NCBI GenBank assembly: GCA_030616605.1
Contig: JAUWWY010000001.1
Span: 68,251-132,250 of the forward strand
DNA length: 64,000 nucleotides
Direction of reading: 5' to 3'
From: a bacterium
GTDB lineage: Bacteria > Patescibacteriota > Minisyncoccia > Minisyncoccales > CG1-02-41-26
Shown here: one piece after another, positions 1 through 64,000 of the stretch
Layout of the letters: each line of letters begins with the position of its first letter
Position numbering within the stretch: position 1 is the first letter of the stretch
Made by a program: the position numbers and the translations under genes
The notes under the pieces: generated by a model
What the model was told of the DNA's origin: nothing
What the model saw: the letters and a program-made list of their open reading frames with translations, nothing else
Databases searched by the model: none

Positions 1-1
1 T

Positions 2-916
2 ATTCAATTGATTTTTGAAGATAATAAAGCCTGTGATTCTAAAGAAACAGTAACAGCAATGAGGAAGTTGATAGATATTGATAAAGTTAAAGTAACCTTA
101 GTAGGTTGTTCAGGTGCTACAATGTCAGCCGCTCCAATTGCAGAAGAAAATCAAGTAATTCTATTAACCCCTATGGCTTCGGCAGGTCAAATTTCTCAAG
201 CAGGGGATTTTGTATTCAGAACATCCATTTCTGACACCGCGATGGGGAAATTTTTAGGAAAATATCTTATAGAGAAACTTAATTTCAAAAAAATTGCGGT
301 GCTTTATGCTAATAATGATTACGGAGTAGGATTTTTCAATAACTTAAAGCCCAGTTTTGAGAATTCAGGCGGAGAGATACTTCAGGCTGAAGAATATATT
401 TTTGGGGCGACAGATTTTAGAACAAATTTAACTAAGATAAAAGCAAAATCTCCTGAAGCATTGGTGGTTATTTCTTATGGTCAGGAGGGTGGTTTAATTG
501 CCAAACAAATTAAAGAATTAGATATAGATGTTCAGATAATTGGCGGCGATAATTTTGGGACTCAAGAAGTAGTTGAAGCAGGAGGAGAAGCAGTAGAAGG
601 AGCTATTTTTACCACTCCTGCTTTAGATGAAACAAAGCCAGAAGTAATAGAGTTAAAGGAAAAATTTCAAAATAAATATGGTAAAGAACCCCCTGTCTTA
701 ATATCAGTAGCTGATGGTTATGATGCGGCTAATCTTTTACTGGACGCAATTGAAGAAAAAGGATATAATCCTTTTGGTATTAAAGATTATTTATACTCTA
801 TAAAAGATTACCCAGGTATAAGCGGAGTAATCACAATTGACGAAAATGGAGATGCAGTAAAACCGGTAAGTATCCAAACTATCAAAAACGGACAATTTGT
901 GCCGTATGAGGAATAA
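2..916 (+). CDS. Leu/Ile/Val-type ABC transporter substrate-binding protein (paralog 1 of 5), 5' end cut by window edge
   Basis: The ORF is open to the window start. It shows a type-I periplasmic-binding-protein pattern (GDFVFRT, alternating alpha/beta segments). Its C-terminal IKNGQFVPYEE is shared with paralogs 2 and 3. Confidence 0.8.
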   Translation: MQLIFEDNKACDSKETVTAMRKLIDIDKVKVTLVGCSGATMSAAPIAEENQVILLTPMASAGQISQAGDFVFRTSISDTAMGKFLGKYLIEKLNFKKIAVLYANNDYGVGFFNNLKPSFENSGGEILQAEEYIFGATDFRTNLTKIKAKSPEALVVISYGQEGGLIAKQIKELDIDVQIIGGDNFGTQEVVEAGGEAVEGAIFTTPALDETKPEVIELKEKFQNKYGKEPPVLISVADGYDAANLLLDAIEEKGYNPFGIKDYLYSIKDYPGISGVITIDENGDAVKPVSIQTIKNGQFVPYEE

Positions 917-931
917 ACCTTAAAGACCGAA

Positions 932-1043
932 AAATAATTAAATCATAAAATATTATGACAAAAATAGCAAAAACAATTTTATGGGTTGTCATTATAGTTA
1001 TCGTTATTGGAGCAATTTGGTATGGACTAACTAGAAAACCAGC
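932..1043. repeat. 112-nt tract (5' UTR plus signal-anchor codons) identical to 4423..4534
   Basis: Base-by-base comparison of the two loci shows identity that ends abruptly after codon 30 (..aaaaccagc). Confidence 0.9.
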
Positions 1044-2085
1044 TGAGGAAAAAGTGATTAAAATCGGGGCAATTTTATCGCTGACAGGTAAATACGGATA
1101 TTGGGGACAATATAATAAAAAAGGAATAGAATTAGCGGTAGAAGAAATAAATAAACAACTAAAAGACAAAAAGTTAGAGGTGATTTATGAGGATTCACAG
1201 ACAGATGCCGCTACTGGTTTATCGGCTTATAGAAAGTTATCAGATGTTAATAATATTAAAATTTTTGTAGTTGCCCAAGGTACAATTGCAAAAGTTTTAG
1301 CTCCAATAGCTCAAAAAGAAAAAAGAGTAATATTTGCTATTTCGGCTACCACAGCCGGGATACCCGAAACAGGAGATTTTATTTTTAGGAACGATATAAA
1401 TCCAGAAGATGAAATTGATAAATTAATAGAATTTGTTCAAAATAGGAATTACAATAAAGTTGCATTAATGCCAATAAATACAGAGGGTGGGGTTCAGTAT
1501 GCCGAATTATTTAAAGAAAAATTTGAAAAGCTTGATGGAAAAGTTGTGGCTTACGAAAAATACGAGAAAGGTGAAAAAGATTTTAAGACGCAGTTATTAA
1601 AAATCAAAAATACTAACCCCGAAGTAATTTATCCTATTTCTTCTCCAGGAGATATGGCACTAATTTTAAAACAGGCAAATGAATTAGGATTAAAGAAACA
1701 GTTTATATCTGATTTTCATATCGAAGGACCAGAACTTATTTCTGGAGCGGGTGATTTAGCAAATGGCATTGTATATACCCACTCTTTAAACTTAAAAGAT
1801 AACAGACCAAAATTACAAGAATTTATTAATGCCTTTAAAGAAAAATATAAAGAAGAACCAGAATATCAAGCAGCATTAGCATATGATACTATTCGAATTT
1901 TAGGTATGGTAATCAATAAATGTGGAGACAATGAAGATTGTATTAAAAATGACCTGTTGAAAATAAGAAACTTTGAGGGGATAACAGGAATGATTAATAT
2001 TACAGAAATAGGTGATACACAAAAATTAATCATTCTTAAAACCATCAAAAACGGCCAGTTTGTGCCATATGAAGAAAGTGATTAA
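955..2085 (+). CDS. Leu/Ile/Val-type ABC substrate-binding protein, N-terminal TM anchor (paralog 2)
   Basis: 376-aa ORF with the N-terminal anchor MTKIAKTILWVVIIVIVIGAIWYGLTRKPAEE followed by a LivJ/K-like fold (IGAILSLTG, GDFIFRN). It has no lipobox Cys. Confidence 0.85.
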   Translation: MTKIAKTILWVVIIVIVIGAIWYGLTRKPAEEKVIKIGAILSLTGKYGYWGQYNKKGIELAVEEINKQLKDKKLEVIYEDSQTDAATGLSAYRKLSDVNNIKIFVVAQGTIAKVLAPIAQKEKRVIFAISATTAGIPETGDFIFRNDINPEDEIDKLIEFVQNRNYNKVALMPINTEGGVQYAELFKEKFEKLDGKVVAYEKYEKGEKDFKTQLLKIKNTNPEVIYPISSPGDMALILKQANELGLKKQFISDFHIEGPELISGAGDLANGIVYTHSLNLKDNRPKLQEFINAFKEKYKEEPEYQAALAYDTIRILGMVINKCGDNEDCIKNDLLKIRNFEGITGMINITEIGDTQKLIILKTIKNGQFVPYEESD

Positions 2086-2108
2086 GTGATTAAGTCATTA
2101 AGTAATTA
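2077..2108. repeat. 8-bp tandem repeat AGTSATTA x4 spanning the stop codon of paralog 2
   Basis: The sequence reads agtgatta agtgatta agtcatta agtaatta. It adds SD after the PYEE C-terminus found in paralogs 1 and 3. Confidence 0.9.
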
Positions 2109-2115
2109 ATTTATT

Positions 2116-3237
2116 ATGTCTAAAATATTACAGACAATTCTCTGGGTTGTGATTATTGTGGTTGTGGTAGGATTAATTTGGTATGGACTAACTAGAAAGC
2201 CGGCCGAGGAAGAGGTGATTAAGATTGGAGCAGTACTTTCTCTTACTGGTATTGCTCAAAACCACGGGCAGAATAATAGAGAAGGAATAGATTTGGCAGT
2301 AAAAGAAATAAATGAAAGTGGTGGTGTTAATGGTAAAGAAATAAAGGTTATTTATGAAGACGATGCCACTGATTCCAAAAATACAGTTACAATAGTTCAT
2401 AAATTCATAGACATAGACAATGTAGATGTGATTATCGGGCCTACTTGGGATTTTTTAGCAAATGCTGCTATTCCTGTAATTGATAAAGGGAAAAAAGTAA
2501 CGATAACTCCTTCAGTTTTAGGTGATACAATTGAGGTTACTAGTCCTTACTTTTTTTCTACTTTTTCACCAGTAGCTTTTAAACAAAAAACAGTAGAAAA
2601 ATTTTTAGGGGAATTCCGGAATCAAAAGATAGGAATAATGATTATTAATAGTCCTTGGGCAGTAGCCCATTTAGAAACATATAAAAAAGCAATTTTAGCT
2701 ACCAATAATCTTTTGGTTAAAGAGATTATCTTGTCTGAATTTGATAATAATGAAATGAGCACTGAGTTAGCCATTTTAAAAGATTTAAATCTTGATGCTA
2801 TTTTAGTTTGTTTAAATGATTACGATTCAGTTAATTTTCTTAAGAAAGTTAAAGAATTAGATATTCAAGCTAAAATATTAGGCAACGAACATTTTGGTGA
2901 TATACTAAAAAATGGACTTCTAGATATGGATACAGCAGATGGTGTTTACTTTACTGATCTCAGTTTACCCTCTGAAGACTTTATTACAAAGTTTAAAGAA
3001 GTTTATAAAAAAGAACCAGGATTATATTCAGATACTGCTTACGACACCGTTTATTTAATAGCCAAGGTGATTGAAGAATATGGTAGAGATTCAGAAAGTA
3101 TAAGACAAGGATTAAAAAAGATAAAATATAATGGTGTTTCTGGAGAGATTAGTTTTAGCGAAAACAACTACTCTTCTAATAAAGAATTTGAGTTAATTCT
3201 CATCAAAAATGGCCAATTTGTTCCCTATGAGGAATAA
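2116..3237 (+). CDS. Leu/Ile/Val-type ABC substrate-binding protein, TM-anchored (paralog 3)
   Basis: 373-aa ORF with the same anchor/linker module (ILWVVIIVVVVGLIWYGLTRKPAEE) and a C-terminal IKNGQFVPYEE. Confidence 0.85.
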   Translation: MSKILQTILWVVIIVVVVGLIWYGLTRKPAEEEVIKIGAVLSLTGIAQNHGQNNREGIDLAVKEINESGGVNGKEIKVIYEDDATDSKNTVTIVHKFIDIDNVDVIIGPTWDFLANAAIPVIDKGKKVTITPSVLGDTIEVTSPYFFSTFSPVAFKQKTVEKFLGEFRNQKIGIMIINSPWAVAHLETYKKAILATNNLLVKEIILSEFDNNEMSTELAILKDLNLDAILVCLNDYDSVNFLKKVKELDIQAKILGNEHFGDILKNGLLDMDTADGVYFTDLSLPSEDFITKFKEVYKKEPGLYSDTAYDTVYLIAKVIEEYGRDSESIRQGLKKIKYNGVSGEISFSENNYSSNKEFELILIKNGQFVPYEE

Positions 3238-3279
3238 TTAATAAAGGTCGGAAAATAAGTTATTAAATCATAAAATATT

Positions 3280-4401
3280 ATGACAAAAATAGCAAAAACA
3301 ATTTTATGGGTTGTTATTATTGTGGTTGTGATAGGATTAATCTGGTATGGACTAACTAGAAAACCAGCAGAGGAAGTAATTAAAATTGGAGCGATTTTAC
3401 CGTTGACAGGAGAGGCCGCTATAGCCGGGGTAAGTATTCAGCAAGGGATTGAGATAGCAGTAGAAGAAATAAATAAGGCGGGGGGAATTAAGGGTAGGCA
3501 AATAAAGGTAGTTTTTGAGAACGATGAATATGACAATAAAAAGACAGTAACGGCTTCCCAGAAATTAATTAATGTAGATAAAATAGATATTGGTATCGTA
3601 TCGTTTGTTCACGGAGCTAAGGCTGTAATGCCAATTTTTGAGCAGAATAAAATTCCATTGATGGTTGCCTGGGACAGCACCAATGAATTAGAGGAAGGAG
3701 ATTATATTTTTAGCACAGGATTTTCTACTGAATTATCTGGGAAAAAGATGGCTAATTACGCCTATAATGAATTAAATCTTAGAGAGGTTGCTATTGTTTT
3801 ACATCAAGATGAGTGGTCGGAAGCAATTGCCCCTGCTTTTAAACAAAAATTCCAAGAATTAGGCGGAGAGGTTCTATTAGAGGAGAAGGTGGCAATTGGA
3901 GAAAGCGATTTTAAAACTATTATTAGTAAGATAAAATCTAAAAATGCTGATGCTGTATATCTTCCTCTTGTTCCTGTGAATACAGATATGTTTTTGAAAC
4001 AAGCAAAAGAATTAGCACTAAAATCACAAATTCTATCTGGTGATGCTTTAATACCAGATATAATTATGGCAGCGGGTGATGCAGCCGAAGGAGTATATTT
4101 CACAAGTATCTATGTGGAAGATAATGAGATTTCGCAAGCACTTACTGAAAAATATCGAGAGAAATATGGAGAAGAAGCACCAGCCTTACCAATGGTTGCA
4201 TTTGGTTATGATGCTATGTTAGCAATTAAGAGTGCTATTGAATCAGCAGAAGAGATAACACCGGAAGGAATTAAAGATGCATTGTATTCTGTTGATATAA
4301 TAGGAGCTGGTGGTCAAATAAAAATTAGAGCAAATGGTTTATCAGAAAGAATAGAAAAAGTATTTAAAGTTCAGAATGGTGAAGGTATTTTGGTAGAATG
4401 A
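3280..4401 (+). CDS. Leu/Ile/Val-type ABC substrate-binding protein, TM-anchored (paralog 4)
   Basis: 373-aa ORF with a LivJ/K-like body. Its 5' end is a mosaic of the paralog 2/5 start and the paralog 3 TM codons. Confidence 0.85.
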   Translation: MTKIAKTILWVVIIVVVIGLIWYGLTRKPAEEVIKIGAILPLTGEAAIAGVSIQQGIEIAVEEINKAGGIKGRQIKVVFENDEYDNKKTVTASQKLINVDKIDIGIVSFVHGAKAVMPIFEQNKIPLMVAWDSTNELEEGDYIFSTGFSTELSGKKMANYAYNELNLREVAIVLHQDEWSEAIAPAFKQKFQELGGEVLLEEKVAIGESDFKTIISKIKSKNADAVYLPLVPVNTDMFLKQAKELALKSQILSGDALIPDIIMAAGDAAEGVYFTSIYVEDNEISQALTEKYREKYGEEAPALPMVAFGYDAMLAIKSAIESAEEITPEGIKDALYSVDIIGAGGQIKIRANGLSERIEKVFKVQNGEGILVE

Positions 4402-4422
4402 TTAATAAAGGTCGGAAAAAAT

Positions 4423-4534
4423 AAATAATTAAATCATAAAATATTATGACAAAAATAGCAAAAACAATTTTATGGGTTGTCATTATAGTTATCGTTATTG
4501 GAGCAATTTGGTATGGACTAACTAGAAAACCAGC
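4423..4534. repeat. Second copy of the 112-nt 5' cassette (identical to 932..1043)
   Basis: Base-by-base comparison with 932..1043. Confidence 0.9.
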
Positions 4535-5570
4535 AGAAGAGGGAGTAATTAAGATTGGATTTATAGGGCCTCTAACAGGCGATGCAGCAGGTTTAGGTCA
4601 GAATACAAGAGCAGGTGTTGAATTAGCAGTGGAACAGATAAATGAAGCAGGAGGGATAAACGGAAGAAATCTTGAAGTGATTTTTGAGGATGGAATGTGT
4701 AATCCAAAAGAATCAACAAATGCAGCTAATAAATTAGTTAACGTAGATAAAGTGCCGGTGATAATTGGAGGATTGTGTTCCAGTGAAACTTTAGCAGCTG
4801 CTCCTATAGCAGAGAGTGGAAAAACTGTATTATTCTCATCTTGTTCTTCTAACCCAGATGTTACAAATGCTGGTGATTATGTATTTAGAGATTATCCTTG
4901 TGATAGTTTTCAAGGCAAAAAAGCAGCAGAAATTGCTTACGCAGATTTTGAGACAAGAAATGCTGCTATTTTGTATTGTTTAAGTGACTGGTGTGTGGGA
5001 TTAGACCAAATATTTAAAGAAACATTTGAAGGATTAGGTGGAACTATTGTTGCTGAAGAAAGTTATGAACAAACATCCAGAGATTTAAGAACTCAACTAA
5101 CAAAAATTAAAGCTACTAACCCCGAACTTATATATTTTGTTGGTTATACAGAAGCAACAATAGTTGGTTTGAAACAAATAAAGGAATTGGGTATAGAAGC
5201 TACACTTTTAGGTGGTGATGCTTGGGATGATCCGAAAATCCCTGAAGAAGCAGGAGATTCAGCAGAGGGAATATTATACATAAAACCTTTTGCTCCGTTA
5301 ACTGAGGAATTTAAAGCAGCAATGGAAGTTAAGACAGGAACAAAAGATGTTACAATCTGTACACCTCAAGCTTATGATGCAGTATATATTGTGGCCGAAA
5401 TAATGAAGAAAGTAGGAACAGACAGTGAGAAAATTAAAGATGAATTGTATAAAGTTGAGGGTTACGAAGGAGTTTCTGGAACAATTACCCTTGATGAAAA
5501 CGGAGACTTAGCAACGGCAAGTTATATCCTCAAGGTTGTTACGGATGGGGTGGCAGTAGATTATAAATAA
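4446..5570 (+). CDS. Leu/Ile/Val-type ABC substrate-binding protein, TM-anchored (paralog 5)
   Basis: 374-aa ORF carrying IGFIGPLTGDAAGLG and GDYVFRD motifs typical of the LivJ/K family. Confidence 0.85.
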   Translation: MTKIAKTILWVVIIVIVIGAIWYGLTRKPAEEGVIKIGFIGPLTGDAAGLGQNTRAGVELAVEQINEAGGINGRNLEVIFEDGMCNPKESTNAANKLVNVDKVPVIIGGLCSSETLAAAPIAESGKTVLFSSCSSNPDVTNAGDYVFRDYPCDSFQGKKAAEIAYADFETRNAAILYCLSDWCVGLDQIFKETFEGLGGTIVAEESYEQTSRDLRTQLTKIKATNPELIYFVGYTEATIVGLKQIKELGIEATLLGGDAWDDPKIPEEAGDSAEGILYIKPFAPLTEEFKAAMEVKTGTKDVTICTPQAYDAVYIVAEIMKKVGTDSEKIKDELYKVEGYEGVSGTITLDENGDLATASYILKVVTDGVAVDYK

Positions 5571-5610
5571 AACTAACAAAGAACTGTTCTCTGTAGTTTT
5601 TGTCAAAAAA

Positions 5611-5640
5611 GCCCGCCGCCTGTCGCGGCGGGCTTTTTGG
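5611..5640 (+). terminator. Rho-independent terminator
   Basis: A 9-bp GC stem (gcccgccgc / gcggcgggc) with loop ctgtc is followed by a T run. Confidence 0.85.
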
Positions 5641-5669
5641 TTTTCGAAATTTATGCTAGAATATGAAAT

Positions 5670-6374
5670 ATGCTTCAAATACAGAACTTAAAATCTGGCT
5701 ACACAGGAATGGAGATTTTGCACGGGATAAATTTTGAGGTCAGACCAGCAGAGATTGTTGCCTTAATTGGGCCGAATGGAGCAGGAAAGTCAACTCTCTT
5801 AAGGAGTATTTTTAATTTGTGTGAAATTTATTCAGGGAAAGTAATTTTTAAAGACAAAAACATAACTAAGCTTCCAACTCATGAGTTAATTTACCAGGGG
5901 GTAAGCTATGTACCTCAGGGAAGGCAGGTTTTCAGCAACCTGACTGTTAAGGAAAATCTTGAAATGGGAGCCTTTATAATGAAAGACCATGAATTAGTTG
6001 AAAGAAATGTAAAAGATGTTTTCAACAAATTCCCATTTTTAGAAGAAAGACAAAATACCCTCGCCTTAAATCTATCTGGCGGTGAGCAGCAGATGTTAGC
6101 AATTGGCCGAGCCTTAATTCAAGAGCCAGAATTACTTTTATTAGACGAACCCTCTTTAGGACTGGCGCCAAAAATAATGAAAGAAGTTTTTGAAAAAATA
6201 AAAAAGATTAACCAAGAAGGTATAGCCATAATAATTGTTGAACAAAACGCAAAAAAAGCAGTAGAAATTGCCCAGAGAACCTATATTTTAGAGGACGGCC
6301 AAATTGCTCTTCAGGGCGGCCGAGAAATCTTAGAAGACTCACGAATAAAAAATATTTATTTCGGCGGTAGATAA
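5670..6374 (+). CDS. livF: Branched-chain amino acid ABC transporter ATP-binding protein (LivF-like)
   Basis: It has Walker A GPNGAGKST, the signature LSGGEQQ and Walker B LLLLDEP. The 234-aa size is typical of LivF. Confidence 0.85.
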   Translation: MLQIQNLKSGYTGMEILHGINFEVRPAEIVALIGPNGAGKSTLLRSIFNLCEIYSGKVIFKDKNITKLPTHELIYQGVSYVPQGRQVFSNLTVKENLEMGAFIMKDHELVERNVKDVFNKFPFLEERQNTLALNLSGGEQQMLAIGRALIQEPELLLLDEPSLGLAPKIMKEVFEKIKKINQEGIAIIIVEQNAKKAVEIAQRTYILEDGQIALQGGREILEDSRIKNIYFGGR

Positions 6375-6388
6375 TGCTATACTAAAGA

Positions 6389-7507
6389 ATGAATCTTTTT
6401 AAGATTTTTAAACCAAAAAAAAGCGAAGATTTTTTGGTTTTGGACTTTGGCAGAAGTTCGGTTAAGGGTATAATTTTTAGCCCGCCTATTATTAAAAATT
6501 ATCAGGTTGAGAAAATAGAAAGGTTCGGGGTTTTTGACGGAAAAGATTTTGAACTAGATGTTCTTAAAAGAGCAGCCACTAAAGTTATTGATGGTTTAGG
6601 AATCAAAGATGAAATTGCCAGGTTTTCCCAAATAATTAGCTTTTCTCCAGATATTTTAAAGGCTGAAGTCTTTGATTTATCCTACACAAGAGAAAAAGAT
6701 AAAGAGAAAATTGAAAAGAAAGAACAAGAAGAGATTTACCAGTCTATTTTTAAAAAAGCTGAAGAAAAACTTTCCAAGAAGTTCGAAAAAAACCTTCCTG
6801 GACATTTTAAAATTTTAAAAAAGAAAATTTTAGAAGAGAAAATCTCGGGTTACAAAGTTTCTTCAATTTCTAATTTTAAGGGAAAGAATCTGAACTTTAA
6901 AATTTCGGTTATTTTTTGCCCAAGAGATTATTTGAGCTTTATAGATTCTTTAAAAATTTCTTTAGGTTTAGAGAAAGCAAAGATTTATCATATAGTTGAG
7001 GGTTTATTTGATTTAATGCTGAACAATAGCGGAATTTTTGTAAATATCGGAGCTAAAAATACATTAATTGTTTCTTTTAAAAAACAACTTAAGTTTATAG
7101 AAGATTTTCAAATTGGAGGAGCTGACTTTTCAAAAAAGATTTCTGAGACTTTGGGATTAAAAGAAGTTGATGTTGAAAATTTAAAGAAGGATTTTTCTAA
7201 AAACAAATTAAGTGTTAAAGTAAAAAAGAGGTTAGAAGAGATTATTTCTCCGGCTTTGAATTCATGGCAAAGAAAATTTAAGGAAAAACTGGAAATTAGG
7301 GGTAGGACTTTTGATTTTTCTCAAAAAGTTTATCTTTTTGGCGGAGGAAGTCTTCTGCCGGGAATTAAAAAGAAGATTGAAGAACTCGGTGCAAGAAAAA
7401 TAAACTATCTTTTAGCCAAAGACCTACCCTTAAAAAACAAAACAAAAATTTCTTTTTCAGTTGAAGATACTTCCTCACTTTTATTAACCATTTGTAAATA
7501 TTTGTAG
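6389..7507 (+). CDS. Actin-fold ATPase, FtsA/PilM-like
   Basis: It begins LVLDFGRSSVKGIIF (phosphate-1-like) and has a late LFGGGSLLPGI motif, as in FtsA/PilM. The exact family was not resolved. Confidence 0.5.
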   Translation: MNLFKIFKPKKSEDFLVLDFGRSSVKGIIFSPPIIKNYQVEKIERFGVFDGKDFELDVLKRAATKVIDGLGIKDEIARFSQIISFSPDILKAEVFDLSYTREKDKEKIEKKEQEEIYQSIFKKAEEKLSKKFEKNLPGHFKILKKKILEEKISGYKVSSISNFKGKNLNFKISVIFCPRDYLSFIDSLKISLGLEKAKIYHIVEGLFDLMLNNSGIFVNIGAKNTLIVSFKKQLKFIEDFQIGGADFSKKISETLGLKEVDVENLKKDFSKNKLSVKVKKRLEEIISPALNSWQRKFKEKLEIRGRTFDFSQKVYLFGGGSLLPGIKKKIEELGARKINYLLAKDLPLKNKTKISFSVEDTSSLLLTICKYL

Positions 7508-7511
7508 ATAA

Positions 7512-8759
7512 ATGAAAATAAAGATTTTTGACATTTTACCTCCCAAAGAGAAAAGAAAAGAAATAATTTCTAAAAAAGTTCATAAGAAAATTTCTCTTAA
7601 AAAGTTTCCCTTTAATTTATTAATAGGTCTGATTTTAATTTTTGGCTTAGGTTTTTTAATATGGATTACTTCTGGTTTTTATTCAAAATTATTTTTGGAG
7701 ATTCAGCCAAAAACAGAGACAGAAGTTTTTACTGAAGAAATTGAAATTAATATAACGCAGTCTTTCCCAGAATTTGAAAATAAAATTATTCCGGGAAGAT
7801 TTTTTGAAGTAGAAAAAGAAAAACAGCAAATTTTTGAATCTACAGGAAAAGATTTTACTAAGGAGAAAGCAGAAGGTACTATTAGAGTTTATAATTTTCA
7901 GAATCCTCCGAGAGCAATTAATCTTCAATCTAGAACTCGCTTTCTTTCCTCAGAAGGGGGTAAGATTTTCAGGTGTCCAGATAAAATATACTTGCCGCCA
8001 GCTCAAATTCAAGAAGGAAAAGTTGTTCCCAGTTTTAAAGATGTCAAGGTTATAGCTCAAGAAGCAGGAGAAGATTACAATATAGAGGCTTCCAATTTTT
8101 CTCTTCCTGGTCTTGTTGGAACTGCTTTGTATTACACTATTTATGCTGAATCCGAATCTCCAATGACCGGCGGTTTTGAAAAAGAGATTAAGGTAATAAC
8201 AGAAGAGGATTTAGAGGATGCGGAGAATATCTTAAAAGAAAGTCTGGAAAGATTAGCAAAAAATTCTTTAAAAGATAAACTTCCTGAAGATTTTATTCTG
8301 GCCAATGAATTTTTATTTATAGAAGATTTTGAACTTTCTTGTATGGAAGAAGCAGGAGAGAAAGTTTCTAAATTTAGTTGTCAGGCTAAAATGAAGCTTA
8401 AGGGATTGGGTTTTAAATTTTCCGATTTAGAAGAAATTGCAATCAGTTTTATTTCTTCACGTCTTCCTTCTTCAAAAAATCTTGATAGACAGAGTCTAAT
8501 TTTAGATTTATTTCCCAAAAATTTACTTTCGGAAACCGGAAAAATGATTTCTGATCTTGAAGTTAAAGTAAATGTCTATGATAAAATATCAGAAGAGATT
8601 CTTCTTTCTCAAATTAAGGAAAAATCTGAGACACAAATAAGAAATATTATTTTAAAGAATTATCCTCAGATTGAAAATATAAACTTTAACTTTTGGCCAT
8701 TTTGGGTTAAAGAAGCTCCAAATTCTTTGGAGAGGATAAAAATTGAGATAAAACCTTAA
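7512..8759 (+). CDS. Hypothetical membrane-anchored protein (415 aa)
   Basis: A long ORF lies 4 nt after the FtsA/PilM-like gene. It has one N-terminal TM segment (LLIGLILIFGLGFLIWITSGF). No family was recognised. Confidence 0.6.
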   Translation: MKIKIFDILPPKEKRKEIISKKVHKKISLKKFPFNLLIGLILIFGLGFLIWITSGFYSKLFLEIQPKTETEVFTEEIEINITQSFPEFENKIIPGRFFEVEKEKQQIFESTGKDFTKEKAEGTIRVYNFQNPPRAINLQSRTRFLSSEGGKIFRCPDKIYLPPAQIQEGKVVPSFKDVKVIAQEAGEDYNIEASNFSLPGLVGTALYYTIYAESESPMTGGFEKEIKVITEEDLEDAENILKESLERLAKNSLKDKLPEDFILANEFLFIEDFELSCMEEAGEKVSKFSCQAKMKLKGLGFKFSDLEEIAISFISSRLPSSKNLDRQSLILDLFPKNLLSETGKMISDLEVKVNVYDKISEEILLSQIKEKSETQIRNIILKNYPQIENINFNFWPFWVKEAPNSLERIKIEIKP

Positions 8760-8767
8760 TGGAAAGG

Positions 8768-8796
8768 TTGACTTTTTTGTCTTAATTTGCTAATTT
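8768..8796 (+). promoter_or_regulatory. Putative sigma70-type promoter (TTGACT-17-TAATTT) for infA
   Basis: Hexamers and spacing were read directly. It shares the extended TTGACTTTTTTGT motif with the two pyr promoters. Confidence 0.4.
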
Positions 8797-8800
8797 GAGA

Positions 8801-8822
8801 ATACCTGCTTGTCTGCAGGTAT
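8801..8822 (+). promoter_or_regulatory. 8-bp leader hairpin immediately upstream of the infA start
   Basis: The stem atacctgc / gcaggtat has loop ttgtct and ends 6 nt before the ATG. Confidence 0.4.
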
Positions 8823-8828
8823 CCCCAC

Positions 8829-9044
8829 ATGAAAAAAGATAAAATTAGAAAGCAAGGTCAAGTTATAGAAACTTTACCTAGTCTTTTATTTAAGGTCAAA
8901 TTAGAATCAGGTGAGGAAATTTTAGCTCATCTTAAAGGGAAGTTGAGACGTTACCGAATTAAAATTTTGACCGGAGATAAAGTTACGGTTGAAATAAGTC
9001 TTTATGACCCAAAAAGGGGAATAATTGTTTATAGATTAAAGTAA
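8829..9044 (+). CDS. infA: Translation initiation factor IF-1
   Basis: A 71-aa S1-like OB protein with the motifs G.V.E.LP...F.V.L..G......GK.R...I.I..GD.V.VE.S.YD..+G.I.+R. Confidence 0.95.
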
Positions 9045-9045
9045 T

Positions 9046-9162
9046 ATGAAAGTTCGTGCTTCAGTTAAAAAAATTTGCAAAAAATGTAAAATCGTAAGGA
9101 GAAAAGGAAGAGTTTATGTGATTTGTGAAAATCCCAAACACAAGCAGAGGCAAGGGAAATAA
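9046..9162 (+). CDS. rpmJ: 50S ribosomal protein L36
   Basis: This is not in the ORF track. Manual translation gives [38 protein letters not shown] (38 aa), which is canonical L36. Confidence 0.9.
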
Positions 9163-9176
9163 TTTTTAATTACAAC

Positions 9177-9566
9177 ATGCCACGTATTGCCGGTATAAAC
9201 ATACCAGAAAATAAACAAATTGAGGTTGCTTTAACCTCTATTTATGGAATAGGGAGGTCTTTGGCTTTAAAAATTTTAAAAAAAACCAATGTTAATCCAA
9301 TGAAAAAAGCAAAAGATTTAACTGAAAAAGAAGTTTCTGATTTAAGAAAAATTATAGAAGAAAATCATAAAGTAGAAGGCGACCTCAAACGAGAGATAAT
9401 GGGGAGTATAAAGCGGTTAAAAGAGATTAAATGCTGGCGCGGAATTCGCCATTCTAAAGGATTGCCAGTCCGGGGTCAGAAAACAAGGAAAAATTCAAGG
9501 ACAATCAGAAAGAATATAAGAAGAACGGTGAGTTCAGGTCGAAAAGCGCCGCCAGCACCAAAGTAA
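9177..9566 (+). CDS. rpsM: 30S ribosomal protein S13
   Basis: It opens MPRIAGINIPENKQIEVALTSIYGIGRS, and the gene order is canonical. Confidence 0.95.
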   Translation: MPRIAGINIPENKQIEVALTSIYGIGRSLALKILKKTNVNPMKKAKDLTEKEVSDLRKIIEENHKVEGDLKREIMGSIKRLKEIKCWRGIRHSKGLPVRGQKTRKNSRTIRKNIRRTVSSGRKAPPAPK

Positions 9567-9582
9567 AAATAAAAGTAAAAAC

Positions 9583-10035
9583 ATGGGAAAGAAACGTATC
9601 GTTAAAAAAACTGAAAAAGAGCTTTTAGAAGAAAAAGAAAAAGTTGACCAGAAATTAAAAAAAGACATTTCGCTAAAACCCTTAGAAAGAGTAGGAAGGG
9701 GAAGAATTTATATTTCTTCAACCTACAACAATACCATTATTACTTTGACTGACCAATTAGGAAATGTTTTACTTTGGAGAAGCGCTGGCAATATTGGTTT
9801 TAAGGGGACAAAGAAAGGAACTTCTTATGCTGCTTCTCGAGTTGCCCAAGCAATTGCTGAAATTTGTAATAGGCTAAAAATAAAAGAAGTTGATGTTTTT
9901 GTGAAAGGAATTGGGGGAGGAAGAGATACTGCTTTGAGAACTTTGTCAAATCAAGGGTTGGAAATTGAAAGTATTCGAGATGTTACACCGATTCCCCACA
10001 ACGGCTGTCGACCACGAAAACCCCGGAGGGTATAA
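9583..10035 (+). CDS. rpsK: 30S ribosomal protein S11 with Lys/Glu-rich N-terminal extension
   Basis: It contains the core GRIYISSTYNNTIITLTD..G and FKGTKKGTSYAA, and ends RPRKPRRV. Confidence 0.95.
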   Translation: MGKKRIVKKTEKELLEEKEKVDQKLKKDISLKPLERVGRGRIYISSTYNNTIITLTDQLGNVLLWRSAGNIGFKGTKKGTSYAASRVAQAIAEICNRLKIKEVDVFVKGIGGGRDTALRTLSNQGLEIESIRDVTPIPHNGCRPRKPRRV

Positions 10036-10038
10036 TCT

Positions 10039-10674
10039 ATGACGAACAATGTTTGTAAAATTTGTAGAAGAGCAGGAGAGAAACTTTTTTTAAAAGGAGA
10101 AAAGTGTTTATCACCTAAATGTCCACTGGTTAAAAAACCTTATCCTCCTGGTCAGAAAAAAAAGAGGAGAAGAAGAGGGGGAGGTCTCTCTGAGTATGGG
10201 AAAGAATTGCTTGAAAAACAAAAAATGAAACTATGGTATGGGGTTTCCGAACACCAGTTTAAAAATTATGTTAAAGAAGTTTTGAAAAAAAGAGGAGGGA
10301 GTAAAGATGCTTCTCTGGAACTGATTAAAAAACTTGAGAAAAGATTAGATAATGTTATCTATCGCTTGGGATTAGCTTCTTCAAGAGCCCAGGCCCGTCA
10401 GATTGTCAGTCACAGTCATTTTTTAGTGAACAAAAAACCAGTTAACATTCCTTCCTATCAAGTAAAAAAGGGAGATGTAATTTCTCTTAAAAAACAGAAG
10501 ACGGGGAAAGCATATTACAAGACAGTTATTTTAACCTTAAAGCAAACTGAACCTCCTTCTTGGCTCAAATTAGATAAAGAAAAACTAATAGGAAAGGTAA
10601 TTGAAGAACCTACCCTGGAAGATTCCGGTCTTCCTATGGAAATTCCGTCAATTTTTGAGTTTTACTCACGTTAA
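10039..10674 (+). CDS. rpsD: 30S ribosomal protein S4 (Zn-ribbon type)
   Basis: It has an N-terminal CKICRR..C..PKC motif and the S4 domain RLDNVIYRLGLASSRAQARQIVSHSHF. Confidence 0.95.
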   Translation: MTNNVCKICRRAGEKLFLKGEKCLSPKCPLVKKPYPPGQKKKRRRRGGGLSEYGKELLEKQKMKLWYGVSEHQFKNYVKEVLKKRGGSKDASLELIKKLEKRLDNVIYRLGLASSRAQARQIVSHSHFLVNKKPVNIPSYQVKKGDVISLKKQKTGKAYYKTVILTLKQTEPPSWLKLDKEKLIGKVIEEPTLEDSGLPMEIPSIFEFYSR

Positions 10675-10697
10675 AAGAATCCGTAAAGTTCGCCTCT

Positions 10698-10720
10698 ATA
10701 AATTTGCCTAACAAATTTAT
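10698..10720 (+). promoter_or_regulatory. Perfect 9-bp hairpin in the rpsD-rpoA spacer
   Basis: The stem ataaatttg / caaatttat has loop cctaa. A weaker outer pairing (atccgt / acggtt) flanks it. Confidence 0.3.
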
Positions 10721-10745
10721 GTGGTTCACTAACGGTTTCTAACAT

Positions 10746-11702
10746 ATGATTTCATTACCCAATCAACCAAAAATTATCCAAAAAAAAGATAACAAAGCTA
10801 TTTTTGAAATTGAACCGTTGTATCCTGGCTATGGAGTAACTGTTGTTAACACCTATCGCCGAGTTTTACTCTCTTCCTTAGAAGGAGCAGCTATTACCCA
10901 AGTTAAAATTAAAGGAGTTAGCCATGAATTTTCAACTATTCCCGGAGTTTTGGAAGATGTAGTTATGATTTTACTCAATTTAAAAAGAATAAGGCTTAAG
11001 AATTGGAGCGAAGAACCTCAAACTATTACTCTTCATGTTAAGGGCGAAAAAGAAGTAAAAGCTAAGGATTTTAAATTAAATCCTCAAATAAAGTTAGCAA
11101 ATCCAGAAGCCCATATTGCAACACTAACCGAAAAAAAAGCAGAACTTCAAATTGAAGCTAAAATTGAAAAAGGAGTTGGTTATCTTTTATTAGAAGAGAG
11201 AGAAGAGAAAAAAGGTGAAATAGGTGTAATTATGATAGATGCTATTTTTAGTCCGGTAAAAAAAGTGAGTTTCAAAATAGAAAATGTAAGAGTAGGGAAA
11301 AGAACTGACTTTGAAAGATTAGAATTAAAAATTGAAACTGATGGTGTCATAACGCCAGAAGAAGCCTTTTCTCAAGCAACAGATATTTTAGTTGATCACT
11401 TTTCTCTTTTTTCAAAGTTTGGAAAAGAAGAAAAAGTAGCAAAAAAAGCTCCGGATACCAAAACCACAGTGGCTAAAGAAAAAAAAGAAAGCAAAAAAAA
11501 GGATGTTAAAAAAATAGAGATTGAGAGTTTGAAAATTTCTGAAAGAACTAAAAATTCTTTATTGCAAAACAATCTGAAAACAATTGGTGGAATTTTAAGA
11601 AAATCAGAAACAGATCTTTTAAATATTAAAAGTATGGGAGAAAAAGGAATTAAGGAAATAAAGAAAGCATTAAAGAAATTCGGTTTAGAATTGAAAGAAT
11701 AA
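10746..11702 (+). CDS. rpoA: DNA-directed RNA polymerase subunit alpha
   Basis: It has an N-terminal dimerisation domain (GYGVTVVNTYRRVLLSS) and a C-terminal HhH domain (SERTKNSLLQNNLKTIGGIL). Confidence 0.95.
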   Translation: MISLPNQPKIIQKKDNKAIFEIEPLYPGYGVTVVNTYRRVLLSSLEGAAITQVKIKGVSHEFSTIPGVLEDVVMILLNLKRIRLKNWSEEPQTITLHVKGEKEVKAKDFKLNPQIKLANPEAHIATLTEKKAELQIEAKIEKGVGYLLLEEREEKKGEIGVIMIDAIFSPVKKVSFKIENVRVGKRTDFERLELKIETDGVITPEEAFSQATDILVDHFSLFSKFGKEEKVAKKAPDTKTTVAKEKKESKKKDVKKIEIESLKISERTKNSLLQNNLKTIGGILRKSETDLLNIKSMGEKGIKEIKKALKKFGLELKE

Positions 11703-11720
11703 TTAAATCTCTATTATTTT

Positions 11721-12071
11721 ATGCGTAAGTTAAAAAAAGGGAAAAAATTTTCAAGAAAACGAAATCAAAGAAAGGCATTGATAAAAAGTTTAAGTGCTGA
11801 ACTTTTTTTACATGAAAGAATTAGAACAACCGAGGCCAAAGCAAAAGAATTAAGAAGATTTGCTGAAAAATTTATAACTTGGGCTAAAAAGGGAGATTTA
11901 GCTTCAAGAAGATATTTATTGCGTTATTTTCAAAAAAAATTAGTTAAAAAATTAATTGATGAAATTGGTCCCAGATTTAAACAAAGACAAGGAGGATATA
12001 CCAGGATTATAAAGTTAGGTCCCAGAAAAAGTGATGGAGCAAAGATAGCAATAATAGAGTTGCTAAAGTAA
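11721..12071 (+). CDS. rplQ: 50S ribosomal protein L17
   Basis: Motifs are [21 protein letters not shown] and [17 protein letters not shown]. Confidence 0.95.
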
Positions 12072-12073
12072 TT

Positions 12074-12421
12074 ATGCAGCGCAAAACCAATACAATAGAT
12101 GCTAACGGGAAAGTATTAGGACGATTAGCAGTAGAAATCGCGAGATTACTACGGGGTAAAGATAAACCAGATTTTATGCCGCACAAAGATGAGGGAGATT
12201 TCGTAGTGGTCAAAAATGTTAAGAAAATAAAAGTAACCGGTAAGAAAATGAAACAAAAAGTTTATTACCGCTATAGTGGTTATCCTGGAGGATTAAAGGA
12301 AATCCCGATGGAAAAACTTTTTAAAGAAAGACCCCAGGAAGTACTAAAAAGGGCGGTTTGGGGAATGTTGCCTAAAAACAAATTGAGAGCAAAAATGATG
12401 AAACGTTTGAAGATAACATAA
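12074..12421 (+). CDS. rplM: 50S ribosomal protein L13 (short form)
   Basis: Motifs are [22 protein letters not shown] and [10 protein letters not shown]. Confidence 0.9.
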
Positions 12422-12425
12422 AATT

Positions 12426-12947
12426 ATGCCTAAAGTTAAAACTACGACAAAAACTAAAACCAAAAAAACTAAAGAAACCAAAAAAAATCGCCAGGCGATA
12501 GCCAAAAAGATAAGAAAAAAAACTCCCTTAAAAGAAGAGAAAGAATTAGACAAGGAACCAAAGTATTTTGAGGCAGTTGGACGGAGAAAGACTTCAATTG
12601 CCAGAGTTCGGCTTTTTACTCAAGGAAAAAAAGAGATTTTAATTAATAATAAACCTTACAAAGTTTATTTTCCGATTTTGTCTCTACAAAAAGATGTTGA
12701 AGCGCCATTTGAAAAATTAAATTGTTTGGACAAATTTAGCACCTCTATTAGAGTGAAGGGAGGGGGAATTTTTTCTCAGGCAGGGGCTTGTCGCCATGGT
12801 TTATCCCGGGCTCTGGTTTTACTTAACCCTTATTTCAGAAAAAGATTAAAAAAAGCTGGTTTTTTGACTCGGGATTCTCGGATGAGAGAAAGAAAAAAGT
12901 TTGGTTTAAAGAGAGCCAGGAGGGCTCCTCAGTGGTCAAAAAGATAA
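12426..12947 (+). CDS. rpsI: 30S ribosomal protein S9 with Lys/Thr-rich N-terminal extension
   Basis: It has the core GRRKTSIARVRL, GGGIFSQAGACRHGLSRAL and a C-terminal KFGLKRARRAPQWSKR. Confidence 0.9.
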   Translation: MPKVKTTTKTKTKKTKETKKNRQAIAKKIRKKTPLKEEKELDKEPKYFEAVGRRKTSIARVRLFTQGKKEILINNKPYKVYFPILSLQKDVEAPFEKLNCLDKFSTSIRVKGGGIFSQAGACRHGLSRALVLLNPYFRKRLKKAGFLTRDSRMRERKKFGLKRARRAPQWSKR

Positions 12948-12948
12948 T

Positions 12949-13641
12949 ATGCTTAGAGAACTTATTGACAAATTTTATTTGGATCAACAGAAAAATAAAG
13001 AGCAGACTCGCTTTTATATTTCAGATGCTGGCAAGTGTTCCAGAACAGTCTTTTTTAAATTTAAAAATGCACCCCGGGAAAAGCTGGATGCCCGGATTTT
13101 AAGGATATTTGACCATGGGGAATATCTTCATAGAAACATTTTTAATATTTTATATCGTCTAAGAATTGGCGTAACAACAGAAGTGCCAATTCCGGCTCAA
13201 GAAATAGTATCTGGCAGAGCCGATGCTATTGTATGTATAGACAATGAAAATTATGTCCTGGATATTAAAAGTATGAACAGCATGATTTTTAGAAATTTGA
13301 CTGCTCCTAAAGAAGAAAACGTTTATCAGCTTCAGCTTTATCTTCATTATTTCAATATTAAAAAAGGAATATTGTTTTATATAGACAAAGACCGGCAAAA
13401 CATTAAAGAATTTATAATTGATTACGACCCTGATCTTTGCCAGCGCCTTTTAAACGATTTTAAAGAGCTTAAAGAAAAAATTGATTCTGATATTGTACCC
13501 CAAACTCTTCTTGATTATCCAGATAATTGGCAATGTAGTTACTGTCCCTTCCGAGTAATTTGCGATATGGCATCCAGAGAAGAAATTAGTTGGCTAGAGT
13601 TTAAAAAAAAGATTCAAGAACAAAGTGGAAAAAGCCAATAA
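12949..13641 (+). CDS. Cas4-like PD-(D/E)XK nuclease with 4-Cys cluster motif
   Basis: It has an N-terminal Cys (DAGKCSR), a D...D-x-K core (RADAIV..VLDIKS), a QLQLY motif and a C-terminal C-x2-C-x5-C (CSYCPFRVIC). Confidence 0.7.
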   Translation: MLRELIDKFYLDQQKNKEQTRFYISDAGKCSRTVFFKFKNAPREKLDARILRIFDHGEYLHRNIFNILYRLRIGVTTEVPIPAQEIVSGRADAIVCIDNENYVLDIKSMNSMIFRNLTAPKEENVYQLQLYLHYFNIKKGILFYIDKDRQNIKEFIIDYDPDLCQRLLNDFKELKEKIDSDIVPQTLLDYPDNWQCSYCPFRVICDMASREEISWLEFKKKIQEQSGKSQ

Positions 13642-13685
13642 TTATGACTTTATTTGACAAAATAAAAATGGTAAAATGAGATAAT

Positions 13686-14558
13686 ATGTTTCAGATAAAT
13701 AAAAACATTCTAAAAGAAGTTTACAAAAAAAGATCTCCTGATGCTAAAAAGTATGATTTTGGATTATTATTGGTTATTGGTGGTTCTCAGTTTTATACTG
13801 GTTCACCGGCTTTTTCGGCAATGGCAGCCTTCAGAGCAGGATGCGATATGATTCATATTATGGCTCCCAAAAGAGCGGCTGATATTATAGCTTCTTTTTC
13901 TCCAAATCTAGCAACTTATCCTTTAAAGGGGGTCTGGTTAGATAAGGAGGATTTAGCCACCTTAATTTCAATGACCGAATCAGCGAAGAGAGTAAGCAAT
14001 AATAAAACAGCAGTGGTAATCGGCGGGGGTTTAGGGAGGTCAGATGAAACAAAAGATACAATCTTAGAATATCTCAGTCAAATTGATATTCCTTCTGTAA
14101 TTGATGCTGATGCTATTTTTGCTTTATCTAAAAATCCAGAAGTTATTAAAGGAAAAAATTGCTTAATTACTCCTCATGCTTATGAATTTTTTCTCTTGAC
14201 TAATAAAGAAGTTTCAGGGTTAGAAGATGAAAAGAAAATAAGTTTAGTTCAAGAAGAAGCTGAAAGATTAGAAGCAACTATTTTACTTAAAGGAAAAAAG
14301 GATATTATAGTTTCTAGTAAAAGAGAAATTGCTCTAAATAAATCAGGCTCTCCTTCAATGACTGTTGGAGGAACAGGAGATACATTAGCTGGAATTGCAG
14401 GCGCTTTGATGTCTCGAGGAATAGAAACTTTTAAAGCTGGCTGTGCTGCTTCCTATATCAATGGATTAGCTGGAGAAAGAGCAGCTAAAAAATTAGGAGA
14501 ATCAATGTTAGCCACTGATTTAATTGAGGAAATTCCTTACGTTTTACCCAAGACCTAA
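13686..14558 (+). CDS. nnrD: ADP-dependent NAD(P)H-hydrate dehydratase (YjeF C-terminal family)
   Basis: Motifs are GGSQFYTGSPAFSAMAAFRAGCD, ITPHAYEF and GGTGDTLAG. Confidence 0.8.
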   Translation: MFQINKNILKEVYKKRSPDAKKYDFGLLLVIGGSQFYTGSPAFSAMAAFRAGCDMIHIMAPKRAADIIASFSPNLATYPLKGVWLDKEDLATLISMTESAKRVSNNKTAVVIGGGLGRSDETKDTILEYLSQIDIPSVIDADAIFALSKNPEVIKGKNCLITPHAYEFFLLTNKEVSGLEDEKKISLVQEEAERLEATILLKGKKDIIVSSKREIALNKSGSPSMTVGGTGDTLAGIAGALMSRGIETFKAGCAASYINGLAGERAAKKLGESMLATDLIEEIPYVLPKT

Positions 14559-14580
14559 TTGTTTAGCTGATTAAGAGATT

Positions 14581-14610
14581 AACTATGAGTTTTAACCTCA
14601 TAGTTTTTAT
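14581..14610 (+). terminator. Rho-independent terminator
   Basis: A 9-bp stem (aactatgag / ctcatagtt) is followed by a T run. Confidence 0.7.
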
Positions 14611-14612
14611 TT

Positions 14613-14647
14613 ACCCAGCACCACTTTCTAAAAAAGTGGTGCTGGGT
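14613..14647. repeat. Conserved 15-bp-stem hairpin element, copy 1 (ACCCAGCACCACTTT / AAAGTGGTGCTGGGT)
   Basis: The stem is perfect. The same stem sequence recurs at 24721..24756 with a different loop. Confidence 0.85.
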
Positions 14648-14688
14648 TTACTTGCCAAAATTTTAATTTTTGGTTAAACTAAAAAGAT

Positions 14689-15948
14689 ATGAGTGAAAAA
14701 TTCTTAATTAGGGGTCAAGAGAAGCTTGAAGGTGAAATTGAAGTCAGGGGAGCAAAGAATGCTGCTGGTCCTGTTTTAGCAGCAACGCTTCTGACTGATA
14801 AAGAGTGTATTATTGGTAATCTTCCCAAAGTTGCTGATATTTTAAATCTTTTAGATATATTAAAAGATATTGGAAAAGAAATAGAATGGACTGGCGAAAG
14901 AGAAATTAGGATAAAAGGGGGAGAAATTGACCCCCAAAAATTAGATTTTGAAAAGATTTCCAAATCAAGAACTTCTGTTCTTTTAATAGGCGGCCTTTTA
15001 TCTCAAATCAGAGAATTTAAAATTTCCCGGCCCGGAGGAGACAGAATTGGCCTGAGACCCATCAATGTCCATCTTAATGCTCTAAGAGAATTGGGGGTCG
15101 AGATAAAAGAGAACGGAGATTTTTATTATTTTAAATCGGAAAAACTTCAGGGAAAAGAAATTACTTTACCGGAATTTAGTGTAACCGCTACTGAAAATTT
15201 AATAATGGCAACTGTTTTAGCTGAAGGAAAAACAGTGATTAAGGGAGTGGCTCAGGAACCCCAGATTCAAGATTTGATTGAAATGTTGAATAAAATGGGA
15301 GCTAAGATTGAAAAGGTCTGGCCTAATATTTTAAAAATTGAAGGAGTTGAAAAATTAAAAGGCGTGGAACATAAAATTATTCCTGATCCGATTGAAGCGG
15401 GAACTTTTTTGGTAATTGGAGCTCTCAGAGGAAAAAAGGTTTTAGTAAAAAACTTGAATCCCGAACACTTAAATCTCTTTTTGATAAAACTTAAAGAGAT
15501 AGGGGTTAATTTCAAAAAAAATAAGGATTCAATTGAAATCCAAAAAACAGAGAATTTAAGACCTGTTAGAATTCAAGCCCTTCCTTATCCCGGCTTTCCA
15601 ACCGACCTTTTACCTTTAATTATTCCTCTTTTAACTCAAATTAAAGGAAAAAGTTTGATTCATGATCCTTTGTATGAAAATAGATTAAATTATGTTCATC
15701 AATTGAGAAAAATGGGAGCTGATATTGAAATTGTTGATCCTCATAGAGCTTTTATTTTCGGAAAAACTCCTCTTCAAGGGGTAACTATTGAATCCTGGGA
15801 CATAAGAGCAGGGGCGGCATTAGTTGTAGCTGCTCTTATGGCAGAGGGGGAGAGCAGAGTTGAAAATATTTATCAGATAGACAGGGGATATGAGAAGCTG
15901 GAAGAAAGACTTCAAAAACTAGGAGCAGATATAAAACGAATAAACTAA
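14689..15948 (+). CDS. murA: UDP-N-acetylglucosamine 1-carboxyvinyltransferase
   Basis: It opens with an EPSP-synthase fold (L.G.I.V.GAKNAA..) and shows the typical PGFPTD motif. Length is 419 aa. Confidence 0.95.
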   Translation: MSEKFLIRGQEKLEGEIEVRGAKNAAGPVLAATLLTDKECIIGNLPKVADILNLLDILKDIGKEIEWTGEREIRIKGGEIDPQKLDFEKISKSRTSVLLIGGLLSQIREFKISRPGGDRIGLRPINVHLNALRELGVEIKENGDFYYFKSEKLQGKEITLPEFSVTATENLIMATVLAEGKTVIKGVAQEPQIQDLIEMLNKMGAKIEKVWPNILKIEGVEKLKGVEHKIIPDPIEAGTFLVIGALRGKKVLVKNLNPEHLNLFLIKLKEIGVNFKKNKDSIEIQKTENLRPVRIQALPYPGFPTDLLPLIIPLLTQIKGKSLIHDPLYENRLNYVHQLRKMGADIEIVDPHRAFIFGKTPLQGVTIESWDIRAGAALVVAALMAEGESRVENIYQIDRGYEKLEERLQKLGADIKRIN

Positions 15949-15960
15949 TAATTGAAAACT

Positions 15961-16974
15961 ATGTTTTTATTTACCACTAAAATAGCAATTGATCTGGGAA
16001 CTTGCAATTCACTGGTTTTTGTTCCCAAAAGGGAAATAATTTTACAGGAACCTTCAGTAGTAGCTATAACTTATCCAGAGAAAAAGATTTTAGCTGTGGG
16101 TGAAGAAGCAAAATTAATGATTGGGCGTACTCCCGAGACAATAAGAGTCTACCGTCCCTTAAAAGACGGGGTTATTGCTGATTATAAAGTAACTCAAGCC
16201 ATGCTCAGGCATTTTATTGAGAAAGCTCAACATAGATTTAATCCTTTTAAGCCTGATTTAGTAATTTCTATCCCTGCTGGTTCTACTTCCACTGAAAGGA
16301 GAGCAGTAATTGAAGCTGCTTTAAGTTCCGGGGCAAGGCGAGCTTTTGTTGTTAAAGAACCGATATTGGCAGCAATTGGGGCTGGAATTCCTATTAATTC
16401 AAGTCAGGGTAATATAGTTATTGATGTTGGTGGGGGAACTTCAGAAATTGCCGTGATTTCTCTTGGTGGTATTGTTGCTTCCGATTCCATCAGAATCGGT
16501 GGAGACAAAATGGATTCGGCTATTTCAGATTATATTAAAAAGAAATATAATTTAGCAATTGGCACTCAAACAGCCGAAGAAATAAAAATAAAGATTGGCT
16601 CAGCGACTCATCAGAAAAAAGAAAATTTTTTTGAAGTCAAGGGAAGAGATTTGATTTCCGGACTACCAAGAAACATTAAAGTTTCTTCCAATAAATTAGT
16701 TGAACCTTTAGAGGCGGTTTTACAAGAGATTATAGAAGCAATAAAAAAAGTCTTAAGAAGAACCCCGCCGGAACTTGCAGCAGATATTATGGATAAGGGA
16801 ATGATTCTTACTGGTGGAGGAGCTTTACTGAGAAACATTGATCAATCAATAGCTAGGGCTACTGGTGTACCTTGTTTTGTCGGTGAAGATTCTTTATTTT
16901 GCGTAATTAAGGGAATAGGAGTGGTTCTCGAGAACTTGGAAACTTATAAGAAAAGTCTAATGAGTAAGAAGTAG
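15961..16974 (+). CDS. mreB: Rod shape-determining protein MreB (paralog 1)
   Basis: Motifs are IAIDLGTCNSLV, KDGVIADY and IDVGGGTSEIAVISLGG. The ATG at 15961 is preferred over the TTG at 15952. Confidence 0.9.
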   Translation: MFLFTTKIAIDLGTCNSLVFVPKREIILQEPSVVAITYPEKKILAVGEEAKLMIGRTPETIRVYRPLKDGVIADYKVTQAMLRHFIEKAQHRFNPFKPDLVISIPAGSTSTERRAVIEAALSSGARRAFVVKEPILAAIGAGIPINSSQGNIVIDVGGGTSEIAVISLGGIVASDSIRIGGDKMDSAISDYIKKKYNLAIGTQTAEEIKIKIGSATHQKKENFFEVKGRDLISGLPRNIKVSSNKLVEPLEAVLQEIIEAIKKVLRRTPPELAADIMDKGMILTGGGALLRNIDQSIARATGVPCFVGEDSLFCVIKGIGVVLENLETYKKSLMSKK

Positions 16975-16975
16975 T

Positions 16976-17935
16976 ATGCTTATTGGTCATAAAACTCAAT
17001 GGAAATTTCTTTGCCAAATAGCCGAGAATTCAAGAGTTGCCCAGGCAATGATTTTTTCTGGTCAAGATTCTTTAGGTAAAAAGAAAGTTGCTTTAGAGTT
17101 TGTCAAACTTTTAAGTTGTCAGGAAAAAGATTTTAAAAAGAAACCTTGTCAGAAGTGTTTATCTTGTAAAATAATTGAAAAAAATCAACACCCGGATTTA
17201 ACCTTAATAGCTCCAGAGAAAAAAGAAATTCAAATTTCCCAAATTAGAGATTTACAAAAGAATTTAAGTTTTAAGTCTCAAATTTCTTCTTTCAAATTTG
17301 CAATTATTGACCGAGCTGAAACTTTAAATTCTCAAGCTCAAAATTGTTTTTTAAAAACCCTGGAAGAACCAAAAGGTGATTCCTTATTGATTCTTGTTAC
17401 TTCTCAACCGAAAAACTTGTTTCGAACTATTTATTCAAGATGTCAGATTTTAAAATTTTATCCTCTTTCCTTTAAGGAGATAAAAGAGTATTTTAAATCT
17501 CAGCTTTCATCTTCAGAACTTGAAAAAATCTTTATAATATCTCAAGGAAAACCGGGTAAAATCATAGAATTTTTAAACAATCCTCAAAAATCTTTTTCAG
17601 TTTTTAAATCTTTTAAAGAAATAGAAAATTTGTTGAAATTAAATCTTTCTGAGAAATTTTCTTTCTCTAAAAATTTTTTTGAAGGAGAAACAAACGAAGA
17701 AAATTTAGTTTATTTTCTGGAAAACTTTGAGAACTATTTAAGAATAGTTTTTTTGAAAAAAGTGGGAATAAAAAATGAGGTTCTTGATTCTCTTTCTTTA
17801 AAAGTTCCCCAAGATTACTCTTTTTTTAAAATTAAAAAAGTAATTGATTCTATTGAAGATTTAAGGATTTTAAGCTCCCGGACCAATATTAATCAAAAAT
17901 TAGCTTTTGAAAACTTAATGATTACCCTCGGTTAA
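16976..17935 (+). CDS. holB: DNA polymerase III delta' subunit
   Basis: It has a degenerate clamp-loader AAA+ N-terminus, HPDL, a Zn-module-like C..C..C, and IIDRAE..N..AQNCFLKTLEEP. Confidence 0.8.
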   Translation: MLIGHKTQWKFLCQIAENSRVAQAMIFSGQDSLGKKKVALEFVKLLSCQEKDFKKKPCQKCLSCKIIEKNQHPDLTLIAPEKKEIQISQIRDLQKNLSFKSQISSFKFAIIDRAETLNSQAQNCFLKTLEEPKGDSLLILVTSQPKNLFRTIYSRCQILKFYPLSFKEIKEYFKSQLSSSELEKIFIISQGKPGKIIEFLNNPQKSFSVFKSFKEIENLLKLNLSEKFSFSKNFFEGETNEENLVYFLENFENYLRIVFLKKVGIKNEVLDSLSLKVPQDYSFFKIKKVIDSIEDLRILSSRTNINQKLAFENLMITLG

Positions 17936-17949
17936 CTCCACGGTAACTT

Positions 17950-18507
17950 ATGTCCTATCAAGAAATTTTAGATAAAATTAAACCTAATCTTGAAAAAGCT
18001 TTAGAGTTTTTCAAGGAGCAATTAAAAGAGATTCGGACCGGCGGAGTGTCGGCTGGTTTTATTGAAAATCTTAAAGTTGACTGCTTTGACTCGGTTTTGT
18101 CGTTGAAACAACTGGGAGCTATTTCAGTACCTTCTCCCCAGAAAATTTTAGTTCAACTTTGGGATAAAAGCTATCTTGAACAAGTTATTAAAGCCATTGA
18201 ACAGGAAAATCTCGGTTTTAGTATCAATATAGATGGTAATAATGTTTATCTTTTAGCTCCTCCTTTAACAGAGGAAAATAAGAAGATATTAATCAAGTTT
18301 TTAAACAAAAGAAAAGAAGAAATTTTTCAAAATATTCGCCATATAAGAGATGACGGGTGGAAAGAAATTCAAGATGGTTTTCAAAAAAGCGAGATTAGAG
18401 AAGATGATAAATATCGGGGAAAAGATGAATTAGAGGAACTTATCCGGGACTATCGAGAAAAAATAGAAGTTCTGGTTGAAAATAAAGAAAAAGAAATCCA
18501 AAGATAA
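17950..18507 (+). CDS. frr: Ribosome recycling factor
   Basis: It is 185 aa with the motifs IRTGGVS and E.RK..V+ and a typical length and charge pattern. Confidence 0.9.
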   Translation: MSYQEILDKIKPNLEKALEFFKEQLKEIRTGGVSAGFIENLKVDCFDSVLSLKQLGAISVPSPQKILVQLWDKSYLEQVIKAIEQENLGFSINIDGNNVYLLAPPLTEENKKILIKFLNKRKEEIFQNIRHIRDDGWKEIQDGFQKSEIREDDKYRGKDELEELIRDYREKIEVLVENKEKEIQR

Positions 18508-18512
18508 TATCC

Positions 18513-18541
18513 TTGACATAAGAAGAATTTTGTGTTAACAT
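18513..18541 (+). promoter_or_regulatory. Putative promoter TTGACA-17-TAACAT with TG extension
   Basis: Hexamers were read directly. An AGGAG lies 9 nt before the ATG at 18581. Confidence 0.45.
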
Positions 18542-18580
18542 ATAAGTGTTCATTAAAATTTAAAATAGGAGAATTTAAAA

Positions 18581-18934
18581 ATGACAACAAAACAAAGATT
18601 GGAAGATATCTGGGAGCAATACTTGAAAAAGGGGTTGGGAGGACTAACCGACTACGAGCTGCTTTCCATGATGGATGATATGGACCAATTAAGAGAAAGC
18701 GCTTTTCAGGAACTCTTAAAACGGGGGACACATAGTTATAACCTTCGTTATATCATGAGGGTTTTTGAGTCCTATAGAGAGAGAGCCTGGAAGGAATTGG
18801 AAAGACTGGGTCCAAGCAGCTATGACCTGGAATACATCATCAACTTTGTTGAGTCCTTAAAAGGAAAAGCTTCTAGATTACTCAGAAAAATAGAGCATCA
18901 TAAAGAAAGGAAAAAACTAAGAATCATTTCTTAA
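18581..18934 (+). CDS. Hypothetical 117-aa protein made of three 28-aa helical repeats (HEAT/PBS-lyase-like pattern)
   Basis: The repeats are LTDYELLSMMDDMDQLRESAFQELLKRG, THSYNLRYIMRVFESYRERAWKELERLG and PSSYDLEYIINFVESLKGKASRLLRKIE. The gene has its own promoter, SD and terminator. Confidence 0.6.
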   Translation: MTTKQRLEDIWEQYLKKGLGGLTDYELLSMMDDMDQLRESAFQELLKRGTHSYNLRYIMRVFESYRERAWKELERLGPSSYDLEYIINFVESLKGKASRLLRKIEHHKERKKLRIIS

Positions 18935-18941
18935 ACTTTCT

Positions 18942-18975
18942 AAAAAGTGCACTGGTTATCAGTGTACTTTTTTTA
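18942..18975 (+). terminator. Rho-independent terminator
   Basis: The stem agtgcactg / cagtgtact is followed by T7. Confidence 0.7.
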
Positions 18976-19015
18976 AACTCTCGACAAATAATTATAATTT
19001 TGTTAAGATATTAAT

Positions 19016-20092
19016 ATGCTTTTGACAATTTTAGTTATATTCTTAACTTTAATTATTCTCTTAGTTTTGCACGAACTTGGTCATTTTATATTAGCTAAAA
19101 AATTTGGAGTAAAAGTTGAAGAATTTGGAATTGGTTATCCACCCCGAATATTCGGCAAAAAATTTGGAGAAACAATATATTCAATAAACCTTTTGCCTTT
19201 TGGCGCTTTTGTCAAAATCACTGGAGAAGAAGGGGAAGTTGACGACCCCCGCAGTTTTTCCCAGAAACCTCTTCGGCAAAGAGCTTCAATAATTTTAGGA
19301 GGGGTTGTTTCTTTTTGGATAATCGCTTTTTTGATTTTCAGCTTAATTGCTGGCGTCTGGGGTTTACCCCATGCTGTGTCTGACGATTTTCAAGGAAAAG
19401 CTCAAGTTCAGATTATTGAAATTGCTAAAGATTCTCCAGCTGAACTTGCTGGAATAAAAGCTGGCGACAAAATAATAGAGCTCAAAGCTCAAAGCTCAAA
19501 GCTCAAAATTAATAAAGTAAAGGAAATTCAGGAGTTCACTAATATTTATAAAGGAAAGGAAATTGTTCTTACCCTAAAAAGAGCTGAGGAGTTTTTAGAT
19601 GTTTCTTTAATTCCTCGGGTTTCACCGCCAGAAGGAGAGGGAGCAATTGGGATTGGTTTAGCAAGGGTGGCAAAAATTAAATATCCCTGGTATCAGGCGC
19701 CTTACATCGGAGCGAGAGTTACCTTTCAGAAGACCTGGCAAATTCCGGTTGTTTTAGGAAATCTTTTTCAGAAATTTTTAAAAGGAGAAAAAGTTCAGGG
19801 AGTTGAATTAGTGGGACCGATTGGCATAGGAAAAATAATGGGTCAATCACTAAAACTTGGGATAGATAATTTTTTAATGGTTGTTGGACTGATTGCTGTT
19901 TGGTTAGCTTTATTTAATGCTTTACCAATTCCGGCTTTGGATGGTGGGAAATTTTTATTCTTAGTAATTGAAGGTATTAGAAAAAAACCGATTTCTCAAG
20001 AAATCGAGCAAAAGATTACTATTTCCTTTTTTCTTGTTTTAATTCTTTTAATGATTTTTGTTACAGTAAAGGATGTTATAAGGTTATTCTAA
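19016..20092 (+). CDS. rseP: Site-2 (M50) zinc metalloprotease RseP-like with PDZ domain
   Basis: It has HELGHF, a PDZ segment (GIKAGDKIIEL), NALPIPALDGG, and multiple TM segments. Confidence 0.85.
   Translation: MLLTILVIFLTLIILLVLHELGHFILAKKFGVKVEEFGIGYPPRIFGKKFGETIYSINLLPFGAFVKITGEEGEVDDPRSFSQKPLRQRASIILGGVVSFWIIAFLIFSLIAGVWGLPHAVSDDFQGKAQVQIIEIAKDSPAELAGIKAGDKIIELKAQSSKLKINKVKEIQEFTNIYKGKEIVLTLKRAEEFLDVSLIPRVSPPEGEGAIGIGLARVAKIKYPWYQAPYIGARVTFQKTWQIPVVLGNLFQKFLKGEKVQGVELVGPIGIGKIMGQSLKLGIDNFLMVVGLIAVWLALFNALPIPALDGGKFLFLVIEGIRKKPISQEIEQKITISFFLVLILLMIFVTVKDVIRLF
19480..19507. repeat. 7-bp tandem repeat GCTCAAA x4 inside rseP (PDZ region)
   Basis: The sequence is gctcaaa x4 exactly and encodes ..KAQSSKLKI.. 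Confidence 0.9.
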
Positions 20093-20096
20093 ACCC

Positions 20097-21353
20097 ATGA
20101 AACAATCTCAATTATTTACCAAAACAATTAAAGAAAAACCCAAGGGAGAAAAAAGTATTAATGCCATTTTGTTGCAGCGAGCTGGTTTTATTTACAAGGA
20201 AATGGCTGGGGTTTACAGTTTTTTGCCCTTGGGATTGCGGGTTTTAAGGAAAATTGAAAATATTATTAGAGAAGAGATGGAAAGCATTTCCGGCCAGGAA
20301 GTTTTTCTGAGTGTTTTACAGCCAAAAGAGCTTTGGCAGAAGACTGATAGATGGTCAAAAGGAATCGGTAAAAATGTTATGTACAAATGCAAAGGAAATG
20401 GAGAGATTGGTTTAGGTCCAACTCACGAAGAGATGCTTACTGATATTGTCAAAAATTATGTTAAATCTTATGAAGACTTGCCTTTGTATGTTTTTCAAAT
20501 TCAAACAAAATTCAGAAAAGAGCTCCGAGCAAGATCTGGTTTGCTTAGGGGAAAAGAATTTGGAATGAAAGACCTTTATAGTTTTCATACTTCAGAAAAA
20601 GATTTTAAAAATTATTATGAGAAAGTTAAAAAAGCTTATTTTAGAATTTTTAAACGATGCGGTTTAGAGGTAATTTTAACTGAGGCCTCAGGAGCAGGTT
20701 TTACCAAAGAATTTACTCACGAGTTTCAAGTTTTAGCTAAGGGTGGAGAAGATAGAATAATTTTTTGCCCCAAGCTTACTTCTCATTTCGCTCAAAATAA
20801 AGAAATTAGCAAATTTAAATCAGGAAATAAATGTCCAGTTTGTAAAAAAGTTTTAAAAGAAAGTAAATCAATTGAAGCTGCTAATATTTTTCCTTTGGGC
20901 ACCAAATACTCCGAAGCAATTGGGGCCTTTTTTCAAGATAAAGATGGTCAGAAAAAACCAATAGTTATGGGCTGTTATGGTCTTGGTATTTCTCGCTTAA
21001 TAGGAGCCCTGGTTGAAGTCTTTCATGATAAAAAAGGAATAATCTGGCCAGAAGAGATAGCTCCTTTCAGAGTTCATTTAATTCTTTTACCAGCAAAAAA
21101 AATTACTCCCCTAAAGAAGAAAGCTGAAAAAATATATTTTAATTTACAAAAAGCAGGAATTAATGTACTATATGATGATAGAAAAGATAAGTCAGCTGGA
21201 GAAAAATTAGTTGAAGCTGATTTAATTGGAATACCTTGGAGAATAATAGTTAGTGAAAAAACTCTTCAGAAAGATTCAATGGAAATTAAAAAAAGAGATA
21301 AAGAAAAAACAAAATTAGTGAAAATGAAAGAATTATGTTCAATAAACTTCTAA
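20097..21353 (+). CDS. proS: Prolyl-tRNA synthetase (compact, no INS editing domain)
   Basis: It has class II motifs, the N-terminus SQLF.KT.KE.P..E...N..LL.RAG and a C-terminal anticodon-binding domain. Confidence 0.9.
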   Translation: MKQSQLFTKTIKEKPKGEKSINAILLQRAGFIYKEMAGVYSFLPLGLRVLRKIENIIREEMESISGQEVFLSVLQPKELWQKTDRWSKGIGKNVMYKCKGNGEIGLGPTHEEMLTDIVKNYVKSYEDLPLYVFQIQTKFRKELRARSGLLRGKEFGMKDLYSFHTSEKDFKNYYEKVKKAYFRIFKRCGLEVILTEASGAGFTKEFTHEFQVLAKGGEDRIIFCPKLTSHFAQNKEISKFKSGNKCPVCKKVLKESKSIEAANIFPLGTKYSEAIGAFFQDKDGQKKPIVMGCYGLGISRLIGALVEVFHDKKGIIWPEEIAPFRVHLILLPAKKITPLKKKAEKIYFNLQKAGINVLYDDRKDKSAGEKLVEADLIGIPWRIIVSEKTLQKDSMEIKKRDKEKTKLVKMKELCSINF

Positions 21354-22387
21354 GTTATTTTAACGAAGATATTGCCATTGACCTTGGAACGGCCTATTCT
21401 TTGGTTTATATCCGGGGCAGGGGAATTGTTATTAATGAACCTTCGGTAGTTGCTATTAATGAAAAAACTGGTCAAGTTTTGGCAATTGGTGAAGAGGCAA
21501 AAAATATGGTTGGCAAAACCCCGGCTCACATTAAAGCCATTAAGCCTCTTCAAAGAGGAGTGGTTTCTGATTTTGAAATTGCCGAACAAATGCTAAAATA
21601 TTTCATTGATAGAGCACACCAGAAAAAATTTATTTCTCTGTTTTGGCCAAGAGTTATTATTGGTATTCCTTGTGGAGTTACCGAGGTTGAAAAAAAGGCT
21701 GTTGAGGATGCTGCAAAATCAGCTGGAGCAAGAGAAATATTTTTAATTGAAGAACCGATAGCTGCTGCCATTGGAGCTCGTTTGCCAATTCAGGAAGCAA
21801 AAGGAAACTTTATAATTGATGTTGGTGGGGGAACTTCAGAAATTGCCGTGATTTCTCTTGGTGGAATAGTTAGTTCAAAGAGTTTAAAAATTGCTGGTGA
21901 TCAGTTTAATCAAGATATAATCAATTATATGCAAGAAAATCATAAACTTTTAATCGGTGAAAGATCAGCTGAGGAAGTAAAAATTGCTATCGGTCAAGCT
22001 GTTTCTCAAGGGGAGAAAAAAGAAGCCTCCCTGAGGGGAAGGAATTTGGTAAAAGGCCTGCCAGAGGAAATTCAAGTTACTTCTGAAGATATTCGAAAGG
22101 CAATGGAAAAATCTTTAAATCAGATTGTTGAAGCGGTAAAAGTAACAATTGAAGAAACGCCGCCGGAACTTTTAGCTGATATAATGACCGATGGAATTCA
22201 TCTTGTTGGTGGTGGTTCTTTGCTGAGAGGCTTTGATAAATTGATTAGTCAGGCAACAGGTATGTCAGTGAAGATTATTGAAGATCCTCTAACAGCTGTG
22301 GTCAGGGGAGGGGGTATAGTTTTGGAAAACCTTGATGAACTAAAAGAAATCTTAGCAGAAAGCGATACAACAGAGATAATTCGCTAA
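21335..22387 (+). CDS. mreB: Rod shape-determining protein MreB (paralog 2)
   Basis: Motifs are IAIDLGTAYSLVY, QRGVVSDF and IDVGGGTSEIAVISLGG. It overlaps the proS 3' end by 19 nt. Confidence 0.9.
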   Translation: MFNKLLSYFNEDIAIDLGTAYSLVYIRGRGIVINEPSVVAINEKTGQVLAIGEEAKNMVGKTPAHIKAIKPLQRGVVSDFEIAEQMLKYFIDRAHQKKFISLFWPRVIIGIPCGVTEVEKKAVEDAAKSAGAREIFLIEEPIAAAIGARLPIQEAKGNFIIDVGGGTSEIAVISLGGIVSSKSLKIAGDQFNQDIINYMQENHKLLIGERSAEEVKIAIGQAVSQGEKKEASLRGRNLVKGLPEEIQVTSEDIRKAMEKSLNQIVEAVKVTIEETPPELLADIMTDGIHLVGGGSLLRGFDKLISQATGMSVKIIEDPLTAVVRGGGIVLENLDELKEILAESDTTEIIR

Positions 22388-22399
22388 CTAATAACTGAG

Positions 22400-22690
22400 A
22401 TGATAAAAAAAGAAGAAGTAAAACATATTGCTAAATTGGCCAGAATTTCTCTTAATCAGGAAGAAATAGAGCAAATGCAAAAAGAACTTTCTTCAATTTT
22501 GGATTACTTTAAATTATTAAATGAGTTGGATGTTTCTGAAGTTAACCCTGCTTTTTATTCGATTCCCCTGAAAAATGTAATAAGAGAAGATATAATTAAA
22601 GAAATAGATGAAGATGAAAGAGATAAAATGTTGGAGCAGGTTCCTTGGAGAGAAGAAAGATACATCAAAGTCAAAGAAATATTGAGGTAA
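22400..22690 (+). CDS. gatC: Asp/Glu-tRNA amidotransferase subunit C
   Basis: A 96-aa protein with V.HIAKLARISL..EE. It sits immediately upstream of gatA. Confidence 0.9.
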   Translation: MIKKEEVKHIAKLARISLNQEEIEQMQKELSSILDYFKLLNELDVSEVNPAFYSIPLKNVIREDIIKEIDEDERDKMLEQVPWREERYIKVKEILR

Positions 22691-22693
22691 CGC

Positions 22694-24130
22694 ATGAAGG
22701 TTGAAGATTTGACAATAAAAAATATCCATCAGGGATTGCTAAAAAAAGAATTTTCGGCAAGCGAAATAACCCAGGCTTATTTAGATAGAATAAAATCTCA
22801 AGATGAAAAAATTAATGCTTTTTTAAGAATATCTGAAGATTTAGCTTTAACTCAAGCTGAAAAAGTAGATCAATTGATTTCTGAGGGTAAAAGCATTTCT
22901 GTTTTGGCTGGTGTCCCAATGGCTATAAAAGATAATATTTTAGTGAAAGATTTAAAGTCCACTGCTGGTTCAAAAATTCTTGAAAATTATATAGCACCCT
23001 TTGATGCGACTTGCATTAAAAAATTAAAAAAAGCAGAAACTGTATTTTTGGGCAAAACAAATTTAGATGAGTTTGGTATGGGTGCCTCAACCGAAAATTC
23101 GGCTTTTAAGAAAACCTTTAACCCCCATGACTTAAGTAGAGTACCCGGTGGTTCTTCAGGTGGTTCAGCAGCAGCAGTGGCTAATAATGAATGTTGTTGT
23201 GCCTTAGGTTCTGATACCGGCGGTTCAGTTCGTCAACCTGCTTCTTTTTGTGGAGTGGTAGGATTAAGACCAACTTATGGAGCTGTTTCCCGTTATGGTT
23301 TAATTGCTTTTGCTTCCTCTCTGGACCAAATAGGACCAATAGCTAAAAATATTGAGGATGCTAAAATTATTTTTGATATTATAAAAGGAAAGGATGAAAA
23401 AGATTCAACAAGTGTGGAAACTCAGTCATTCAGTCATTCAGTCACTCAGTCACTCAGTGATTTAGTGATTGGAGTTCCAAAAGAATATTTTAAAGAAGGA
23501 ATTGATAAAGAGGTTAGAGAAGCAATAGAAAAAGTAATTAAAAAAGCAGAAAAACAAGGAGCAAAAATTGAAGAAGTTCCTTTGGCTCATACCAAATATG
23601 CCTTAGCTTGTTATTATCTTATTTCACCCTCTGAAGCCAGCGCTAATTTAGCCAGATACGATGGAATAAGATATGGAAAGTCAGAAATAGAAAACCCTGA
23701 AATTCAGAGTCTGATGGATGTTTATCTAAAAACAAGAGGAGAGGGATTTGGAGTTGAGGTTAAAAGAAGAATAATGTTGGGCACTTACGCTCTTTCAGCT
23801 GGATATTATGACGCTTATTATCTAAAAGCCCAAAAAGTAAGGACTTTGATTAAACAGGATTTTGAAGAAGCTTTTAAAAAAGTTGATGTTATTTTTACGC
23901 CGGTTTCTCCAACTTTACCTTTTAAAATCGGAGAAAGAAAAAAGGACCCTTTACAGATGTATCTTTCAGATGTTTTAACTGTTTCGGCTGGTTTAGCAGG
24001 AATTCCCGCTCTTTCATTACCTGTTGAAAAAGTTAAGGGTTTACCGATTGGTCTTCAAATTATTGGAAAACCCTTTCAAGAATCAGAAATTTTTAAAGTC
24101 GGACAATTCGTTGAAAAATTAGTTCACTAA
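22694..24130 (+). CDS. gatA: Asp/Glu-tRNA amidotransferase subunit A
   Basis: It carries the amidase signature GGSSGGSAAAVA..GSDTGGSVRQPASFCG. Confidence 0.95.
   Translation: MKVEDLTIKNIHQGLLKKEFSASEITQAYLDRIKSQDEKINAFLRISEDLALTQAEKVDQLISEGKSISVLAGVPMAIKDNILVKDLKSTAGSKILENYIAPFDATCIKKLKKAETVFLGKTNLDEFGMGASTENSAFKKTFNPHDLSRVPGGSSGGSAAAVANNECCCALGSDTGGSVRQPASFCGVVGLRPTYGAVSRYGLIAFASSLDQIGPIAKNIEDAKIIFDIIKGKDEKDSTSVETQSFSHSVTQSLSDLVIGVPKEYFKEGIDKEVREAIEKVIKKAEKQGAKIEEVPLAHTKYALACYYLISPSEASANLARYDGIRYGKSEIENPEIQSLMDVYLKTRGEGFGVEVKRRIMLGTYALSAGYYDAYYLKAQKVRTLIKQDFEEAFKKVDVIFTPVSPTLPFKIGERKKDPLQMYLSDVLTVSAGLAGIPALSLPVEKVKGLPIGLQIIGKPFQESEIFKVGQFVEKLVH
23421..23460. repeat. 8-bp tandem repeat (YTCAGTSA, core AGTCAYTC) x5 inside gatA
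   Basis: The sequence is ctcagtca ttcagtca ttcagtca ctcagtca ctcagtga and encodes TQSFSHSVTQSLSD. Confidence 0.9.
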
Positions 24131-24150
24131 AATAAACTTTTCATATTTTT

Positions 24151-24720
24151 ATGTATCAACCACCACCTTATTCTGAAGCAACCGGATTTACAAATCTTTG
24201 GCAGAATATTAAAGAAATCTTAGAATATTTAGTTTCTTCCCAACTCCACGAGAAGATTTTTGTTATAAAAATACTTTTTATTGTTATTTCTGTTCTTTTC
24301 ATTATTCTTATTATCTACTTTCTTGTAAAAACTGATTTTTTAAAATGGTGGTTTTTAAAATTCTTGAAAGATTTTCTTTTCCCGAAAATTGTTAGAAAAA
24401 AATGGATAGCTAGTAAATGGAAAAATGCTAAAAAGAATTTAGAAAAAGGAAAGATTGAATCCCAGTGGAAAGTTAGTGTTATAAAGGGTTTGAATATTTT
24501 TGAAGAAATTTTGAAAGAAATGGGTTATCCGGGCAAAAATTTGATGGAAAGAGTGACTAAATTGAATAAAGAAGATATTTCTAATTTTGATGAACTTTTA
24601 AAGATTGTTCAAACTTGCCAAGATTTTGTCAGGGACCCGGATTATAAATTGAGTAAAGAAGAAGCCCAAGATATTTTGGAAAATTTTGAAAAAACCTTAA
24701 TAGACCTTGAAGTTCTCTAA
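24151..24720 (+). CDS. Hypothetical membrane-anchored protein (189 aa)
   Basis: The ORF has one central TM segment (IKILFIVISVLFIILIIYFLV). No family was recognised. Confidence 0.55.
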   Translation: MYQPPPYSEATGFTNLWQNIKEILEYLVSSQLHEKIFVIKILFIVISVLFIILIIYFLVKTDFLKWWFLKFLKDFLFPKIVRKKWIASKWKNAKKNLEKGKIESQWKVSVIKGLNIFEEILKEMGYPGKNLMERVTKLNKEDISNFDELLKIVQTCQDFVRDPDYKLSKEEAQDILENFEKTLIDLEVL

Positions 24721-24756
24721 ACCCAGCACCACTTTTTAATAAAAGTGGTGCTGGGT
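24721..24756. repeat. Conserved 15-bp-stem hairpin element, copy 2 (likely also a terminator)
   Basis: It has the same stem as 14613..14647 (acccagcaccacttt / aaagtggtgctgggt) with loop ttaata. It begins 1 nt after the stop codon. Confidence 0.85.
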
Positions 24757-24761
24757 AAACC

Positions 24762-24790
24762 TTGATTTCTTTTCTGATTTTAGATAGAAT
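24762..24790 (+). promoter_or_regulatory. Putative promoter TTGATT-17-TAGAAT for the tRNA cluster
   Basis: Hexamers and spacing were read directly. The first tRNA starts about 17 nt downstream of the -10. Confidence 0.55.
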
Positions 24791-24806
24791 AAGAGATTAG
24801 AATTGA

Positions 24807-24877
24807 CGCGGGGTGGAGAAGTAGTATCTTATCAGGCTCATAACCTGAAGACCCGGGTGCAATTCCCGGCCCCGCAA
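24807..24877 (+). tRNA. tRNA-Met (CAU), initiator-like (C1:A72 mismatch), atypical D and T loops, no encoded CCA
   Basis: Manual cloverleaf: cgcgggg|tg|gaga|agtagta|tctt|a|tcagg|ctCATaa|cctga|agac|ccggg|tgcaatt|cccgg|ccccgca|a. Confidence 0.75.
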
Positions 24878-24918
24878 ATAAAGCTCTTACTTTCTTTTTT
24901 GAAAGTGAAAAGGGTAAT

Positions 24919-24990
24919 GCCGGTGTAGCTTAGTGGTTGAAGTGGGGCTCTCATAAGGCCTAGATGAAGGTTCGATTCCTTCCACCGGCA
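24919..24990 (+). tRNA. tRNA with CAU anticodon (elongator Met or Ile2/lysidine type), no encoded CCA
   Basis: Manual cloverleaf: gccggtg|ta|gctt|agtggttg|aagt|g|gggct|ctCATaa|ggcct|agat|gaagg|ttcgatt|ccttc|caccggc|a. Confidence 0.85.
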
Positions 24991-24994
24991 TAAT

Positions 24995-25072
24995 GCAGCC
25001 GTAGCTTAGCTGGCTTAAAGCGCCTTCCTGTCACGAAGGAGATCGTGGGTTCAAATCCCATCGGCTGCGCCA
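24995..25072 (+). tRNA. tRNA-Asp (GUC) with encoded CCA
   Basis: The manual cloverleaf has acceptor gcagccg/cggctgc, anticodon arm ccttc|ctGTCac|gaagg, T arm gtggg|ttcaaat|cccat and a gcca end. Confidence 0.9.
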
Positions 25073-25075
25073 AAC

Positions 25076-25108
25076 AAAAAAGTCAAATTCTAGAATTTGA
25101 CTTTTTTG
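25076..25108 (+). terminator. Rho-independent terminator after the tRNA cluster
   Basis: The palindrome agtcaaattc ta gaatttgact is followed by T6. Its 3' arm doubles as the -35 of the pyrD promoter. Confidence 0.75.
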
Positions 25109-25125
25109 TTTGTTTCTGTTAAAAA
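25097..25125 (+). promoter_or_regulatory. Putative promoter TTGACT-17-TAAAAA (pyrD-pyrF); copy 1 of a conserved ~36-nt block
   Basis: Here ttgacttttttgtttgtttctgttaaaaagaaagag matches ttgacttttttgtttggctctgttaaaaagaagagg at 26892. Confidence 0.45.
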
Positions 25126-25157
25126 GAAAGAGAATTAAAAGGAGGTGTTCTTTAAAA

Positions 25158-26081
25158 ATGAATACAAAAATAGATCTCTCAGTAAATATTGCTGGCATTA
25201 AGATGCAAAATCCAGTAATGCCGGCTTCAGGAACTTTCGGTTATGGAGAAGAATACTCAAAGCTTCTTGACATCTCAAAGCTTGGAGCAGTGGTGACAAA
25301 AACAACTACCAGAGAACCTCGTGAGGGAAATCCTCAACCCAGGCTTTTGGAAGTACCAGGAGGATTGATTAACTCAATTGGTTTAGCAAACCCCGGCATA
25401 GAAGAGGTAATTACCAAGAAACTACCTTTTTTGGGAGGGTTTGGCGTTCCAGTGATTGTTAGTATTGGTGGGGAGACAATGAAAGATTACCAATACTTAA
25501 CAGAACGACTTAGCGAGGTAGAAGAAATAGTTGGCTTAGAAATAAACATTTCTTGTCCCAATGTTGAGAAGGGTGGTATGGCTTTTGGGCAAGATCCTGA
25601 AGTTGCAGGGAGATTGATAGGAAAAATAAGAGAAGTGAGTCGTTTACCTCTTATAGTAAAACTTACTCCCAATGTGACCGACATTGCTGTGATTGCTCAA
25701 GCAGCTGTAGAAGCTGGAGCTGATGCTGTTTCCTTGATTAACACGCTGAAAGCGAAAGCCAAAATCCGTTCTCGTCTCCACAAAGGAAAATGGATTATTG
25801 GTGGACTTTCGGGTCCCTGTATCAAACCCATTGCTTTAGAGAAAATCTCGGAAATAAAGGAGGCTGGAGTAAAAATTCCCCTTGTTGGTATGGGGGGAAT
25901 TATGACTGTGGAAGATGCTCTGGAGTTTTTTGAGGCTGGAGTTCAAGCTGTGGCTATTGGCACGGCGACCTTCCGTAACCCCCGGACCATGGAAGAGGTG
26001 ATTGAGGGGTTAGAAAAGTATCTCAAAGCCCAAAAACTCTTCAGCATAACTGAACTACAAGAAAAATCAAAAAGGAGGTAA
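25158..26081 (+). CDS. pyrD: Dihydroorotate dehydrogenase, class 1 catalytic subunit
   Basis: AAGGAGG lies 10 nt before the ATG at 25158. Motifs are NPVMPASGTFGYG, SIGG, N.SCPN and a class-1 active-site Cys context. Confidence 0.9.
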   Translation: MNTKIDLSVNIAGIKMQNPVMPASGTFGYGEEYSKLLDISKLGAVVTKTTTREPREGNPQPRLLEVPGGLINSIGLANPGIEEVITKKLPFLGGFGVPVIVSIGGETMKDYQYLTERLSEVEEIVGLEINISCPNVEKGGMAFGQDPEVAGRLIGKIREVSRLPLIVKLTPNVTDIAVIAQAAVEAGADAVSLINTLKAKAKIRSRLHKGKWIIGGLSGPCIKPIALEKISEIKEAGVKIPLVGMGGIMTVEDALEFFEAGVQAVAIGTATFRNPRTMEEVIEGLEKYLKAQKLFSITELQEKSKRR

Positions 26082-26087
26082 AGAGAA

Positions 26088-26813
26088 ATGGAGACACAAG
26101 GAAGAATTTGGGTAGCTTTAGATACCCAAAAGGAAAAGGCCTTGGAGATTGCCGAGAGGGTGGCAAAATTAACCGCTGTTGGTGGTTTCAAGGTCAATCG
26201 TTTGATTGACCAGGAGGTCTTTCGGAGAGATGGGGAAAAGCGGCTTTTTAGAGAATTGGCCCAATATAAGAAACCGATTTGGGCTGATACTAAGTTTATT
26301 GATATTCCTCGCACCGTAGCCGCCCGAACAGAGCCATATGTCCTTTCCGGTATGGTTCAGTACATTACTGTTATGGCTAAAGGCGGCATTCCAATGATGC
26401 GAGATGCTGTTAAAGCTGCTGGTCAGGCAATCGACGTGATAGCAGTTACCGAGCTGACTTCTTTGACTGAAGAGGAAGTCCATTTGCTCTCCGGTCTACC
26501 AAGCAAAGCATCGGTAATTAATTTGGCACGTTCAGCTGTTTTGGCTGGTGTTAAATATCTGGTTTGTTCTGGCCAAGAACTTCCGGTGCTTAAAAAACAC
26601 CCAGAGTTAGAACCCCTAAGGATGTTTGTGCCAGCGATTCGACCGGAATGGTCGCAGGTAGATACACCAGACCAGAAACGTGTGATGACGCCTGTAGAGG
26701 CCCTCCGGCTCGGCGCCAAAATGGTAGTAATTGGAAGTCCAATTGTTAAAGCCGAGAACCCGGTTGATGCAGTTAAAAAAACTGCTGAAGAAATAGTCTT
26801 AGCCAAAGACTAA
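26088..26813 (+). CDS. pyrF: Orotidine 5'-phosphate decarboxylase
   Basis: Motifs are VALD, FKVN and DTKFIDIPRTV (the D-x-K-x-x-D type motif). A strong AGGAGG SD is present. Confidence 0.85.
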   Translation: METQGRIWVALDTQKEKALEIAERVAKLTAVGGFKVNRLIDQEVFRRDGEKRLFRELAQYKKPIWADTKFIDIPRTVAARTEPYVLSGMVQYITVMAKGGIPMMRDAVKAAGQAIDVIAVTELTSLTEEEVHLLSGLPSKASVINLARSAVLAGVKYLVCSGQELPVLKKHPELEPLRMFVPAIRPEWSQVDTPDQKRVMTPVEALRLGAKMVVIGSPIVKAENPVDAVKKTAEEIVLAKD

Positions 26814-26824
26814 ATCAAAAAAGC

Positions 26825-26868
26825 AACAGCCCGCTGGAATGAATTCAGTGGGCTGTTTTCATTTTTTG
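26825..26868 (+). terminator. Rho-independent terminator
   Basis: The stem aacagcccgctg / cagtgggctgtt has one G-U pair and is followed by a T-rich run. Confidence 0.7.
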
Positions 26869-26891
26869 ACTTTTCTTTTTTATACCTCTAC

Positions 26892-26920
26892 TTGACTTTT
26901 TTGTTTGGCTCTGTTAAAAA
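26892..26920 (+). promoter_or_regulatory. Putative promoter TTGACT-17-TAAAAA (pyrB); copy 2 of the conserved block
   Basis: See 25097..25125. Confidence 0.45.
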
Positions 26921-26961
26921 GAAGAGGATCTTTAAAAAAATAATAACAAGAGAGGTAAAAA

Positions 26962-27891
26962 ATGAAACTTCATCATGTCATCCAAGCCCAGCAATTTACT
27001 CAAGAAATTCTGGCAGAATTATTTAGGCAGGCAGACAGGATAGAAAGATTGGTAAGAAATGGAAAGAAAATCAATGTTTTAAAAGGAAAAGGAATGATCA
27101 GTTTTTTCTACGAAGAATCAACCAGAACCAGAGCTTCTTTTGAAGTAGCAATGAGGAAATTAGGGGGTGAGGTGATATTCTCTACTGAGAATGCTGGAGA
27201 ATTCTCTTCGGCAGCTAAAGGCGAAACCCTGGAGGATACCATTCGAGTTATTGATAGTTATTTCCCAGACATTATTGTCTTGCGTCATTTTGAAAGTGGT
27301 TCTGCAGCTCGAGCAGCTGAGATTTCTCAGGCTTCGATAATTAATGCCGGCGATGGTGCAGGACAACATCCAACTCAAGCTCTATTGGATTTGTACACCA
27401 TTAAAAAGGAAATTCATCACATTGATGGTATTTCAATAGCCATGGTTGGAGATTTAGCCAATGGGAGAACAGTCCGCTCGTTATCTTATTTGCTCAGTAA
27501 GTTTTCTGACATTAAAATCTTCTTTATAGCCCCTGAAATTGTGAAAATGAAAGAAGATATAAAAGAGCATTTAAGAGAGCATAATATCTGGTTTTCAGAA
27601 GAGACTGATTTGAAAGAAGTGGCTTCCCAAGTGGATGTTATTTATCAAACCAGAATTCAAAAAGAGCGTTTTGGAGATAGGATAGAGGACTATGAGGAAG
27701 CTCGGGGTATTTATGTTATTGATGAAGAAATTTTGAGATTAATGAAAAGGGATGCTATTGTGATGCACCCCTTACCCCGGCTTGATGAAATAACACTAGA
27801 AGTTGACAAAGATCCTCGGGCTGCTTATTTCCGACAGGCTCAAAACGGCTTATTTATCAGGATGGCTCTGCTGAAAATAATTTTAACCTGA
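26962..27891 (+). CDS. pyrB: Aspartate carbamoyltransferase catalytic subunit
   Basis: Motifs are ESTRTR, HPTQALLD and HPLPR. Confidence 0.95.
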   Translation: MKLHHVIQAQQFTQEILAELFRQADRIERLVRNGKKINVLKGKGMISFFYEESTRTRASFEVAMRKLGGEVIFSTENAGEFSSAAKGETLEDTIRVIDSYFPDIIVLRHFESGSAARAAEISQASIINAGDGAGQHPTQALLDLYTIKKEIHHIDGISIAMVGDLANGRTVRSLSYLLSKFSDIKIFFIAPEIVKMKEDIKEHLREHNIWFSEETDLKEVASQVDVIYQTRIQKERFGDRIEDYEEARGIYVIDEEILRLMKRDAIVMHPLPRLDEITLEVDKDPRAAYFRQAQNGLFIRMALLKIILT

Positions 27892-27905
27892 AAGGAGGTT
27901 TCATA

Positions 27906-27941
27906 AAAGCTTGCTGGCTAATTATTCAGCAGGCTTTTTTT
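27906..27941 (+). terminator. Rho-independent terminator
   Basis: The stem gcttgctg / cagcaggc is followed by T7. Confidence 0.7.
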
Positions 27942-28008
27942 ATTGATTTTAGACCAGGAAAAAATTATAATTGTAGTGAGAATATTAAATAAAAAAGATT
28001 AGTAAAAT

Positions 28009-29568
28009 ATGTTAACAAAAGAGCAGAGATTTAAAATTTTAGAATCTCATCAGTGGAAAGAAGAAGAAGCGGGGGCGTCTCCTCTTATTTTAGACCTTAC
28101 TAGAACTTGTTATTTAGACAGCTTTAAGCTTTATAATAAAAGATTGTTTTCGGTTTGCATTTATTTTTTACGAGGAAATTATTATGCTTTTGAATGGGTT
28201 GAGTTAGATGAGATAAAGCGAGCTTTTGATTTTGGGTTTAAAAAATGGAAGAAAGAGAAGAATTTTTTCAAAAAGAAAAACAAAGAATTTGAGATGATTT
28301 GCCAAAGTATTAAAAAAATTTTCTGGGAAATCAAAGAAGGAATTAAAGATTACTCCAATAATAAATTAAAAGAATTAACTGATTTACTATTTTATCTTTG
28401 GAGAAAGCAATATGGTTATTCTATATTTTCAGAGGCGGCAGATATTTTAACAGAATTAGATTACTTTAAATTTTTACCAAAAGTTCCCCAAAAAAGTTTT
28501 AATAAAGTTATTCAAATTCTTACTAATCCCGAGGAATTAACTTTTTGGGATCAGGAAAATCTTAGTTTATTAGAAATTACCAAAGAAGTTTTAAACAATA
28601 AGAAGTTGAAAAAAGCAGTTCGTGAGAAATCATTGAAAGAAATAAAAAAATTCCTTGATTTTTTTACCAAGTTAAATTTACACACTCAAGAATATTTTTG
28701 GATTCAGAATAGTTTTCGGGAAGCTGTTTATTTGGATAATAATTATTTTCTAGAGCAAATAGCAGAAATTATTAATAAAAATTCACTAAAAGAAATAGAA
28801 AAAGAAATAAAAAGACTTGTCCATAAAAAAGAAATGAGTAAACGAAATATAAATAATATATATAAAAAATACAAACTATCTACTGAAGCTAAAGACTTTT
28901 TTGATATGATTAGATATTTTGCGGTTCTCCAAGATAGAAGAAAAGAAAACGTTCAAAGATTAGTATTTTGTATTGATCAGGTATTAAATAAGGTAGAAAA
29001 AAGATTTAAAATTAAAAAAGAAGATTTAGAAAATTATTTTGTCTTTGAAATATTAGAACTTCTTAATAAAAACAAAAAAGTTTCTCAAAGGGATTTAAAA
29101 AAAAGAGAAAAGATAATATTTTTCTCATATATAAAAAATGGTGATATAAAAACAGATAGATTGTTTGGAAAAGAGGCAGAAGAAATTGACCAATTCTTTA
29201 AAGAAAAAAGAAAGGAATTTATTTCCAGTGGTATTATAAAGGGCTTTGTGGCTTCTGTTGGAAGGGGGAGTAAAACAGTGAAGGGAAAAGTTAGAATTGT
29301 TTTTAATCCCAACAAAGACATTTTTAAAAATGATGAAATTTTGGTTGCTGGTATGACCAGGCCGGAGTTTGTTCCTTTAATGAAAAAGGCAAAAGCAGTT
29401 ATTACAAATGAAGGTGGAATTACAACTCATGCAGCAATAGTTTCCCGGGAATTAAAGAAACCCTGCATTATCGGTACTAAAATTGCAACCGATGTTTTAA
29501 AAAATGGGGATTTGGTGGAACTCGATCTCCGTAAAGGAATTGTTAAAATTTTAAAAAGGTCAAAATAA
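28009..29568 (+). CDS. PEP-utilising-enzyme swivel (phosphohistidine) domain protein with ~425-aa helical N-terminal domain (paralog A)
   Basis: The C-terminus reads ILVAGMTRPEFVPLMKKAKAVITNEGGITTHAAIVSRELKKPCIIGT, with the His codon at 29428..29430. The N-terminal region is homologous to 32591 and 34384 (YFWIQNSF; PEELTFWDQENLSLL). Confidence 0.75.
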   Translation: MLTKEQRFKILESHQWKEEEAGASPLILDLTRTCYLDSFKLYNKRLFSVCIYFLRGNYYAFEWVELDEIKRAFDFGFKKWKKEKNFFKKKNKEFEMICQSIKKIFWEIKEGIKDYSNNKLKELTDLLFYLWRKQYGYSIFSEAADILTELDYFKFLPKVPQKSFNKVIQILTNPEELTFWDQENLSLLEITKEVLNNKKLKKAVREKSLKEIKKFLDFFTKLNLHTQEYFWIQNSFREAVYLDNNYFLEQIAEIINKNSLKEIEKEIKRLVHKKEMSKRNINNIYKKYKLSTEAKDFFDMIRYFAVLQDRRKENVQRLVFCIDQVLNKVEKRFKIKKEDLENYFVFEILELLNKNKKVSQRDLKKREKIIFFSYIKNGDIKTDRLFGKEAEEIDQFFKEKRKEFISSGIIKGFVASVGRGSKTVKGKVRIVFNPNKDIFKNDEILVAGMTRPEFVPLMKKAKAVITNEGGITTHAAIVSRELKKPCIIGTKIATDVLKNGDLVELDLRKGIVKILKRSK

Positions 29569-29583
29569 AAATTAAAAAAATAT

Positions 29584-30435
29584 ATGCCAAAAACAATAGA
29601 GGATATTATTAGGGAAAATTTAAAAAAGGGAAAACAAAAGATTGGATTTGGTTTGCTAAAAAAAGATAAAGAGATAATCACGAGTTTAAGAAAGGCTAAA
29701 AAATACGCCAATCTTGTTATAGTCGGACCAAAATCATTGGGTAAGATTTCAGGCTTTGACTGTGTCTTGGCAAAAAATCCTGAAAAAAAACTTGCTGAAA
29801 TATTATACCAGGGAGAGGTTAATGGAATTGTCAGGGGAACAATAGATGATTTCAAGACATTTGAGGCTTATCAAGATTTTGTTGGTAAAAAGAAAACAGC
29901 AAAAATGAAAGAGTTAGCAGTTCTTGAAGATGGCTATGGAAGGCAGTTTTTCATTTCCGAAGCCAGTAATCCGGCTGGCTGGACAAAAGAAGAAAAGATA
30001 CATAATGTTGAGGGAATTATAGAATTTATGAAAGAATTAAAGATGAAGCCGAAAATCGGAGTGATTGCCGGTACCAGACATGATACTTATAAGAGAAAAA
30101 AGAAGATTAAAACAGGGGTTGTTGGAATCTTAAATAAAACTTATGAGCAAGCTGAAGCCGTGGTGAAACACTTTAAAAGAAAAAGATATCAAATAAAAAA
30201 CTATGCTATTGAATTGAATGGGGCAGTTGAAGATGGCTGTAATATTATTGTTCCTCCGAACGGAATGGTTGGAAATCAGTGGTTCAGAGCATTGTGTTTG
30301 ATTGGTAAAGGAAAGATACTAATATGTTCAAGAACAAATCTTCCCCATGTTTATGAAGATAATTCCAGAAATGAAAAAGATTTTTCTTTCCATATAAAAT
30401 GGGCAGCTGCTTGGGCAAACAGTAAAAAGAAGTAA
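29584..30435 (+). CDS. Hypothetical protein, possibly PTA/PTB/PlsX-like phosphotransacylase-fold family
   Basis: The similarity is weak pattern only: IGFGL...VIVGP....NPEKKLAEILYQGEVNGIVRG resembles Pta/PlsX N-terminal segments. It is not verified. Confidence 0.35.
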   Translation: MPKTIEDIIRENLKKGKQKIGFGLLKKDKEIITSLRKAKKYANLVIVGPKSLGKISGFDCVLAKNPEKKLAEILYQGEVNGIVRGTIDDFKTFEAYQDFVGKKKTAKMKELAVLEDGYGRQFFISEASNPAGWTKEEKIHNVEGIIEFMKELKMKPKIGVIAGTRHDTYKRKKKIKTGVVGILNKTYEQAEAVVKHFKRKRYQIKNYAIELNGAVEDGCNIIVPPNGMVGNQWFRALCLIGKGKILICSRTNLPHVYEDNSRNEKDFSFHIKWAAAWANSKKK

Positions 30436-30450
30436 AATTTTCTTGAATTA

Positions 30451-30488
30451 AAAAAGCCCAAAACTTTCAGTTCTGGGCTTTTTTTTAT
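30451..30488. terminator. Bidirectional terminator between convergent genes
   Basis: An A run, the stem gcccaaaac / gttctgggc (one mismatch), then a T run. Confidence 0.6.
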
Positions 30489-30491
30489 TAA

Positions 30492-31496
30492 TTAAACTAC
30501 AAATTCTCCTTTCTTTAGGATGGTTACAGGAACATCTGTCCTTTCCCTTGAAATAAAGGTTACTGAGGCTGAGAACTTGATACAATCAATATGAACACCA
30601 GCATTGTAGCGGCCATACTGAAACTTATCAAGCTCAGGACAGGTTTCTTGAAGACAAAGAGCGTTGGTTCCAATGGCGATGTGGATACCGCCTTTCAGTT
30701 TTTCGGCGATAACCGAACGATAGACTCGCGACGGTCTTCCAGGATTGATGCCAAGAGCAAATTCACCTAAACTATAAGCCTTTGGATTACCTGCTTTTTC
30801 GAGCATCTCTTGGAGGGTTTTTGCCTGACTTTCGCCTTCTATTTTTACCACTTGATTCTCTTCAATGGTAAGACGAATTTCCTCCTTAATTTCATTCAAA
30901 GGATTAGTGGCAAAGTCACCCGGTCTGAGTACGTAAGTTCCTTTGGCCCAAAAAGGAGCTGTTGCTAACTCCCCATAAGGACCATTAGTACCGAAACCCT
31001 CTCTTTCTCCAGTTTCTTTAATCCAATTCTTGGAAGGGATCTTTAACCAGAGATTAGTGCCGTCATTAGCGTTAATCATGAATGCTCCACCGATATCTCC
31101 ACCAATGGCTTTGAGAATTGTTTCTGCCCGTTCTCGGCAAACTTCCCGATTTTGGGGGTCGAGAATCGCCAGCCAATCCGGGCTAATCCCTGGATTGGAG
31201 ATGAGAAACATTCCCCATTCCATCATTTTAACGCTCATTGGAGAGTGGGAGATACTAACCGAAGCTATCAGCCAGGCCAGTGTTTTGTTTTCAAGGAATT
31301 TCTTGTTTAATTCATAATCCTGTCCTGGTCGTTCAATCTGAGGGATATGTACTATCTGGTGTTCGTAACCAGCAAAAATTTCTCCGATAGGAGCATTTTT
31401 ATAGCCCTCGTCAACGACAAACAGAATTCTGTCATCCGGCTTCACATAAAGCTCTTTTTGAGCTTTTAGAACAGCTTTCAATTCCTCGCGTTTCAT
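30492..31496 (-). CDS. Aminopeptidase, M29 (AmpS/PepS)-like; higher GC than its neighbours
   Basis: The C-terminal pattern GGIHIAIGTN....GRYNAGVHIDCI resembles the M29 metal-site motifs (G.H.A.G ... N.S..H.D). The assignment is tentative. Confidence 0.5.
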   Translation of the reverse strand: MKREELKAVLKAQKELYVKPDDRILFVVDEGYKNAPIGEIFAGYEHQIVHIPQIERPGQDYELNKKFLENKTLAWLIASVSISHSPMSVKMMEWGMFLISNPGISPDWLAILDPQNREVCRERAETILKAIGGDIGGAFMINANDGTNLWLKIPSKNWIKETGEREGFGTNGPYGELATAPFWAKGTYVLRPGDFATNPLNEIKEEIRLTIEENQVVKIEGESQAKTLQEMLEKAGNPKAYSLGEFALGINPGRPSRVYRSVIAEKLKGGIHIAIGTNALCLQETCPELDKFQYGRYNAGVHIDCIKFSASVTFISRERTDVPVTILKKGEFVV

Positions 31497-31635
31497 TTTT
31501 AACTCCTTTTAGATTTTTCTTTCAATATTTTGTTTTTAAGTTTCAAAACTGCTTGTATTATAGCAAATTTATTGTAATTTGTCAAATTAGAATGAGCTTT
31601 ATTTTAGAGAGATGAAATGATAAAATAAACTAATT

Positions 31636-32580
31636 ATGGCTAAAAAATTTATTCTTTTTTTTGATAAAATTAGCAAAAAAGACATTTCTATTGCCGGGGG
31701 CAAAGGAGCTTCGCTGGGAGAGATGAGCCAGGCTGGATTTCCTGTTCCGCCGGGTTTTGTTATCTTAGCTTCGGCCTTTGACAGGTTTTTAAAAGAAACC
31801 GACATTAACGTAGAAATTGAAGCTCAACTTAAGAAAGTAGACTCCAAAGAGATTCATACAATAGATGATGCTTCAGAAGTATTAAGGACTTTAATTGAAA
31901 GATATGAAATGCCAAAAGATATAGAGAAAGAAATTCTTTCAGCTTTTGATAAATTTGGTGTTACTTATACAGCAGTTCGTTCTTCAGCCACGGCTGAAGA
32001 TTCAAAAATTGCTTCCTGGGCAGGAGAATTGGAAAGCTATTTGGGGATTACTAAAAAAGATTTAATAAAAGCAGTTCAGAAATGCTGGTCTTCTTTGTTT
32101 ACTCCCCGAGCTATTTTTTACCGAATAGAAAAAGGTCTTGACGGTAAACAAGTCTCAGTAGCAGTGGCTGTTCAAAAACTCATTGATTCTGATGTAGCCG
32201 GGGTTTGTTTTACTGTTCATCCGGTTACTCAAGACAAAAATCAAATGATTATTGAGGCAAGCTGGGGATTAGGAGAGTCAGTGGTGGCTGGCAAAGTAAC
32301 CCCGGATACCTATGTGGTAGATAAGAAGAAAATGGAGATTTTAGACATTAATGTTGCTCAACAGTATACAGAAATTAAAAGAATTGGCCAAGAAACAAAA
32401 GAAATTAAAGTTCCGGAATCGAAAGCTGGAAAACAATGCCTTTCAAATGAAAAAATCATAGAACTTGCTAATATCTGCCAGAAAATAGAAAACCATTACG
32501 GATTTCCCTGCGACATTGAATGGGCAATTGAAAAAGGAAAAATTTATATTGTCCAATCACGCCCAATAACTACACTTTAA
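31636..32580 (+). CDS. Stand-alone PEP/pyruvate-binding (PPDK_N) ATP-grasp domain protein
   Basis: It matches the PpsA/PPDK N-terminal domain: KKDISIAGGKGASLGEMSQAGFPVPPGFVI, VAVRSSATAEDS and a C-terminal IYIVQSRPITTL. It stops where RPH/PpsA proteins continue. Confidence 0.85.
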   Translation: MAKKFILFFDKISKKDISIAGGKGASLGEMSQAGFPVPPGFVILASAFDRFLKETDINVEIEAQLKKVDSKEIHTIDDASEVLRTLIERYEMPKDIEKEILSAFDKFGVTYTAVRSSATAEDSKIASWAGELESYLGITKKDLIKAVQKCWSSLFTPRAIFYRIEKGLDGKQVSVAVAVQKLIDSDVAGVCFTVHPVTQDKNQMIIEASWGLGESVVAGKVTPDTYVVDKKKMEILDINVAQQYTEIKRIGQETKEIKVPESKAGKQCLSNEKIIELANICQKIENHYGFPCDIEWAIEKGKIYIVQSRPITTL

Positions 32581-32590
32581 ATTTTAAAAA

Positions 32591-34375
32591 ATGACTGTGA
32601 TAAAATTAAGTAAAATTTTTAGCAGAGAACATACATTATTTTATGTTTATATGTGGAATAGAAGTGATCGCTTAGGATTTAAGCAGTGGCTTAATCACGA
32701 TTTAAAAAATAGCCTATTTTTGAAAAAAGATAAGCACAATAAAATTTCAGTTTGGTATGAAGAAAAAGAATTCAATCAGATTCGCAAAAAAATCGCTCAG
32801 AGATTTAAAAAAGACAAATCTTTACTCGATAAGCTAGCTGAAATTTTACATGAAGAAGAAAAAACCATTGCTTCTATATTTGATCATAAAAAAGAAATAA
32901 CAAACATTAGAGAATTGGAAAAATACTATAAAAGTATTACAAACTGGTGGTCTTCAATGGTTATTTTATTTGAAGTGCCAGATTTAAAAGATATTCCAAA
33001 GATAATTCGCCAAAGGGCACTTCATTTACGTCGTTTAAGTGAAAAATATTCTGATAAGCAAGATATAGTCTTTATAAATTTTTGGAGAAGTAAATACCCA
33101 AAGATGAGAGATATAACATTTCTCATTAAACCCTCGGAGATTTTTAGCATGAAAAATAATAATATTAATAAGAGAACATTGGAAAGAATTAAAGAGAGAA
33201 TAAATGGCTACGGACTTTTTAATAGTAGGCTTTATTTATTGCCAGGACTTAAGAAGAAACTCGAGAATTCTTTCGTTGTTTTAGATAAAAAAACACCTAA
33301 AGCATTAGATAAAAAAGAAAAGTGGATAAATCATATTTCTAGAGACATGTCTTTGATGGCAATTTATTATCCATTTTATGTTCAAGTAAAGAAAAATATT
33401 TTTGATTTCGGATGTAAAAATAGCTTATATTTTTCAAAGAAAGGATTTATTAAAGGATATAAAAGTTATAAAGATCAGGAAAATACATTCAAGGAAATTA
33501 GAGAATACATTACAAAAGGAGAATTAAAGAAAATATTAAAAGAGTTTAAAAGAATAATAGAAAAAAGAATAAAGCTATCTAATAAATTTGTAAACACTGA
33601 TTTAGAAAAGAAAGGCTTAAGCTGGGTTATTAAAGAATTTGAGAATTTTCATAAATTTTTTTTAAAATATTGGTCTTATCATATTTTTGCCTTTAATTTA
33701 GGAAATGCTGTAGAAAATGCTGATTATGAAGTCGTTCTTAAAAAACATAAAGATTTAATAAACAAAATAAGGAGGTTCCATCCATTTCTATTTTTTGATG
33801 AAAAGTATTTGCCCCATTTATTTAAATATCTTGAAAAAGAATCCAAAATTCCTCAAAGAAAATTCTATAACCTTACTCCAACAGAAATAATTACAATTCT
33901 AAAAAGAAAGAAAATAATAAACTTGGAAGAAATAAAAGAAAGAGAAAAATACTATTTGTTAAAGTGGCACAAAGACAGAGAAAAGATTTATTCCGGGAAA
34001 GAGGCCTTAAAAGAATATCAACGAATTATAGGTTCTGAAGATAAAGAAAAGATAAAAGAAATCAAAGGAAAAGTTGTTTTTATGGGAAAAATTAAGGGAA
34101 GGGTTAAGTTAGTTATATTGAAGAATGATCTAAAGAAAGTTATGAAAGGAGATATTCTTGTAGCCCCAATGACAACACCTGATTATGTTCCAGCGCTAAG
34201 AAGAGTAGCGGCGATAGTGACAGACGAAGGAGGAATTATTTGCCACGCTGCAATTATATCAAGAGAATTAAAAATTCCTTGTGTTATAGGTACGAAAAAT
34301 GCCACCAAAGTCCTTAAAGACGGGGATTTAGTCGAGGTGGATGCTAATAAGGGGATAGTTAAGAAACTAAAATAA
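32591..34375 (+). CDS. Swivel phosphohistidine domain protein with ~500-aa helical N-terminal domain (paralog B)
   Basis: The C-terminus reads ILVAPMTTPDYVPALRRVAAIVTDEGGIICHAAIISRELKIPCVIGT, with the His codon at 34244..34246. Confidence 0.75.
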   Translation: MTVIKLSKIFSREHTLFYVYMWNRSDRLGFKQWLNHDLKNSLFLKKDKHNKISVWYEEKEFNQIRKKIAQRFKKDKSLLDKLAEILHEEEKTIASIFDHKKEITNIRELEKYYKSITNWWSSMVILFEVPDLKDIPKIIRQRALHLRRLSEKYSDKQDIVFINFWRSKYPKMRDITFLIKPSEIFSMKNNNINKRTLERIKERINGYGLFNSRLYLLPGLKKKLENSFVVLDKKTPKALDKKEKWINHISRDMSLMAIYYPFYVQVKKNIFDFGCKNSLYFSKKGFIKGYKSYKDQENTFKEIREYITKGELKKILKEFKRIIEKRIKLSNKFVNTDLEKKGLSWVIKEFENFHKFFLKYWSYHIFAFNLGNAVENADYEVVLKKHKDLINKIRRFHPFLFFDEKYLPHLFKYLEKESKIPQRKFYNLTPTEIITILKRKKIINLEEIKEREKYYLLKWHKDREKIYSGKEALKEYQRIIGSEDKEKIKEIKGKVVFMGKIKGRVKLVILKNDLKKVMKGDILVAPMTTPDYVPALRRVAAIVTDEGGIICHAAIISRELKIPCVIGTKNATKVLKDGDLVEVDANKGIVKKLK

Positions 34376-34383
34376 AAAAAATA

Positions 34384-35832
34384 ATGATTAATTCAAATAA
34401 ACAACTTTGGATTTGGGGACCAATTGATGGTCGGCCAATTTATATCTCATATTTTATGATTGCAATTGCCCGATATTTGCCTCGCTATTATAGATATCGC
34501 TGGTCTGAGGTTTTATTTTATTTTATCAAAGATAAGATGACTTTTATTTCTGAAAATCAAAATTTAAGAGCCGCAGGAGAAAGACATTTTAAGAGCTGGA
34601 TTTTAAATGATATGGGTTTTAAAAAAGTTAAAGCTGATTACCAAAAAACCTTAAATCAATTAAAGGATTTTCAATTAAAAATTTCAGAGAAATTTCTCTC
34701 CTCATTAAATGATAAAGATTTTACTCAGGCCTATTCTAAATGGCAGGATTTATATCTTAAGTTTTGGGGAGTCGGTTTAGTTCCAGAATTGGCTAATTTG
34801 GGCGGTGAAGAGATTTTAAAAGAAGCTTTGTCTAAAAATATCAATAAGCAGAAAGAATTTATTTCAGCCCTGGAAAAACTTTCCGCCCCAGAAAATCTCT
34901 CTTTTTATCAGGAAGAAGAGTTAGATTTATTAAAATTAAAAAAGTACCAAGGAACAAAGGAATTTGATAAATTAATGAAAAACCATAGCCAAAAATATTT
35001 TTGGATTAGAAATAGTTATTTTGAACAAAAAGATTTAAAACCAAATTATTTCAAAAAAATATTATCAGGAATAAAACAAGTTCAGTCTAAAATAAAAGAA
35101 ATAGAAAATTTGCCCAAAAAGAGAATGGCTGATAAAAAATCAGTTATTAAAAAATATCAATTAAATAAAAGAACAATTAAAATAGCTAAAAGACTTTCTT
35201 ATTCAATTTGGTGGCAGGACGCTAGAAAAAAGGAAATTTTTATTGCCAACTATTATATAAATTTGTTTTTGAAAGAGATAGCCAAAAGAAAAAGAATTTC
35301 TTTTTTTGATTTAAGATTTTATTGGCCAACCGAACTCATTAAGTTATTGAAGACTAATAAAAAAATTTCAGCTGAAGAAATAACTAAAAGAAAGAAATTT
35401 GTTTTAATTCACTACTATAAAGACCATTTAATCTATAAAAGTGGACAAAAAGAAAAAAAATTAATCAAGCCATTTTTAATAAAGAAACTAGATAAAGATT
35501 CAGCTAATATGACCGGTATGGTGGTTAGTACTGGTTGCGGTAAGGTCCATGGAAGAGTAAGAATATTATTAACACCCCGTAATGTTAGTAAAATGAAGTT
35601 AGGGGAGATTTTAGTCGCTCCAATGACTTCGCCTGAATTTATTATGGCTATGAAAAAATCTGCGGCGATTATTACTGATGAAGGAGGCATTACCTCACAT
35701 GCAGCTATAATTTCCAGGGAATTGGGTATTCCTTGTTTAGTGGGCACTAAAATTGCCACTAAGGTTTTAAAAGACGGTGATTTGGTTGAGGTTAATGCCA
35801 ATCATGGAATGGTTAAGATTTTAAAGAAATAA
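34384..35832 (+). CDS. Swivel phosphohistidine domain protein with ~390-aa helical N-terminal domain (paralog C)
   Basis: The C-terminus reads ILVAPMTSPEFIMAMKKSAAIITDEGGITSHAAIISRELGIPCLVGT, with the His codon at 35698..35700. It shares YFWIRNSY and PENLSFYQEEELDLL with paralog A. Confidence 0.75.
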   Translation: MINSNKQLWIWGPIDGRPIYISYFMIAIARYLPRYYRYRWSEVLFYFIKDKMTFISENQNLRAAGERHFKSWILNDMGFKKVKADYQKTLNQLKDFQLKISEKFLSSLNDKDFTQAYSKWQDLYLKFWGVGLVPELANLGGEEILKEALSKNINKQKEFISALEKLSAPENLSFYQEEELDLLKLKKYQGTKEFDKLMKNHSQKYFWIRNSYFEQKDLKPNYFKKILSGIKQVQSKIKEIENLPKKRMADKKSVIKKYQLNKRTIKIAKRLSYSIWWQDARKKEIFIANYYINLFLKEIAKRKRISFFDLRFYWPTELIKLLKTNKKISAEEITKRKKFVLIHYYKDHLIYKSGQKEKKLIKPFLIKKLDKDSANMTGMVVSTGCGKVHGRVRILLTPRNVSKMKLGEILVAPMTSPEFIMAMKKSAAIITDEGGITSHAAIISRELGIPCLVGTKIATKVLKDGDLVEVNANHGMVKILKK

Positions 35833-35848
35833 TAAACTTTTAGAGGGG

Positions 35849-35878
35849 TCTGCTGGCTAATTTCCAGCAGGTTTTTTT
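35849..35878 (+). terminator. Rho-independent terminator
   Basis: The stem tctgctgg / ccagcagg is followed by T7. Confidence 0.75.
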
Positions 35879-35942
35879 ATTGAATTTATGGATAAAATTG
35901 GCTTGTTTTTGACTCAAAATTGAGCTAAAATGAAAGAGTAAT

Positions 35943-36926
35943 ATGAATCCAAAAGCAATCAAAATTGAAGCCCAAAAAGAGATAAAAAGGGTAAAGAATT
36001 TAAAAAATTTAGATAAGATTTTCAAGAAATATCTGGGCAAAAAGGGAAAAATTGCCCAGGTTTTTAATTCTTTAAAAAAACTTTCCGAAAAAGAAAGAAA
36101 GAAAATTGGCAAAGAAACAAATTTAGTCAAAGTTGAAATTGATAAAATGATAAAAAAGAAATCAAAAGAATTAAAAGAAAAAGAGAGAAAAATTCAAATC
36201 AAGAAAGAAAGAATTGATATTACTCGCCCCGGAAAGAAAATAGGAGTAGGCCACTTACATCCCTTAACTTTAGTCCAAAGAGAAATTTTTGAGATATTCC
36301 AATCTATGGGTTTTTCAGTTATTCAGGGACCAGAGGTTGAGACAGAATGGTATAATTTTGATGCCTTAAATATTCCCAAAGACCATCCGGCCAGAGATAT
36401 GTGGGACACTTTTTGGCTCAAAAATAATAAGTTATTGCTGAGAACCCATACCTCGCCGGTTCAAATTCGCTATATGGAAAAGCATAATCCACCCTTGAGG
36501 ATTATTGTGCCGGGAAAATGTTTTAGGCATGAGGCAACTGATGCTTCCCACGATATTCAATTTTATCAACTTGAGGGATTAATGATAGATAAAAACATTT
36601 CAGCTGCTAATTTTAAGGCAATAATTGAAGAATTTTTAAAAAGGTTTTTCAAAACAAAAGTTGAAATTCAATTAAGACCGAGCTATTTTCCCTTTACTGA
36701 GCCAAGTTTTGAGATAGATGTTCGGAAAGAAAAAGGGAAATGGGTTGAGATGATGGGGGCCGGGATGGTTCACCCCAATGTTTTTAAAGCAGCTGGTTTA
36801 AACCCTAAAGAATGGCAAGGATTTGCCTTTGGGGTGGGATTGGATAGATTAGCAATGGTCAAATATAAAATTGGAGACATTAGATTGTTTTATCAGGGAG
36901 ATTTACGATTTTTAAAACAGTTTTAA
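35943..36926 (+). CDS. pheS: Phenylalanyl-tRNA synthetase alpha subunit
   Basis: It has class II motifs (HPL..., RTHTSPVQIR, FRHEA.DA.H...FHQ-type, GAGMVHPNV and GFAFGVGLDRLAM). Confidence 0.95.
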   Translation: MNPKAIKIEAQKEIKRVKNLKNLDKIFKKYLGKKGKIAQVFNSLKKLSEKERKKIGKETNLVKVEIDKMIKKKSKELKEKERKIQIKKERIDITRPGKKIGVGHLHPLTLVQREIFEIFQSMGFSVIQGPEVETEWYNFDALNIPKDHPARDMWDTFWLKNNKLLLRTHTSPVQIRYMEKHNPPLRIIVPGKCFRHEATDASHDIQFYQLEGLMIDKNISAANFKAIIEEFLKRFFKTKVEIQLRPSYFPFTEPSFEIDVRKEKGKWVEMMGAGMVHPNVFKAAGLNPKEWQGFAFGVGLDRLAMVKYKIGDIRLFYQGDLRFLKQF

Positions 36927-36933
36927 AGTATAT

Positions 36934-38979
36934 ATGCTATTTTCCTACAATTGGTTACAAGATTATATTAAGGAAAAACTATTTCCAGCAGAGAAACTGG
37001 CTGAGATTTTAACTAGGCACAGTTTTGAGATAGAAGATGTTAAAAAGAGAGGTAAAGATTGGCTTTTAGATATTGATGTTTTACCAAATCGAGGAGCTGA
37101 CTGTTTTTCTCATTTGGGTATTGCCCGTGAAATAGCAGTAATAACAAACAGTAAGTTCCAAGTTCCAAGTTCCAAGTTTCAAGAAAGTAGCAAATTAAAA
37201 GCAAGAGATTTCATAAAATTAGAAGTTAAAAATAAAGCTGATTGCCCCCGTTATACCGGTAAAGTAATTTTGGGGATAAAAGTAGGTTCAGCGCCTAAAT
37301 GGATTCAAGAAAGATTAAAAGCTTGCGGCCTCCAGCCAATTAATAATATCGTTGATATAGCTAATTACGTGATGTTGGAGACTGGTGAACCAATTCATGC
37401 CTTTGACCTTGATAAGATTGAAAAGAAAATTATTGTCAGAAGAGCCCAAAAAGGAGAAAGAATAAAGGCCTTAGATGACAAAAGCTATAGCTTAGATAGA
37501 GACATTTTAGTAATAGCAGACGAGAAAGGACCAATTGCCATTGCTGGAATAAAAGGAGGGGAAAAAACTGGCATTGATTCTAAAACAAAAAATATAGTTA
37601 TTGAAGCAGCTAATTTCAATCAAAAAGTTATTCGTCAGGGTTCCAGAAAATTGAAACTAAGAACAGATGCTTCTTTGCGGTTTGAGAATGGAATTGACCC
37701 AAACTTGATTGACTCTGCTCAAGAAAGAATTGTCTCTTTAATTCAAGAAATAGCTGGTGGGAAAATCGCAAAAGGATTAATAGGCTTTTATCCAAATAAA
37801 GTCCGGCCCAAGAAAATAAATCTTGATTTAAATTACAGCGAAAAACTATTAGGTATCAAAGTTCCAAAACAAAAAGCGATAAAAATCCTAAAATCTTTAG
37901 GTTTCCAATCTTACGAGGTTGAGCCTCGTGAGATTGTAGTGGAGGTACCGACCAGAAGATTAGATGTTTCAATTCAGGAAGATTTAATTGAAGAGATAGG
38001 AAGGATTGTCGGTTTCCAGAATATTCCTTCAGCTTTTCCTCAGGCAGCTTTGATTTCTCCAGAAAAAAATCAAGAACTGTTTTGGCAGAAAAATATAAAA
38101 GATATTTTAAAAGAAATAGGATTCTCTGAAGTTTATAATTACTCTTTTATAGGAGAGAAAGAAGAAGATATTTTTGGTTGGAAAACAGCTGAGTTAATAG
38201 AATTAGAAAATCCAATGAGTTCTTTTAATAAATATTTGAGGCCAAGTTTGATTCCAAATTTACTGAAAAATATTAGAGAAAACTTAAAGTTTGTTAGCGA
38301 AATAAAAATTTTTGAGATTGGAAAAATCTTTATCAAGAAAAAAAGTTTATTGGAAAAGGAAATGTTAGCAGGGATTTTAACGAGAAAGGGGATAAAAGAT
38401 GAGGGTTTTTATGAGTTGAAGGGGATAGTTGATTCTTTGCTCAATAAATTAGGGATAAGCAATATTTGGTATGATGAATATCAGTCAACCCCTGAAGAGT
38501 CAAAATTGACTCATTGGCATCCTTCAAAATGTGCTGAGATTAAGAGTGATGGAGAAGAAATTGGCTTTTTGGGAGAAATTTCTCCAAAAATTTTAGAAGA
38601 TTTAAGAATTAAAGAAAAGGTCTTTGTTTTTGATTTGGATTTTGAAAAGTTGCTGAAATTAGTTTCCGAGGAACATGAATATCAACCAATTTCTCTTTTT
38701 CCAACAGCAGTTAGAGATTTGGCTGTTTTAGTTCCCCAAGGGACAAAAGTAGTAACGCTTTTGAATAGAATAAATTCAGCTGGGGGAAAATTAGTTCGGG
38801 ATGTTGACCTTTTTGATGTTTATCAAGGAAGGGAGATTCCCAGAAATAAAGAAAATTTTGCTTTTCATATAATTTATCAAGCTGAAGATAGAACTTTGTC
38901 TTCAAAAGAAATTGATAAAATACATCAGAAAATAATTAAAGCCCTGGAAGAAAATCCTGAATGGGAAGTAAGGAAGTAA
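36934..38979 (+). CDS. pheT: Phenylalanyl-tRNA synthetase beta subunit (681 aa, compact)
   Basis: It opens MLFSYNWLQDYI, contains B3/4 and B5 segments and an FDX-ACB-like C-terminus (FDVYQG...K.S.AF.I.YQ). Confidence 0.9.
   Translation: MLFSYNWLQDYIKEKLFPAEKLAEILTRHSFEIEDVKKRGKDWLLDIDVLPNRGADCFSHLGIAREIAVITNSKFQVPSSKFQESSKLKARDFIKLEVKNKADCPRYTGKVILGIKVGSAPKWIQERLKACGLQPINNIVDIANYVMLETGEPIHAFDLDKIEKKIIVRRAQKGERIKALDDKSYSLDRDILVIADEKGPIAIAGIKGGEKTGIDSKTKNIVIEAANFNQKVIRQGSRKLKLRTDASLRFENGIDPNLIDSAQERIVSLIQEIAGGKIAKGLIGFYPNKVRPKKINLDLNYSEKLLGIKVPKQKAIKILKSLGFQSYEVEPREIVVEVPTRRLDVSIQEDLIEEIGRIVGFQNIPSAFPQAALISPEKNQELFWQKNIKDILKEIGFSEVYNYSFIGEKEEDIFGWKTAELIELENPMSSFNKYLRPSLIPNLLKNIRENLKFVSEIKIFEIGKIFIKKKSLLEKEMLAGILTRKGIKDEGFYELKGIVDSLLNKLGISNIWYDEYQSTPEESKLTHWHPSKCAEIKSDGEEIGFLGEISPKILEDLRIKEKVFVFDLDFEKLLKLVSEEHEYQPISLFPTAVRDLAVLVPQGTKVVTLLNRINSAGGKLVRDVDLFDVYQGREIPRNKENFAFHIIYQAEDRTLSSKEIDKIHQKIIKALEENPEWEVRK
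37153..37180. repeat. 7-bp tandem repeat AAGTTCC x4 inside pheT
   Basis: The sequence is aagttcc aagttcc aagttcc aagtttc and encodes SKFQVPSSKFQ. Confidence 0.9.
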
Positions 38980-38987
38980 TTAAAAAT

Positions 38988-40952
38988 ATGAGTCCTAAAA
39001 AAACTAAACAAAAAACAACTAAACCAGTAAAAAGAACAAAAAAAGAAGAGTCTTATACAGCTAAAGATATCTATGTTTTAAAGGGCCTTGAACCAATCCG
39101 GCGAAGACCGGGAATGTACATTGGTTCAACCGGGCCGGAAGGTTTACACCACTTAATATGGGAGTGTGTTGATAACTCATTAGATGAGGCGATTGCTGGA
39201 TATTGTAAAAACATTGAAGTTCATCTTTTGTCAGAAAATAAAGTAAAGACAATAGATGATGGAAGAGGAATCCCAGTTGAGAAACACCCTCAAACCAAAA
39301 AATCAGCTTTGGAGACAGTAATGACAACCCTGCATGCTGGAGCTAAATTTGGTGGCAAGGCCTATCAGATAGCCGGGGGATTACATGGAGTCGGAGTTTC
39401 AGTAGTTTGTGCTCTATCTCAAAATCTCAAAGCAGAAGTCTGTAGAAAGGAGGTAAGGTATACTCAAGAATATTCTCGAGGAAAAACCAAAACCAAAGTT
39501 AATAAAGCGGGCAAGTGCAAGAAATCAGGGACGACTATAACTTTTGAGCCTGACCCAGAGATTTTCAAAAATATTAATTTTGACCTTAAAAGAGTTTTAA
39601 ATCACCTTCGTCAACAGGCATATCTTACTCCTGGAGTTAAAATAAGTGTTCACGACCAACGAAGCTCTCCTTTTCTTGTCTATAATTTTTATTTTGAAGG
39701 AGGATTACGCTCTTATATAAGATACTTAGTTAATGAAACTGAAACTCATCATGATAATATTTTTTACGGCCGAGGAGAAAAAGAAGGAATTTTAGTTGAA
39801 GTTGCTCTTCAATACGCCAAAGAAATGGAAGCTTTTGAAGAAAGTTTTGCTAATAATATTTATACCGGTGAAGGGGGAACCCATCTTACTGGCTTTAGAA
39901 CTGCCTTAACCAGAACCTTAAATGACTATGCTAGAAAAAATGATTTTCTTAAAGAAAAAGAGGAAAATTTTTCTGGAAATGACGTTAGAGAAGGATTAGT
40001 GGCTGCTATTTCAGTTAAACTAAAAGACCCCCAGTTTGAAGGTCAAACCAAAGCAAAATTGGGCAATTCTGAGGCAAGAACTATAACTGATAGTATTTGT
40101 TCTGAAACTTTGACTGATTTTTTAGAAAAAAATCCTCACGATGCCAAAGCCATTATTGAAAATTGCTTACTCGCTTCAAAAGCCAGAAAAGCAGCAAAAG
40201 CTGCCAGAACTACGGTGCTTAGAAAAGGAATTTTAGAAGGTTTAACTTTACCGGGAAAATTAGCTGATTGTTCTTCCAGAAGTCCCGAAGAATCCGAACT
40301 TTATATCGTTGAAGGCGACTCAGCCGGAGGAAGTAGCAAGATGGCAAGAGATAGGAGGACTCAGGCAATTTTACCCTTGAAAGGAAAAATTTTAAATGTT
40401 GAAAGAAAAAGATTAAGTAAAATTTTAAGCTCAGAAGAAATAAAATCTTTAATCATTGCTCTAGGAACAGCTATTGCCGAAGATTTTAATATAAATAAGT
40501 TAAGGTATCACAGAATTATAATAATGACTGATGCTGATGTTGATGGCGCCCATATAAGGACTTTACTTCTGACTTTATTTTTCAGATATTTCAGGGAGAT
40601 AATTGAAAAAGGATATCTTTATATTGCTCAACCTCCTCTTTACAAAATTCAATCTGGAAAAAGAAAAGAATATGCTTATACTGAAGCTGATAAGGAAGAA
40701 ATTTTATCCTCATTTAAAAAAGAAAAAACAGTTGGCCAAGGTATCCAACGTTATAAAGGATTAGGAGAAATGAATTCTCAAGAGCTTTGGCAGACTACTA
40801 TGGACCCGGAAAATCGGACATTATTGAATGTAAGGGTTGAAGATGCTAAAACTGCTGACCACATTTTTGATACCCTAATGGGTAAAGAAGTGTTACCAAG
40901 AAAGAAGTTTATTCAGGCCTATGCTAAAAAGGTCAAGAATTTGGATATTTGA
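38988..40952 (+). CDS. gyrB: DNA gyrase subunit B with Lys/Thr-rich N-terminal tail
   Basis: Motifs are LEPIRRRPGMYIGST, GLHHL, a Toprim domain (EGDSAGGS) and PLKGKILNVE. The ATG at 38988 is preferred. An alternative start at 38961 would overlap pheT. Confidence 0.95.
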   Translation: MSPKKTKQKTTKPVKRTKKEESYTAKDIYVLKGLEPIRRRPGMYIGSTGPEGLHHLIWECVDNSLDEAIAGYCKNIEVHLLSENKVKTIDDGRGIPVEKHPQTKKSALETVMTTLHAGAKFGGKAYQIAGGLHGVGVSVVCALSQNLKAEVCRKEVRYTQEYSRGKTKTKVNKAGKCKKSGTTITFEPDPEIFKNINFDLKRVLNHLRQQAYLTPGVKISVHDQRSSPFLVYNFYFEGGLRSYIRYLVNETETHHDNIFYGRGEKEGILVEVALQYAKEMEAFEESFANNIYTGEGGTHLTGFRTALTRTLNDYARKNDFLKEKEENFSGNDVREGLVAAISVKLKDPQFEGQTKAKLGNSEARTITDSICSETLTDFLEKNPHDAKAIIENCLLASKARKAAKAARTTVLRKGILEGLTLPGKLADCSSRSPEESELYIVEGDSAGGSSKMARDRRTQAILPLKGKILNVERKRLSKILSSEEIKSLIIALGTAIAEDFNINKLRYHRIIIMTDADVDGAHIRTLLLTLFFRYFREIIEKGYLYIAQPPLYKIQSGKRKEYAYTEADKEEILSSFKKEKTVGQGIQRYKGLGEMNSQELWQTTMDPENRTLLNVRVEDAKTADHIFDTLMGKEVLPRKKFIQAYAKKVKNLDI

Positions 40953-40994
40953 ATTAGGGTTGACAAATTTTAAAAGGGCTTTAATATTGAAATT

Positions 40995-41015
40995 AGAGCC
41001 CTGAAGGGCTTTTTT
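40995..41015 (+). terminator. Short terminator hairpin after gyrB
   Basis: The stem agagccc / gggcttt has loop tgaa and is followed by T5. Confidence 0.55.
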
Positions 41016-41032
41016 AAACTTTTTTGTCTAAT

Positions 41033-41224
41033 ATGAAACTTTTTAAAAAAATAAAAACTTTCTTTAAGGAGGTTTTAGTCGAGGGTAAAAAAGTTGACTG
41101 GCCTCGAAAAAAACAAACCCTTGATTACACCTTGGTTGTTATCGGAATAACTTTTGGGGTAGCTTTATTTTTGGGAATTTTAGATTTTATTTTTGTTAAA
41201 ATTTTAGGAAAATTTATATTTTAA
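41033..41224 (+). CDS. secE: Preprotein translocase subunit SecE
   Basis: A small protein with F..EV..E.KKV.WP.+ followed by a single TM segment. It sits in the canonical position before nusG. A TTG at 41024 is an alternative start. Confidence 0.85.
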   Translation: MKLFKKIKTFFKEVLVEGKKVDWPRKKQTLDYTLVVIGITFGVALFLGILDFIFVKILGKFIF

Positions 41225-41226
41225 TT

Positions 41227-41772
41227 ATGCCCAAACAAAAAGTACAACAAGGCAAAAACTGGTATGTGATTCATACTTATCCGGGAGAAGAAGAAGCAGT
41301 AGCTAGGGGTTTAAAGCAAAGAATTGAAAATTTAAGCATGGAAGATAAGATTTTCAGTGTTATAGTGCCTAAAGAGAGAAAGATTAAGATTAGAAGTGGA
41401 AAAAGAAAGACTATTGAAGAAAGGATTTACCCGGGCTATGTTTTTGTTGAAATGATAGTTACTGATGATTCTTGGTACGTTGTCAGAAATACTCCTAGAG
41501 TCACTGGTTTTATCGGATCTGGCACTACTCCTATTCCAGTTTCTCAAAAAGAGATAGAAATTTTGAAAAAGAGAATGGATATAAAAATTCCTCAATACAA
41601 AATAGATGTTGCTCCTGGGAGTTTAGTTAAAATCACCGATGGTCCTTTTAAAGATTTTGAGGGAAAGGTTTTTGAAATAGACCAGGAAAGAGGTAAGTTA
41701 AAAGTATTGGTAAATATTTTTGGCAGAGACACTCCAGTCGAGATAGATTCTTTACAGGTAAAGAAGATGTAA
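41227..41772 (+). CDS. nusG: Transcription termination/antitermination factor NusG
   Basis: It has the NGN domain (WYVIHTYPGEEE) and the KOW motif (G..V.I..GPFKDFEG.V). Confidence 0.95.
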   Translation: MPKQKVQQGKNWYVIHTYPGEEEAVARGLKQRIENLSMEDKIFSVIVPKERKIKIRSGKRKTIEERIYPGYVFVEMIVTDDSWYVVRNTPRVTGFIGSGTTPIPVSQKEIEILKKRMDIKIPQYKIDVAPGSLVKITDGPFKDFEGKVFEIDQERGKLKVLVNIFGRDTPVEIDSLQVKKM

Positions 41773-41778
41773 AAGTTT

Positions 41779-42201
41779 ATGGCAAAGACAGTAGCCACAA
41801 TAAAACTTCATATTCCAGCTGGAAAGGCGAACCCGGCTCCGCCTATTGGTCCGACTTTAGCTCAACACGGAATAAATATTGGGGATTTTTGTCAAAGATT
41901 TAATGATGCTACAAAAGATAAAGAAGGTTTTACTATTCCAGTCGAAATTACGGTTTATGATGACCGGAGTTTTAATTTTAAATTAAAAAGCCCTTTGGCT
42001 TCCGACCTCTTGAAAAAAGCGGCTGGTATTGAAAAAGGTTCAGGGGCTCCTAATCGAAAGAAAGTTGCTAAAATTAGTAAAGCTCAATTAAAGGAGATTG
42101 CCCAAAAAAAGATGCCCGATTTAAACACTGAAGATATTGAACAAGCAATGAAAATTATTGAAGGCACAGCCAAAAATATGGGTATTGAAATCAAAGATTA
42201 A
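41779..42201 (+). CDS. rplK: 50S ribosomal protein L11
   Basis: It matches L11 over [31 protein letters not shown]. Confidence 0.95.
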
Positions 42202-42208
42202 TAAATCC

Positions 42209-42643
42209 ATGAATTACTACAAAAAAATATTGTTAATCGTTTTATTTATTGTCTTTTTAGGAGTTCTTTTGTTTTTGGGTAACGAATTTTTAAACAAAAC
42301 TTCTCAAGAACCCATAGATGAAATTGGCAATAATAAAGTTTTATATATAATTAACAAAGGAAATGAAGATATTAATGAATATCAAATAGTAATTTCTTCT
42401 GACTCAACTGTTTTTTCTTTATTAGAAGAACTTTCCCAAATAAATAATTTTGAACTTTTATCAACTTTATACAAAGATATGGGTGTTTTTGTTGAAAGCA
42501 TTGATGGATTGAAGAATGGAACAGAAAATAAATACTGGCAGTATTGGGTTAATGATAAATTAGGAGAAGTAGCGTCTGATAAAAAGAAAGTAAAAGGAAG
42601 TGATAAAATAGAATGGAAATTTGAAGTACCACCAGAATTTTAA
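42209..42643 (+). CDS. Membrane-anchored DUF4430-domain protein (transcobalamin beta-domain-like)
   Basis: It has an N-terminal TM segment. The C-terminal pattern TVFSLLEEL...GVFVESIDGLKNG...YWQYWVNDK......VKGSDKIEWKF matches the DUF4430 consensus as I recall it. The ATG at 42209 is preferred over 42158, which overlaps rplK. Confidence 0.7.
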   Translation: MNYYKKILLIVLFIVFLGVLLFLGNEFLNKTSQEPIDEIGNNKVLYIINKGNEDINEYQIVISSDSTVFSLLEELSQINNFELLSTLYKDMGVFVESIDGLKNGTENKYWQYWVNDKLGEVASDKKKVKGSDKIEWKFEVPPEF

Positions 42644-43215
42644 TGATGAAAAAAACAAAATTTTTAGCAGCTTTATTGCTTATTCTTGGTGGCGTGGCTT
42701 TACGGCTTTTAATGGTAGAGTTTCTTAGAATTCCTAATTTAGAAGTGGTGACTTCTTTTTCTTTAATTGCCGGAGCAATGCTTGGTGGAATTTTTACTTT
42801 TGTTGTTCCCTTAAGTATTATTGCTGTTACTGATATGTATATCGGTAATACCTCTATTTTACTTTTTACCTGGTCAGCTTTTGCAATTATTGGAATTTTT
42901 GGTTTTCTTTTAAAAAAAAGAAAATCTTTTAATTTTCGTTTTGTGGGAGAAATGACCGGAATAGGTATAATTTCCTCTTTATTTTTTTATCTTTATACTA
43001 ATTTTGGCTGGTGGCTTCTGACTGGTATGTATTCTTACACTTTACAAGGATTAACTCAGTGTTATATAATGGGATTACCGTTTTTAAGAACAAATTTATT
43101 GGGTAATCTTTTATTTGTGCCTTTTTTTACCTCTTTGGCATTACTTGCTTGGAAATATTATCCAGCTTTTAGATTATCAAAATTACTAAGGATTAAATAT
43201 GATTCTTTCAGATAA
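42643..43215 (+). CDS. Small polytopic membrane protein (5-6 TM), possible ECF-S-component-like vitamin transporter
   Basis: The 190-aa protein is hydrophobic throughout and its start overlaps the DUF4430 stop (TAATG). The function is inferred from context only. Confidence 0.4.
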   Translation: MMKKTKFLAALLLILGGVALRLLMVEFLRIPNLEVVTSFSLIAGAMLGGIFTFVVPLSIIAVTDMYIGNTSILLFTWSAFAIIGIFGFLLKKRKSFNFRFVGEMTGIGIISSLFFYLYTNFGWWLLTGMYSYTLQGLTQCYIMGLPFLRTNLLGNLLFVPFFTSLALLAWKYYPAFRLSKLLRIKYDSFR

Positions 43216-43774
43216 GGACATAAAAAAATATATCAAAGAAGGAAAAATTAAAATCAAACCCAAGCCCGATTTTAAAGAACAATTAGGAGCTTGTTCTTTG
43301 GATTTACATTTAGGTAATGTTTTTAAAACTTTTAAACCTTCTCAATACCCATATTTAGATTTGAAAAGAAAGATTAATTTTGAGAAATTTATGGAGGAAA
43401 TAAAGATAGAAAATGGTGCTCCTTTTATTTTACAGCCAAAAGAATTTGTTTTGGCTATCACCAAAGAAGACATTACTTTAAGTGATGATTTAATGGCAAG
43501 GCTTGATGGCAGGAGTTCCTTGGGAAGATTGGGATTAGTAGTTCATACAACCGCAGCCCGTTTTGACCCGGGCTGGCAAGGAAAAGCAGTGATGGAACTT
43601 GGAAATTTGGGAATTATGCCGGTAATTTTATATTCAGGGATGAGGATTTGCGCTTTAACTTTTGAGACCCTTTCTGGTCCTTGTGAAACCCCATATTCAA
43701 AAAAGAAAAAAGCCAAATACATTAAACAAAAATCTCCCCAGGCAAGCAAAATAAACCAGGAATTTAAGAAGTAA
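43199..43774 (+). CDS. dcd: dCTP deaminase
   Basis: It matches over MILSDKDI..., CSLDLHLG and RSSLGRLGLVVHTTAARFDPGWQG. Confidence 0.9.
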   Translation: MILSDKDIKKYIKEGKIKIKPKPDFKEQLGACSLDLHLGNVFKTFKPSQYPYLDLKRKINFEKFMEEIKIENGAPFILQPKEFVLAITKEDITLSDDLMARLDGRSSLGRLGLVVHTTAARFDPGWQGKAVMELGNLGIMPVILYSGMRICALTFETLSGPCETPYSKKKKAKYIKQKSPQASKINQEFKK

Positions 43775-43783
43775 TTGAAAAAT

Positions 43784-44653
43784 ATGGAAGAAAAGCTTAA
43801 AAACTGGCCATTAGTTGAGGGGAGATATATATTGGGGAATAAGAAGTCTTCAATAGCTGTTTGTACCAATGCTACGGTTGAAGGAATTGGTCTTGATATG
43901 GAAAAGATAGCAATTTGCGGCAAATGCGTAACCGAAAACATTGGAATTGAAAAAATAATTCAAAATATTGTTTCAAACCCTTATATTAGATTTTTAATTC
44001 TTTGCGGAAAAGTTTCCAAGGGTCATTTTATAAGTCAGGCGCTTATTTCTTTAAAAAATAATGGTATAGACAAGGATAAAAGGATTATTGGAGCCAAAGG
44101 AAATACGCCCTATTTAAAAGGAATTGATAAAGATTTAATAGAAAGATTTCGTCAGCAAATAACCTTTGTAGATTTAATTGGAGAAAATGATTCAAAAAAA
44201 ATAATGGAGAAGGTTGAAAAGTGTCTAAAAAGAAATCCAGGAATATTTAAAGGAGAAAACATTGAAATTGAAAATATTGAAGAAATAGAAGCTAAATCTT
44301 ATTCTGATTCTGATTGGATACGTGATCCCAAAGGATTTTTTATTATTTCTGTTAGTAAAATAAGAAACAAAATACTGGTTGAATATTATCAAGATAATAA
44401 ACTAAAAAATAAGATAATCGGTGATTCAGCAAAGGATATTTGTAAAACAATCTCTAATCTTGATTTAATTGGTAATTTTGCCCAAACCAAAGAGCATTCT
44501 ATGTATTTGGCAAGAGAACTTCAAAAAGCAGAAATAGCTCTAAAAAATAATTTAGATTTTGAACAGGAAAAAGAATTAATTTTTGAAAAGGTTGCCAAAA
44601 AACAAGAATCAATAAAAAAAGAATCAGCCGATGAATACAACTGGTTCGATTAA
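43784..44653 (+). CDS. MtrA-like (corrinoid-binding-type) domain protein with C-terminal DUF4346-like domain
   Basis: The stretch NWPLVEGRY..G....IAVCT...........IAICGKCVTENIGIEKIIQNIVSNPYIRFLILCGKVSKGH tracks methanogen MtrA closely, including the KGH His (codon 44024..44026). The C-terminal DPKGFFIISV...ILVEYY is DUF4346-like. A TTG at 43775 is an alternative start. Confidence 0.7.
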   Translation: MEEKLKNWPLVEGRYILGNKKSSIAVCTNATVEGIGLDMEKIAICGKCVTENIGIEKIIQNIVSNPYIRFLILCGKVSKGHFISQALISLKNNGIDKDKRIIGAKGNTPYLKGIDKDLIERFRQQITFVDLIGENDSKKIMEKVEKCLKRNPGIFKGENIEIENIEEIEAKSYSDSDWIRDPKGFFIISVSKIRNKILVEYYQDNKLKNKIIGDSAKDICKTISNLDLIGNFAQTKEHSMYLARELQKAEIALKNNLDFEQEKELIFEKVAKKQESIKKESADEYNWFD

Positions 44654-44658
44654 ATTTT

Positions 44659-45432
44659 ATGTATGAAACAAAAGGAATTACTGCAAAAAATTTAGCTGAG
44701 GCCTGGGAAAAGGCCTGTATTTTAATAATGAAAGAAGGTCATACTCGTTATGTTCAGGCTCCTGAATACCAAATAGAAACAAAAGACATCCCTTTAATGA
44801 TTAAAGTTTCAGAACCTTTTTCTAAACCCCGCTTAAGTGATAAAGCAAACACGACAAGAGAATTAGCTGATGATTATACAAAAAAATTTTTACACGGTTC
44901 AGGAAAAGAAAATGAAAACAGCTTTGATTATACTTATTATTCACGTCTTCGTTGTTATCCAGATTGTAAGGTAAGAGCTTTTTTGCCAAGTATAACTGAC
45001 TCCGAAGAAGAATTAGCCGAAGAAATTAAAAAGATTTCTTCTGAGGGAAAATGCGTGGTTCAAAGAATTGACCAGGTAGAAAAGGCAATTAATATTCTTA
45101 AAAAAGACCCCACACGCCGAACAGTAGTGATGCACACCTGGATTCCTTTCCGGGACTTAATGAAATTTGGTCCCAAAAGAGAAGATAGTTCCTCTCCTTG
45201 TGTTCTTTTGTTTTATCCTCAATTAGTTGATGAAAAATTACATATGTTTGTTGTTATGAAAACCAATGATTTATATAATGCCTGGCCAGAAAATGCCTTT
45301 GCTTTCACTTCTTTGCAAAAATATATGGCCGATGAACTTGGTGTAGGAACCGGAACTTATACTCATTTCTCAGTAAGTATGCATGTCTACAAGGATATGT
45401 TTGAGGAAGTAAGAAAGAAATTCAATTTATAG
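44659..45432 (+). CDS. Thymidylate synthase (ThyA)-fold enzyme, archaeal-type
   Basis: It contains RRTVVMHTWIP..D, the nucleophile context SSSPCVLLF (Cys codon 45199..45201), MKTNDLYNAWPENAFAF and THFSVSMHVY. Confidence 0.7.
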   Translation: MYETKGITAKNLAEAWEKACILIMKEGHTRYVQAPEYQIETKDIPLMIKVSEPFSKPRLSDKANTTRELADDYTKKFLHGSGKENENSFDYTYYSRLRCYPDCKVRAFLPSITDSEEELAEEIKKISSEGKCVVQRIDQVEKAINILKKDPTRRTVVMHTWIPFRDLMKFGPKREDSSSPCVLLFYPQLVDEKLHMFVVMKTNDLYNAWPENAFAFTSLQKYMADELGVGTGTYTHFSVSMHVYKDMFEEVRKKFNL

Positions 45433-45451
45433 TTCGTTATCTAAAACCATA

Positions 45452-45483
45452 AAAGAGCTCTTGCTAAAACAAGAGCTTTTTTA
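45452..45483 (+). terminator. Rho-independent terminator ending the secE-to-thyA-like gene string
   Basis: The stem agctcttg / caagagct, extended by A-T pairs, is followed by T6. Confidence 0.8.
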
Positions 45484-45501
45484 TTATAATAAGAATATAT
45501 T

Positions 45502-46170
45502 ATGAAAAAATTTAATCCAGCTAAAATTATTGACCATACCAATATAAAAGCTAATGCCTCAGCCAAGGAAATAAAGAAAACCTGTCAAGAAGCCAAAAAG
45601 TATGGTTTCCGGGGAGTTTGTGTTAATACACGATGGACAAAGCTAGTAAGTGAAGAATTAAAGAAGACAAAAATTAAAACAGTGGTTTTAATTGATCCAC
45701 CACTGGGATTAAGTTCTCATCCAAAAAGAGTTGAGTTATCTAAACAGGTTAAAAAAGACGGGGCGGACGAGTTAGATATTGTTATAAATGTCATTGATAT
45801 AAAATACGAAAGATACAATGAAGTTTTAGAGGATTTAAAGGAAATCAGTAAAATTTTACCCACTAAAGTTATTATTGGCTCTGGTTATTTAACCAATAAA
45901 GAGATTGAAAAAGCTTCAGAATTAGTTAAGAAAGCCGGAGCTTTTTGTGTTAAAACAGCAACTGAAAAAGACCCTTTAGGACATATTGAGTTGGAAGAAA
46001 AGGCCCGCCACTTAAAAATTATGAAAGAGTCGGCTCCTGGTTTAAAAATTAAAGCGGCCGGGAAAATCAGGACATTCAAGGACGTTCAAATGATGGTTAA
46101 AGCCGGTGCTGATATTATAGGTACAAGTTCAAGTCTTGAGATAATGAGAGAATACAGAAGAAGTCACTAA
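45502..46170 (+). CDS. deoC: Deoxyribose-phosphate aldolase-like class I aldolase
   Basis: Motifs are IDHTNIK, VCVN, GADELDIVINV, a Schiff-base Lys context FCVKTAT, and IKAAGKIR. Confidence 0.7.
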   Translation: MKKFNPAKIIDHTNIKANASAKEIKKTCQEAKKYGFRGVCVNTRWTKLVSEELKKTKIKTVVLIDPPLGLSSHPKRVELSKQVKKDGADELDIVINVIDIKYERYNEVLEDLKEISKILPTKVIIGSGYLTNKEIEKASELVKKAGAFCVKTATEKDPLGHIELEEKARHLKIMKESAPGLKIKAAGKIRTFKDVQMMVKAGADIIGTSSSLEIMREYRRSH

Positions 46171-46185
46171 GTCACTTAGTCACTT
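46162..46185. repeat. 8-bp tandem repeat AGTCACTW x3 spanning the deoC stop codon
   Basis: The sequence is agtcacta agtcactt agtcactt. It belongs to the same core family as 2077 and 23421. Confidence 0.9.
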
Positions 46186-46190
46186 AAGTT

Positions 46191-47672
46191 ATGGACTACA
46201 AAACTACAATCGGCTTGGAAATTCATATTGAATTAAAAACGAATTCTAAGATGTTTTGTTCCTGTAAAAACGACTCAGACGAGAAAATTCCTAATCTTAA
46301 CATCTGTCCTATTTGTTTAGCTCATCCTGGAACCCTTCCGAATATTAATAAAGAGGCAATAAAAAAAGTAATAAAAACAGCTTTAGCTTTAAATTGTCAG
46401 ATTGAAAAAAACCCTTATTTTGAGAGAAAAAATTATTTTTATCCTGATTTGCCAAAAGGATATCAGATATCTCAGTATGCTCTGCCATTGAGTAAGAACG
46501 GTTATTTGGAAACCCCGATTCAAAAAGGATTTAAAAAGATTAAAATAGAAAGAATTCATCTTGAAGAAGATACAGGCAAATTAATTCATCCCCAGGGAAA
46601 AGATTATTCTCTGATAGATTTTAATCGAGCAGGAATTCCTTTAATGGAATTGGTAACCGAACCGGACATTGAATCAGCCAAGGAAGCCCGGGAGTTTGCT
46701 CGTCAGCTACAATTGATTTTAAGATATCTCGGGGTTTCTGAAGCCAATATGGAAAAAGGAGAGATGAGATGCGAAGTAAACATTTCATTAAGCCGGGAAA
46801 GAAAATTGGGGACAAAGGTTGAAATCAAGAATTTAAATTCTCTAAGAGCAGTGGAACAAGGAATTAAGTATGAAATTGAGCGGCAAAAAGGAATTTTAAA
46901 AAAAGGAGAGAAGATAATTCAAGAGACGATGGGTTGGGATGAAAGCCAGGAAAAGACTTTTTCCCAGAGAGAAAAAGAAGAATCTCATGATTATCGTTAT
47001 TTTCCAGAGCCCGATCTTCCTCCTCTGGAAATTAATAAAGAATTTTTAGAGGAGATTAAGATAGAAATTCCAGAACTTCCCCAAGCAAGAAAAGAGAGAT
47101 TTAAAAAAGAATATTATCTTTCGGAAAAAGAAATAAACCTTTATGTTTCTCAGAAAGATTTAGGCCAGTATTTTGAAAAAGTTATTTCAGAATTGAGAAA
47201 CTGGGTCAAAGAGAAAAAATTTAAAGAAAAGATAGGAACAAAAGAGTTTAAAAAATTGATTAAATTAGCCTCAAATTACATTTCAACAGACCTTCAAAGC
47301 CTTTTAAAAGGAAAATCTGTTGGGGATAAGAGCTTTTTAATAACCTCGGAAAACTTTGCTGAATTTATTACTCTGATTTATATTGGCGAGATTTCCAGCA
47401 AGATTGCCAAGACCCTTTTAAGGGCAATGTTTGAAACAGGAGGAGACCCTTCTCAGATTATTGAAGATAAAGGATTAAAATTAATAACTGATGAAAAACA
47501 AATTAAAAAAGTAGTTAAAGAAATAATTAAAAAAAACCAGAAAGCAGTTGATGATTACAAAAAAGGCAGAGAATCAGCTATTCAGTTTTTAGTAGGCCAG
47601 GTCATGGCTAAAACAAAAGGCACGGCTGGTCCGGAAAAAGTAATTGAGATATTAAAAAAACTTTTAAAGTGA
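46191..47672 (+). CDS. gatB: Asp/Glu-tRNA amidotransferase subunit B
   Basis: Motifs are IGLEIHIELKT.SKMFC.C and DFNRAGIPLMELVTEPD, with a YqeY-like tail. Confidence 0.95.
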   Translation: MDYKTTIGLEIHIELKTNSKMFCSCKNDSDEKIPNLNICPICLAHPGTLPNINKEAIKKVIKTALALNCQIEKNPYFERKNYFYPDLPKGYQISQYALPLSKNGYLETPIQKGFKKIKIERIHLEEDTGKLIHPQGKDYSLIDFNRAGIPLMELVTEPDIESAKEAREFARQLQLILRYLGVSEANMEKGEMRCEVNISLSRERKLGTKVEIKNLNSLRAVEQGIKYEIERQKGILKKGEKIIQETMGWDESQEKTFSQREKEESHDYRYFPEPDLPPLEINKEFLEEIKIEIPELPQARKERFKKEYYLSEKEINLYVSQKDLGQYFEKVISELRNWVKEKKFKEKIGTKEFKKLIKLASNYISTDLQSLLKGKSVGDKSFLITSENFAEFITLIYIGEISSKIAKTLLRAMFETGGDPSQIIEDKGLKLITDEKQIKKVVKEIIKKNQKAVDDYKKGRESAIQFLVGQVMAKTKGTAGPEKVIEILKKLLK

Positions 47673-48751
47673 AAAATTTAGCTTCTACTCAGAAATTATA
47701 TGAAAAAATAGCTGGGGGAGAGATAAAGGGTTTTACTGTCCCAGCTTTTAATATTCGAACTTTAACTTTTGATGTTGCTCGAGCTCTTTTTCGGGCAGCC
47801 AGAAAGGAAAGCGCTGGCGCTTTCATAATTGAATTAGCAAGGTCAGAGATAGATTATACAGGGCAGACAGTTGAAGAATACAGAAATTCAATTTTAAAAG
47901 CAGCTGAAAAAGAAAAATTTAAGGGAGCTATTTTTTTACAGGGCGATCATTTTAAGATAAACGATTTAGAGAATTTAATTAAAAGGGCAATTGAAAATGG
48001 TTTTTATAACATTGATATTGATTGTTCTTCTTTGCCACTCAAAGATAATTATGTAGAAACAGCAAAGTTTACTGCTTTTATTAGAAGTATAGAACCGAAA
48101 ACCGTTTCTATTTCTATTGGCGGGGAAGTAGGGGAAATAGGTGGTAAAAATACAACAGTTGAAGAATTTAAAGAGTTTATAAAGGGGTATAAAAATGAGC
48201 TTTCAAACTACGCTAATTTAAAAGGATTAATTAAAATTGCCATCCAAACTGGAACTTCTCATGGCGGTATTATGCTTCCGACAGGAGAAATGAAAATACC
48301 AGAAGAGGATTTTGAAACCCTTGCTGAAATTTCCCAGGAAGCTAAGAAATATGGCCTGGCTGGAGCTGTTCAGCACGGAGCTTCTACTTTACCAGGAGAA
48401 TACTTTGAAAGATTTCCAGAAACCAAAGCTTGTGAGATTCACTTAGCCACTATTTTTCAGAATATTATCTATGAAAGCGATTATTTTCCTCAAGATTTAA
48501 AAGAAAAAATTTATAAATGGTTAAGGAAAAAGTATTTTCAAGAAAAAAAAGAAACCGAAAATGAAATTCAGTTTCTTTATAGGACTAGAAAATATGCTTT
48601 AGGCCCTTTTAAAAAAGAAATTTGTAATATTCCTCAAAAAAATATTGACAGAATTTCCGAAGAATTAGAAGAGAAATTTATCTTTTTCTTTCAAAAATTA
48701 AATGTTTCTAATACCTCAGATTTAATCAAGGGTTTGACAAATATTAAATAA
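47669..48751 (+). CDS. fba: Class II fructose-bisphosphate aldolase family protein
   Basis: Motifs are VPAFNI, LQGDH, GGEVGEIGG, IQTGTSHGG and VQHGAST. The GTG start overlaps the gatB stop (GTGA). Confidence 0.8.
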   Translation: MKNLASTQKLYEKIAGGEIKGFTVPAFNIRTLTFDVARALFRAARKESAGAFIIELARSEIDYTGQTVEEYRNSILKAAEKEKFKGAIFLQGDHFKINDLENLIKRAIENGFYNIDIDCSSLPLKDNYVETAKFTAFIRSIEPKTVSISIGGEVGEIGGKNTTVEEFKEFIKGYKNELSNYANLKGLIKIAIQTGTSHGGIMLPTGEMKIPEEDFETLAEISQEAKKYGLAGAVQHGASTLPGEYFERFPETKACEIHLATIFQNIIYESDYFPQDLKEKIYKWLRKKYFQEKKETENEIQFLYRTRKYALGPFKKEICNIPQKNIDRISEELEEKFIFFFQKLNVSNTSDLIKGLTNIK

Positions 48752-48802
48752 ACTGCTATAGTTTAAAACAATTGAACATTAACAAAAAGAAAGGATTAGA
48801 AA

Positions 48803-49165
48803 ATGAGAAACGTTTATTCTTTTAAGGGAGAAATCCTGACTATTCCGGCTAAAATGAGAAGAAAGATAGATAGGGAGGTGGTAATTATTGGATTCCGTAG
48901 GGAGTGCATTTTTATATATCCTCAAAATAAATGGGCAAGGTTAAAAGAAAAATTAGAAGAAGAATTGTCTTCATTTAAGAAAGGAGTTGAACTTCGACAA
49001 TTCAAAAGAGCCATGTTTTCACAAGTCTGGAAGGTAAGTCTTAACCGACAGGGAAGAATTTCAATTCCTTCCCAGTTGAGAAAACATAATTGCCTGAGAG
49101 GCTCAAAAATAATCATAACTTATAATTGGCAAAGGGATAGGATTGAAATAAGAAATACTAAATAG
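48803..49165 (+). CDS. mraZ: MraZ-like SpoVT/AbrB-type regulator (short)
   Basis: It has KGE.LTIPAKMRRKI, CIFIYPQNKW..L and a second LNRQGRISIPSQLRKH..L motif. No rsmH follows it. Confidence 0.6.
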   Translation: MRNVYSFKGEILTIPAKMRRKIDREVVIIGFRRECIFIYPQNKWARLKEKLEEELSSFKKGVELRQFKRAMFSQVWKVSLNRQGRISIPSQLRKHNCLRGSKIIITYNWQRDRIEIRNTK

Positions 49166-49208
49166 GGATAGTTTCATTAAAACAAAAGTTGGAACTATCC
49201 CTTTTTTT
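49165..49208. terminator. Hairpin/terminator between convergent mraZ-like and miaA
   Basis: The stem gggatagtt / aactatccc has a 19-nt loop and is followed by T7. Confidence 0.55.
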
Positions 49209-50091
49209 ACCTCAAAAAATTTTTAATTAATTTTTCAGCTTCCTTATAATTTTTTATCCAGTTGATTTTTTTATCTTTTTTAAACCAGGTCATCTGGCGC
49301 TTAGAGAACTTTTCAATGTCTTTTTGAAGATTTTTTATCATTTTTTCCCGGCTTATCTTATTCTGAAGATATCTGGCAATCCAACGATATTCTAATCCAA
49401 ATTCTTCAAGGCGTTTCCAATTAACTCCCTCCTGAAGGAGTTTTTTTACTTCCTCAATCATTCCCTGTTCAAATCTTTTTTTTAATCTCATTTTGATTAA
49501 ATGATTTAATTCTTTTTTTGATTTTTTAATCCCAATCAATAAGCAATTAAATTTTGGATTTTTTTCTAATGGAGGAACCTTTCCTAATTTTTTGGCAATT
49601 TCAATTGCTCTAACCAATCTTCTTTTGTTTTCTTTTTCAATTGTTTTAGCTCGTTCCTTATCAAGTTTTTTTAACATTTCAAAAAGCTCTTTGGCTGTTT
49701 TCTTTTCTAGCTTTTCTCTAAGTTTCATATCCGGTTTTAGTTTTGGGAAAAGCCAGTTTTCAATTATTGAATAAAGATAAAAAGGAGAGCCGCCAACCAG
49801 AAAAGGAACTTTTCCTTTTTTAAAAATTTTTTCAATAGTTCCTAAAGCTAATTTTTGATACTGAACCACTGAAAAGCGTTTTTTTGGGGAAACAATGTCT
49901 AAAAGATAATGGGGGATATTTTCCATTTCTTTTTTGGTTATTTTTCCGGTACCAAGGTCCATACCTTTATAAACTTGTCTCGAGTCAGCAGAAACAATCT
50001 CACTATTAAATTTCTTAGCCAGTTTTATTGAGAGTTCGGTTTTTCCCGAGGCAGTTAGTCCCAAAATAACAATTAGTTTTTTTCTTGACAT
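49207..50091 (-). CDS. miaA: tRNA dimethylallyltransferase
   Basis: It has a P-loop GLTASGKT and the motifs SADSRQVYKGMDLGTGK and PHYLLD. Confidence 0.9.
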   Translation of the reverse strand: MSRKKLIVILGLTASGKTELSIKLAKKFNSEIVSADSRQVYKGMDLGTGKITKKEMENIPHYLLDIVSPKKRFSVVQYQKLALGTIEKIFKKGKVPFLVGGSPFYLYSIIENWLFPKLKPDMKLREKLEKKTAKELFEMLKKLDKERAKTIEKENKRRLVRAIEIAKKLGKVPPLEKNPKFNCLLIGIKKSKKELNHLIKMRLKKRFEQGMIEEVKKLLQEGVNWKRLEEFGLEYRWIARYLQNKISREKMIKNLQKDIEKFSKRQMTWFKKDKKINWIKNYKEAEKLIKNFLR

Positions 50092-50155
50092 AAAAGAATA
50101 AAAAAGTTAAAGTCAAACATATTTAAAAATTTAATAGGATAGAAAGGAAAGAAAA

Positions 50156-50635
50156 ATGAAAGTTCTCTGGGGATTTATAAACTGGTTTCTTGTTTTAACC
50201 TGGACTGATATGGCAACGATTTCTTGGTACCGGGCAGGGGAAAAAGAATTATACACTCTCTTAGTTATGATGATAGCTTCAACCTTATCAATATCAATAA
50301 GTTATGGAGTTTTTACAGGAATAATTTGGCTGATAAGGGGTTTTTTAAAGAAGTTAAAGGTTGAAAAGAATGAATTAAGAGAAGATTTTCCCTTGAAAAA
50401 TCATAAGGTGTCTGAAAAATGGGTAGAAAGGTTAATTAATAAGTTGAACCGCCATAGATACCTTGTTTTGTTTGCTCTTAATCTTGTTCCCTATATGCCC
50501 TATCTAACCGCAGCTACGGTCATTACTGCCAAGCTAATGAAAATTCCCTATGGGTTACCTGTTATCCTTGCCGGAAATGCGCTAAAGGTATATTTTCTAA
50601 CAACCATAATCTATATGATAGGAAATGGTCTCTAA
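50156..50635 (+). CDS. Hypothetical membrane protein (159 aa, about 4 TM)
   Basis: The ORF has hydrophobic segments and its own terminator. No family was recognised. Confidence 0.5.
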   Translation: MKVLWGFINWFLVLTWTDMATISWYRAGEKELYTLLVMMIASTLSISISYGVFTGIIWLIRGFLKKLKVEKNELREDFPLKNHKVSEKWVERLINKLNRHRYLVLFALNLVPYMPYLTAATVITAKLMKIPYGLPVILAGNALKVYFLTTIIYMIGNGL

Positions 50636-50670
50636 GTGCCTATATTAAATTTGATATAGGCACTTTTTTT
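50636..50670 (+). terminator. Rho-independent terminator (10-bp stem) overlapping the 3' codons of convergent miaB
   Basis: The stem gtgcctatat / atataggcac has an 8-nt loop and is followed by T7. Confidence 0.7.
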
Positions 50671-51875
50671 AATGATTGTCCCTGAAGTCCCCAGGAAAGG
50701 GCATTAATTACTTTTATTTTAACAAATTTTCCAATTATATCTTTTGGGCTCTTGAATTTTACTGTTTTGTAATGGAAAGATTTAGCAATTATAAAATCAT
50801 CATTCCATTTTAAAGGAAGAACTTCAACAATTACTCCAATAAAAGTTTTATTTTTATCTAAAGCGGTTTGTTTCAGAATTTCAGTTAAAATTCTTTCTCT
50901 TTCTTTTTTTTCTGGTTTTGGAACATTATCTTCCATTTTAGCCGCTGCTGTACCTGGTCTGACTGAATATTGGGAAATATAAGCCATGTCATATTTGATT
51001 TCTTTTAATAAATTAACAGTATTTTTAAACTGGGTTTTTGTTTCTCCTGGAAAACCAACTATAACATCGGTAGATAAAGTAATATCCGGGATTTTCTTAC
51101 GAATTTTTTTAACCAACTCTCTATATTCCTCAATTTTATAATTTCTGTTCATCTTTTTTAAAATCTCATTATCTCCGGACTGAACCGGTAAATTCAAATA
51201 AGGACTTATTTTTTCGCACTCAGTCATTATCTCAATTAACTCATTGGAAAAATCTCTTGGCTGTGGAGAAGTAAATCTAATCCAGAAATTTCCTGGAATA
51301 TTATTTAGCATCTTTAAAAGTTTTGGGAAATTAATATTTTTGTTTCTATAACTGTTGACATTTTGTCCTAATAGCCATATTTCTTTATAACCCTTATCAA
51401 TAAGATTTTTAGCTTCAATTAGAATATCTTCAGCTGCTCGGCAAACTTCTGAACCTCGAGTATAAGGGATAACACAGTAACTGCAAAAATAATTACAACC
51501 AGTAGAAATAGGAATATAAGCCAGCGGAAAACAAGAATATCTTGGCTCAATTTCCAAGTTGGCTTTTGACAAATCTTTGATGTCTAAAATATAATCAAAA
51601 TGTTGAGCCAATTTTTTTCTGTCTTTTTTAAGAATACAGCCTGTTAAGATAGTTTGTAATTTGTAGTTGGTAGTTTTTAGTTTGTTGAATTTAGGGATAA
51701 GTCCATAAATCCTATCAACTGCTGATTGGCGAACAGAACACATATTAACTATAATTAAACCAGCTCTATCTATTTTTAGAGCTTTTTTATAACCGACTTT
51801 TTCAAAAACAGTAGCAATTCTCTCACTATCTGAGCAATTCATTTGACACCCATAAGTAATAATATGATATTTCAT
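50640..51875 (-). CDS. miaB: tRNA methylthiotransferase (MiaB/RimO family, radical SAM)
   Basis: It has the UPF0004 N-terminus YGCQMN..DSE, the radical-SAM motif CNYFCSYC, and a TRAM-like C-terminus. Confidence 0.9.
   Translation of the reverse strand: MKYHIITYGCQMNCSDSERIATVFEKVGYKKALKIDRAGLIIVNMCSVRQSAVDRIYGLIPKFNKLKTTNYKLQTILTGCILKKDRKKLAQHFDYILDIKDLSKANLEIEPRYSCFPLAYIPISTGCNYFCSYCVIPYTRGSEVCRAAEDILIEAKNLIDKGYKEIWLLGQNVNSYRNKNINFPKLLKMLNNIPGNFWIRFTSPQPRDFSNELIEIMTECEKISPYLNLPVQSGDNEILKKMNRNYKIEEYRELVKKIRKKIPDITLSTDVIVGFPGETKTQFKNTVNLLKEIKYDMAYISQYSVRPGTAAAKMEDNVPKPEKKERERILTEILKQTALDKNKTFIGVIVEVLPLKWNDDFIIAKSFHYKTVKFKSPKDIIGKFVKIKVINALSWGLQGQSLKKVPISNLI
51651..51685. repeat. Degenerate 7-bp tandem repeat (AGTTKKT x5) inside miaB
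   Basis: The plus-strand sequence is agtttgt aatttgt agttggt agttttt agtttgt. It encodes KLKTTNYKLQT on the minus strand. Confidence 0.7.
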
Positions 51876-51914
51876 ATCACTAATCTTAACAAATTCTTTT
51901 ATTTACTTCAATTC

Positions 51915-51937
51915 AAAAACCCCACCGAAGGGCAGGG
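51915..51937 (-). terminator. Strand-specific terminator for the Kazal/DUF5667 gene
   Basis: On the minus-strand RNA, ccctgcc cttc ggtgggg forms 7 bp including two G-U pairs, followed by U5. The plus-strand equivalent would have C-A mismatches. Confidence 0.6.
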
Positions 51938-51966
51938 TTTTTGGACTCAGATGGAGAACTGATTTA

Positions 51967-53442
51967 TTATTCTTTTTCGCAGTCTTTAGGACAATAAAGC
52001 AGTCCACAGTCATTGGTACAGCTTACCTTAGACGGACCAGCGCCTTCACTAATTATTTCTTCAGAACATACACTGGGAGTACAGAATTCAAATGACTCAC
52101 AAATACCATCGCCACAGGCAGCACAATGAGTTTCTTGTTTATTATTTCTAGTATAGACAGCACATTTCCTTTCTAAAGTTTTACAGGCTCCCTGGTGGGC
52201 AATTTCAACTCCACTTGCTTCAATCCAGCATTTATTACTGTAGGTTTTTCCATCATTTCCGCAAACCGGGTCCCAGAGAACAATACATGTTACAGCCCCC
52301 TTTTCTTTTATTTGTTTTTCTCCAGGTATTATACATTTTGGAGGCATAAGACAACCCTTGGCATCTCTTTTTATTACAATTCTTCCTTGTTTACAAAAAC
52401 CAGGAGCTGGAGGCATAAATTGCGGACATTCTTCTCTTTTTATTTGAATTGGAATCTTCTCCATGATTTCTTCTCTTAGTTCCTTTAATTCTTCCTTAAT
52501 TCCTACCTCTTCTTTCAACTCTGATTTAATATCTTCAAGAATTTCCATTTTAGTTTCTGCTTTCACTCCAATTTTTTCAATATAATCTTTAAATTTTTCC
52601 TGGGTTTCAACTGGCATCTCTTCTAATTCCTCTTTTAGTTTTATCAGGGTATTTTCTCTAGCTTCTCTAATTGCTTCTTTTGCTTGCTCTGGCACTTTTT
52701 CTTCCAAATTCTTTAAGATTTCCAGGTTTTTGAAACCTTTAAATTCACTACCCTTAACTTTTTCCAAATTGTTTTCCAATCTTTGAGCAATTTCTGTTTT
52801 TTCTTCTAATTTTTGCATTACCTCACCAAATCTTTGGAGATGGTTTTCTCTGGCTTCTTCTATTTTTTCAAAAGCTTGTTCCGGAACCTGTTCTTCCAGT
52901 TTCTCAAGAATTTTCTGATGTAAAACCTGATGTTTTATAAATTTATCTAAAAATTTTCCAACCTCTATATTTTGACTAGCTTTTTCTTCAATTTTTTCAG
53001 CTATTTCTTTAACTTTATTAATTTCATTTTCGTAATTTTCAACAGCTTTTTCAATAACTTCGGGAATGTCTGTTTTTTCAACCAATTTTCTTGCTTCCAG
53101 AAGTTTTTCTGATGCGTATCTTGCTCTAAGATTTACTTTCTTTACTTGATTGAAAGTAAAAAAGCTCCTTATTCCTCTTTGCCAATTTTTTAGAAAATAA
53201 AAAGGGCTATCAGGCAGTAATTTTGGTTCCGAAGCTTCAAGATCAGAAGCTGTAACATCTTCATCAAGGGCTACTTCTTCGTCTGCTGTTATTTCGTCTA
53301 GACTAATAATGATATCCTTGGCGGAATCATCAGCTTCTCCCTGGATTGATTCATCAAGGTCTATTTCTTGGGCTAAAGCAATTAAAGCGAAGCCAAAAAC
53401 CAAGACGAGACTTAAAATAAAGATTTTTGTTAGTTTGAACAT
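51967..53442 (-). CDS. Secreted DUF5667-like coiled-coil protein with C-terminal Cys-rich region containing a Kazal-like motif
   Basis: It has a signal peptide (..ALIALAQE), the DUF5667-like LPDSPFYFLKNW motif, and long E/K-rich helices. The Kazal-like segment is CIVLWDPVCGNDGKTYSNKCWIEASGVEIAHQGAC (52183..52287). Confidence 0.7.
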   Translation of the reverse strand: MFKLTKIFILSLVLVFGFALIALAQEIDLDESIQGEADDSAKDIIISLDEITADEEVALDEDVTASDLEASEPKLLPDSPFYFLKNWQRGIRSFFTFNQVKKVNLRARYASEKLLEARKLVEKTDIPEVIEKAVENYENEINKVKEIAEKIEEKASQNIEVGKFLDKFIKHQVLHQKILEKLEEQVPEQAFEKIEEARENHLQRFGEVMQKLEEKTEIAQRLENNLEKVKGSEFKGFKNLEILKNLEEKVPEQAKEAIREARENTLIKLKEELEEMPVETQEKFKDYIEKIGVKAETKMEILEDIKSELKEEVGIKEELKELREEIMEKIPIQIKREECPQFMPPAPGFCKQGRIVIKRDAKGCLMPPKCIIPGEKQIKEKGAVTCIVLWDPVCGNDGKTYSNKCWIEASGVEIAHQGACKTLERKCAVYTRNNKQETHCAACGDGICESFEFCTPSVCSEEIISEGAGPSKVSCTNDCGLLYCPKDCEKE

Positions 53443-53460
53443 ATTTTTGACATTTAAGCT

Positions 53461-55242
53461 TTAAGCTTCGACCTTTTTTTCTATTCTTATATTTGCTTTC
53501 TTTAAAAATTTTGTCAAGGATATTTCACCGATATCTCCTTTCTCTCTTTTTCTTACTCTGACTGTTTTATTTTTTATTTCTTTGTCGCCGACTACCAAAA
53601 GATAGGGGATTTTTTGAATTTCTCCCTGTCGGATTTTTTTGGAAACAGTTTCGGCTTCAGTTTTTGCTTCAGCTCGTAATCCCTCTTCTTTTAACTTTTT
53701 GGCAATTTCTTTTGCGTATTTTCTATGTTCAGAACCAACCGGAATTACCCAGATTTGAATAGGAGCCAACCATAAGGGAAAAGCTCCGGCATAATGTTCA
53801 ATTAAAACCCCAAAAAATCTTTCCATTGAACCTAAAAGAGCCCGATGAATCATATATGGTTCTTTTTTTTTGCCTTTTCTATCAACATAAGTCATTTTGA
53901 ATCTCGCTGGCAAATTAAAATCAAATTGAATAGTGGTACACTGCCAGTCTCTTCCAATAGAATCCTTTATCTTAATATCAATTTTGGGGCCATAAAAAAC
54001 ACCTCCGCCTGGATCAATCTGATATTTTAATTTGAGATTTTTAAGAACATATTCAAGGGTCTTAGTTGCTTTTTGCCAGTTCTTAATAGTTCCGACATAC
54101 TTTTTAGGACGAGTAGAAAGATAGATATTATATTCCTTAAAACCGAAATCTTTTAGCATTTTAATAGCGTCTTTAACAAGTTTAACGGTTTCTTCAGTCA
54201 TCTGGTCAGAAGTACAAATTATATGAGCATCATCTTGGGTAAAACCACGAACTCGAATTAATCCGTGCAGGGTTCCAGAACGTTCATAGCGATAGACTGT
54301 TCCTAATTCTGCATATTTTATAGGCAAATCTCTGTAGCTTCTAATTTTAGAGTTATAGACACAAACATGAAAAGGGCAATTCATTGGCTTTAACAGATAT
54401 TCTTCTTTTATCTTGGCTTTTTTTCCTTTTTGGACATCTTCCAAACTTTGTCCAATCTCTAGAGGAGGATACATACTTTCGTTATAAAAGTTCCAATGAC
54501 CAGAAGTTTCCCATAATTTTCTACTTCCAATATGAGGAGTATAAAGCCATTGATATCCTTTTTCAGTTAATTCTTGATACAAATAATTTTCTATTATTTT
54601 TCTTAAAGTCGCTCCTTTAGGAAGCCAAATTGGCAAACCAGCGCCTATTTGTTCATTAATCATAAATAATTCTAATTTTTGACCTAAGGACCGGTGGTCT
54701 CGTTTTTCTGCTTCTTTTTTGAATTTTAAGTGCTTTTCCAGTTCTTTTTTATTTTTAAAAGCCAAACCGTAAATTCTGGTTAACATGGGCTTTTTTTCAT
54801 TGCCTTTCCAATAAGCACCAGCGATTTTAGTCAGTTTAAAACTATTTTCAAGAATCTCTCTGGTTGATTTTAGATGGGGTCCCTTACACAAGTCCAGAAA
54901 ATCACCACTCTCATAAATAGAAACAGTTTTAGTTGTTAGTTCATCAATCAATTCTAATTTATAGGGCTGTTTTTTAAATATTTTTTTTGCTTCATTTCTG
55001 GAGATGATTTTCTTTTTAAATTTAATATCTTTTTTGATTAATTCTTTCATCTTTTTTTCAATTTTAATTAAATCTTCAGGAGTTATAGATTTTGGCAAAT
55101 CAAAGTCATAGTAGAACCCATTTTCAATAGAAGGTCCAATACCAAATTTTACCCCTGGATAGAGTTCTTGAACTGCTTGAGCCAATATATGAGCAAGTGA
55201 GTGACGAAGAGTTTCAATTTTCATAAGTTTTTGTATTTTCAT
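53461..55242 (-). CDS. thrS: Threonyl-tRNA synthetase (no TGS domain)
   Basis: It has the editing-domain HSLAHILA, a class II core (RGFTQDDAHI) and an anticodon-binding C-terminus. Confidence 0.95.
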   Translation of the reverse strand: MKIQKLMKIETLRHSLAHILAQAVQELYPGVKFGIGPSIENGFYYDFDLPKSITPEDLIKIEKKMKELIKKDIKFKKKIISRNEAKKIFKKQPYKLELIDELTTKTVSIYESGDFLDLCKGPHLKSTREILENSFKLTKIAGAYWKGNEKKPMLTRIYGLAFKNKKELEKHLKFKKEAEKRDHRSLGQKLELFMINEQIGAGLPIWLPKGATLRKIIENYLYQELTEKGYQWLYTPHIGSRKLWETSGHWNFYNESMYPPLEIGQSLEDVQKGKKAKIKEEYLLKPMNCPFHVCVYNSKIRSYRDLPIKYAELGTVYRYERSGTLHGLIRVRGFTQDDAHIICTSDQMTEETVKLVKDAIKMLKDFGFKEYNIYLSTRPKKYVGTIKNWQKATKTLEYVLKNLKLKYQIDPGGGVFYGPKIDIKIKDSIGRDWQCTTIQFDFNLPARFKMTYVDRKGKKKEPYMIHRALLGSMERFFGVLIEHYAGAFPLWLAPIQIWVIPVGSEHRKYAKEIAKKLKEEGLRAEAKTEAETVSKKIRQGEIQKIPYLLVVGDKEIKNKTVRVRKREKGDIGEISLTKFLKKANIRIEKKVEA

Positions 55243-58200
55243 TCTTCAACTATTTCTTCAATGTTTTCGCAGATTAACTTAGGGGAATCGCGCCAATTCT
55301 CAACTTTACCGGTAACAAAAACGATTTTATTTTCTTGAAAAGCAGTTGGATTTCTTTCAATAATTTTTGAAAAAACAACAACCTCAATTTTGTCAGTTAA
55401 GTCTTCTAATTCCATAAATAACATTGGTTCACCTTTTTTGGTTAAGACTTTTTTAATTGAGAAAATTATTCCTCCCACCCTTATTTTTTGATCAAATATT
55501 CCGTTTCTTAATTCTTGAAGAGGCAAGGTTCTTTTTTCCAGAACTTTTTTGAAACTCTCTAAGGGATGAGCAGAGATATAAAGTCCCAAAAGCTCTTTTT
55601 CCCATAAGAGTTTTTGATTTAAAGAAACAAGTTTTATCTCTTTAAGTCTTAAAGAAGAAGGGGATAAAGCCGAACCTTTAGCAAACAAACTTTTTTGGCC
55701 GGAATTGTTCATTTTTCTGATTTCTCGATTAAAGTTTAAAATTTCTTCAATGTTTTGAAGTAACTTATTTCTTTCCTCAAACTTATCAAAAGCCCCGGTT
55801 TTAATTAAGCTTTCCATAGATTTTTTGTTTAAATCTTTTGTTTCAATTCTTGAAATAAAATCAGTAAAGGAAATAAATCGTCCATTTTCTTCTCTTTCTT
55901 TAATTATTGTTTCAACAACGTTTGAACCTACGTTTTTAATAGCTCTTAATCCAAACCTTATTTTATTTTTATTAGGAATAACCGAGAAATTCCTGAAACT
56001 TTCGTTAATATCAGGAGGTAAAACTTTAATTTTCATATCTTTACATTCAGCTATTAAGAAAGCAATTCTTTCAATATCAGATTGTTCCGAGGTTAAAAGA
56101 GCAGCCATAAATTCAATCTCAAAATGGGTTTTAAGATAGGCGGTTTGGTAGGCAATCATTGCGTAAGCTGTAGCATGGGCGCGGTTAAATCCATAACTTG
56201 CAAAAGGTAGAATCCAATTCCAGATTTTTTGAGCGGTTGCTTTATCTATTTTGTTTTTAATCATTCCCTGAATAAACTTTTCTCCTTGGGCGATTAGCAA
56301 GCTTTTTATCTTTTTGCCCACTGCTTTTCTTAAAACATCAGCTTCAGAAAGGGTAAAACCGGCAAGGTCTCTGGCGATTTGCATTAATTGTTCCTGAAAA
56401 ATACAAATTCCCTGGGTTTTCTCTAAAATTGGTTCTAATTTTGGATGCAAATATTCTATTTTTTTCCTTTTATGTTTTCTATCAATATAGTCTTGAATAA
56501 ACTGGATAGGGCCCGGCCGATAAAGAGCAACCATTGCCACTATATCTTCAAAAGTATTAGGTCTAAGTTCCTTTAAATATCTTTTAAATCCCGATGATTC
56601 CAGTTGAAAAATGCCCGTGGTTTTGCCCTTTTGTAAAAGTTTATAAGTTTTTTTATCATCAAAGGGAATTTTTGAGATATCTACTTTTTTATTTTGAACT
56701 TTATAAACTCTAGCCAGAGTATCTTCAATAATAGTTAAATTTTTCAAGCCTAGAAAGTCCATCTTTAGAAGACCTAAATCTTCGATTGAGTACATTTCGT
56801 ATTGAGTAACCACGGTGTTGTCGTTTTGGGTCGGATGTTGTAAAGGAACAATCTCATCCAGGGGTTGAGAGGAGATTACGACGCCGCAAGCATGAGTTGA
56901 AGCGTGTCTGGCACAACCTTCAAGTTTTTTTGAAAAATCAATTAGTTTTTTAGCCTCATCATCGGTTTGATAGAGTTGGCGGAATTCAGAAACTCCTTTC
57001 AAGGTCTGGTCCAGGGTAAAACCAGAGGGAATAGTTTTTGCTATTTTATCGCAATAACCATAACTTAATCCCGTAACCCTTCCTACGTCTCGAATTACTG
57101 CCCTGGCCGCCATTGTTCCAAAGGTAATAATCTGAGCCACTTTATCCCGGCCATATTTTTGGGAGACGTACTCAATTACTTCATCTCTTCTTCGGTCAGT
57201 AAAATCAAGGTCAATATCAGGCATTGAGATGCGGTCTTTGTTAAGGAAGCGCTCAAAAAGTAAATTATGTTTTAAGGGATTAATTTCAGTAATTCCTAAA
57301 AAGAAAGCGACTATAGACCCTCCGACACTACCTCTTCCCGGCCCGACAACAATATGATTTTTCTTTGCCCATTGGACAAAATCCTGAACAATCAAAAAAT
57401 AAGGAGCAAAACCAGTTTCTTTAATAACCGAAAGTTCATATTCCAGTCTCTTCTCAGCTTCTTTTTTATCTTTAATCTTATCTTTTTGACTCTCTAATCC
57501 TTGATAGCAAAGTTCTTTTAAATATTGATTAGGATTTTCATTGTTTGGTGTTTCAAAATGAGGTAGTTTTATTGTTCCCAACTTAAAATTAAAGTTGCAC
57601 ATTTCAACGATTTTCTGAGTGTTTTCTATGGCTTGAGGAATGTCTTTAAAGGATTCTATCATTTGCTGAGAAGATTTCATTGAAAAATCATCAGCTTTCA
57701 TTGTTAATCTTTCGGCGTCGTCAAGTCTGGTTCCAGTATTAATTAACATTAAAATATCCTGAGCATCATTGTCCTCTGGTCTTAAATAATGGGTATCGGC
57801 AGTAGCTACCAAGGGAATAGCTAATTTTTTGGAGAATTCAATTAAAACTTTATTTATTTTTGTCAGCTCTTTGATATTTGGGTGGTGTTGAATTTCTAAA
57901 TAAAAATTGTCTTTCCCAAAAACCCCTTGATATCTTAAAGCTAATTTTTCAGCCTCCTCAATTTTATTAGCTAAAATTAATTGAGGAATTTTCCCAACCA
58001 TACACCCAGAAAGCATAATTAATCCCTTGGTGTGTTGAAACAATAATTTCTCATCAACCCTTGGTTTGTAATAAAACCCCTCCAAGTGAGCTTTGGTAAT
58101 AAGTTTTACCAAATTTTTATAACCTTCTTCGTTTTTTACTAAAAGAACAAAATGATATCTTTTGTCATCAATATTCGGTCTTTTCTGGTCCATTGTCTCT

Positions 58201-58415
58201 TTAGCTAAATATAATTCTGAACCAATTATCGGTTTTATATTTCTTGCTCTGGCTTTTTTATAAAACTCGACTGCTCCATACAAAACTCCATGGTCAGTTA
58301 AAGCACAGGAATCCATTCCTAACTCCTTAACCCTATCTAAAAGATGGTCTATCTGAGGTAAACCATCTAATAAACTGTAATGAGAATGGACATGAAGATG
58401 GGTAAATTTTGCCAT
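55239..58415 (-). CDS. dnaE: DNA polymerase III alpha subunit
   Basis: It has the PHP domain FTHLHVHSHYSLLDG, palm/fingers motifs (PDIDLDF, GLLKMDFLGL) and an OB fold at the C-terminus. Confidence 0.95.
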   Translation of the reverse strand: MAKFTHLHVHSHYSLLDGLPQIDHLLDRVKELGMDSCALTDHGVLYGAVEFYKKARARNIKPIIGSELYLAKETMDQKRPNIDDKRYHFVLLVKNEEGYKNLVKLITKAHLEGFYYKPRVDEKLLFQHTKGLIMLSGCMVGKIPQLILANKIEEAEKLALRYQGVFGKDNFYLEIQHHPNIKELTKINKVLIEFSKKLAIPLVATADTHYLRPEDNDAQDILMLINTGTRLDDAERLTMKADDFSMKSSQQMIESFKDIPQAIENTQKIVEMCNFNFKLGTIKLPHFETPNNENPNQYLKELCYQGLESQKDKIKDKKEAEKRLEYELSVIKETGFAPYFLIVQDFVQWAKKNHIVVGPGRGSVGGSIVAFFLGITEINPLKHNLLFERFLNKDRISMPDIDLDFTDRRRDEVIEYVSQKYGRDKVAQIITFGTMAARAVIRDVGRVTGLSYGYCDKIAKTIPSGFTLDQTLKGVSEFRQLYQTDDEAKKLIDFSKKLEGCARHASTHACGVVISSQPLDEIVPLQHPTQNDNTVVTQYEMYSIEDLGLLKMDFLGLKNLTIIEDTLARVYKVQNKKVDISKIPFDDKKTYKLLQKGKTTGIFQLESSGFKRYLKELRPNTFEDIVAMVALYRPGPIQFIQDYIDRKHKRKKIEYLHPKLEPILEKTQGICIFQEQLMQIARDLAGFTLSEADVLRKAVGKKIKSLLIAQGEKFIQGMIKNKIDKATAQKIWNWILPFASYGFNRAHATAYAMIAYQTAYLKTHFEIEFMAALLTSEQSDIERIAFLIAECKDMKIKVLPPDINESFRNFSVIPNKNKIRFGLRAIKNVGSNVVETIIKEREENGRFISFTDFISRIETKDLNKKSMESLIKTGAFDKFEERNKLLQNIEEILNFNREIRKMNNSGQKSLFAKGSALSPSSLRLKEIKLVSLNQKLLWEKELLGLYISAHPLESFKKVLEKRTLPLQELRNGIFDQKIRVGGIIFSIKKVLTKKGEPMLFMELEDLTDKIEVVVFSKIIERNPTAFQENKIVFVTGKVENWRDSPKLICENIEEIVEE

Positions 58416-58418
58416 GTT

Positions 58419-59090
58419 TTATTTAATTATTTCTTTATATTGAGCGTCTTCCAGAATTAATTCATTTTTAATTTTAGTGGTTTTCAAAATTATATTTTCA
58501 TTAATTTTTACTGATTTTAAATTGACTTTTCCACCAATAAAGGCCCCTAACATATCCAAACTCCCTTCGGCTAATGAATCTTCAAGGTCAAGGTTACCCA
58601 AAATTTTTGCATCTCGGAGGTAAATATCTCCCTTAATAATTAAACCAGCATGGTAAGCATCGTTAATTTTTATATCTTGAAGATTAATATCTTTTTTGAT
58701 TTCAGTTTTAGCTAAACTTAAAAAGCCGGAAATATTTAAACCCCTACAGTTTAAATCTCCATCAATTTTTGCTCCAACCAGATTTACCACCCCATTTATT
58801 CTGGCCCCTTCCAAGTTTAAATTTCCTTTGAGAATTGCCTGTCCAAGATAAAGAGGACCCCTTACAATTGCTTCATTTAAATTCAAATCTCCTTTTATAA
58901 TAGCACCTTCCAAATAAAGAGGTCCAAGAATAACTACTGTTTCAAGATTTAATCCTCTTTCAATTATTTTTTCCTGAAGAGAAAGAGAAGCCAAAACTTT
59001 GCCCCGGAAATCTACGTTTCTCTCTTCAAGAGAGGCCATTCTTAATTCTTCTTCAATATCAGCTTGATTTAAAATATTTTTATCAGGCAT
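58419..59090 (-). CDS. Repeat protein: about 16 tandem 11-residue units (xxAxIxGxLxL), predicted beta-solenoid
   Basis: Units read directly include EGAIIKGDLNL, NEAIVRGPLYL, GQAILKGNLNL, EGARINGVVNL and VGAKIDGDLNC. The gene ends 3 nt before the dnaE start. Confidence 0.6.
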   Translation of the reverse strand: MPDKNILNQADIEEELRMASLEERNVDFRGKVLASLSLQEKIIERGLNLETVVILGPLYLEGAIIKGDLNLNEAIVRGPLYLGQAILKGNLNLEGARINGVVNLVGAKIDGDLNCRGLNISGFLSLAKTEIKKDINLQDIKINDAYHAGLIIKGDIYLRDAKILGNLDLEDSLAEGSLDMLGAFIGGKVNLKSVKINENIILKTTKIKNELILEDAQYKEIIK

Positions 59091-59188
59091 TAATTTCTGT
59101 TAAAATTAAATAATTAGTCTATTTTAACTGATTTTGAAAAATTAGTCTATATAAGCGCTCGGCAATAGAATTATTAAATTAGTATAGC

Positions 59189-59824
59189 ATGACAAATAAT
59201 TTTTCTCAAAAAAGAAGCAACTATATTCTGGTTGGTATAGACGAAGTGGGAAGAGGACCTCTTGCAGGGCCTGTTACTGCTGCTGCAGTGACTATTAATT
59301 CTGCTAATATCAAATATCAAAAATCAAAAATCAAAAATATTTCAAAAGAGATTAAAGATTCAAAAAGATTAAGTTCTAAAAAGAGAGAAGAAATTTATAA
59401 AATTTTAAAAAATCAGCCTGAAGTTGAATGGGGAATAGGTAGAGTTTCAGAAAAAGTTATTGATAAGATAAATATTCTTCAAGCGACAAAATTAGCAATG
59501 GTAAGAGCGACCAGGAATTTAGAAAATAAAATTGGTAGAAAAATTAATTTTTTAATAATTGACGGCAATTTTAGTATTGATTTAGCGATTCCTCAAAAAT
59601 CAATCATAAAAGGAGATGAAAAAGTTTTTTTAATAAAACTTTCCTCTGTTATTGCTAAAATAACAAGAGATAAAATGATGTTGAGATATCATAAAAAATA
59701 TCCGAAATACAGGTTTGATAAACATAAAGGATACGGAACAAAACTCCATTTAGAGAGTTTAGAAAAATATGGACCCTCTAAGATTCACCGTAAGAGTTTC
59801 CGTCCAGTAAGAGAACTATTGTAA
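59189..59824 (+). CDS. rnhB: Ribonuclease HII
   Basis: Motifs are GIDEVGRGPLAGPV, DSKRLS and IIDGN. Confidence 0.9.
   Translation: MTNNFSQKRSNYILVGIDEVGRGPLAGPVTAAAVTINSANIKYQKSKIKNISKEIKDSKRLSSKKREEIYKILKNQPEVEWGIGRVSEKVIDKINILQATKLAMVRATRNLENKIGRKINFLIIDGNFSIDLAIPQKSIIKGDEKVFLIKLSSVIAKITRDKMMLRYHKKYPKYRFDKHKGYGTKLHLESLEKYGPSKIHRKSFRPVRELL
59309..59336. repeat. 7-bp tandem repeat ATCAAAW x4 inside rnhB
   Basis: The sequence is atcaaat atcaaaa atcaaaa atcaaaa and encodes NIKYQKSKIKN between the catalytic DEVGRG and DSK motifs. Confidence 0.8.
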
Positions 59825-59853
59825 GATTCAGGTCTTTATGATAGATTAGACAT

Positions 59854-60147
59854 ATGGCAGTACCCAAAAAACACACAACAAAGTCAAAAAGGAATAAAAA
59901 AAGAATGCATATTTTTTTAAAAACTCCTACTTCAGTTTCTTGTCCTCACTGTGGAAAACCAAAACTTCCTCATAGAGTTTGTAAAAACTGTGGCTATTAT
60001 AAAGAAACTGAAGTTTTGGATGTTCTCGGGAAATTAGAAAAGAAAGAGAAGAAAAAGAGAGAGAAAGAAATAAAAGAAAGAGAAAGAGAAAAAAGAGAAA
60101 AGGAGAAACCATTAACATTAGAAGAATTATCAAAAAAGAAATTTTAA
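59854..60147 (+). CDS. rpmF: 50S ribosomal protein L32 with long Lys/Glu-rich C-terminal tail
   Basis: It opens [17 protein letters not shown] and has the Zn ribbon CPHCG....[10 protein letters not shown]. Confidence 0.9.
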
Positions 60148-60151
60148 ATTT

Positions 60152-60577
60152 ATGGCATCAAGACATTTAGCTCGTTCCATTGTTTTACAGTCGTTGTTTG
60201 AATGGGATTTTTACGAAAAAAAACCGGATTTTAAGAAGATTTTAGAAAGAAACATAAAAAAATTCGGGGGAAGCTTTAATGAAGTTAATTTTGTTAATTC
60301 TTTGGCTAAGGGTCTTATTAAACATCTTCCAAAAATTGATAAAGTTATTAAAGAATCGGCGCCAGAGCGACCAATTGACCAATTAAGTATTATTGACCGC
60401 AATGTTTTGAGAATTGGTCTTTATGAATTATTATATGCCGATAAAAAAGAAGTACCCCCAAAAGTTGCTATCAATGAAGCAATTGAGTTGGCAAAAAGTT
60501 TTGGTGGTGAAAGTTCGGGGAAATTTATTAATGGCGTATTGGGAACAGTTTACAAAGAAGTACAAAAAAACACATGA
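60152..60577 (+). CDS. nusB: Transcription antitermination factor NusB
   Basis: Motifs are R..AR...[23 protein letters not shown] and [11 protein letters not shown]. Confidence 0.9.
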
Positions 60578-61260
60578 AAGATTTTGCAAAGCTTGAAGAA
60601 AATTTAGGTATTAAATTTAAAAATAGGGATTTACTAATTCAGGCTTTTTGCCATCGCTCTTATTCAAATGAGAATCCCAATTTTTATTTAGATAATAATG
60701 AAAGATTAGAATTTTTGGGTGATGCTGTCTTAGAGTTGATTGTTACCGATTATCTTTACCAAAATTATCAAGATCCAGAAGGGGAATTAACTGTCTGGAG
60801 AGCAGCTTTGGTTAATTCTCAAAAGTTAGCTGATATTGCCCGGAGTCTTGAGTTTGAGGATTATCTTTTGTTAAGTAAAGGAGAGATAAAAGATACTGGA
60901 AAAGCTCGAAATTATATTTTAGCTAATACTTTTGAGGCATTTTTAGGGGCTTTCTATCTGGACCAGGGTTATGAAAAAACTCGGAAATTTGTTGAGAATA
61001 AATTGCTTTCTCAACTGCCAGAGATTTTGAAAGAGGGAATTTGGCGGGATTTTAAATCTCAATTTCAGGAAATAGCTCAAGAAAAAATGAAGATTACTCC
61101 CAATTATAAACTTTTGAAGGAAAAGGGACCGGACCATGTAAAACATTTTACAGTAGGGGCTTTTTTAAATGATGAGTTGGTCTCCAAGGGAGAAGGTTCT
61201 TCAAAACAAGAAGCAGAAGAGCAAGCCGCCCAAAAAGCTCTAAAGACAAAAAACTGGTAA
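60574..61260 (+). CDS. rnc: Ribonuclease III
   Basis: It has the signature [12 protein letters not shown] and a C-terminal dsRBD (GPDH.K.F...........[12 protein letters not shown]). Confidence 0.95.
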
Positions 61261-61272
61261 GAAATACAATTT

Positions 61273-61632
61273 ATGTTAGTAATAAGATTTTTAAGAATTG
61301 GTAAAAAAAATCAGCCATTTTTCAGAATCGTGGTAACCGACAAAAAAAATCCTCCTCAAGGAGGCAGATTTTTAGAGGTGCTTGGATTTTTAAATCCTTT
61401 GACAAAAGAAAAAAAATTAAAGAAAGAAAGAATTAAATATTGGCTCAGTGTGGGAGCTCAACCCTCGGATAGTTTATATAATTTACTGATTAAGGAAAAA
61501 ATAATTACAGGAGAAAAAAGAGACGTTCACAAAAAAGCAAAAGAGAAAGAGAAGCCAAAAGAGAAAGAGAAGCCAAAAGAGAAAGAGAAGCCAAAAGAAG
61601 AAAAGAAACCAGAAGAAGAAAAACCAAAATAG
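61273..61632 (+). CDS. rpsP: 30S ribosomal protein S16 with EKEKPK-repeat tail
   Basis: It contains MLVIRFLRIGKKNQPFFRIVV.D and WLSVGAQPSD. Confidence 0.95.
   Translation: MLVIRFLRIGKKNQPFFRIVVTDKKNPPQGGRFLEVLGFLNPLTKEKKLKKERIKYWLSVGAQPSDSLYNLLIKEKIITGEKRDVHKKAKEKEKPKEKEKPKEKEKPKEEKKPEEEKPK
61543..61596. repeat. Exact 18-bp tandem repeat x3 (gagaaagagaagccaaaa) in the rpsP tail
   Basis: Three exact units were read directly. They encode (EKEKPK)x3. Confidence 0.95.
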
Positions 61633-61634
61633 TC

Positions 61635-61662
61635 TTGACATTTTACTTTAAATAAGTAAAAT
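61635..61662 (+). promoter_or_regulatory. Putative promoter TTGACA-16-TAAAAT
   Basis: A consensus -35 and a near-consensus -10 lie directly after the rpsP stop. Confidence 0.5.
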
Positions 61663-61671
61663 AATAGGATA

Positions 61672-61743
61672 AGTAGCTTTTTCAGTTAGACCGATTCTCT
61701 GATTGATTGATAGAGAGAGAATCGCTGAAAAGGTCGGGCTACT
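61672..61743 (+). promoter_or_regulatory. Long imperfect leader hairpin (about 72 nt) upstream of the KH-domain gene
   Basis: There are three stacked helices: agtagc/gctact, tttttcag/ctgaaaag and cgattctct/agagaatcg, with a 15-nt apical loop. Confidence 0.5.
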
Positions 61744-61786
61744 GGTAATTAAAGATTGATGAAATCAAAGATTTTCTTGTAATTTT

Positions 61787-62101
61787 ATGGCAAAAGAAAA
61801 TGATAGAGAATTTCTTGAATACGTAGTTAAAGCTTTAGTTGATAATCCCAAAGATGTCACAATTGATAGAAAAGTTGACGAAATGGGAGTTTTACTCAGC
61901 TTGAAAGTCCACGCTGACGACATGGGTCAAATTGTCGGTAAGGGTGGTTCAACTGCTAGATCTATCCGAAATCTTGTTCGGATAATTGGTCTCAAGAATC
62001 ATGCCAGAGTTAATCTTAAGATTGAGGAGCCAGAAGGCGGAAAAAGAGAGCCAAAAGAAAGCTCTGAAGAAAAAGGAGATTTAGAAAACCTTAATCTCTA
62101 A
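61787..62101 (+). CDS. khpA: KH-domain RNA-binding protein (KhpA/YlqC family)
   Basis: It contains LEYVVKALVDNPKDV and the GxxG motif IVGKGGSTARSIR. It sits in the canonical position after rpsP. Confidence 0.85.
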   Translation: MAKENDREFLEYVVKALVDNPKDVTIDRKVDEMGVLLSLKVHADDMGQIVGKGGSTARSIRNLVRIIGLKNHARVNLKIEEPEGGKREPKESSEEKGDLENLNL

Positions 62102-62160
62102 AATTCATAAGAGTTCGCCAAACTCATTATCTGGGCGAACCAACAGATTGAATTTTTTGA

Positions 62161-62200
62161 AAACGGTGCTACTATAAAAGTGGTGCCGTTTTCGTTTTTA
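62161..62200 (+). terminator. Rho-independent terminator (13-bp stem with G-U pairs)
   Basis: The stem aaaacggtgctac / gtggtgccgtttt is followed by T-rich sequence. It shares aaaagtggtgc with the 14613/24721 hairpins. Confidence 0.6.
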
Positions 62201-62211
62201 TTTTCGTTTTT

Positions 62212-62901
62212 ATGAAATTTGATGTTATTACAATATTCCCAGAAATTTTTGATTTCTATTTTAAACATTCAATTATTAAAAAAGCTCAAAAAAAAGGAGC
62301 CATAAAAATTCAAGTTCATAATCTCAGAGATTTCACCAGCGATAAACACAAGAGTGTTGATGACAAACCCTTTGGTGGGGGCAGAGGAATGGTATTAAAA
62401 ATTGAACCTATCTATAAAGCAGTTCAATTTTTAAAAAATCAAAAATTAAAAATTAAAAATAAAAAAGATAAAAAAACTAAAGTAATTTTGTTTACTCCGA
62501 GAGGGAAAAAGTTTAATCAGAAAATGGCTACTGAGTTTGCAAAGCTTGACCAAGTAATTTTGATTTGTGGCAGGTATGAAGCAATAGATGAAAGGGTGGC
62601 AAAATATATTGCTGATGAGAAAATTTCAATAGGGGATTATGTTTTAATGGGGGGTGAGCTGCCTGCCTTGGTATTAATGGAAACTGTAGCCAGATTGGTG
62701 CCAGGAGTTATTGAAAAATCTGAATTATTAAAAGAAAGAATTACCAAAAAGAAAGGATTTATAGAATATCCTCAATATACCAGACCAGAGCTATTCGAGC
62801 CCCAGAAAGATAAGAAATGGCGGGTGCCTAAAGTTCTTTTATCTGGCAATCATAAGAAAATCGAGGAATGGCGGGAAAAACAGAGCAAAATTATTGAATA
62901 G
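62212..62901 (+). CDS. trmD: tRNA (guanine37-N1)-methyltransferase
   Basis: Motifs are FDVITIFPEIF, DDKPFGGGRGMV, ILICGRYEAIDERV and IGDYVLMGGELPA. Confidence 0.95.
   Translation: MKFDVITIFPEIFDFYFKHSIIKKAQKKGAIKIQVHNLRDFTSDKHKSVDDKPFGGGRGMVLKIEPIYKAVQFLKNQKLKIKNKKDKKTKVILFTPRGKKFNQKMATEFAKLDQVILICGRYEAIDERVAKYIADEKISIGDYVLMGGELPALVLMETVARLVPGVIEKSELLKERITKKKGFIEYPQYTRPELFEPQKDKKWRVPKVLLSGNHKKIEEWREKQSKIIE
62434..62468. repeat. A-rich degenerate 7-bp tandem repeat (AAAAATY x4-5) inside trmD
   Basis: The sequence is aaaaatc aaaaatt aaaaatt aaaaata aaaaaga and encodes KNQKLKIKNKKDK. Confidence 0.6.
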
Positions 62902-62921
62902 AGAAAATTTTTTGCTAGAAT
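62894..62921 (+). promoter_or_regulatory. Putative promoter TTGAAT-16-TAGAAT for tRNA-Tyr/Thr and rpmG
   Basis: Hexamers were read directly. The -10 is the same TAGAAT as in the other tRNA promoter. Confidence 0.55.
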
Positions 62922-62930
62922 TTCAATAAA

Positions 62931-63013
62931 GGGTAGGTGCCAGAGTGGTCAATTGGACGTGGCTGTAAACCACGCGGCTTCGGCCTACGGGGGTTCGAAT
63001 CCCTCCCTACCCA
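62931..63013 (+). tRNA. tRNA-Tyr (GUA), long variable arm, no encoded CCA
   Basis: The cloverleaf has acceptor gggtagg/cctaccc, anticodon arm cgtgg|ctGTAaa|ccacg, a 14-nt variable arm and T arm ggggg|ttcgaat|ccctc. Confidence 0.9.
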
Positions 63014-63015
63014 TT

Positions 63016-63088
63016 GCCGATGTAGCTCAGTTGGTAGAGCATGCGCATGGTAAGCGCAAGGTCCGCGGTTCAATCCCGCGCGTCGGCT
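63016..63088 (+). tRNA. tRNA-Thr (GGU), no encoded CCA
   Basis: The cloverleaf has acceptor gccgatg/cgtcggc, anticodon arm tgcgc|atGGTaa|gcgca and T arm cgcgg|ttcaatc|ccgcg. Confidence 0.9.
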
Positions 63089-63091
63089 CAT

Positions 63092-63253
63092 ATGGCAAAA
63101 AAAAGAAAACCATTTGTAAGACTTCAATGCCAGGAATGTAAAAGGATTAATTATTATATTAAAAAATCAAAGGGTCTTGAGGATAAATTAGAATTGAAAA
63201 AATTCTGTAAATGGTGCAGAAAGCATACTTTACACAAAGAGATGAAGAAATAA
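63092..63253 (+). CDS. rpmG: 50S ribosomal protein L33
   Basis: The sequence is MAKKRKPFVRLQCQECKRINYYIKKSKGLEDKLELKKFCKWCRKHTLHKEMKK, with two CxxC pairs. It uses an internal Met of the tracked ORF 63041..63253. Confidence 0.9.
   Translation: MAKKRKPFVRLQCQECKRINYYIKKSKGLEDKLELKKFCKWCRKHTLHKEMKK
63194..63213. repeat. 20-nt exact direct repeat, copy 1 (ttgaaaaaattctgtaaatg), inside rpmG
   Basis: It is identical to 63599..63618, compared base by base. Confidence 0.9.
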
Positions 63254-63304
63254 AAAAGCCCTCCAGACGAATCCAGAGAGCCTTACAACGAGTGGAATTT
63301 TTCT

Positions 63305-63505
63305 TCAGGAAAACTCTAGAACTCCCAATCCCAGAAGAATTCCTAAGAGGGCTAAGAGAACTCTATATTCCCAATGAGCGTTTTTTGCCCATACAACTAA
63401 GCCAATACGAGGAATTTCTTTTGGAGACACAGCCAATGCTATGCTGAATACAGACACTACTAACGCAAAGATTTTAATCCCCGAAGACAAAGTTTCAGCT
63501 GTCAT
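63305..63505 (-). CDS. Hypothetical small membrane protein (66 aa, 2 TM)
   Basis: This is an internal ATG of the tracked ORF, preceded by AGGAGA 8 nt upstream. It has two hydrophobic helices (IKIFALVVSVFSIALAV; VLLALLGILLGLGVL). Confidence 0.4.
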   Translation of the reverse strand: MTAETLSSGIKIFALVVSVFSIALAVSPKEIPRIGLVVWAKNAHWEYRVLLALLGILLGLGVLEFS

Positions 63506-63552
63506 TTTTAATTCTCCTTTCTTATTTGATTGAATGTTAAGTTTCTGATAAT

Positions 63553-63582
63553 ATAATAGCATGTCTATATCAGTTTTGTCAA
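63553..63582 (-). promoter_or_regulatory. Putative minus-strand promoter TTGACA-18-TATTAT
   Basis: The reverse complement of 63553..63582 was read directly. It lies about 45 nt upstream of the 63505 start. Confidence 0.45.
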
Positions 63583-63598
63583 GCCGACAATTCTTGAT

Positions 63599-63618
63599 TT
63601 GAAAAAATTCTGTAAATG
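63599..63618. repeat. 20-nt exact direct repeat, copy 2
   Basis: It is identical to 63194..63213. Confidence 0.9.
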
Positions 63619-63693
63619 AAAAAAGGAGAGATAAAAAAAGCCCCGAGTAGAATTTGATTCTACAAGGAGCTTGGTGAGAAAGAACTACTTGAT

Positions 63694-63876
63694 TTAATCT
63701 TTGAGCCACTTGTTGATCCCGATGACGACACCGCCCCATACCATATAAGTAACCTTATGGACGATGTGCGGTACTATATCAATGTCAGTGAAATTGACAC
63801 CAATCAGATTGTCAATTAGCGCTGAAATGACAGCACCGATAACAAGGACTCCGAAACAAGCGAGTAATTTTTTCAT
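63694..63876 (-). CDS. Hypothetical small membrane protein (60 aa, 2 TM)
   Basis: The ATG has AAGGA about 10 nt upstream. The hydrophobic helices are LLACFGVLVIGAVISALI and VTYMVWGGVVIGI. A hairpin (gtagaat ttg attctac) lies downstream. Confidence 0.45.
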   Translation of the reverse strand: MKKLLACFGVLVIGAVISALIDNLIGVNFTDIDIVPHIVHKVTYMVWGGVVIGINKWLKD

Positions 63877-64000
63877 GATTTTTTCCTTTCAGAAAATAGA
63901 TTGTTAATGTTCAACTCTACCTATATTATAGCATATTGATATGGTTTGTCAATGTTTTGCGCTGTGAATTCGTGACTTGAGTTGAGAAAAATTATGGATT

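Follow-up and report, generated by a model that had tools for sequence, protein, structure and literature searches.

The three tandem octamer arrays with the core AGTSAYTN found in the window (the whole 64,000-nt stretch of bacterial DNA analyzed here) are probably ordinary members of the population of 7- and 8-nt tandem arrays in this genome, which would have grown in place by slippage. They belong to a known class of long-unit SSRs with 5-11-nt units, dominated by heptamers, and show no sign of a special recognition or mobile element. At least three head-to-tail copies, over-representation of periods around 7, and recurrence at the same loci with variable length and sequence, all of which characterize long-unit SSRs, were observed. 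Taken alone, the flagged element is of little consequence, since short tandem repeats like it are known from bacteria.

Three octamer arrays and their host genes

All three loci that the sequence-only reading had described as tandem octamers are present in the sequence. The position 23421-23460 given there for the gatA array was correct but incomplete, since this array extends to 23470 and has six units.

Array A, 2077..2108, + strand: four octamer units (AGTGATTA x2, AGTCATTA, AGTAATTA)
Array B, 23421..23470, + strand: six octamers in gatA (AGTCATTC x2, AGTCACTC x2, AGTGATTT, AGTGATTG)
Array C, 46162..46189, + strand: three octamers (AGTCACTA, AGTCACTT x2; 46162-46185), then AAGT

Array A (period 8, 4.2 copies by TRF) is located at the junction between two tandem solute-binding paralogs (Pfam Peripla_BP_6). 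The TAA stop of ORF 955-2085 lies within it (2083-2085), the next ATG is at 2116, and the C-terminus of this ORF is lengthened from PYEE* to PYEESD*. A spacer of ~40 nt is kept at three other paralog junctions, and array A stands in its place, whereas the closest ortholog of the host (P0242, 71%, locus L276) ends in PYEE-TAA, after which comes an ordinary spacer; array A was therefore gained in this lineage and is a derived state. Its derivation from the ancestral paralog spacer was considered and rejected, as the similarity is weak and the alignment scores are only marginal (shuffle p=0.07-0.09).

Array B amounts to 48 nt, or 16 codons, in frame, with its 3′ part AGTGATTT AGTGATT reaching 23470 (TRF: 23422-23470, period 8, 6.1 copies, 90% matches). 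The host is a Pfam Amidase/GatA protein, in which the translated array, TQSFSHSVTQSLSDLV, occupies the variable linker from DSTS to IGVPKEY. Its conserved S-D-L-V-I-G comes from the last two units. On the sense strand the units CAGTCAYT are stop-free in every frame, whereas the complementary strand has stops. Array B is present at the identical site in L002, L004 and L005 (GatA 68-74% identical), and in most GatA relatives the periodic peptide continues into the conserved [ND]L[KRV]IG residues. Other repeat units are found in this linker depending on the lineage, including the heptamers GAAATTC, AAATYCC and CTTGAAA and the octamer CATTAAAA; octamer-type linkers are scattered over a poorly resolved NJ tree of GatA. 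The reading frame is intact in all GatA orthologs examined.

The nucleotide identity of array B across lineages (79-92%) exceeds that of the remaining gatA (70-75%) and of third codon positions (~53%, near saturation), yet between close strains the array changes more rapidly than the remaining sequence, a combination that neutral slippage alone would not predict. Substitutions are ~3x denser within the gatA array than outside it in the two strains compared (p=0.012), which agrees in part with the earlier suggestion of a mutational hotspot; however, the unit number is equal (six units) in the window and in one close strain (L001, 96% nucleotide identity), so no length variation of the frameshift type was seen.

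Array C (period 8, 3.5 copies by TRF) lies between genes assigned by Pfam to DeoC and to GatB_N and GatB_Yqey. The DeoC TAA stop (46168-46170) is inside the array, the usual basic DeoC tail …KRRKK* is exchanged for …RRSH*, and the gatB ATG is at 46191. At the same junction, L214/215 have AGTCACTG/A/T units and L210-213 have AGTCATTA units followed by AATCACTY units, while the array is degenerate in L208/209 and absent from L207, the closest relative (90% DeoC); comparison with L207 revealed no evident local seed for array C. Overall, the gatA-linker array and the deoC-gatB array both have counterparts at orthologous positions, variable in length and sequence, in relatives that are no more than 68-83% identical. 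Chance had been named as the explanation in case close relatives showed non-repetitive sequence with the same amino acids, but the orthologs themselves carry the repeat.

Period spectrum, local seeds and unit sharing

Arrays of period 7 or 8 with at least three copies number 7-9 in the window versus ~0.25 expected from dinucleotide shuffles (observed count reached in 0/40), and no arrays of period 3, 6 or 12 were found in the window. In total, at least nine arrays have 7- or 8-nt units here, arrays A, B and C included. A similar spectrum was observed in 736 kb of low-GC Parcubacteria loci, where 84 period-7 and 33 period-8 arrays compare with 38 at all other periods. These 117 arrays have a median of 4.5 copies and 32 nt (IQR 30-35), and 47 of them (~40%) are inside ORFs; the density of arrays with 7-8-nt units in these reduced CPR genomes is ~16 per 100 kb. 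Where the GC content of a locus is 0.45 or higher, periods 7 and 8 account for 16 of 25 arrays and the density is 2.5-fold lower. An 851-kb sample from many phyla, which was selected for carrying the octamer unit, contained 63 and 34 arrays of periods 7 and 8, respectively, versus 26 at other periods. In this selected sample, 16 of 34 distant period-8 arrays are within one mismatch of the AGTSAYTN octamer and single genomes carry the octamer family at several loci. Among the AGTSAYTN matches listed, many came from Melainabacteria (Gastranaerophilales), a sister group of cyanobacteria.

The period-7 arrays of the window, together with one unexpanded seed, are as follows.

19479..19507, + strand: AGCTCAA x4.1, 100% perfect, within the M50 peptidase ORF
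23675..23683, + strand: unexpanded seed with one AAAGTCA (GG-AAAGTCA-GAA, G-K-S-E), directly after the conserved RYDGIRYG of gatA
37153..37183, + strand: AAGTTCC x4.4, within PheT, peptide SKFQVPSSKFQES
51650..51685, - strand: CAAACTA on the coding strand (TAGTTTG x5.1 on the + strand), in the MiaB-like radical-SAM ORF 50640-51875 of the minus strand
59309..59338, + strand: ATCAAAA x4.3, within the RNase HII ORF
62434..62466, + strand: AAAAATT x4.7, within the TrmD ORF

Among the array hosts, GatA, DeoC/GatB, PheT, M50 peptidase, RNase HII and TrmD were identified by Pfam. The array of the M50 peptidase, read in three frames, yields ELKAQSSKLK and represents a net insertion of 4 aa compared with the L005 ortholog.

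At two of these sites, the arrays grew in place from local seeds. The PheT array aligns with orthologous NEFKVPDIKFQED (L154) and SKLQVPKFKLKEA (L208) without length change, and two of its units are already present in the non-repetitive orthologous sequence; the period-7 self-identity is 0.88 in the window versus 0.42 in the orthologs, which at equal length indicates that a quasi-repeat was perfected in place. At the second site in gatA, where the window has the unexpanded seed, L005 carries AAAGTCA x5.7, and L002/L003 as well as L163/L164 carry the variant AATGTCA x4.4-4.7, the unit tracking each lineage's own codons (G-K-S vs G-M-S).

Heptamer units in the window are diverse, and all three of its period-8 arrays with good scores carry the AGTSAYT core. 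Exact 7-mers are common to every pair of the three octamer arrays. Under a null that allows for rotation, strand and unit variants, the probability that at least two of the three pairs have a common exact 7-mer is 0.015, and that of at least five invariant consensus columns among the three arrays is 0.049. Outside the arrays, the 12 single copies of AGTSAYT in the window are at chance level and two-unit matches with up to two mismatches number 8 versus 4.4±2.1 expected; neither further AGTSAYTN arrays nor a halo of degenerate copies was detected in the window. To call a core common to three loci unexpected was therefore too strong. Nor is support found for the one genome-wide repeat element with this core that had been proposed, since exactly three loci exist in the window and, in 736 kb of related genomes, the octamer is confined to the gatA linker and the deoC-gatB junction, both orthologous sites. 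The core common to the three arrays is probably in part a coincidence (p about 0.01-0.05) and in part a consequence of similar seeds, and it does not mark a dedicated element, although p values of 0.015-0.05 leave room for a real unit preference.

The existence of one universal cross-phylum family was also considered and is weakly supported at best: in a viral collection, AGTGATTN x3 occurs at 24 loci versus 19, 5 and 12 for composition-matched control octamers, so it is at most ~2-fold commoner. An extension of the GT[CG]A core to heptamers was rejected (3 of 40 CPR units vs 1.9 expected, no enrichment). This core is modestly enriched solely in the octamer-selected sample.

Probable growth in place and alternative explanations

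Growth in place by slippage could proceed as follows. A local stretch of 7-8 nt, often in a conserved codon block, would be copied one register up- or downstream by primer-template misalignment at replication, either as slippage or as templated quasi-repeat correction, and recurring events would expand and homogenize the array up to a plateau of ~4-5 units (~32 nt). Harmful arrays would be purged by selection, and survivors would be found in short gene junctions and permissive protein loops. Junction arrays would rewrite the stop codon and the final residues, while loop arrays would keep a net length that is a multiple of 3 and a sense strand that is stop-free in all three frames. Such a requirement in loops may explain why the gatA units are AGTCAYTC and not the stop-containing AGTGATTR. 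In addition, conserved codons would anchor the seed and neighboring units would continually re-template the array, so that the same site could bear the same or a similar unit in distant lineages; seed anchoring and homogenization may likewise cause the deep nucleotide conservation. Whereas the arrays themselves, their enrichment, period spectrum and orthologous recurrence, and their frame and stop constraints are observed directly, we infer both the enzymatic step, which may be polymerase slippage, and the reason for the 7-8-nt register. Hairpin-promoted expansion of the quasi-palindromic unit was rejected: when six-unit arrays were folded with DNA parameters, shuffling the unit gave energies at or below the observed one in a fraction of 0.4-1.0 of cases, so no extra stability was seen, and the MFE of the AGTGATTG and AGTCATTC arrays was 0.

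It is unlikely that the three arrays form one dispersed family that has spread between loci by ectopic template switching, gene conversion, a tiny mobile element or the 8-bp target duplications of a transposon. Besides the 7-mers common to all array pairs, such spread would fit the use of array B units (AGTGATT, AGTCATT) by the young array A, the lack of an obvious local seed for array C, the recurrence of the AGTSAYTN unit within genomes of other phyla, and the presence of insertion sequences at fixed distances from octamer arrays in Geobacter metallireducens (PMC2700814). However, the arrays have no common flanks, terminal repeats or target duplications, the window contains no additional or degenerate copies above chance, unit sharing reaches only p≈0.015 under a fair null, the viral AGTGATTN x3 stays within ~2-fold of control octamers, and two other sites have clearly grown from local seeds. 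Footprints of transposon target duplication in particular were rejected, as repeated insertion and excision at one site would be needed and remnants of an element are absent.

The recognition of DNA or RNA at the arrays deserves consideration. MetJ, with met boxes of 8-bp tandem units, and the omega repressor, with 7-bp WATCACW heptads, are ribbon-helix-helix (RHH) proteins, whose operators resemble the arrays in that they consist of contiguous, nearly palindromic 7-8-bp units in arrays of 2-10. Arrays serving as RHH-like operator or centromere sites, on whose tandem 7-8-bp units a small DNA-binding protein would polymerize, or as an RNA element that couples the expression of gatCA and gatB, would accord with the nearly palindromic AGT-S-ACT unit, with the reverse complement of AGTGATT (AATCACT), which appears to fit the WATCACW heptad, with the fact that two of the three loci adjoin gat genes and are conserved at orthologous sites, with the elevated nucleotide identity of the gatA array across deep lineages, and with the distances of cross-phylum arrays from gene 3′ ends, which are shorter than those from starts (median 46 vs 154 nt). 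Nevertheless, a recognition function is quite improbable. When WATCACW at 7 bp and AGACGTCT at 8 bp were compared with the arrays, the core fitted the former, but with a period of 8 rather than 7, and the latter was unmatched. The sites are inside an essential ORF or in the 20-30 nt that separate co-directional genes, apparently not upstream of promoters. Moreover, the array at the solute-binding paralog junction has no relation to gat and was gained recently in this lineage only, array C is missing in the closest relative, unrelated heptamers occupy the same gatA linker in other lineages, and L002 keeps the array peptide despite a change from AGT to TCT, which suggests constraint on the protein rather than the DNA. 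At the gathering threshold, Rfam detected only five tRNAs in the window and no family overlapping any array, and the arrays (MFEs of -1.1, -4.3 and -3.0 kcal/mol) fold no better than arrays of shuffled units. Orientation offers little either: the bias of 31:14 is circular, because ORFs ending within an array must read a stop there, and the non-overlapping cases (18:13) are not significant. The protein- or RNA-recognition role put forward in the sequence-only reading thus finds no backing in Rfam, folding, orientation or position.

The lack of a significant orientation bias also led to the rejection of a dedicated element that would place a stop in each of the three frames at the ends of genes (AGTGATTG = TGAT+TGAG). 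A Shine-Dalgarno-like role of GGTGAT/AGTGAT was rejected too, as array A has the wrong spacing to start codons and array C the opposite sense. A broader proposal is that AGTGAYTN/AGTCAYTN arrays represent a sequence-specific cross-phylum element, made or bound by a conserved factor and preferring gene 3′ ends, which in Nealsonbacteria would be kept at the gatA linker and just upstream of gatB because of an effect in cis on how the split GatCAB amidotransferase is expressed; we consider this very unlikely. The octamer fraction of distant period-8 arrays, the stop-proximal positions and the above-gene conservation are consistent with such an element.

Simple sequence repeats are a well-established basis of phase variation in other bacteria. 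Since 8 is not divisible by 3, adding or losing a single unit would shift the frame, and contingency loci that switch gatA off or alter C-termini could be imagined. This is highly improbable here, given that the hosts are essential single-copy housekeeping genes (GatA, PheT, M50, RNase HII, TrmD) instead of surface or restriction-modification genes, that the 96%-identical strain has an equal unit number, that every ortholog examined keeps the frame, and that the arrays are short (3-6 units). Artefacts of assembly or polishing, or adapter contamination, have a negligible probability. The only hint at contamination is the resemblance of CTCAGTCAC to part of the Illumina TruSeq adapter, which contains ...CTCCAGTCAC. 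In contigs from independent samples and assemblers (Logan, MEGAHIT k141, SPAdes NODE and JGI), these arrays are found again at the corresponding positions. They also keep every host ORF intact and in frame and vary from lineage to lineage through point substitutions, as expected of genuine sequence. This excludes the assembly artefact that the earlier reading had allowed for.

Among the candidate roles proposed initially, the footprint of a repeat-seeding process that tolerates coding sequence is the only one that fits the evidence. The process is broader than AGTCAYTN, however, and involves many different 7- and 8-nt units.

Comparison with known repeat systems

An excess of heptameric long-unit SSRs has been described for the genomes of many bacteria (Mrazek et al. 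2007, as cited in Rehm et al. 2015, PMC4692102), and over-represented heptameric repeats and families with the same unit are already known from Xanthomonas, Nostoc and Geobacter. The best comparison is provided by the GGGAATC arrays of Xanthomonas and the GGGGAYT arrays of Nostoc (PMC4692102). As in these heptamers, the units here (7 and 8 nt) are arranged head to tail, with ~4 units per array and many loci per genome. Inverted pairs of arrays in intergenic regions, another feature of such SSRs, were found in the relative L005, and the recurrence of the gatA and deoC-gatB sites with variable length and sequence matches that of the Xanthomonas arrays (PMC4692102). In contrast to the Xanthomonas and Nostoc SSRs, the AT-rich units of this genome cannot form G-quadruplexes, its heptamers are very varied and do not make up one family, ~40% of the arrays lie in housekeeping ORFs and are translated in three frames, and the host is a reduced-genome CPR bacterium. 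The standing hypothesis for heptameric SSRs is polymerase slippage tied to the polymerase footprint (PMC4692102), and the arrays described here bear on why bacterial slippage favors the 7-8-nt register and halts at ~4-5 units.

Dispersed families with both unit lengths were reported in G. metallireducens, including GGGACCG x4 at 49 sites, GTTGCTYN x4, MTYCTGA x5 and TWGTTGAY (PMC2700814). They resemble the present arrays in having 4-5 tandem 7- or 8-nt units, intergenic as well as intragenic locations and several loci per unit (PMC2700814). Those families, which comprise tens of copies with conserved pairing on opposite strands, were read as regulator binding sites (PMC2700814), whereas three loci without pairing and with another consensus were found here in 64 kb. 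Literal searches of the literature for the repeat sequences returned no matches. In cyanobacteria, short tandemly repeated repetitive (STRR) sequences form dispersed tandem heptanucleotide arrays; these are intergenic and have defined 7-nt units, while the flagged arrays have 8-nt units and reside in a CPR genome.

Given their density in reduced CPR genomes and the ~40% that lie within essential genes, arrays with 7-8-nt units are relevant to the annotation and alignment-based phylogeny of CPR proteins. Codon-anchored seeds may produce recurrent look-alike expansions, which could be mistaken for conserved motifs or homology, and permissive sites such as the GatA linker may serve as natural recorders of the insertion spectrum of a lineage. 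Another example of repeats within genes is provided by Borg elements, in which, as Schoelmerich and colleagues reportedly described in 2023, perfect nucleotide tandem repeats inside ORFs create amino-acid tandem repeats. In both cases, repeats within ORFs yield new low-complexity and probably disordered protein segments. The Borg units are said to be multiples of 3, whereas units of 7 or 8 nt are read here in all three frames and therefore give peptides with a period of 7 or 8 residues, found in loops and C-terminal tails.

Octamer arrays and other short-unit arrays in the window

The three octamer arrays claimed by the sequence-only reading were all found in place, and their units have in common the form AGTSAYTN (core AGTSAYT). 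According to Pfam, the host genes are two Peripla_BP_6 solute-binding (SBP) paralogs, DeoC, GatB and the Amidase-family GatA. Homologs of GatA place the organism among the Parcubacteria (CPR) as a Nealsonbacteria-like member, and DeoC and the SBP match proteins of a 240,375-bp NCBI contig at 100% identity.

Octamer arrays A, B and C
2077-2108: array A, SBP paralog junction; units AGTGATTA, AGTGATTA, AGTCATTA, AGTAATTA; holds the TAA stop of ORF 955-2085
about 23421-23470: array B, inside gatA; units AGTCATTC x2, AGTCACTC x2, AGTGATTT, AGTGATTG
46162-46185 plus AAGT: array C, deoC-gatB junction; units AGTCACTA, AGTCACTT, AGTCACTT; holds the deoC stop

Array B starts at about 23421, as had been read, and ends at 23470 rather than 23460. 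It comprises six units (48 nt, 16 codons) in frame, which encode the peptide TQSFSHSVTQSLSDLV between DSTS and IGVPKEY, with S-D-L-V-I-G specified by the final two units. The gatB ATG begins 5 nt past the end of array C. Since the single-copy core is not enriched in the window (12 copies outside the arrays) and two-unit matches with at most 2 mismatches come to 8 outside them (vs 4.4±2.1 expected), the window holds exactly three loci of the AGTSAYTN unit.

These arrays belong to a broader set of 7/8-nt arrays in the window, which includes the following.

Heptamer arrays identified by TRF within ORFs
19479-19507: AGCTCAA x4.1, M50 peptidase
37153-37183: AAGTTCC x4.4, PheT
51650-51685, minus strand: CAAACTA x5.1, MiaB-like enzyme
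59309-59338: ATCAAAA x4.3, RNase HII
62434-62466: AAAAATT x4.7, TrmD

Compared with 40 dinucleotide shuffles of the window, arrays of periods 7 and 8 with at least 3 copies are about 30-fold above expectation (means of 0.10 and 0.15 per shuffle, respectively; observed count reached in 0/40), and no window array with at least 3 copies has a period of 3, 6 or 12. A different repeat class is represented by an 18-nt unit, CAAAAGAGAAAGAGAAGC x4.6 (94% identity, 61538-61621), at the 3' end of ORF 61273-61632, and by purine-rich AGAAA-type repeats (60038-60108) in ORF 59854-60147, both of which are triplet-compatible and K/E-rich, unlike the 7/8-nt arrays.

The predominance of 7/8-nt units extends across the clade. 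Low-GC loci from relatives (736 kb), retrieved via GatA and DeoC, contain 84 period-7 and 33 period-8 arrays vs 38 at all other periods, counts that are not fully independent due to near-duplicate loci in the sample; 47 of the 117 lie within long ORFs (mechanical ORF calls). Loci with a GC content of at least 0.45 gave 16 period-7/8 arrays among 25 in the same scan, at a 2.5-fold lower density. Across the low-GC CPR loci (L001-L006, L127-L215) and the window, arrays of either period vary little in length (median 32 nt, IQR 30-35, approximately 4.5 copies); the lower bound is partly fixed by the TRF score threshold, but longer arrays are genuinely scarce.

Arrays and their orthologous sites within genes and at gene junctions

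In the GatA linker (DSTS to IGVPKEY), the octamer is found at the same position in related locus L004 (69% protein identity; ACTCAGTC x4, perfect) and, as variants, in L001 (97%), L002/L003 (74%) and L005/L006 (68%). The 39-nt linker array of the window is 82%, 92% and 79% identical to those of L002, L004 and L005; the corresponding values are 75%, 71% and 70% for the rest of gatA and 57%, 53% and 53% for third codon positions. In L001, a 96%-identical strain, the unit number is equal and 6 of 50 nt differ in the array vs 51 of 1387 elsewhere (Fisher p=0.012; one strain pair, gatA), and thus the array moves within a small set of tolerated variants (S at position 4, Y at position 6, N at position 8) but does not drift away from them. 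Other lineages have GAAATTC x4-5, AAATYCC x4, CTTGAAA x4, CATTAAAA x4 or GC-rich palindromic inserts in the linker, and the periodic peptide continues into a conserved [ND]L[KRV]IG in most CPR relatives; the canonical VPDFTKAL…GLKIG linker is kept in non-CPR bacteria. The linker is a permissive site. In a crude GatA tree, the octamer-type linkers occupy scattered positions, and inheritance with replacement and recurrent origin are not separable there.

The GC-rich inserts occur in frame within AT-rich gatA, in the linkers of L151, L152, L193 and L135 and after KEYF in P0029, P0031, P0037 and other proteins. Examples include CCTGCCTACCGGCAGGCAGG ('PTGRQV', found at another site as well, in the form TMPTGRQVKGID), GTCATTCTGAGCGAAGCGAAGAATC… ('HSERSEES') and GAGGTCCGACCTC x2. 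These inserts have the appearance of very small palindromic elements that enter coding sequence, and resemble Rickettsia palindromic elements.

At a second gatA site, which directly follows the conserved RYDGIRYG, a single heptamer, GG-AAAGTCA-GAA, is present in the window; relatives carry perfect AAAGTCA x5.7 (L005) or AATGTCA x4.4-4.7 (L002/L003 and L163/L164). The unit tracks the codons of each lineage (G-K-S vs G-M-S), and therefore this array grows from a local seed held by coding constraint. L005 is especially array-rich, also possessing intergenic inverted pairs of heptamer arrays (2460-2568, 8338-8438, 9516-9609, 9898-9991 and 11430-11524; for example, CTCAAAA x6.9 then TTTGAGC x6.3, and AAGTTAA x7.7 then TAACTTT x4.9), which could form long periodic, possibly terminator-like, hairpins between genes.

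Growth in place is also indicated for PheT, whose SKFQVPSSKFQES aligns without length change to NEFKVPDIKFQED (L154) and SKLQVPKFKLKEA (L208); pheT DNA of L154 already has AAAGTTCCA…AAATTTCAAG, and self-identity at period 7 reaches 0.88 in the window vs 0.42 in orthologs. The PheT array is a perfected quasi-repeat rather than inserted foreign DNA.

Array A is a recent gain: of the four junctions between SBP paralogs, three have a spacer of approximately 40 nt in common, array A takes the place of this spacer at 2085/2116 (PYEE* becoming PYEESD*), and the closest ortholog (71%) ends in PYEE-TAA followed by an ordinary spacer. The five tandem Peripla_BP_6 paralogs (8-5570; the window edge truncates the first) are nearly identical in their N-terminal signal/anchor regions (MTKIAKTILWVVIIV…), and the last is followed by a strong GC-rich intrinsic-terminator-like hairpin (about 5600-5645).

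The deoC-gatB junction carries AGTCACTG, AGTCACTA, AGTCACTT and GATGACTT in L214/L215 (83% DeoC identity) and AGTCATTA-type units with AATCACTY units after them in L210-L213 (80%); the array is degenerate in L208/L209 and absent from the junction of L207 (90%). Its translation, …KKSLSH*, forms the C-terminus of several DeoC proteins. L210, where the deoC-gatB array is long, also has intein-containing gyrB and dCMP-deaminase genes (1-2841 and 4711-6696; Pfam Intein_splicing, LAGLIDADG_3).

Origin of the arrays and likeness of their units

The sequence-only reading had interpreted the arrays as a possible genome-wide repeat element, with a recognition array, a mutational hotspot or the footprint of repeat seeding as candidate roles, and this is borne out in part. 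We consider it likely that they are simple sequence repeats (SSRs) with 7-8-nt units, which would be created by slippage, grow in place, be filtered by selection on reading frame and stop codons and, because conserved codons hold their seeds, remain or reappear at permissive sites. Seed-anchored recurrence of the kind proposed for the second gatA site may explain the gatA linker and the deoC-gatB junction without invoking function. Such repeats have been described previously: PMC4692102, citing Mrazek 2007, states that many bacterial genomes show over-representation of heptameric SSRs; Xanthomonas has about 186 arrays of GGGAATC, most with four units and often in inverted pairs (Rehm et al. 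2015, PMC4692102), an arrangement like that in L005, and related species have them between corresponding genes in varying length and sequence (PMC4692102); a GTGATTA heptamer is on record for H. pylori (PMC4692102); and in G. metallireducens, families of hepta- or octanucleotide units, 4-5 in tandem, are dispersed both within and between genes (PMC2700814). The length of approximately 4.5 copies is close to that of the Xanthomonas and Geobacter arrays. Literal sequence searches of the literature returned no match for the AGTSAYTN unit itself; arrays A-C are a further case of this SSR kind.

A recognition array or a dispersed family, taken together, appears unlikely. When arrays were simulated from random window 8-mers with matched unit and variant numbers, allowing rotation and both strands, the probability of at least two array pairs with an exact 7-mer in common was 0.015 and that of at least five invariant columns among consensus units was 0.049; an estimate of about 1e-5, based on a post hoc consensus, is superseded. 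Core sharing is suggestive, not compelling; the moderate excess likeness of the three units and the high nucleotide conservation of the gatA array may reflect seed anchoring plus homogenisation, or more. Among the matches listed when 185,579 species genomes were scanned, AGTSAYTN x3 occurs in many phyla; further arrays more than 150 bp away in these loci have period 7 (n=63) or 8 (n=34) and almost nothing else, and at most one mismatch separates 16 of the 34 octamers from the core, in a sample selected for the unit. In a viral collection, AGTGATTN x3 was found at 24 loci vs 19, 5 and 12 for three shuffled octamers of matched composition, and is therefore favoured at most about 2-fold there. 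CPR heptamer units are diverse, with no enrichment of GT[CG]A (3/40 vs 1.9 expected).

As to function, no Rfam family overlaps any array in the window, where the sole Rfam matches are tRNA clusters (three tRNAs at 24807-25069 and two at 62931-63088), and predicted folding is weak, being no better for arrays of these units than for shuffled-unit arrays. The commonest unit, TGAT+TGAG, places a stop in every frame of one strand and leaves the other open, which is why the gatA sense strand reads CAGTCAYT. Among the cross-phylum matches listed, 98 of 111 arrays are intergenic (mechanical ORF calls), at a median of 46 nt to a converging stop vs 154 nt to a start; a skew in orientation that favoured the stop-rich strand (31:14) vanished (18:13) once ORFs terminating inside the array were excluded. 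Phase variation is unlikely, considering that the host genes are essential, every ortholog is in frame and one close strain has the same gatA unit number. Much longer arrays of the AGTSAYTN octamer, with 11-18 perfect units, which might behave unlike the short ones and be, for instance, phase-variable, occur in one Uhrbacteria genome and in some from outside the CPR (L050:2129-2271; L092:7897-7999; L023:7071-7165; L038:3434-3520), including AGTCACTC x18 within a 143-aa ORF of a Metamycoplasmataceae MAG.
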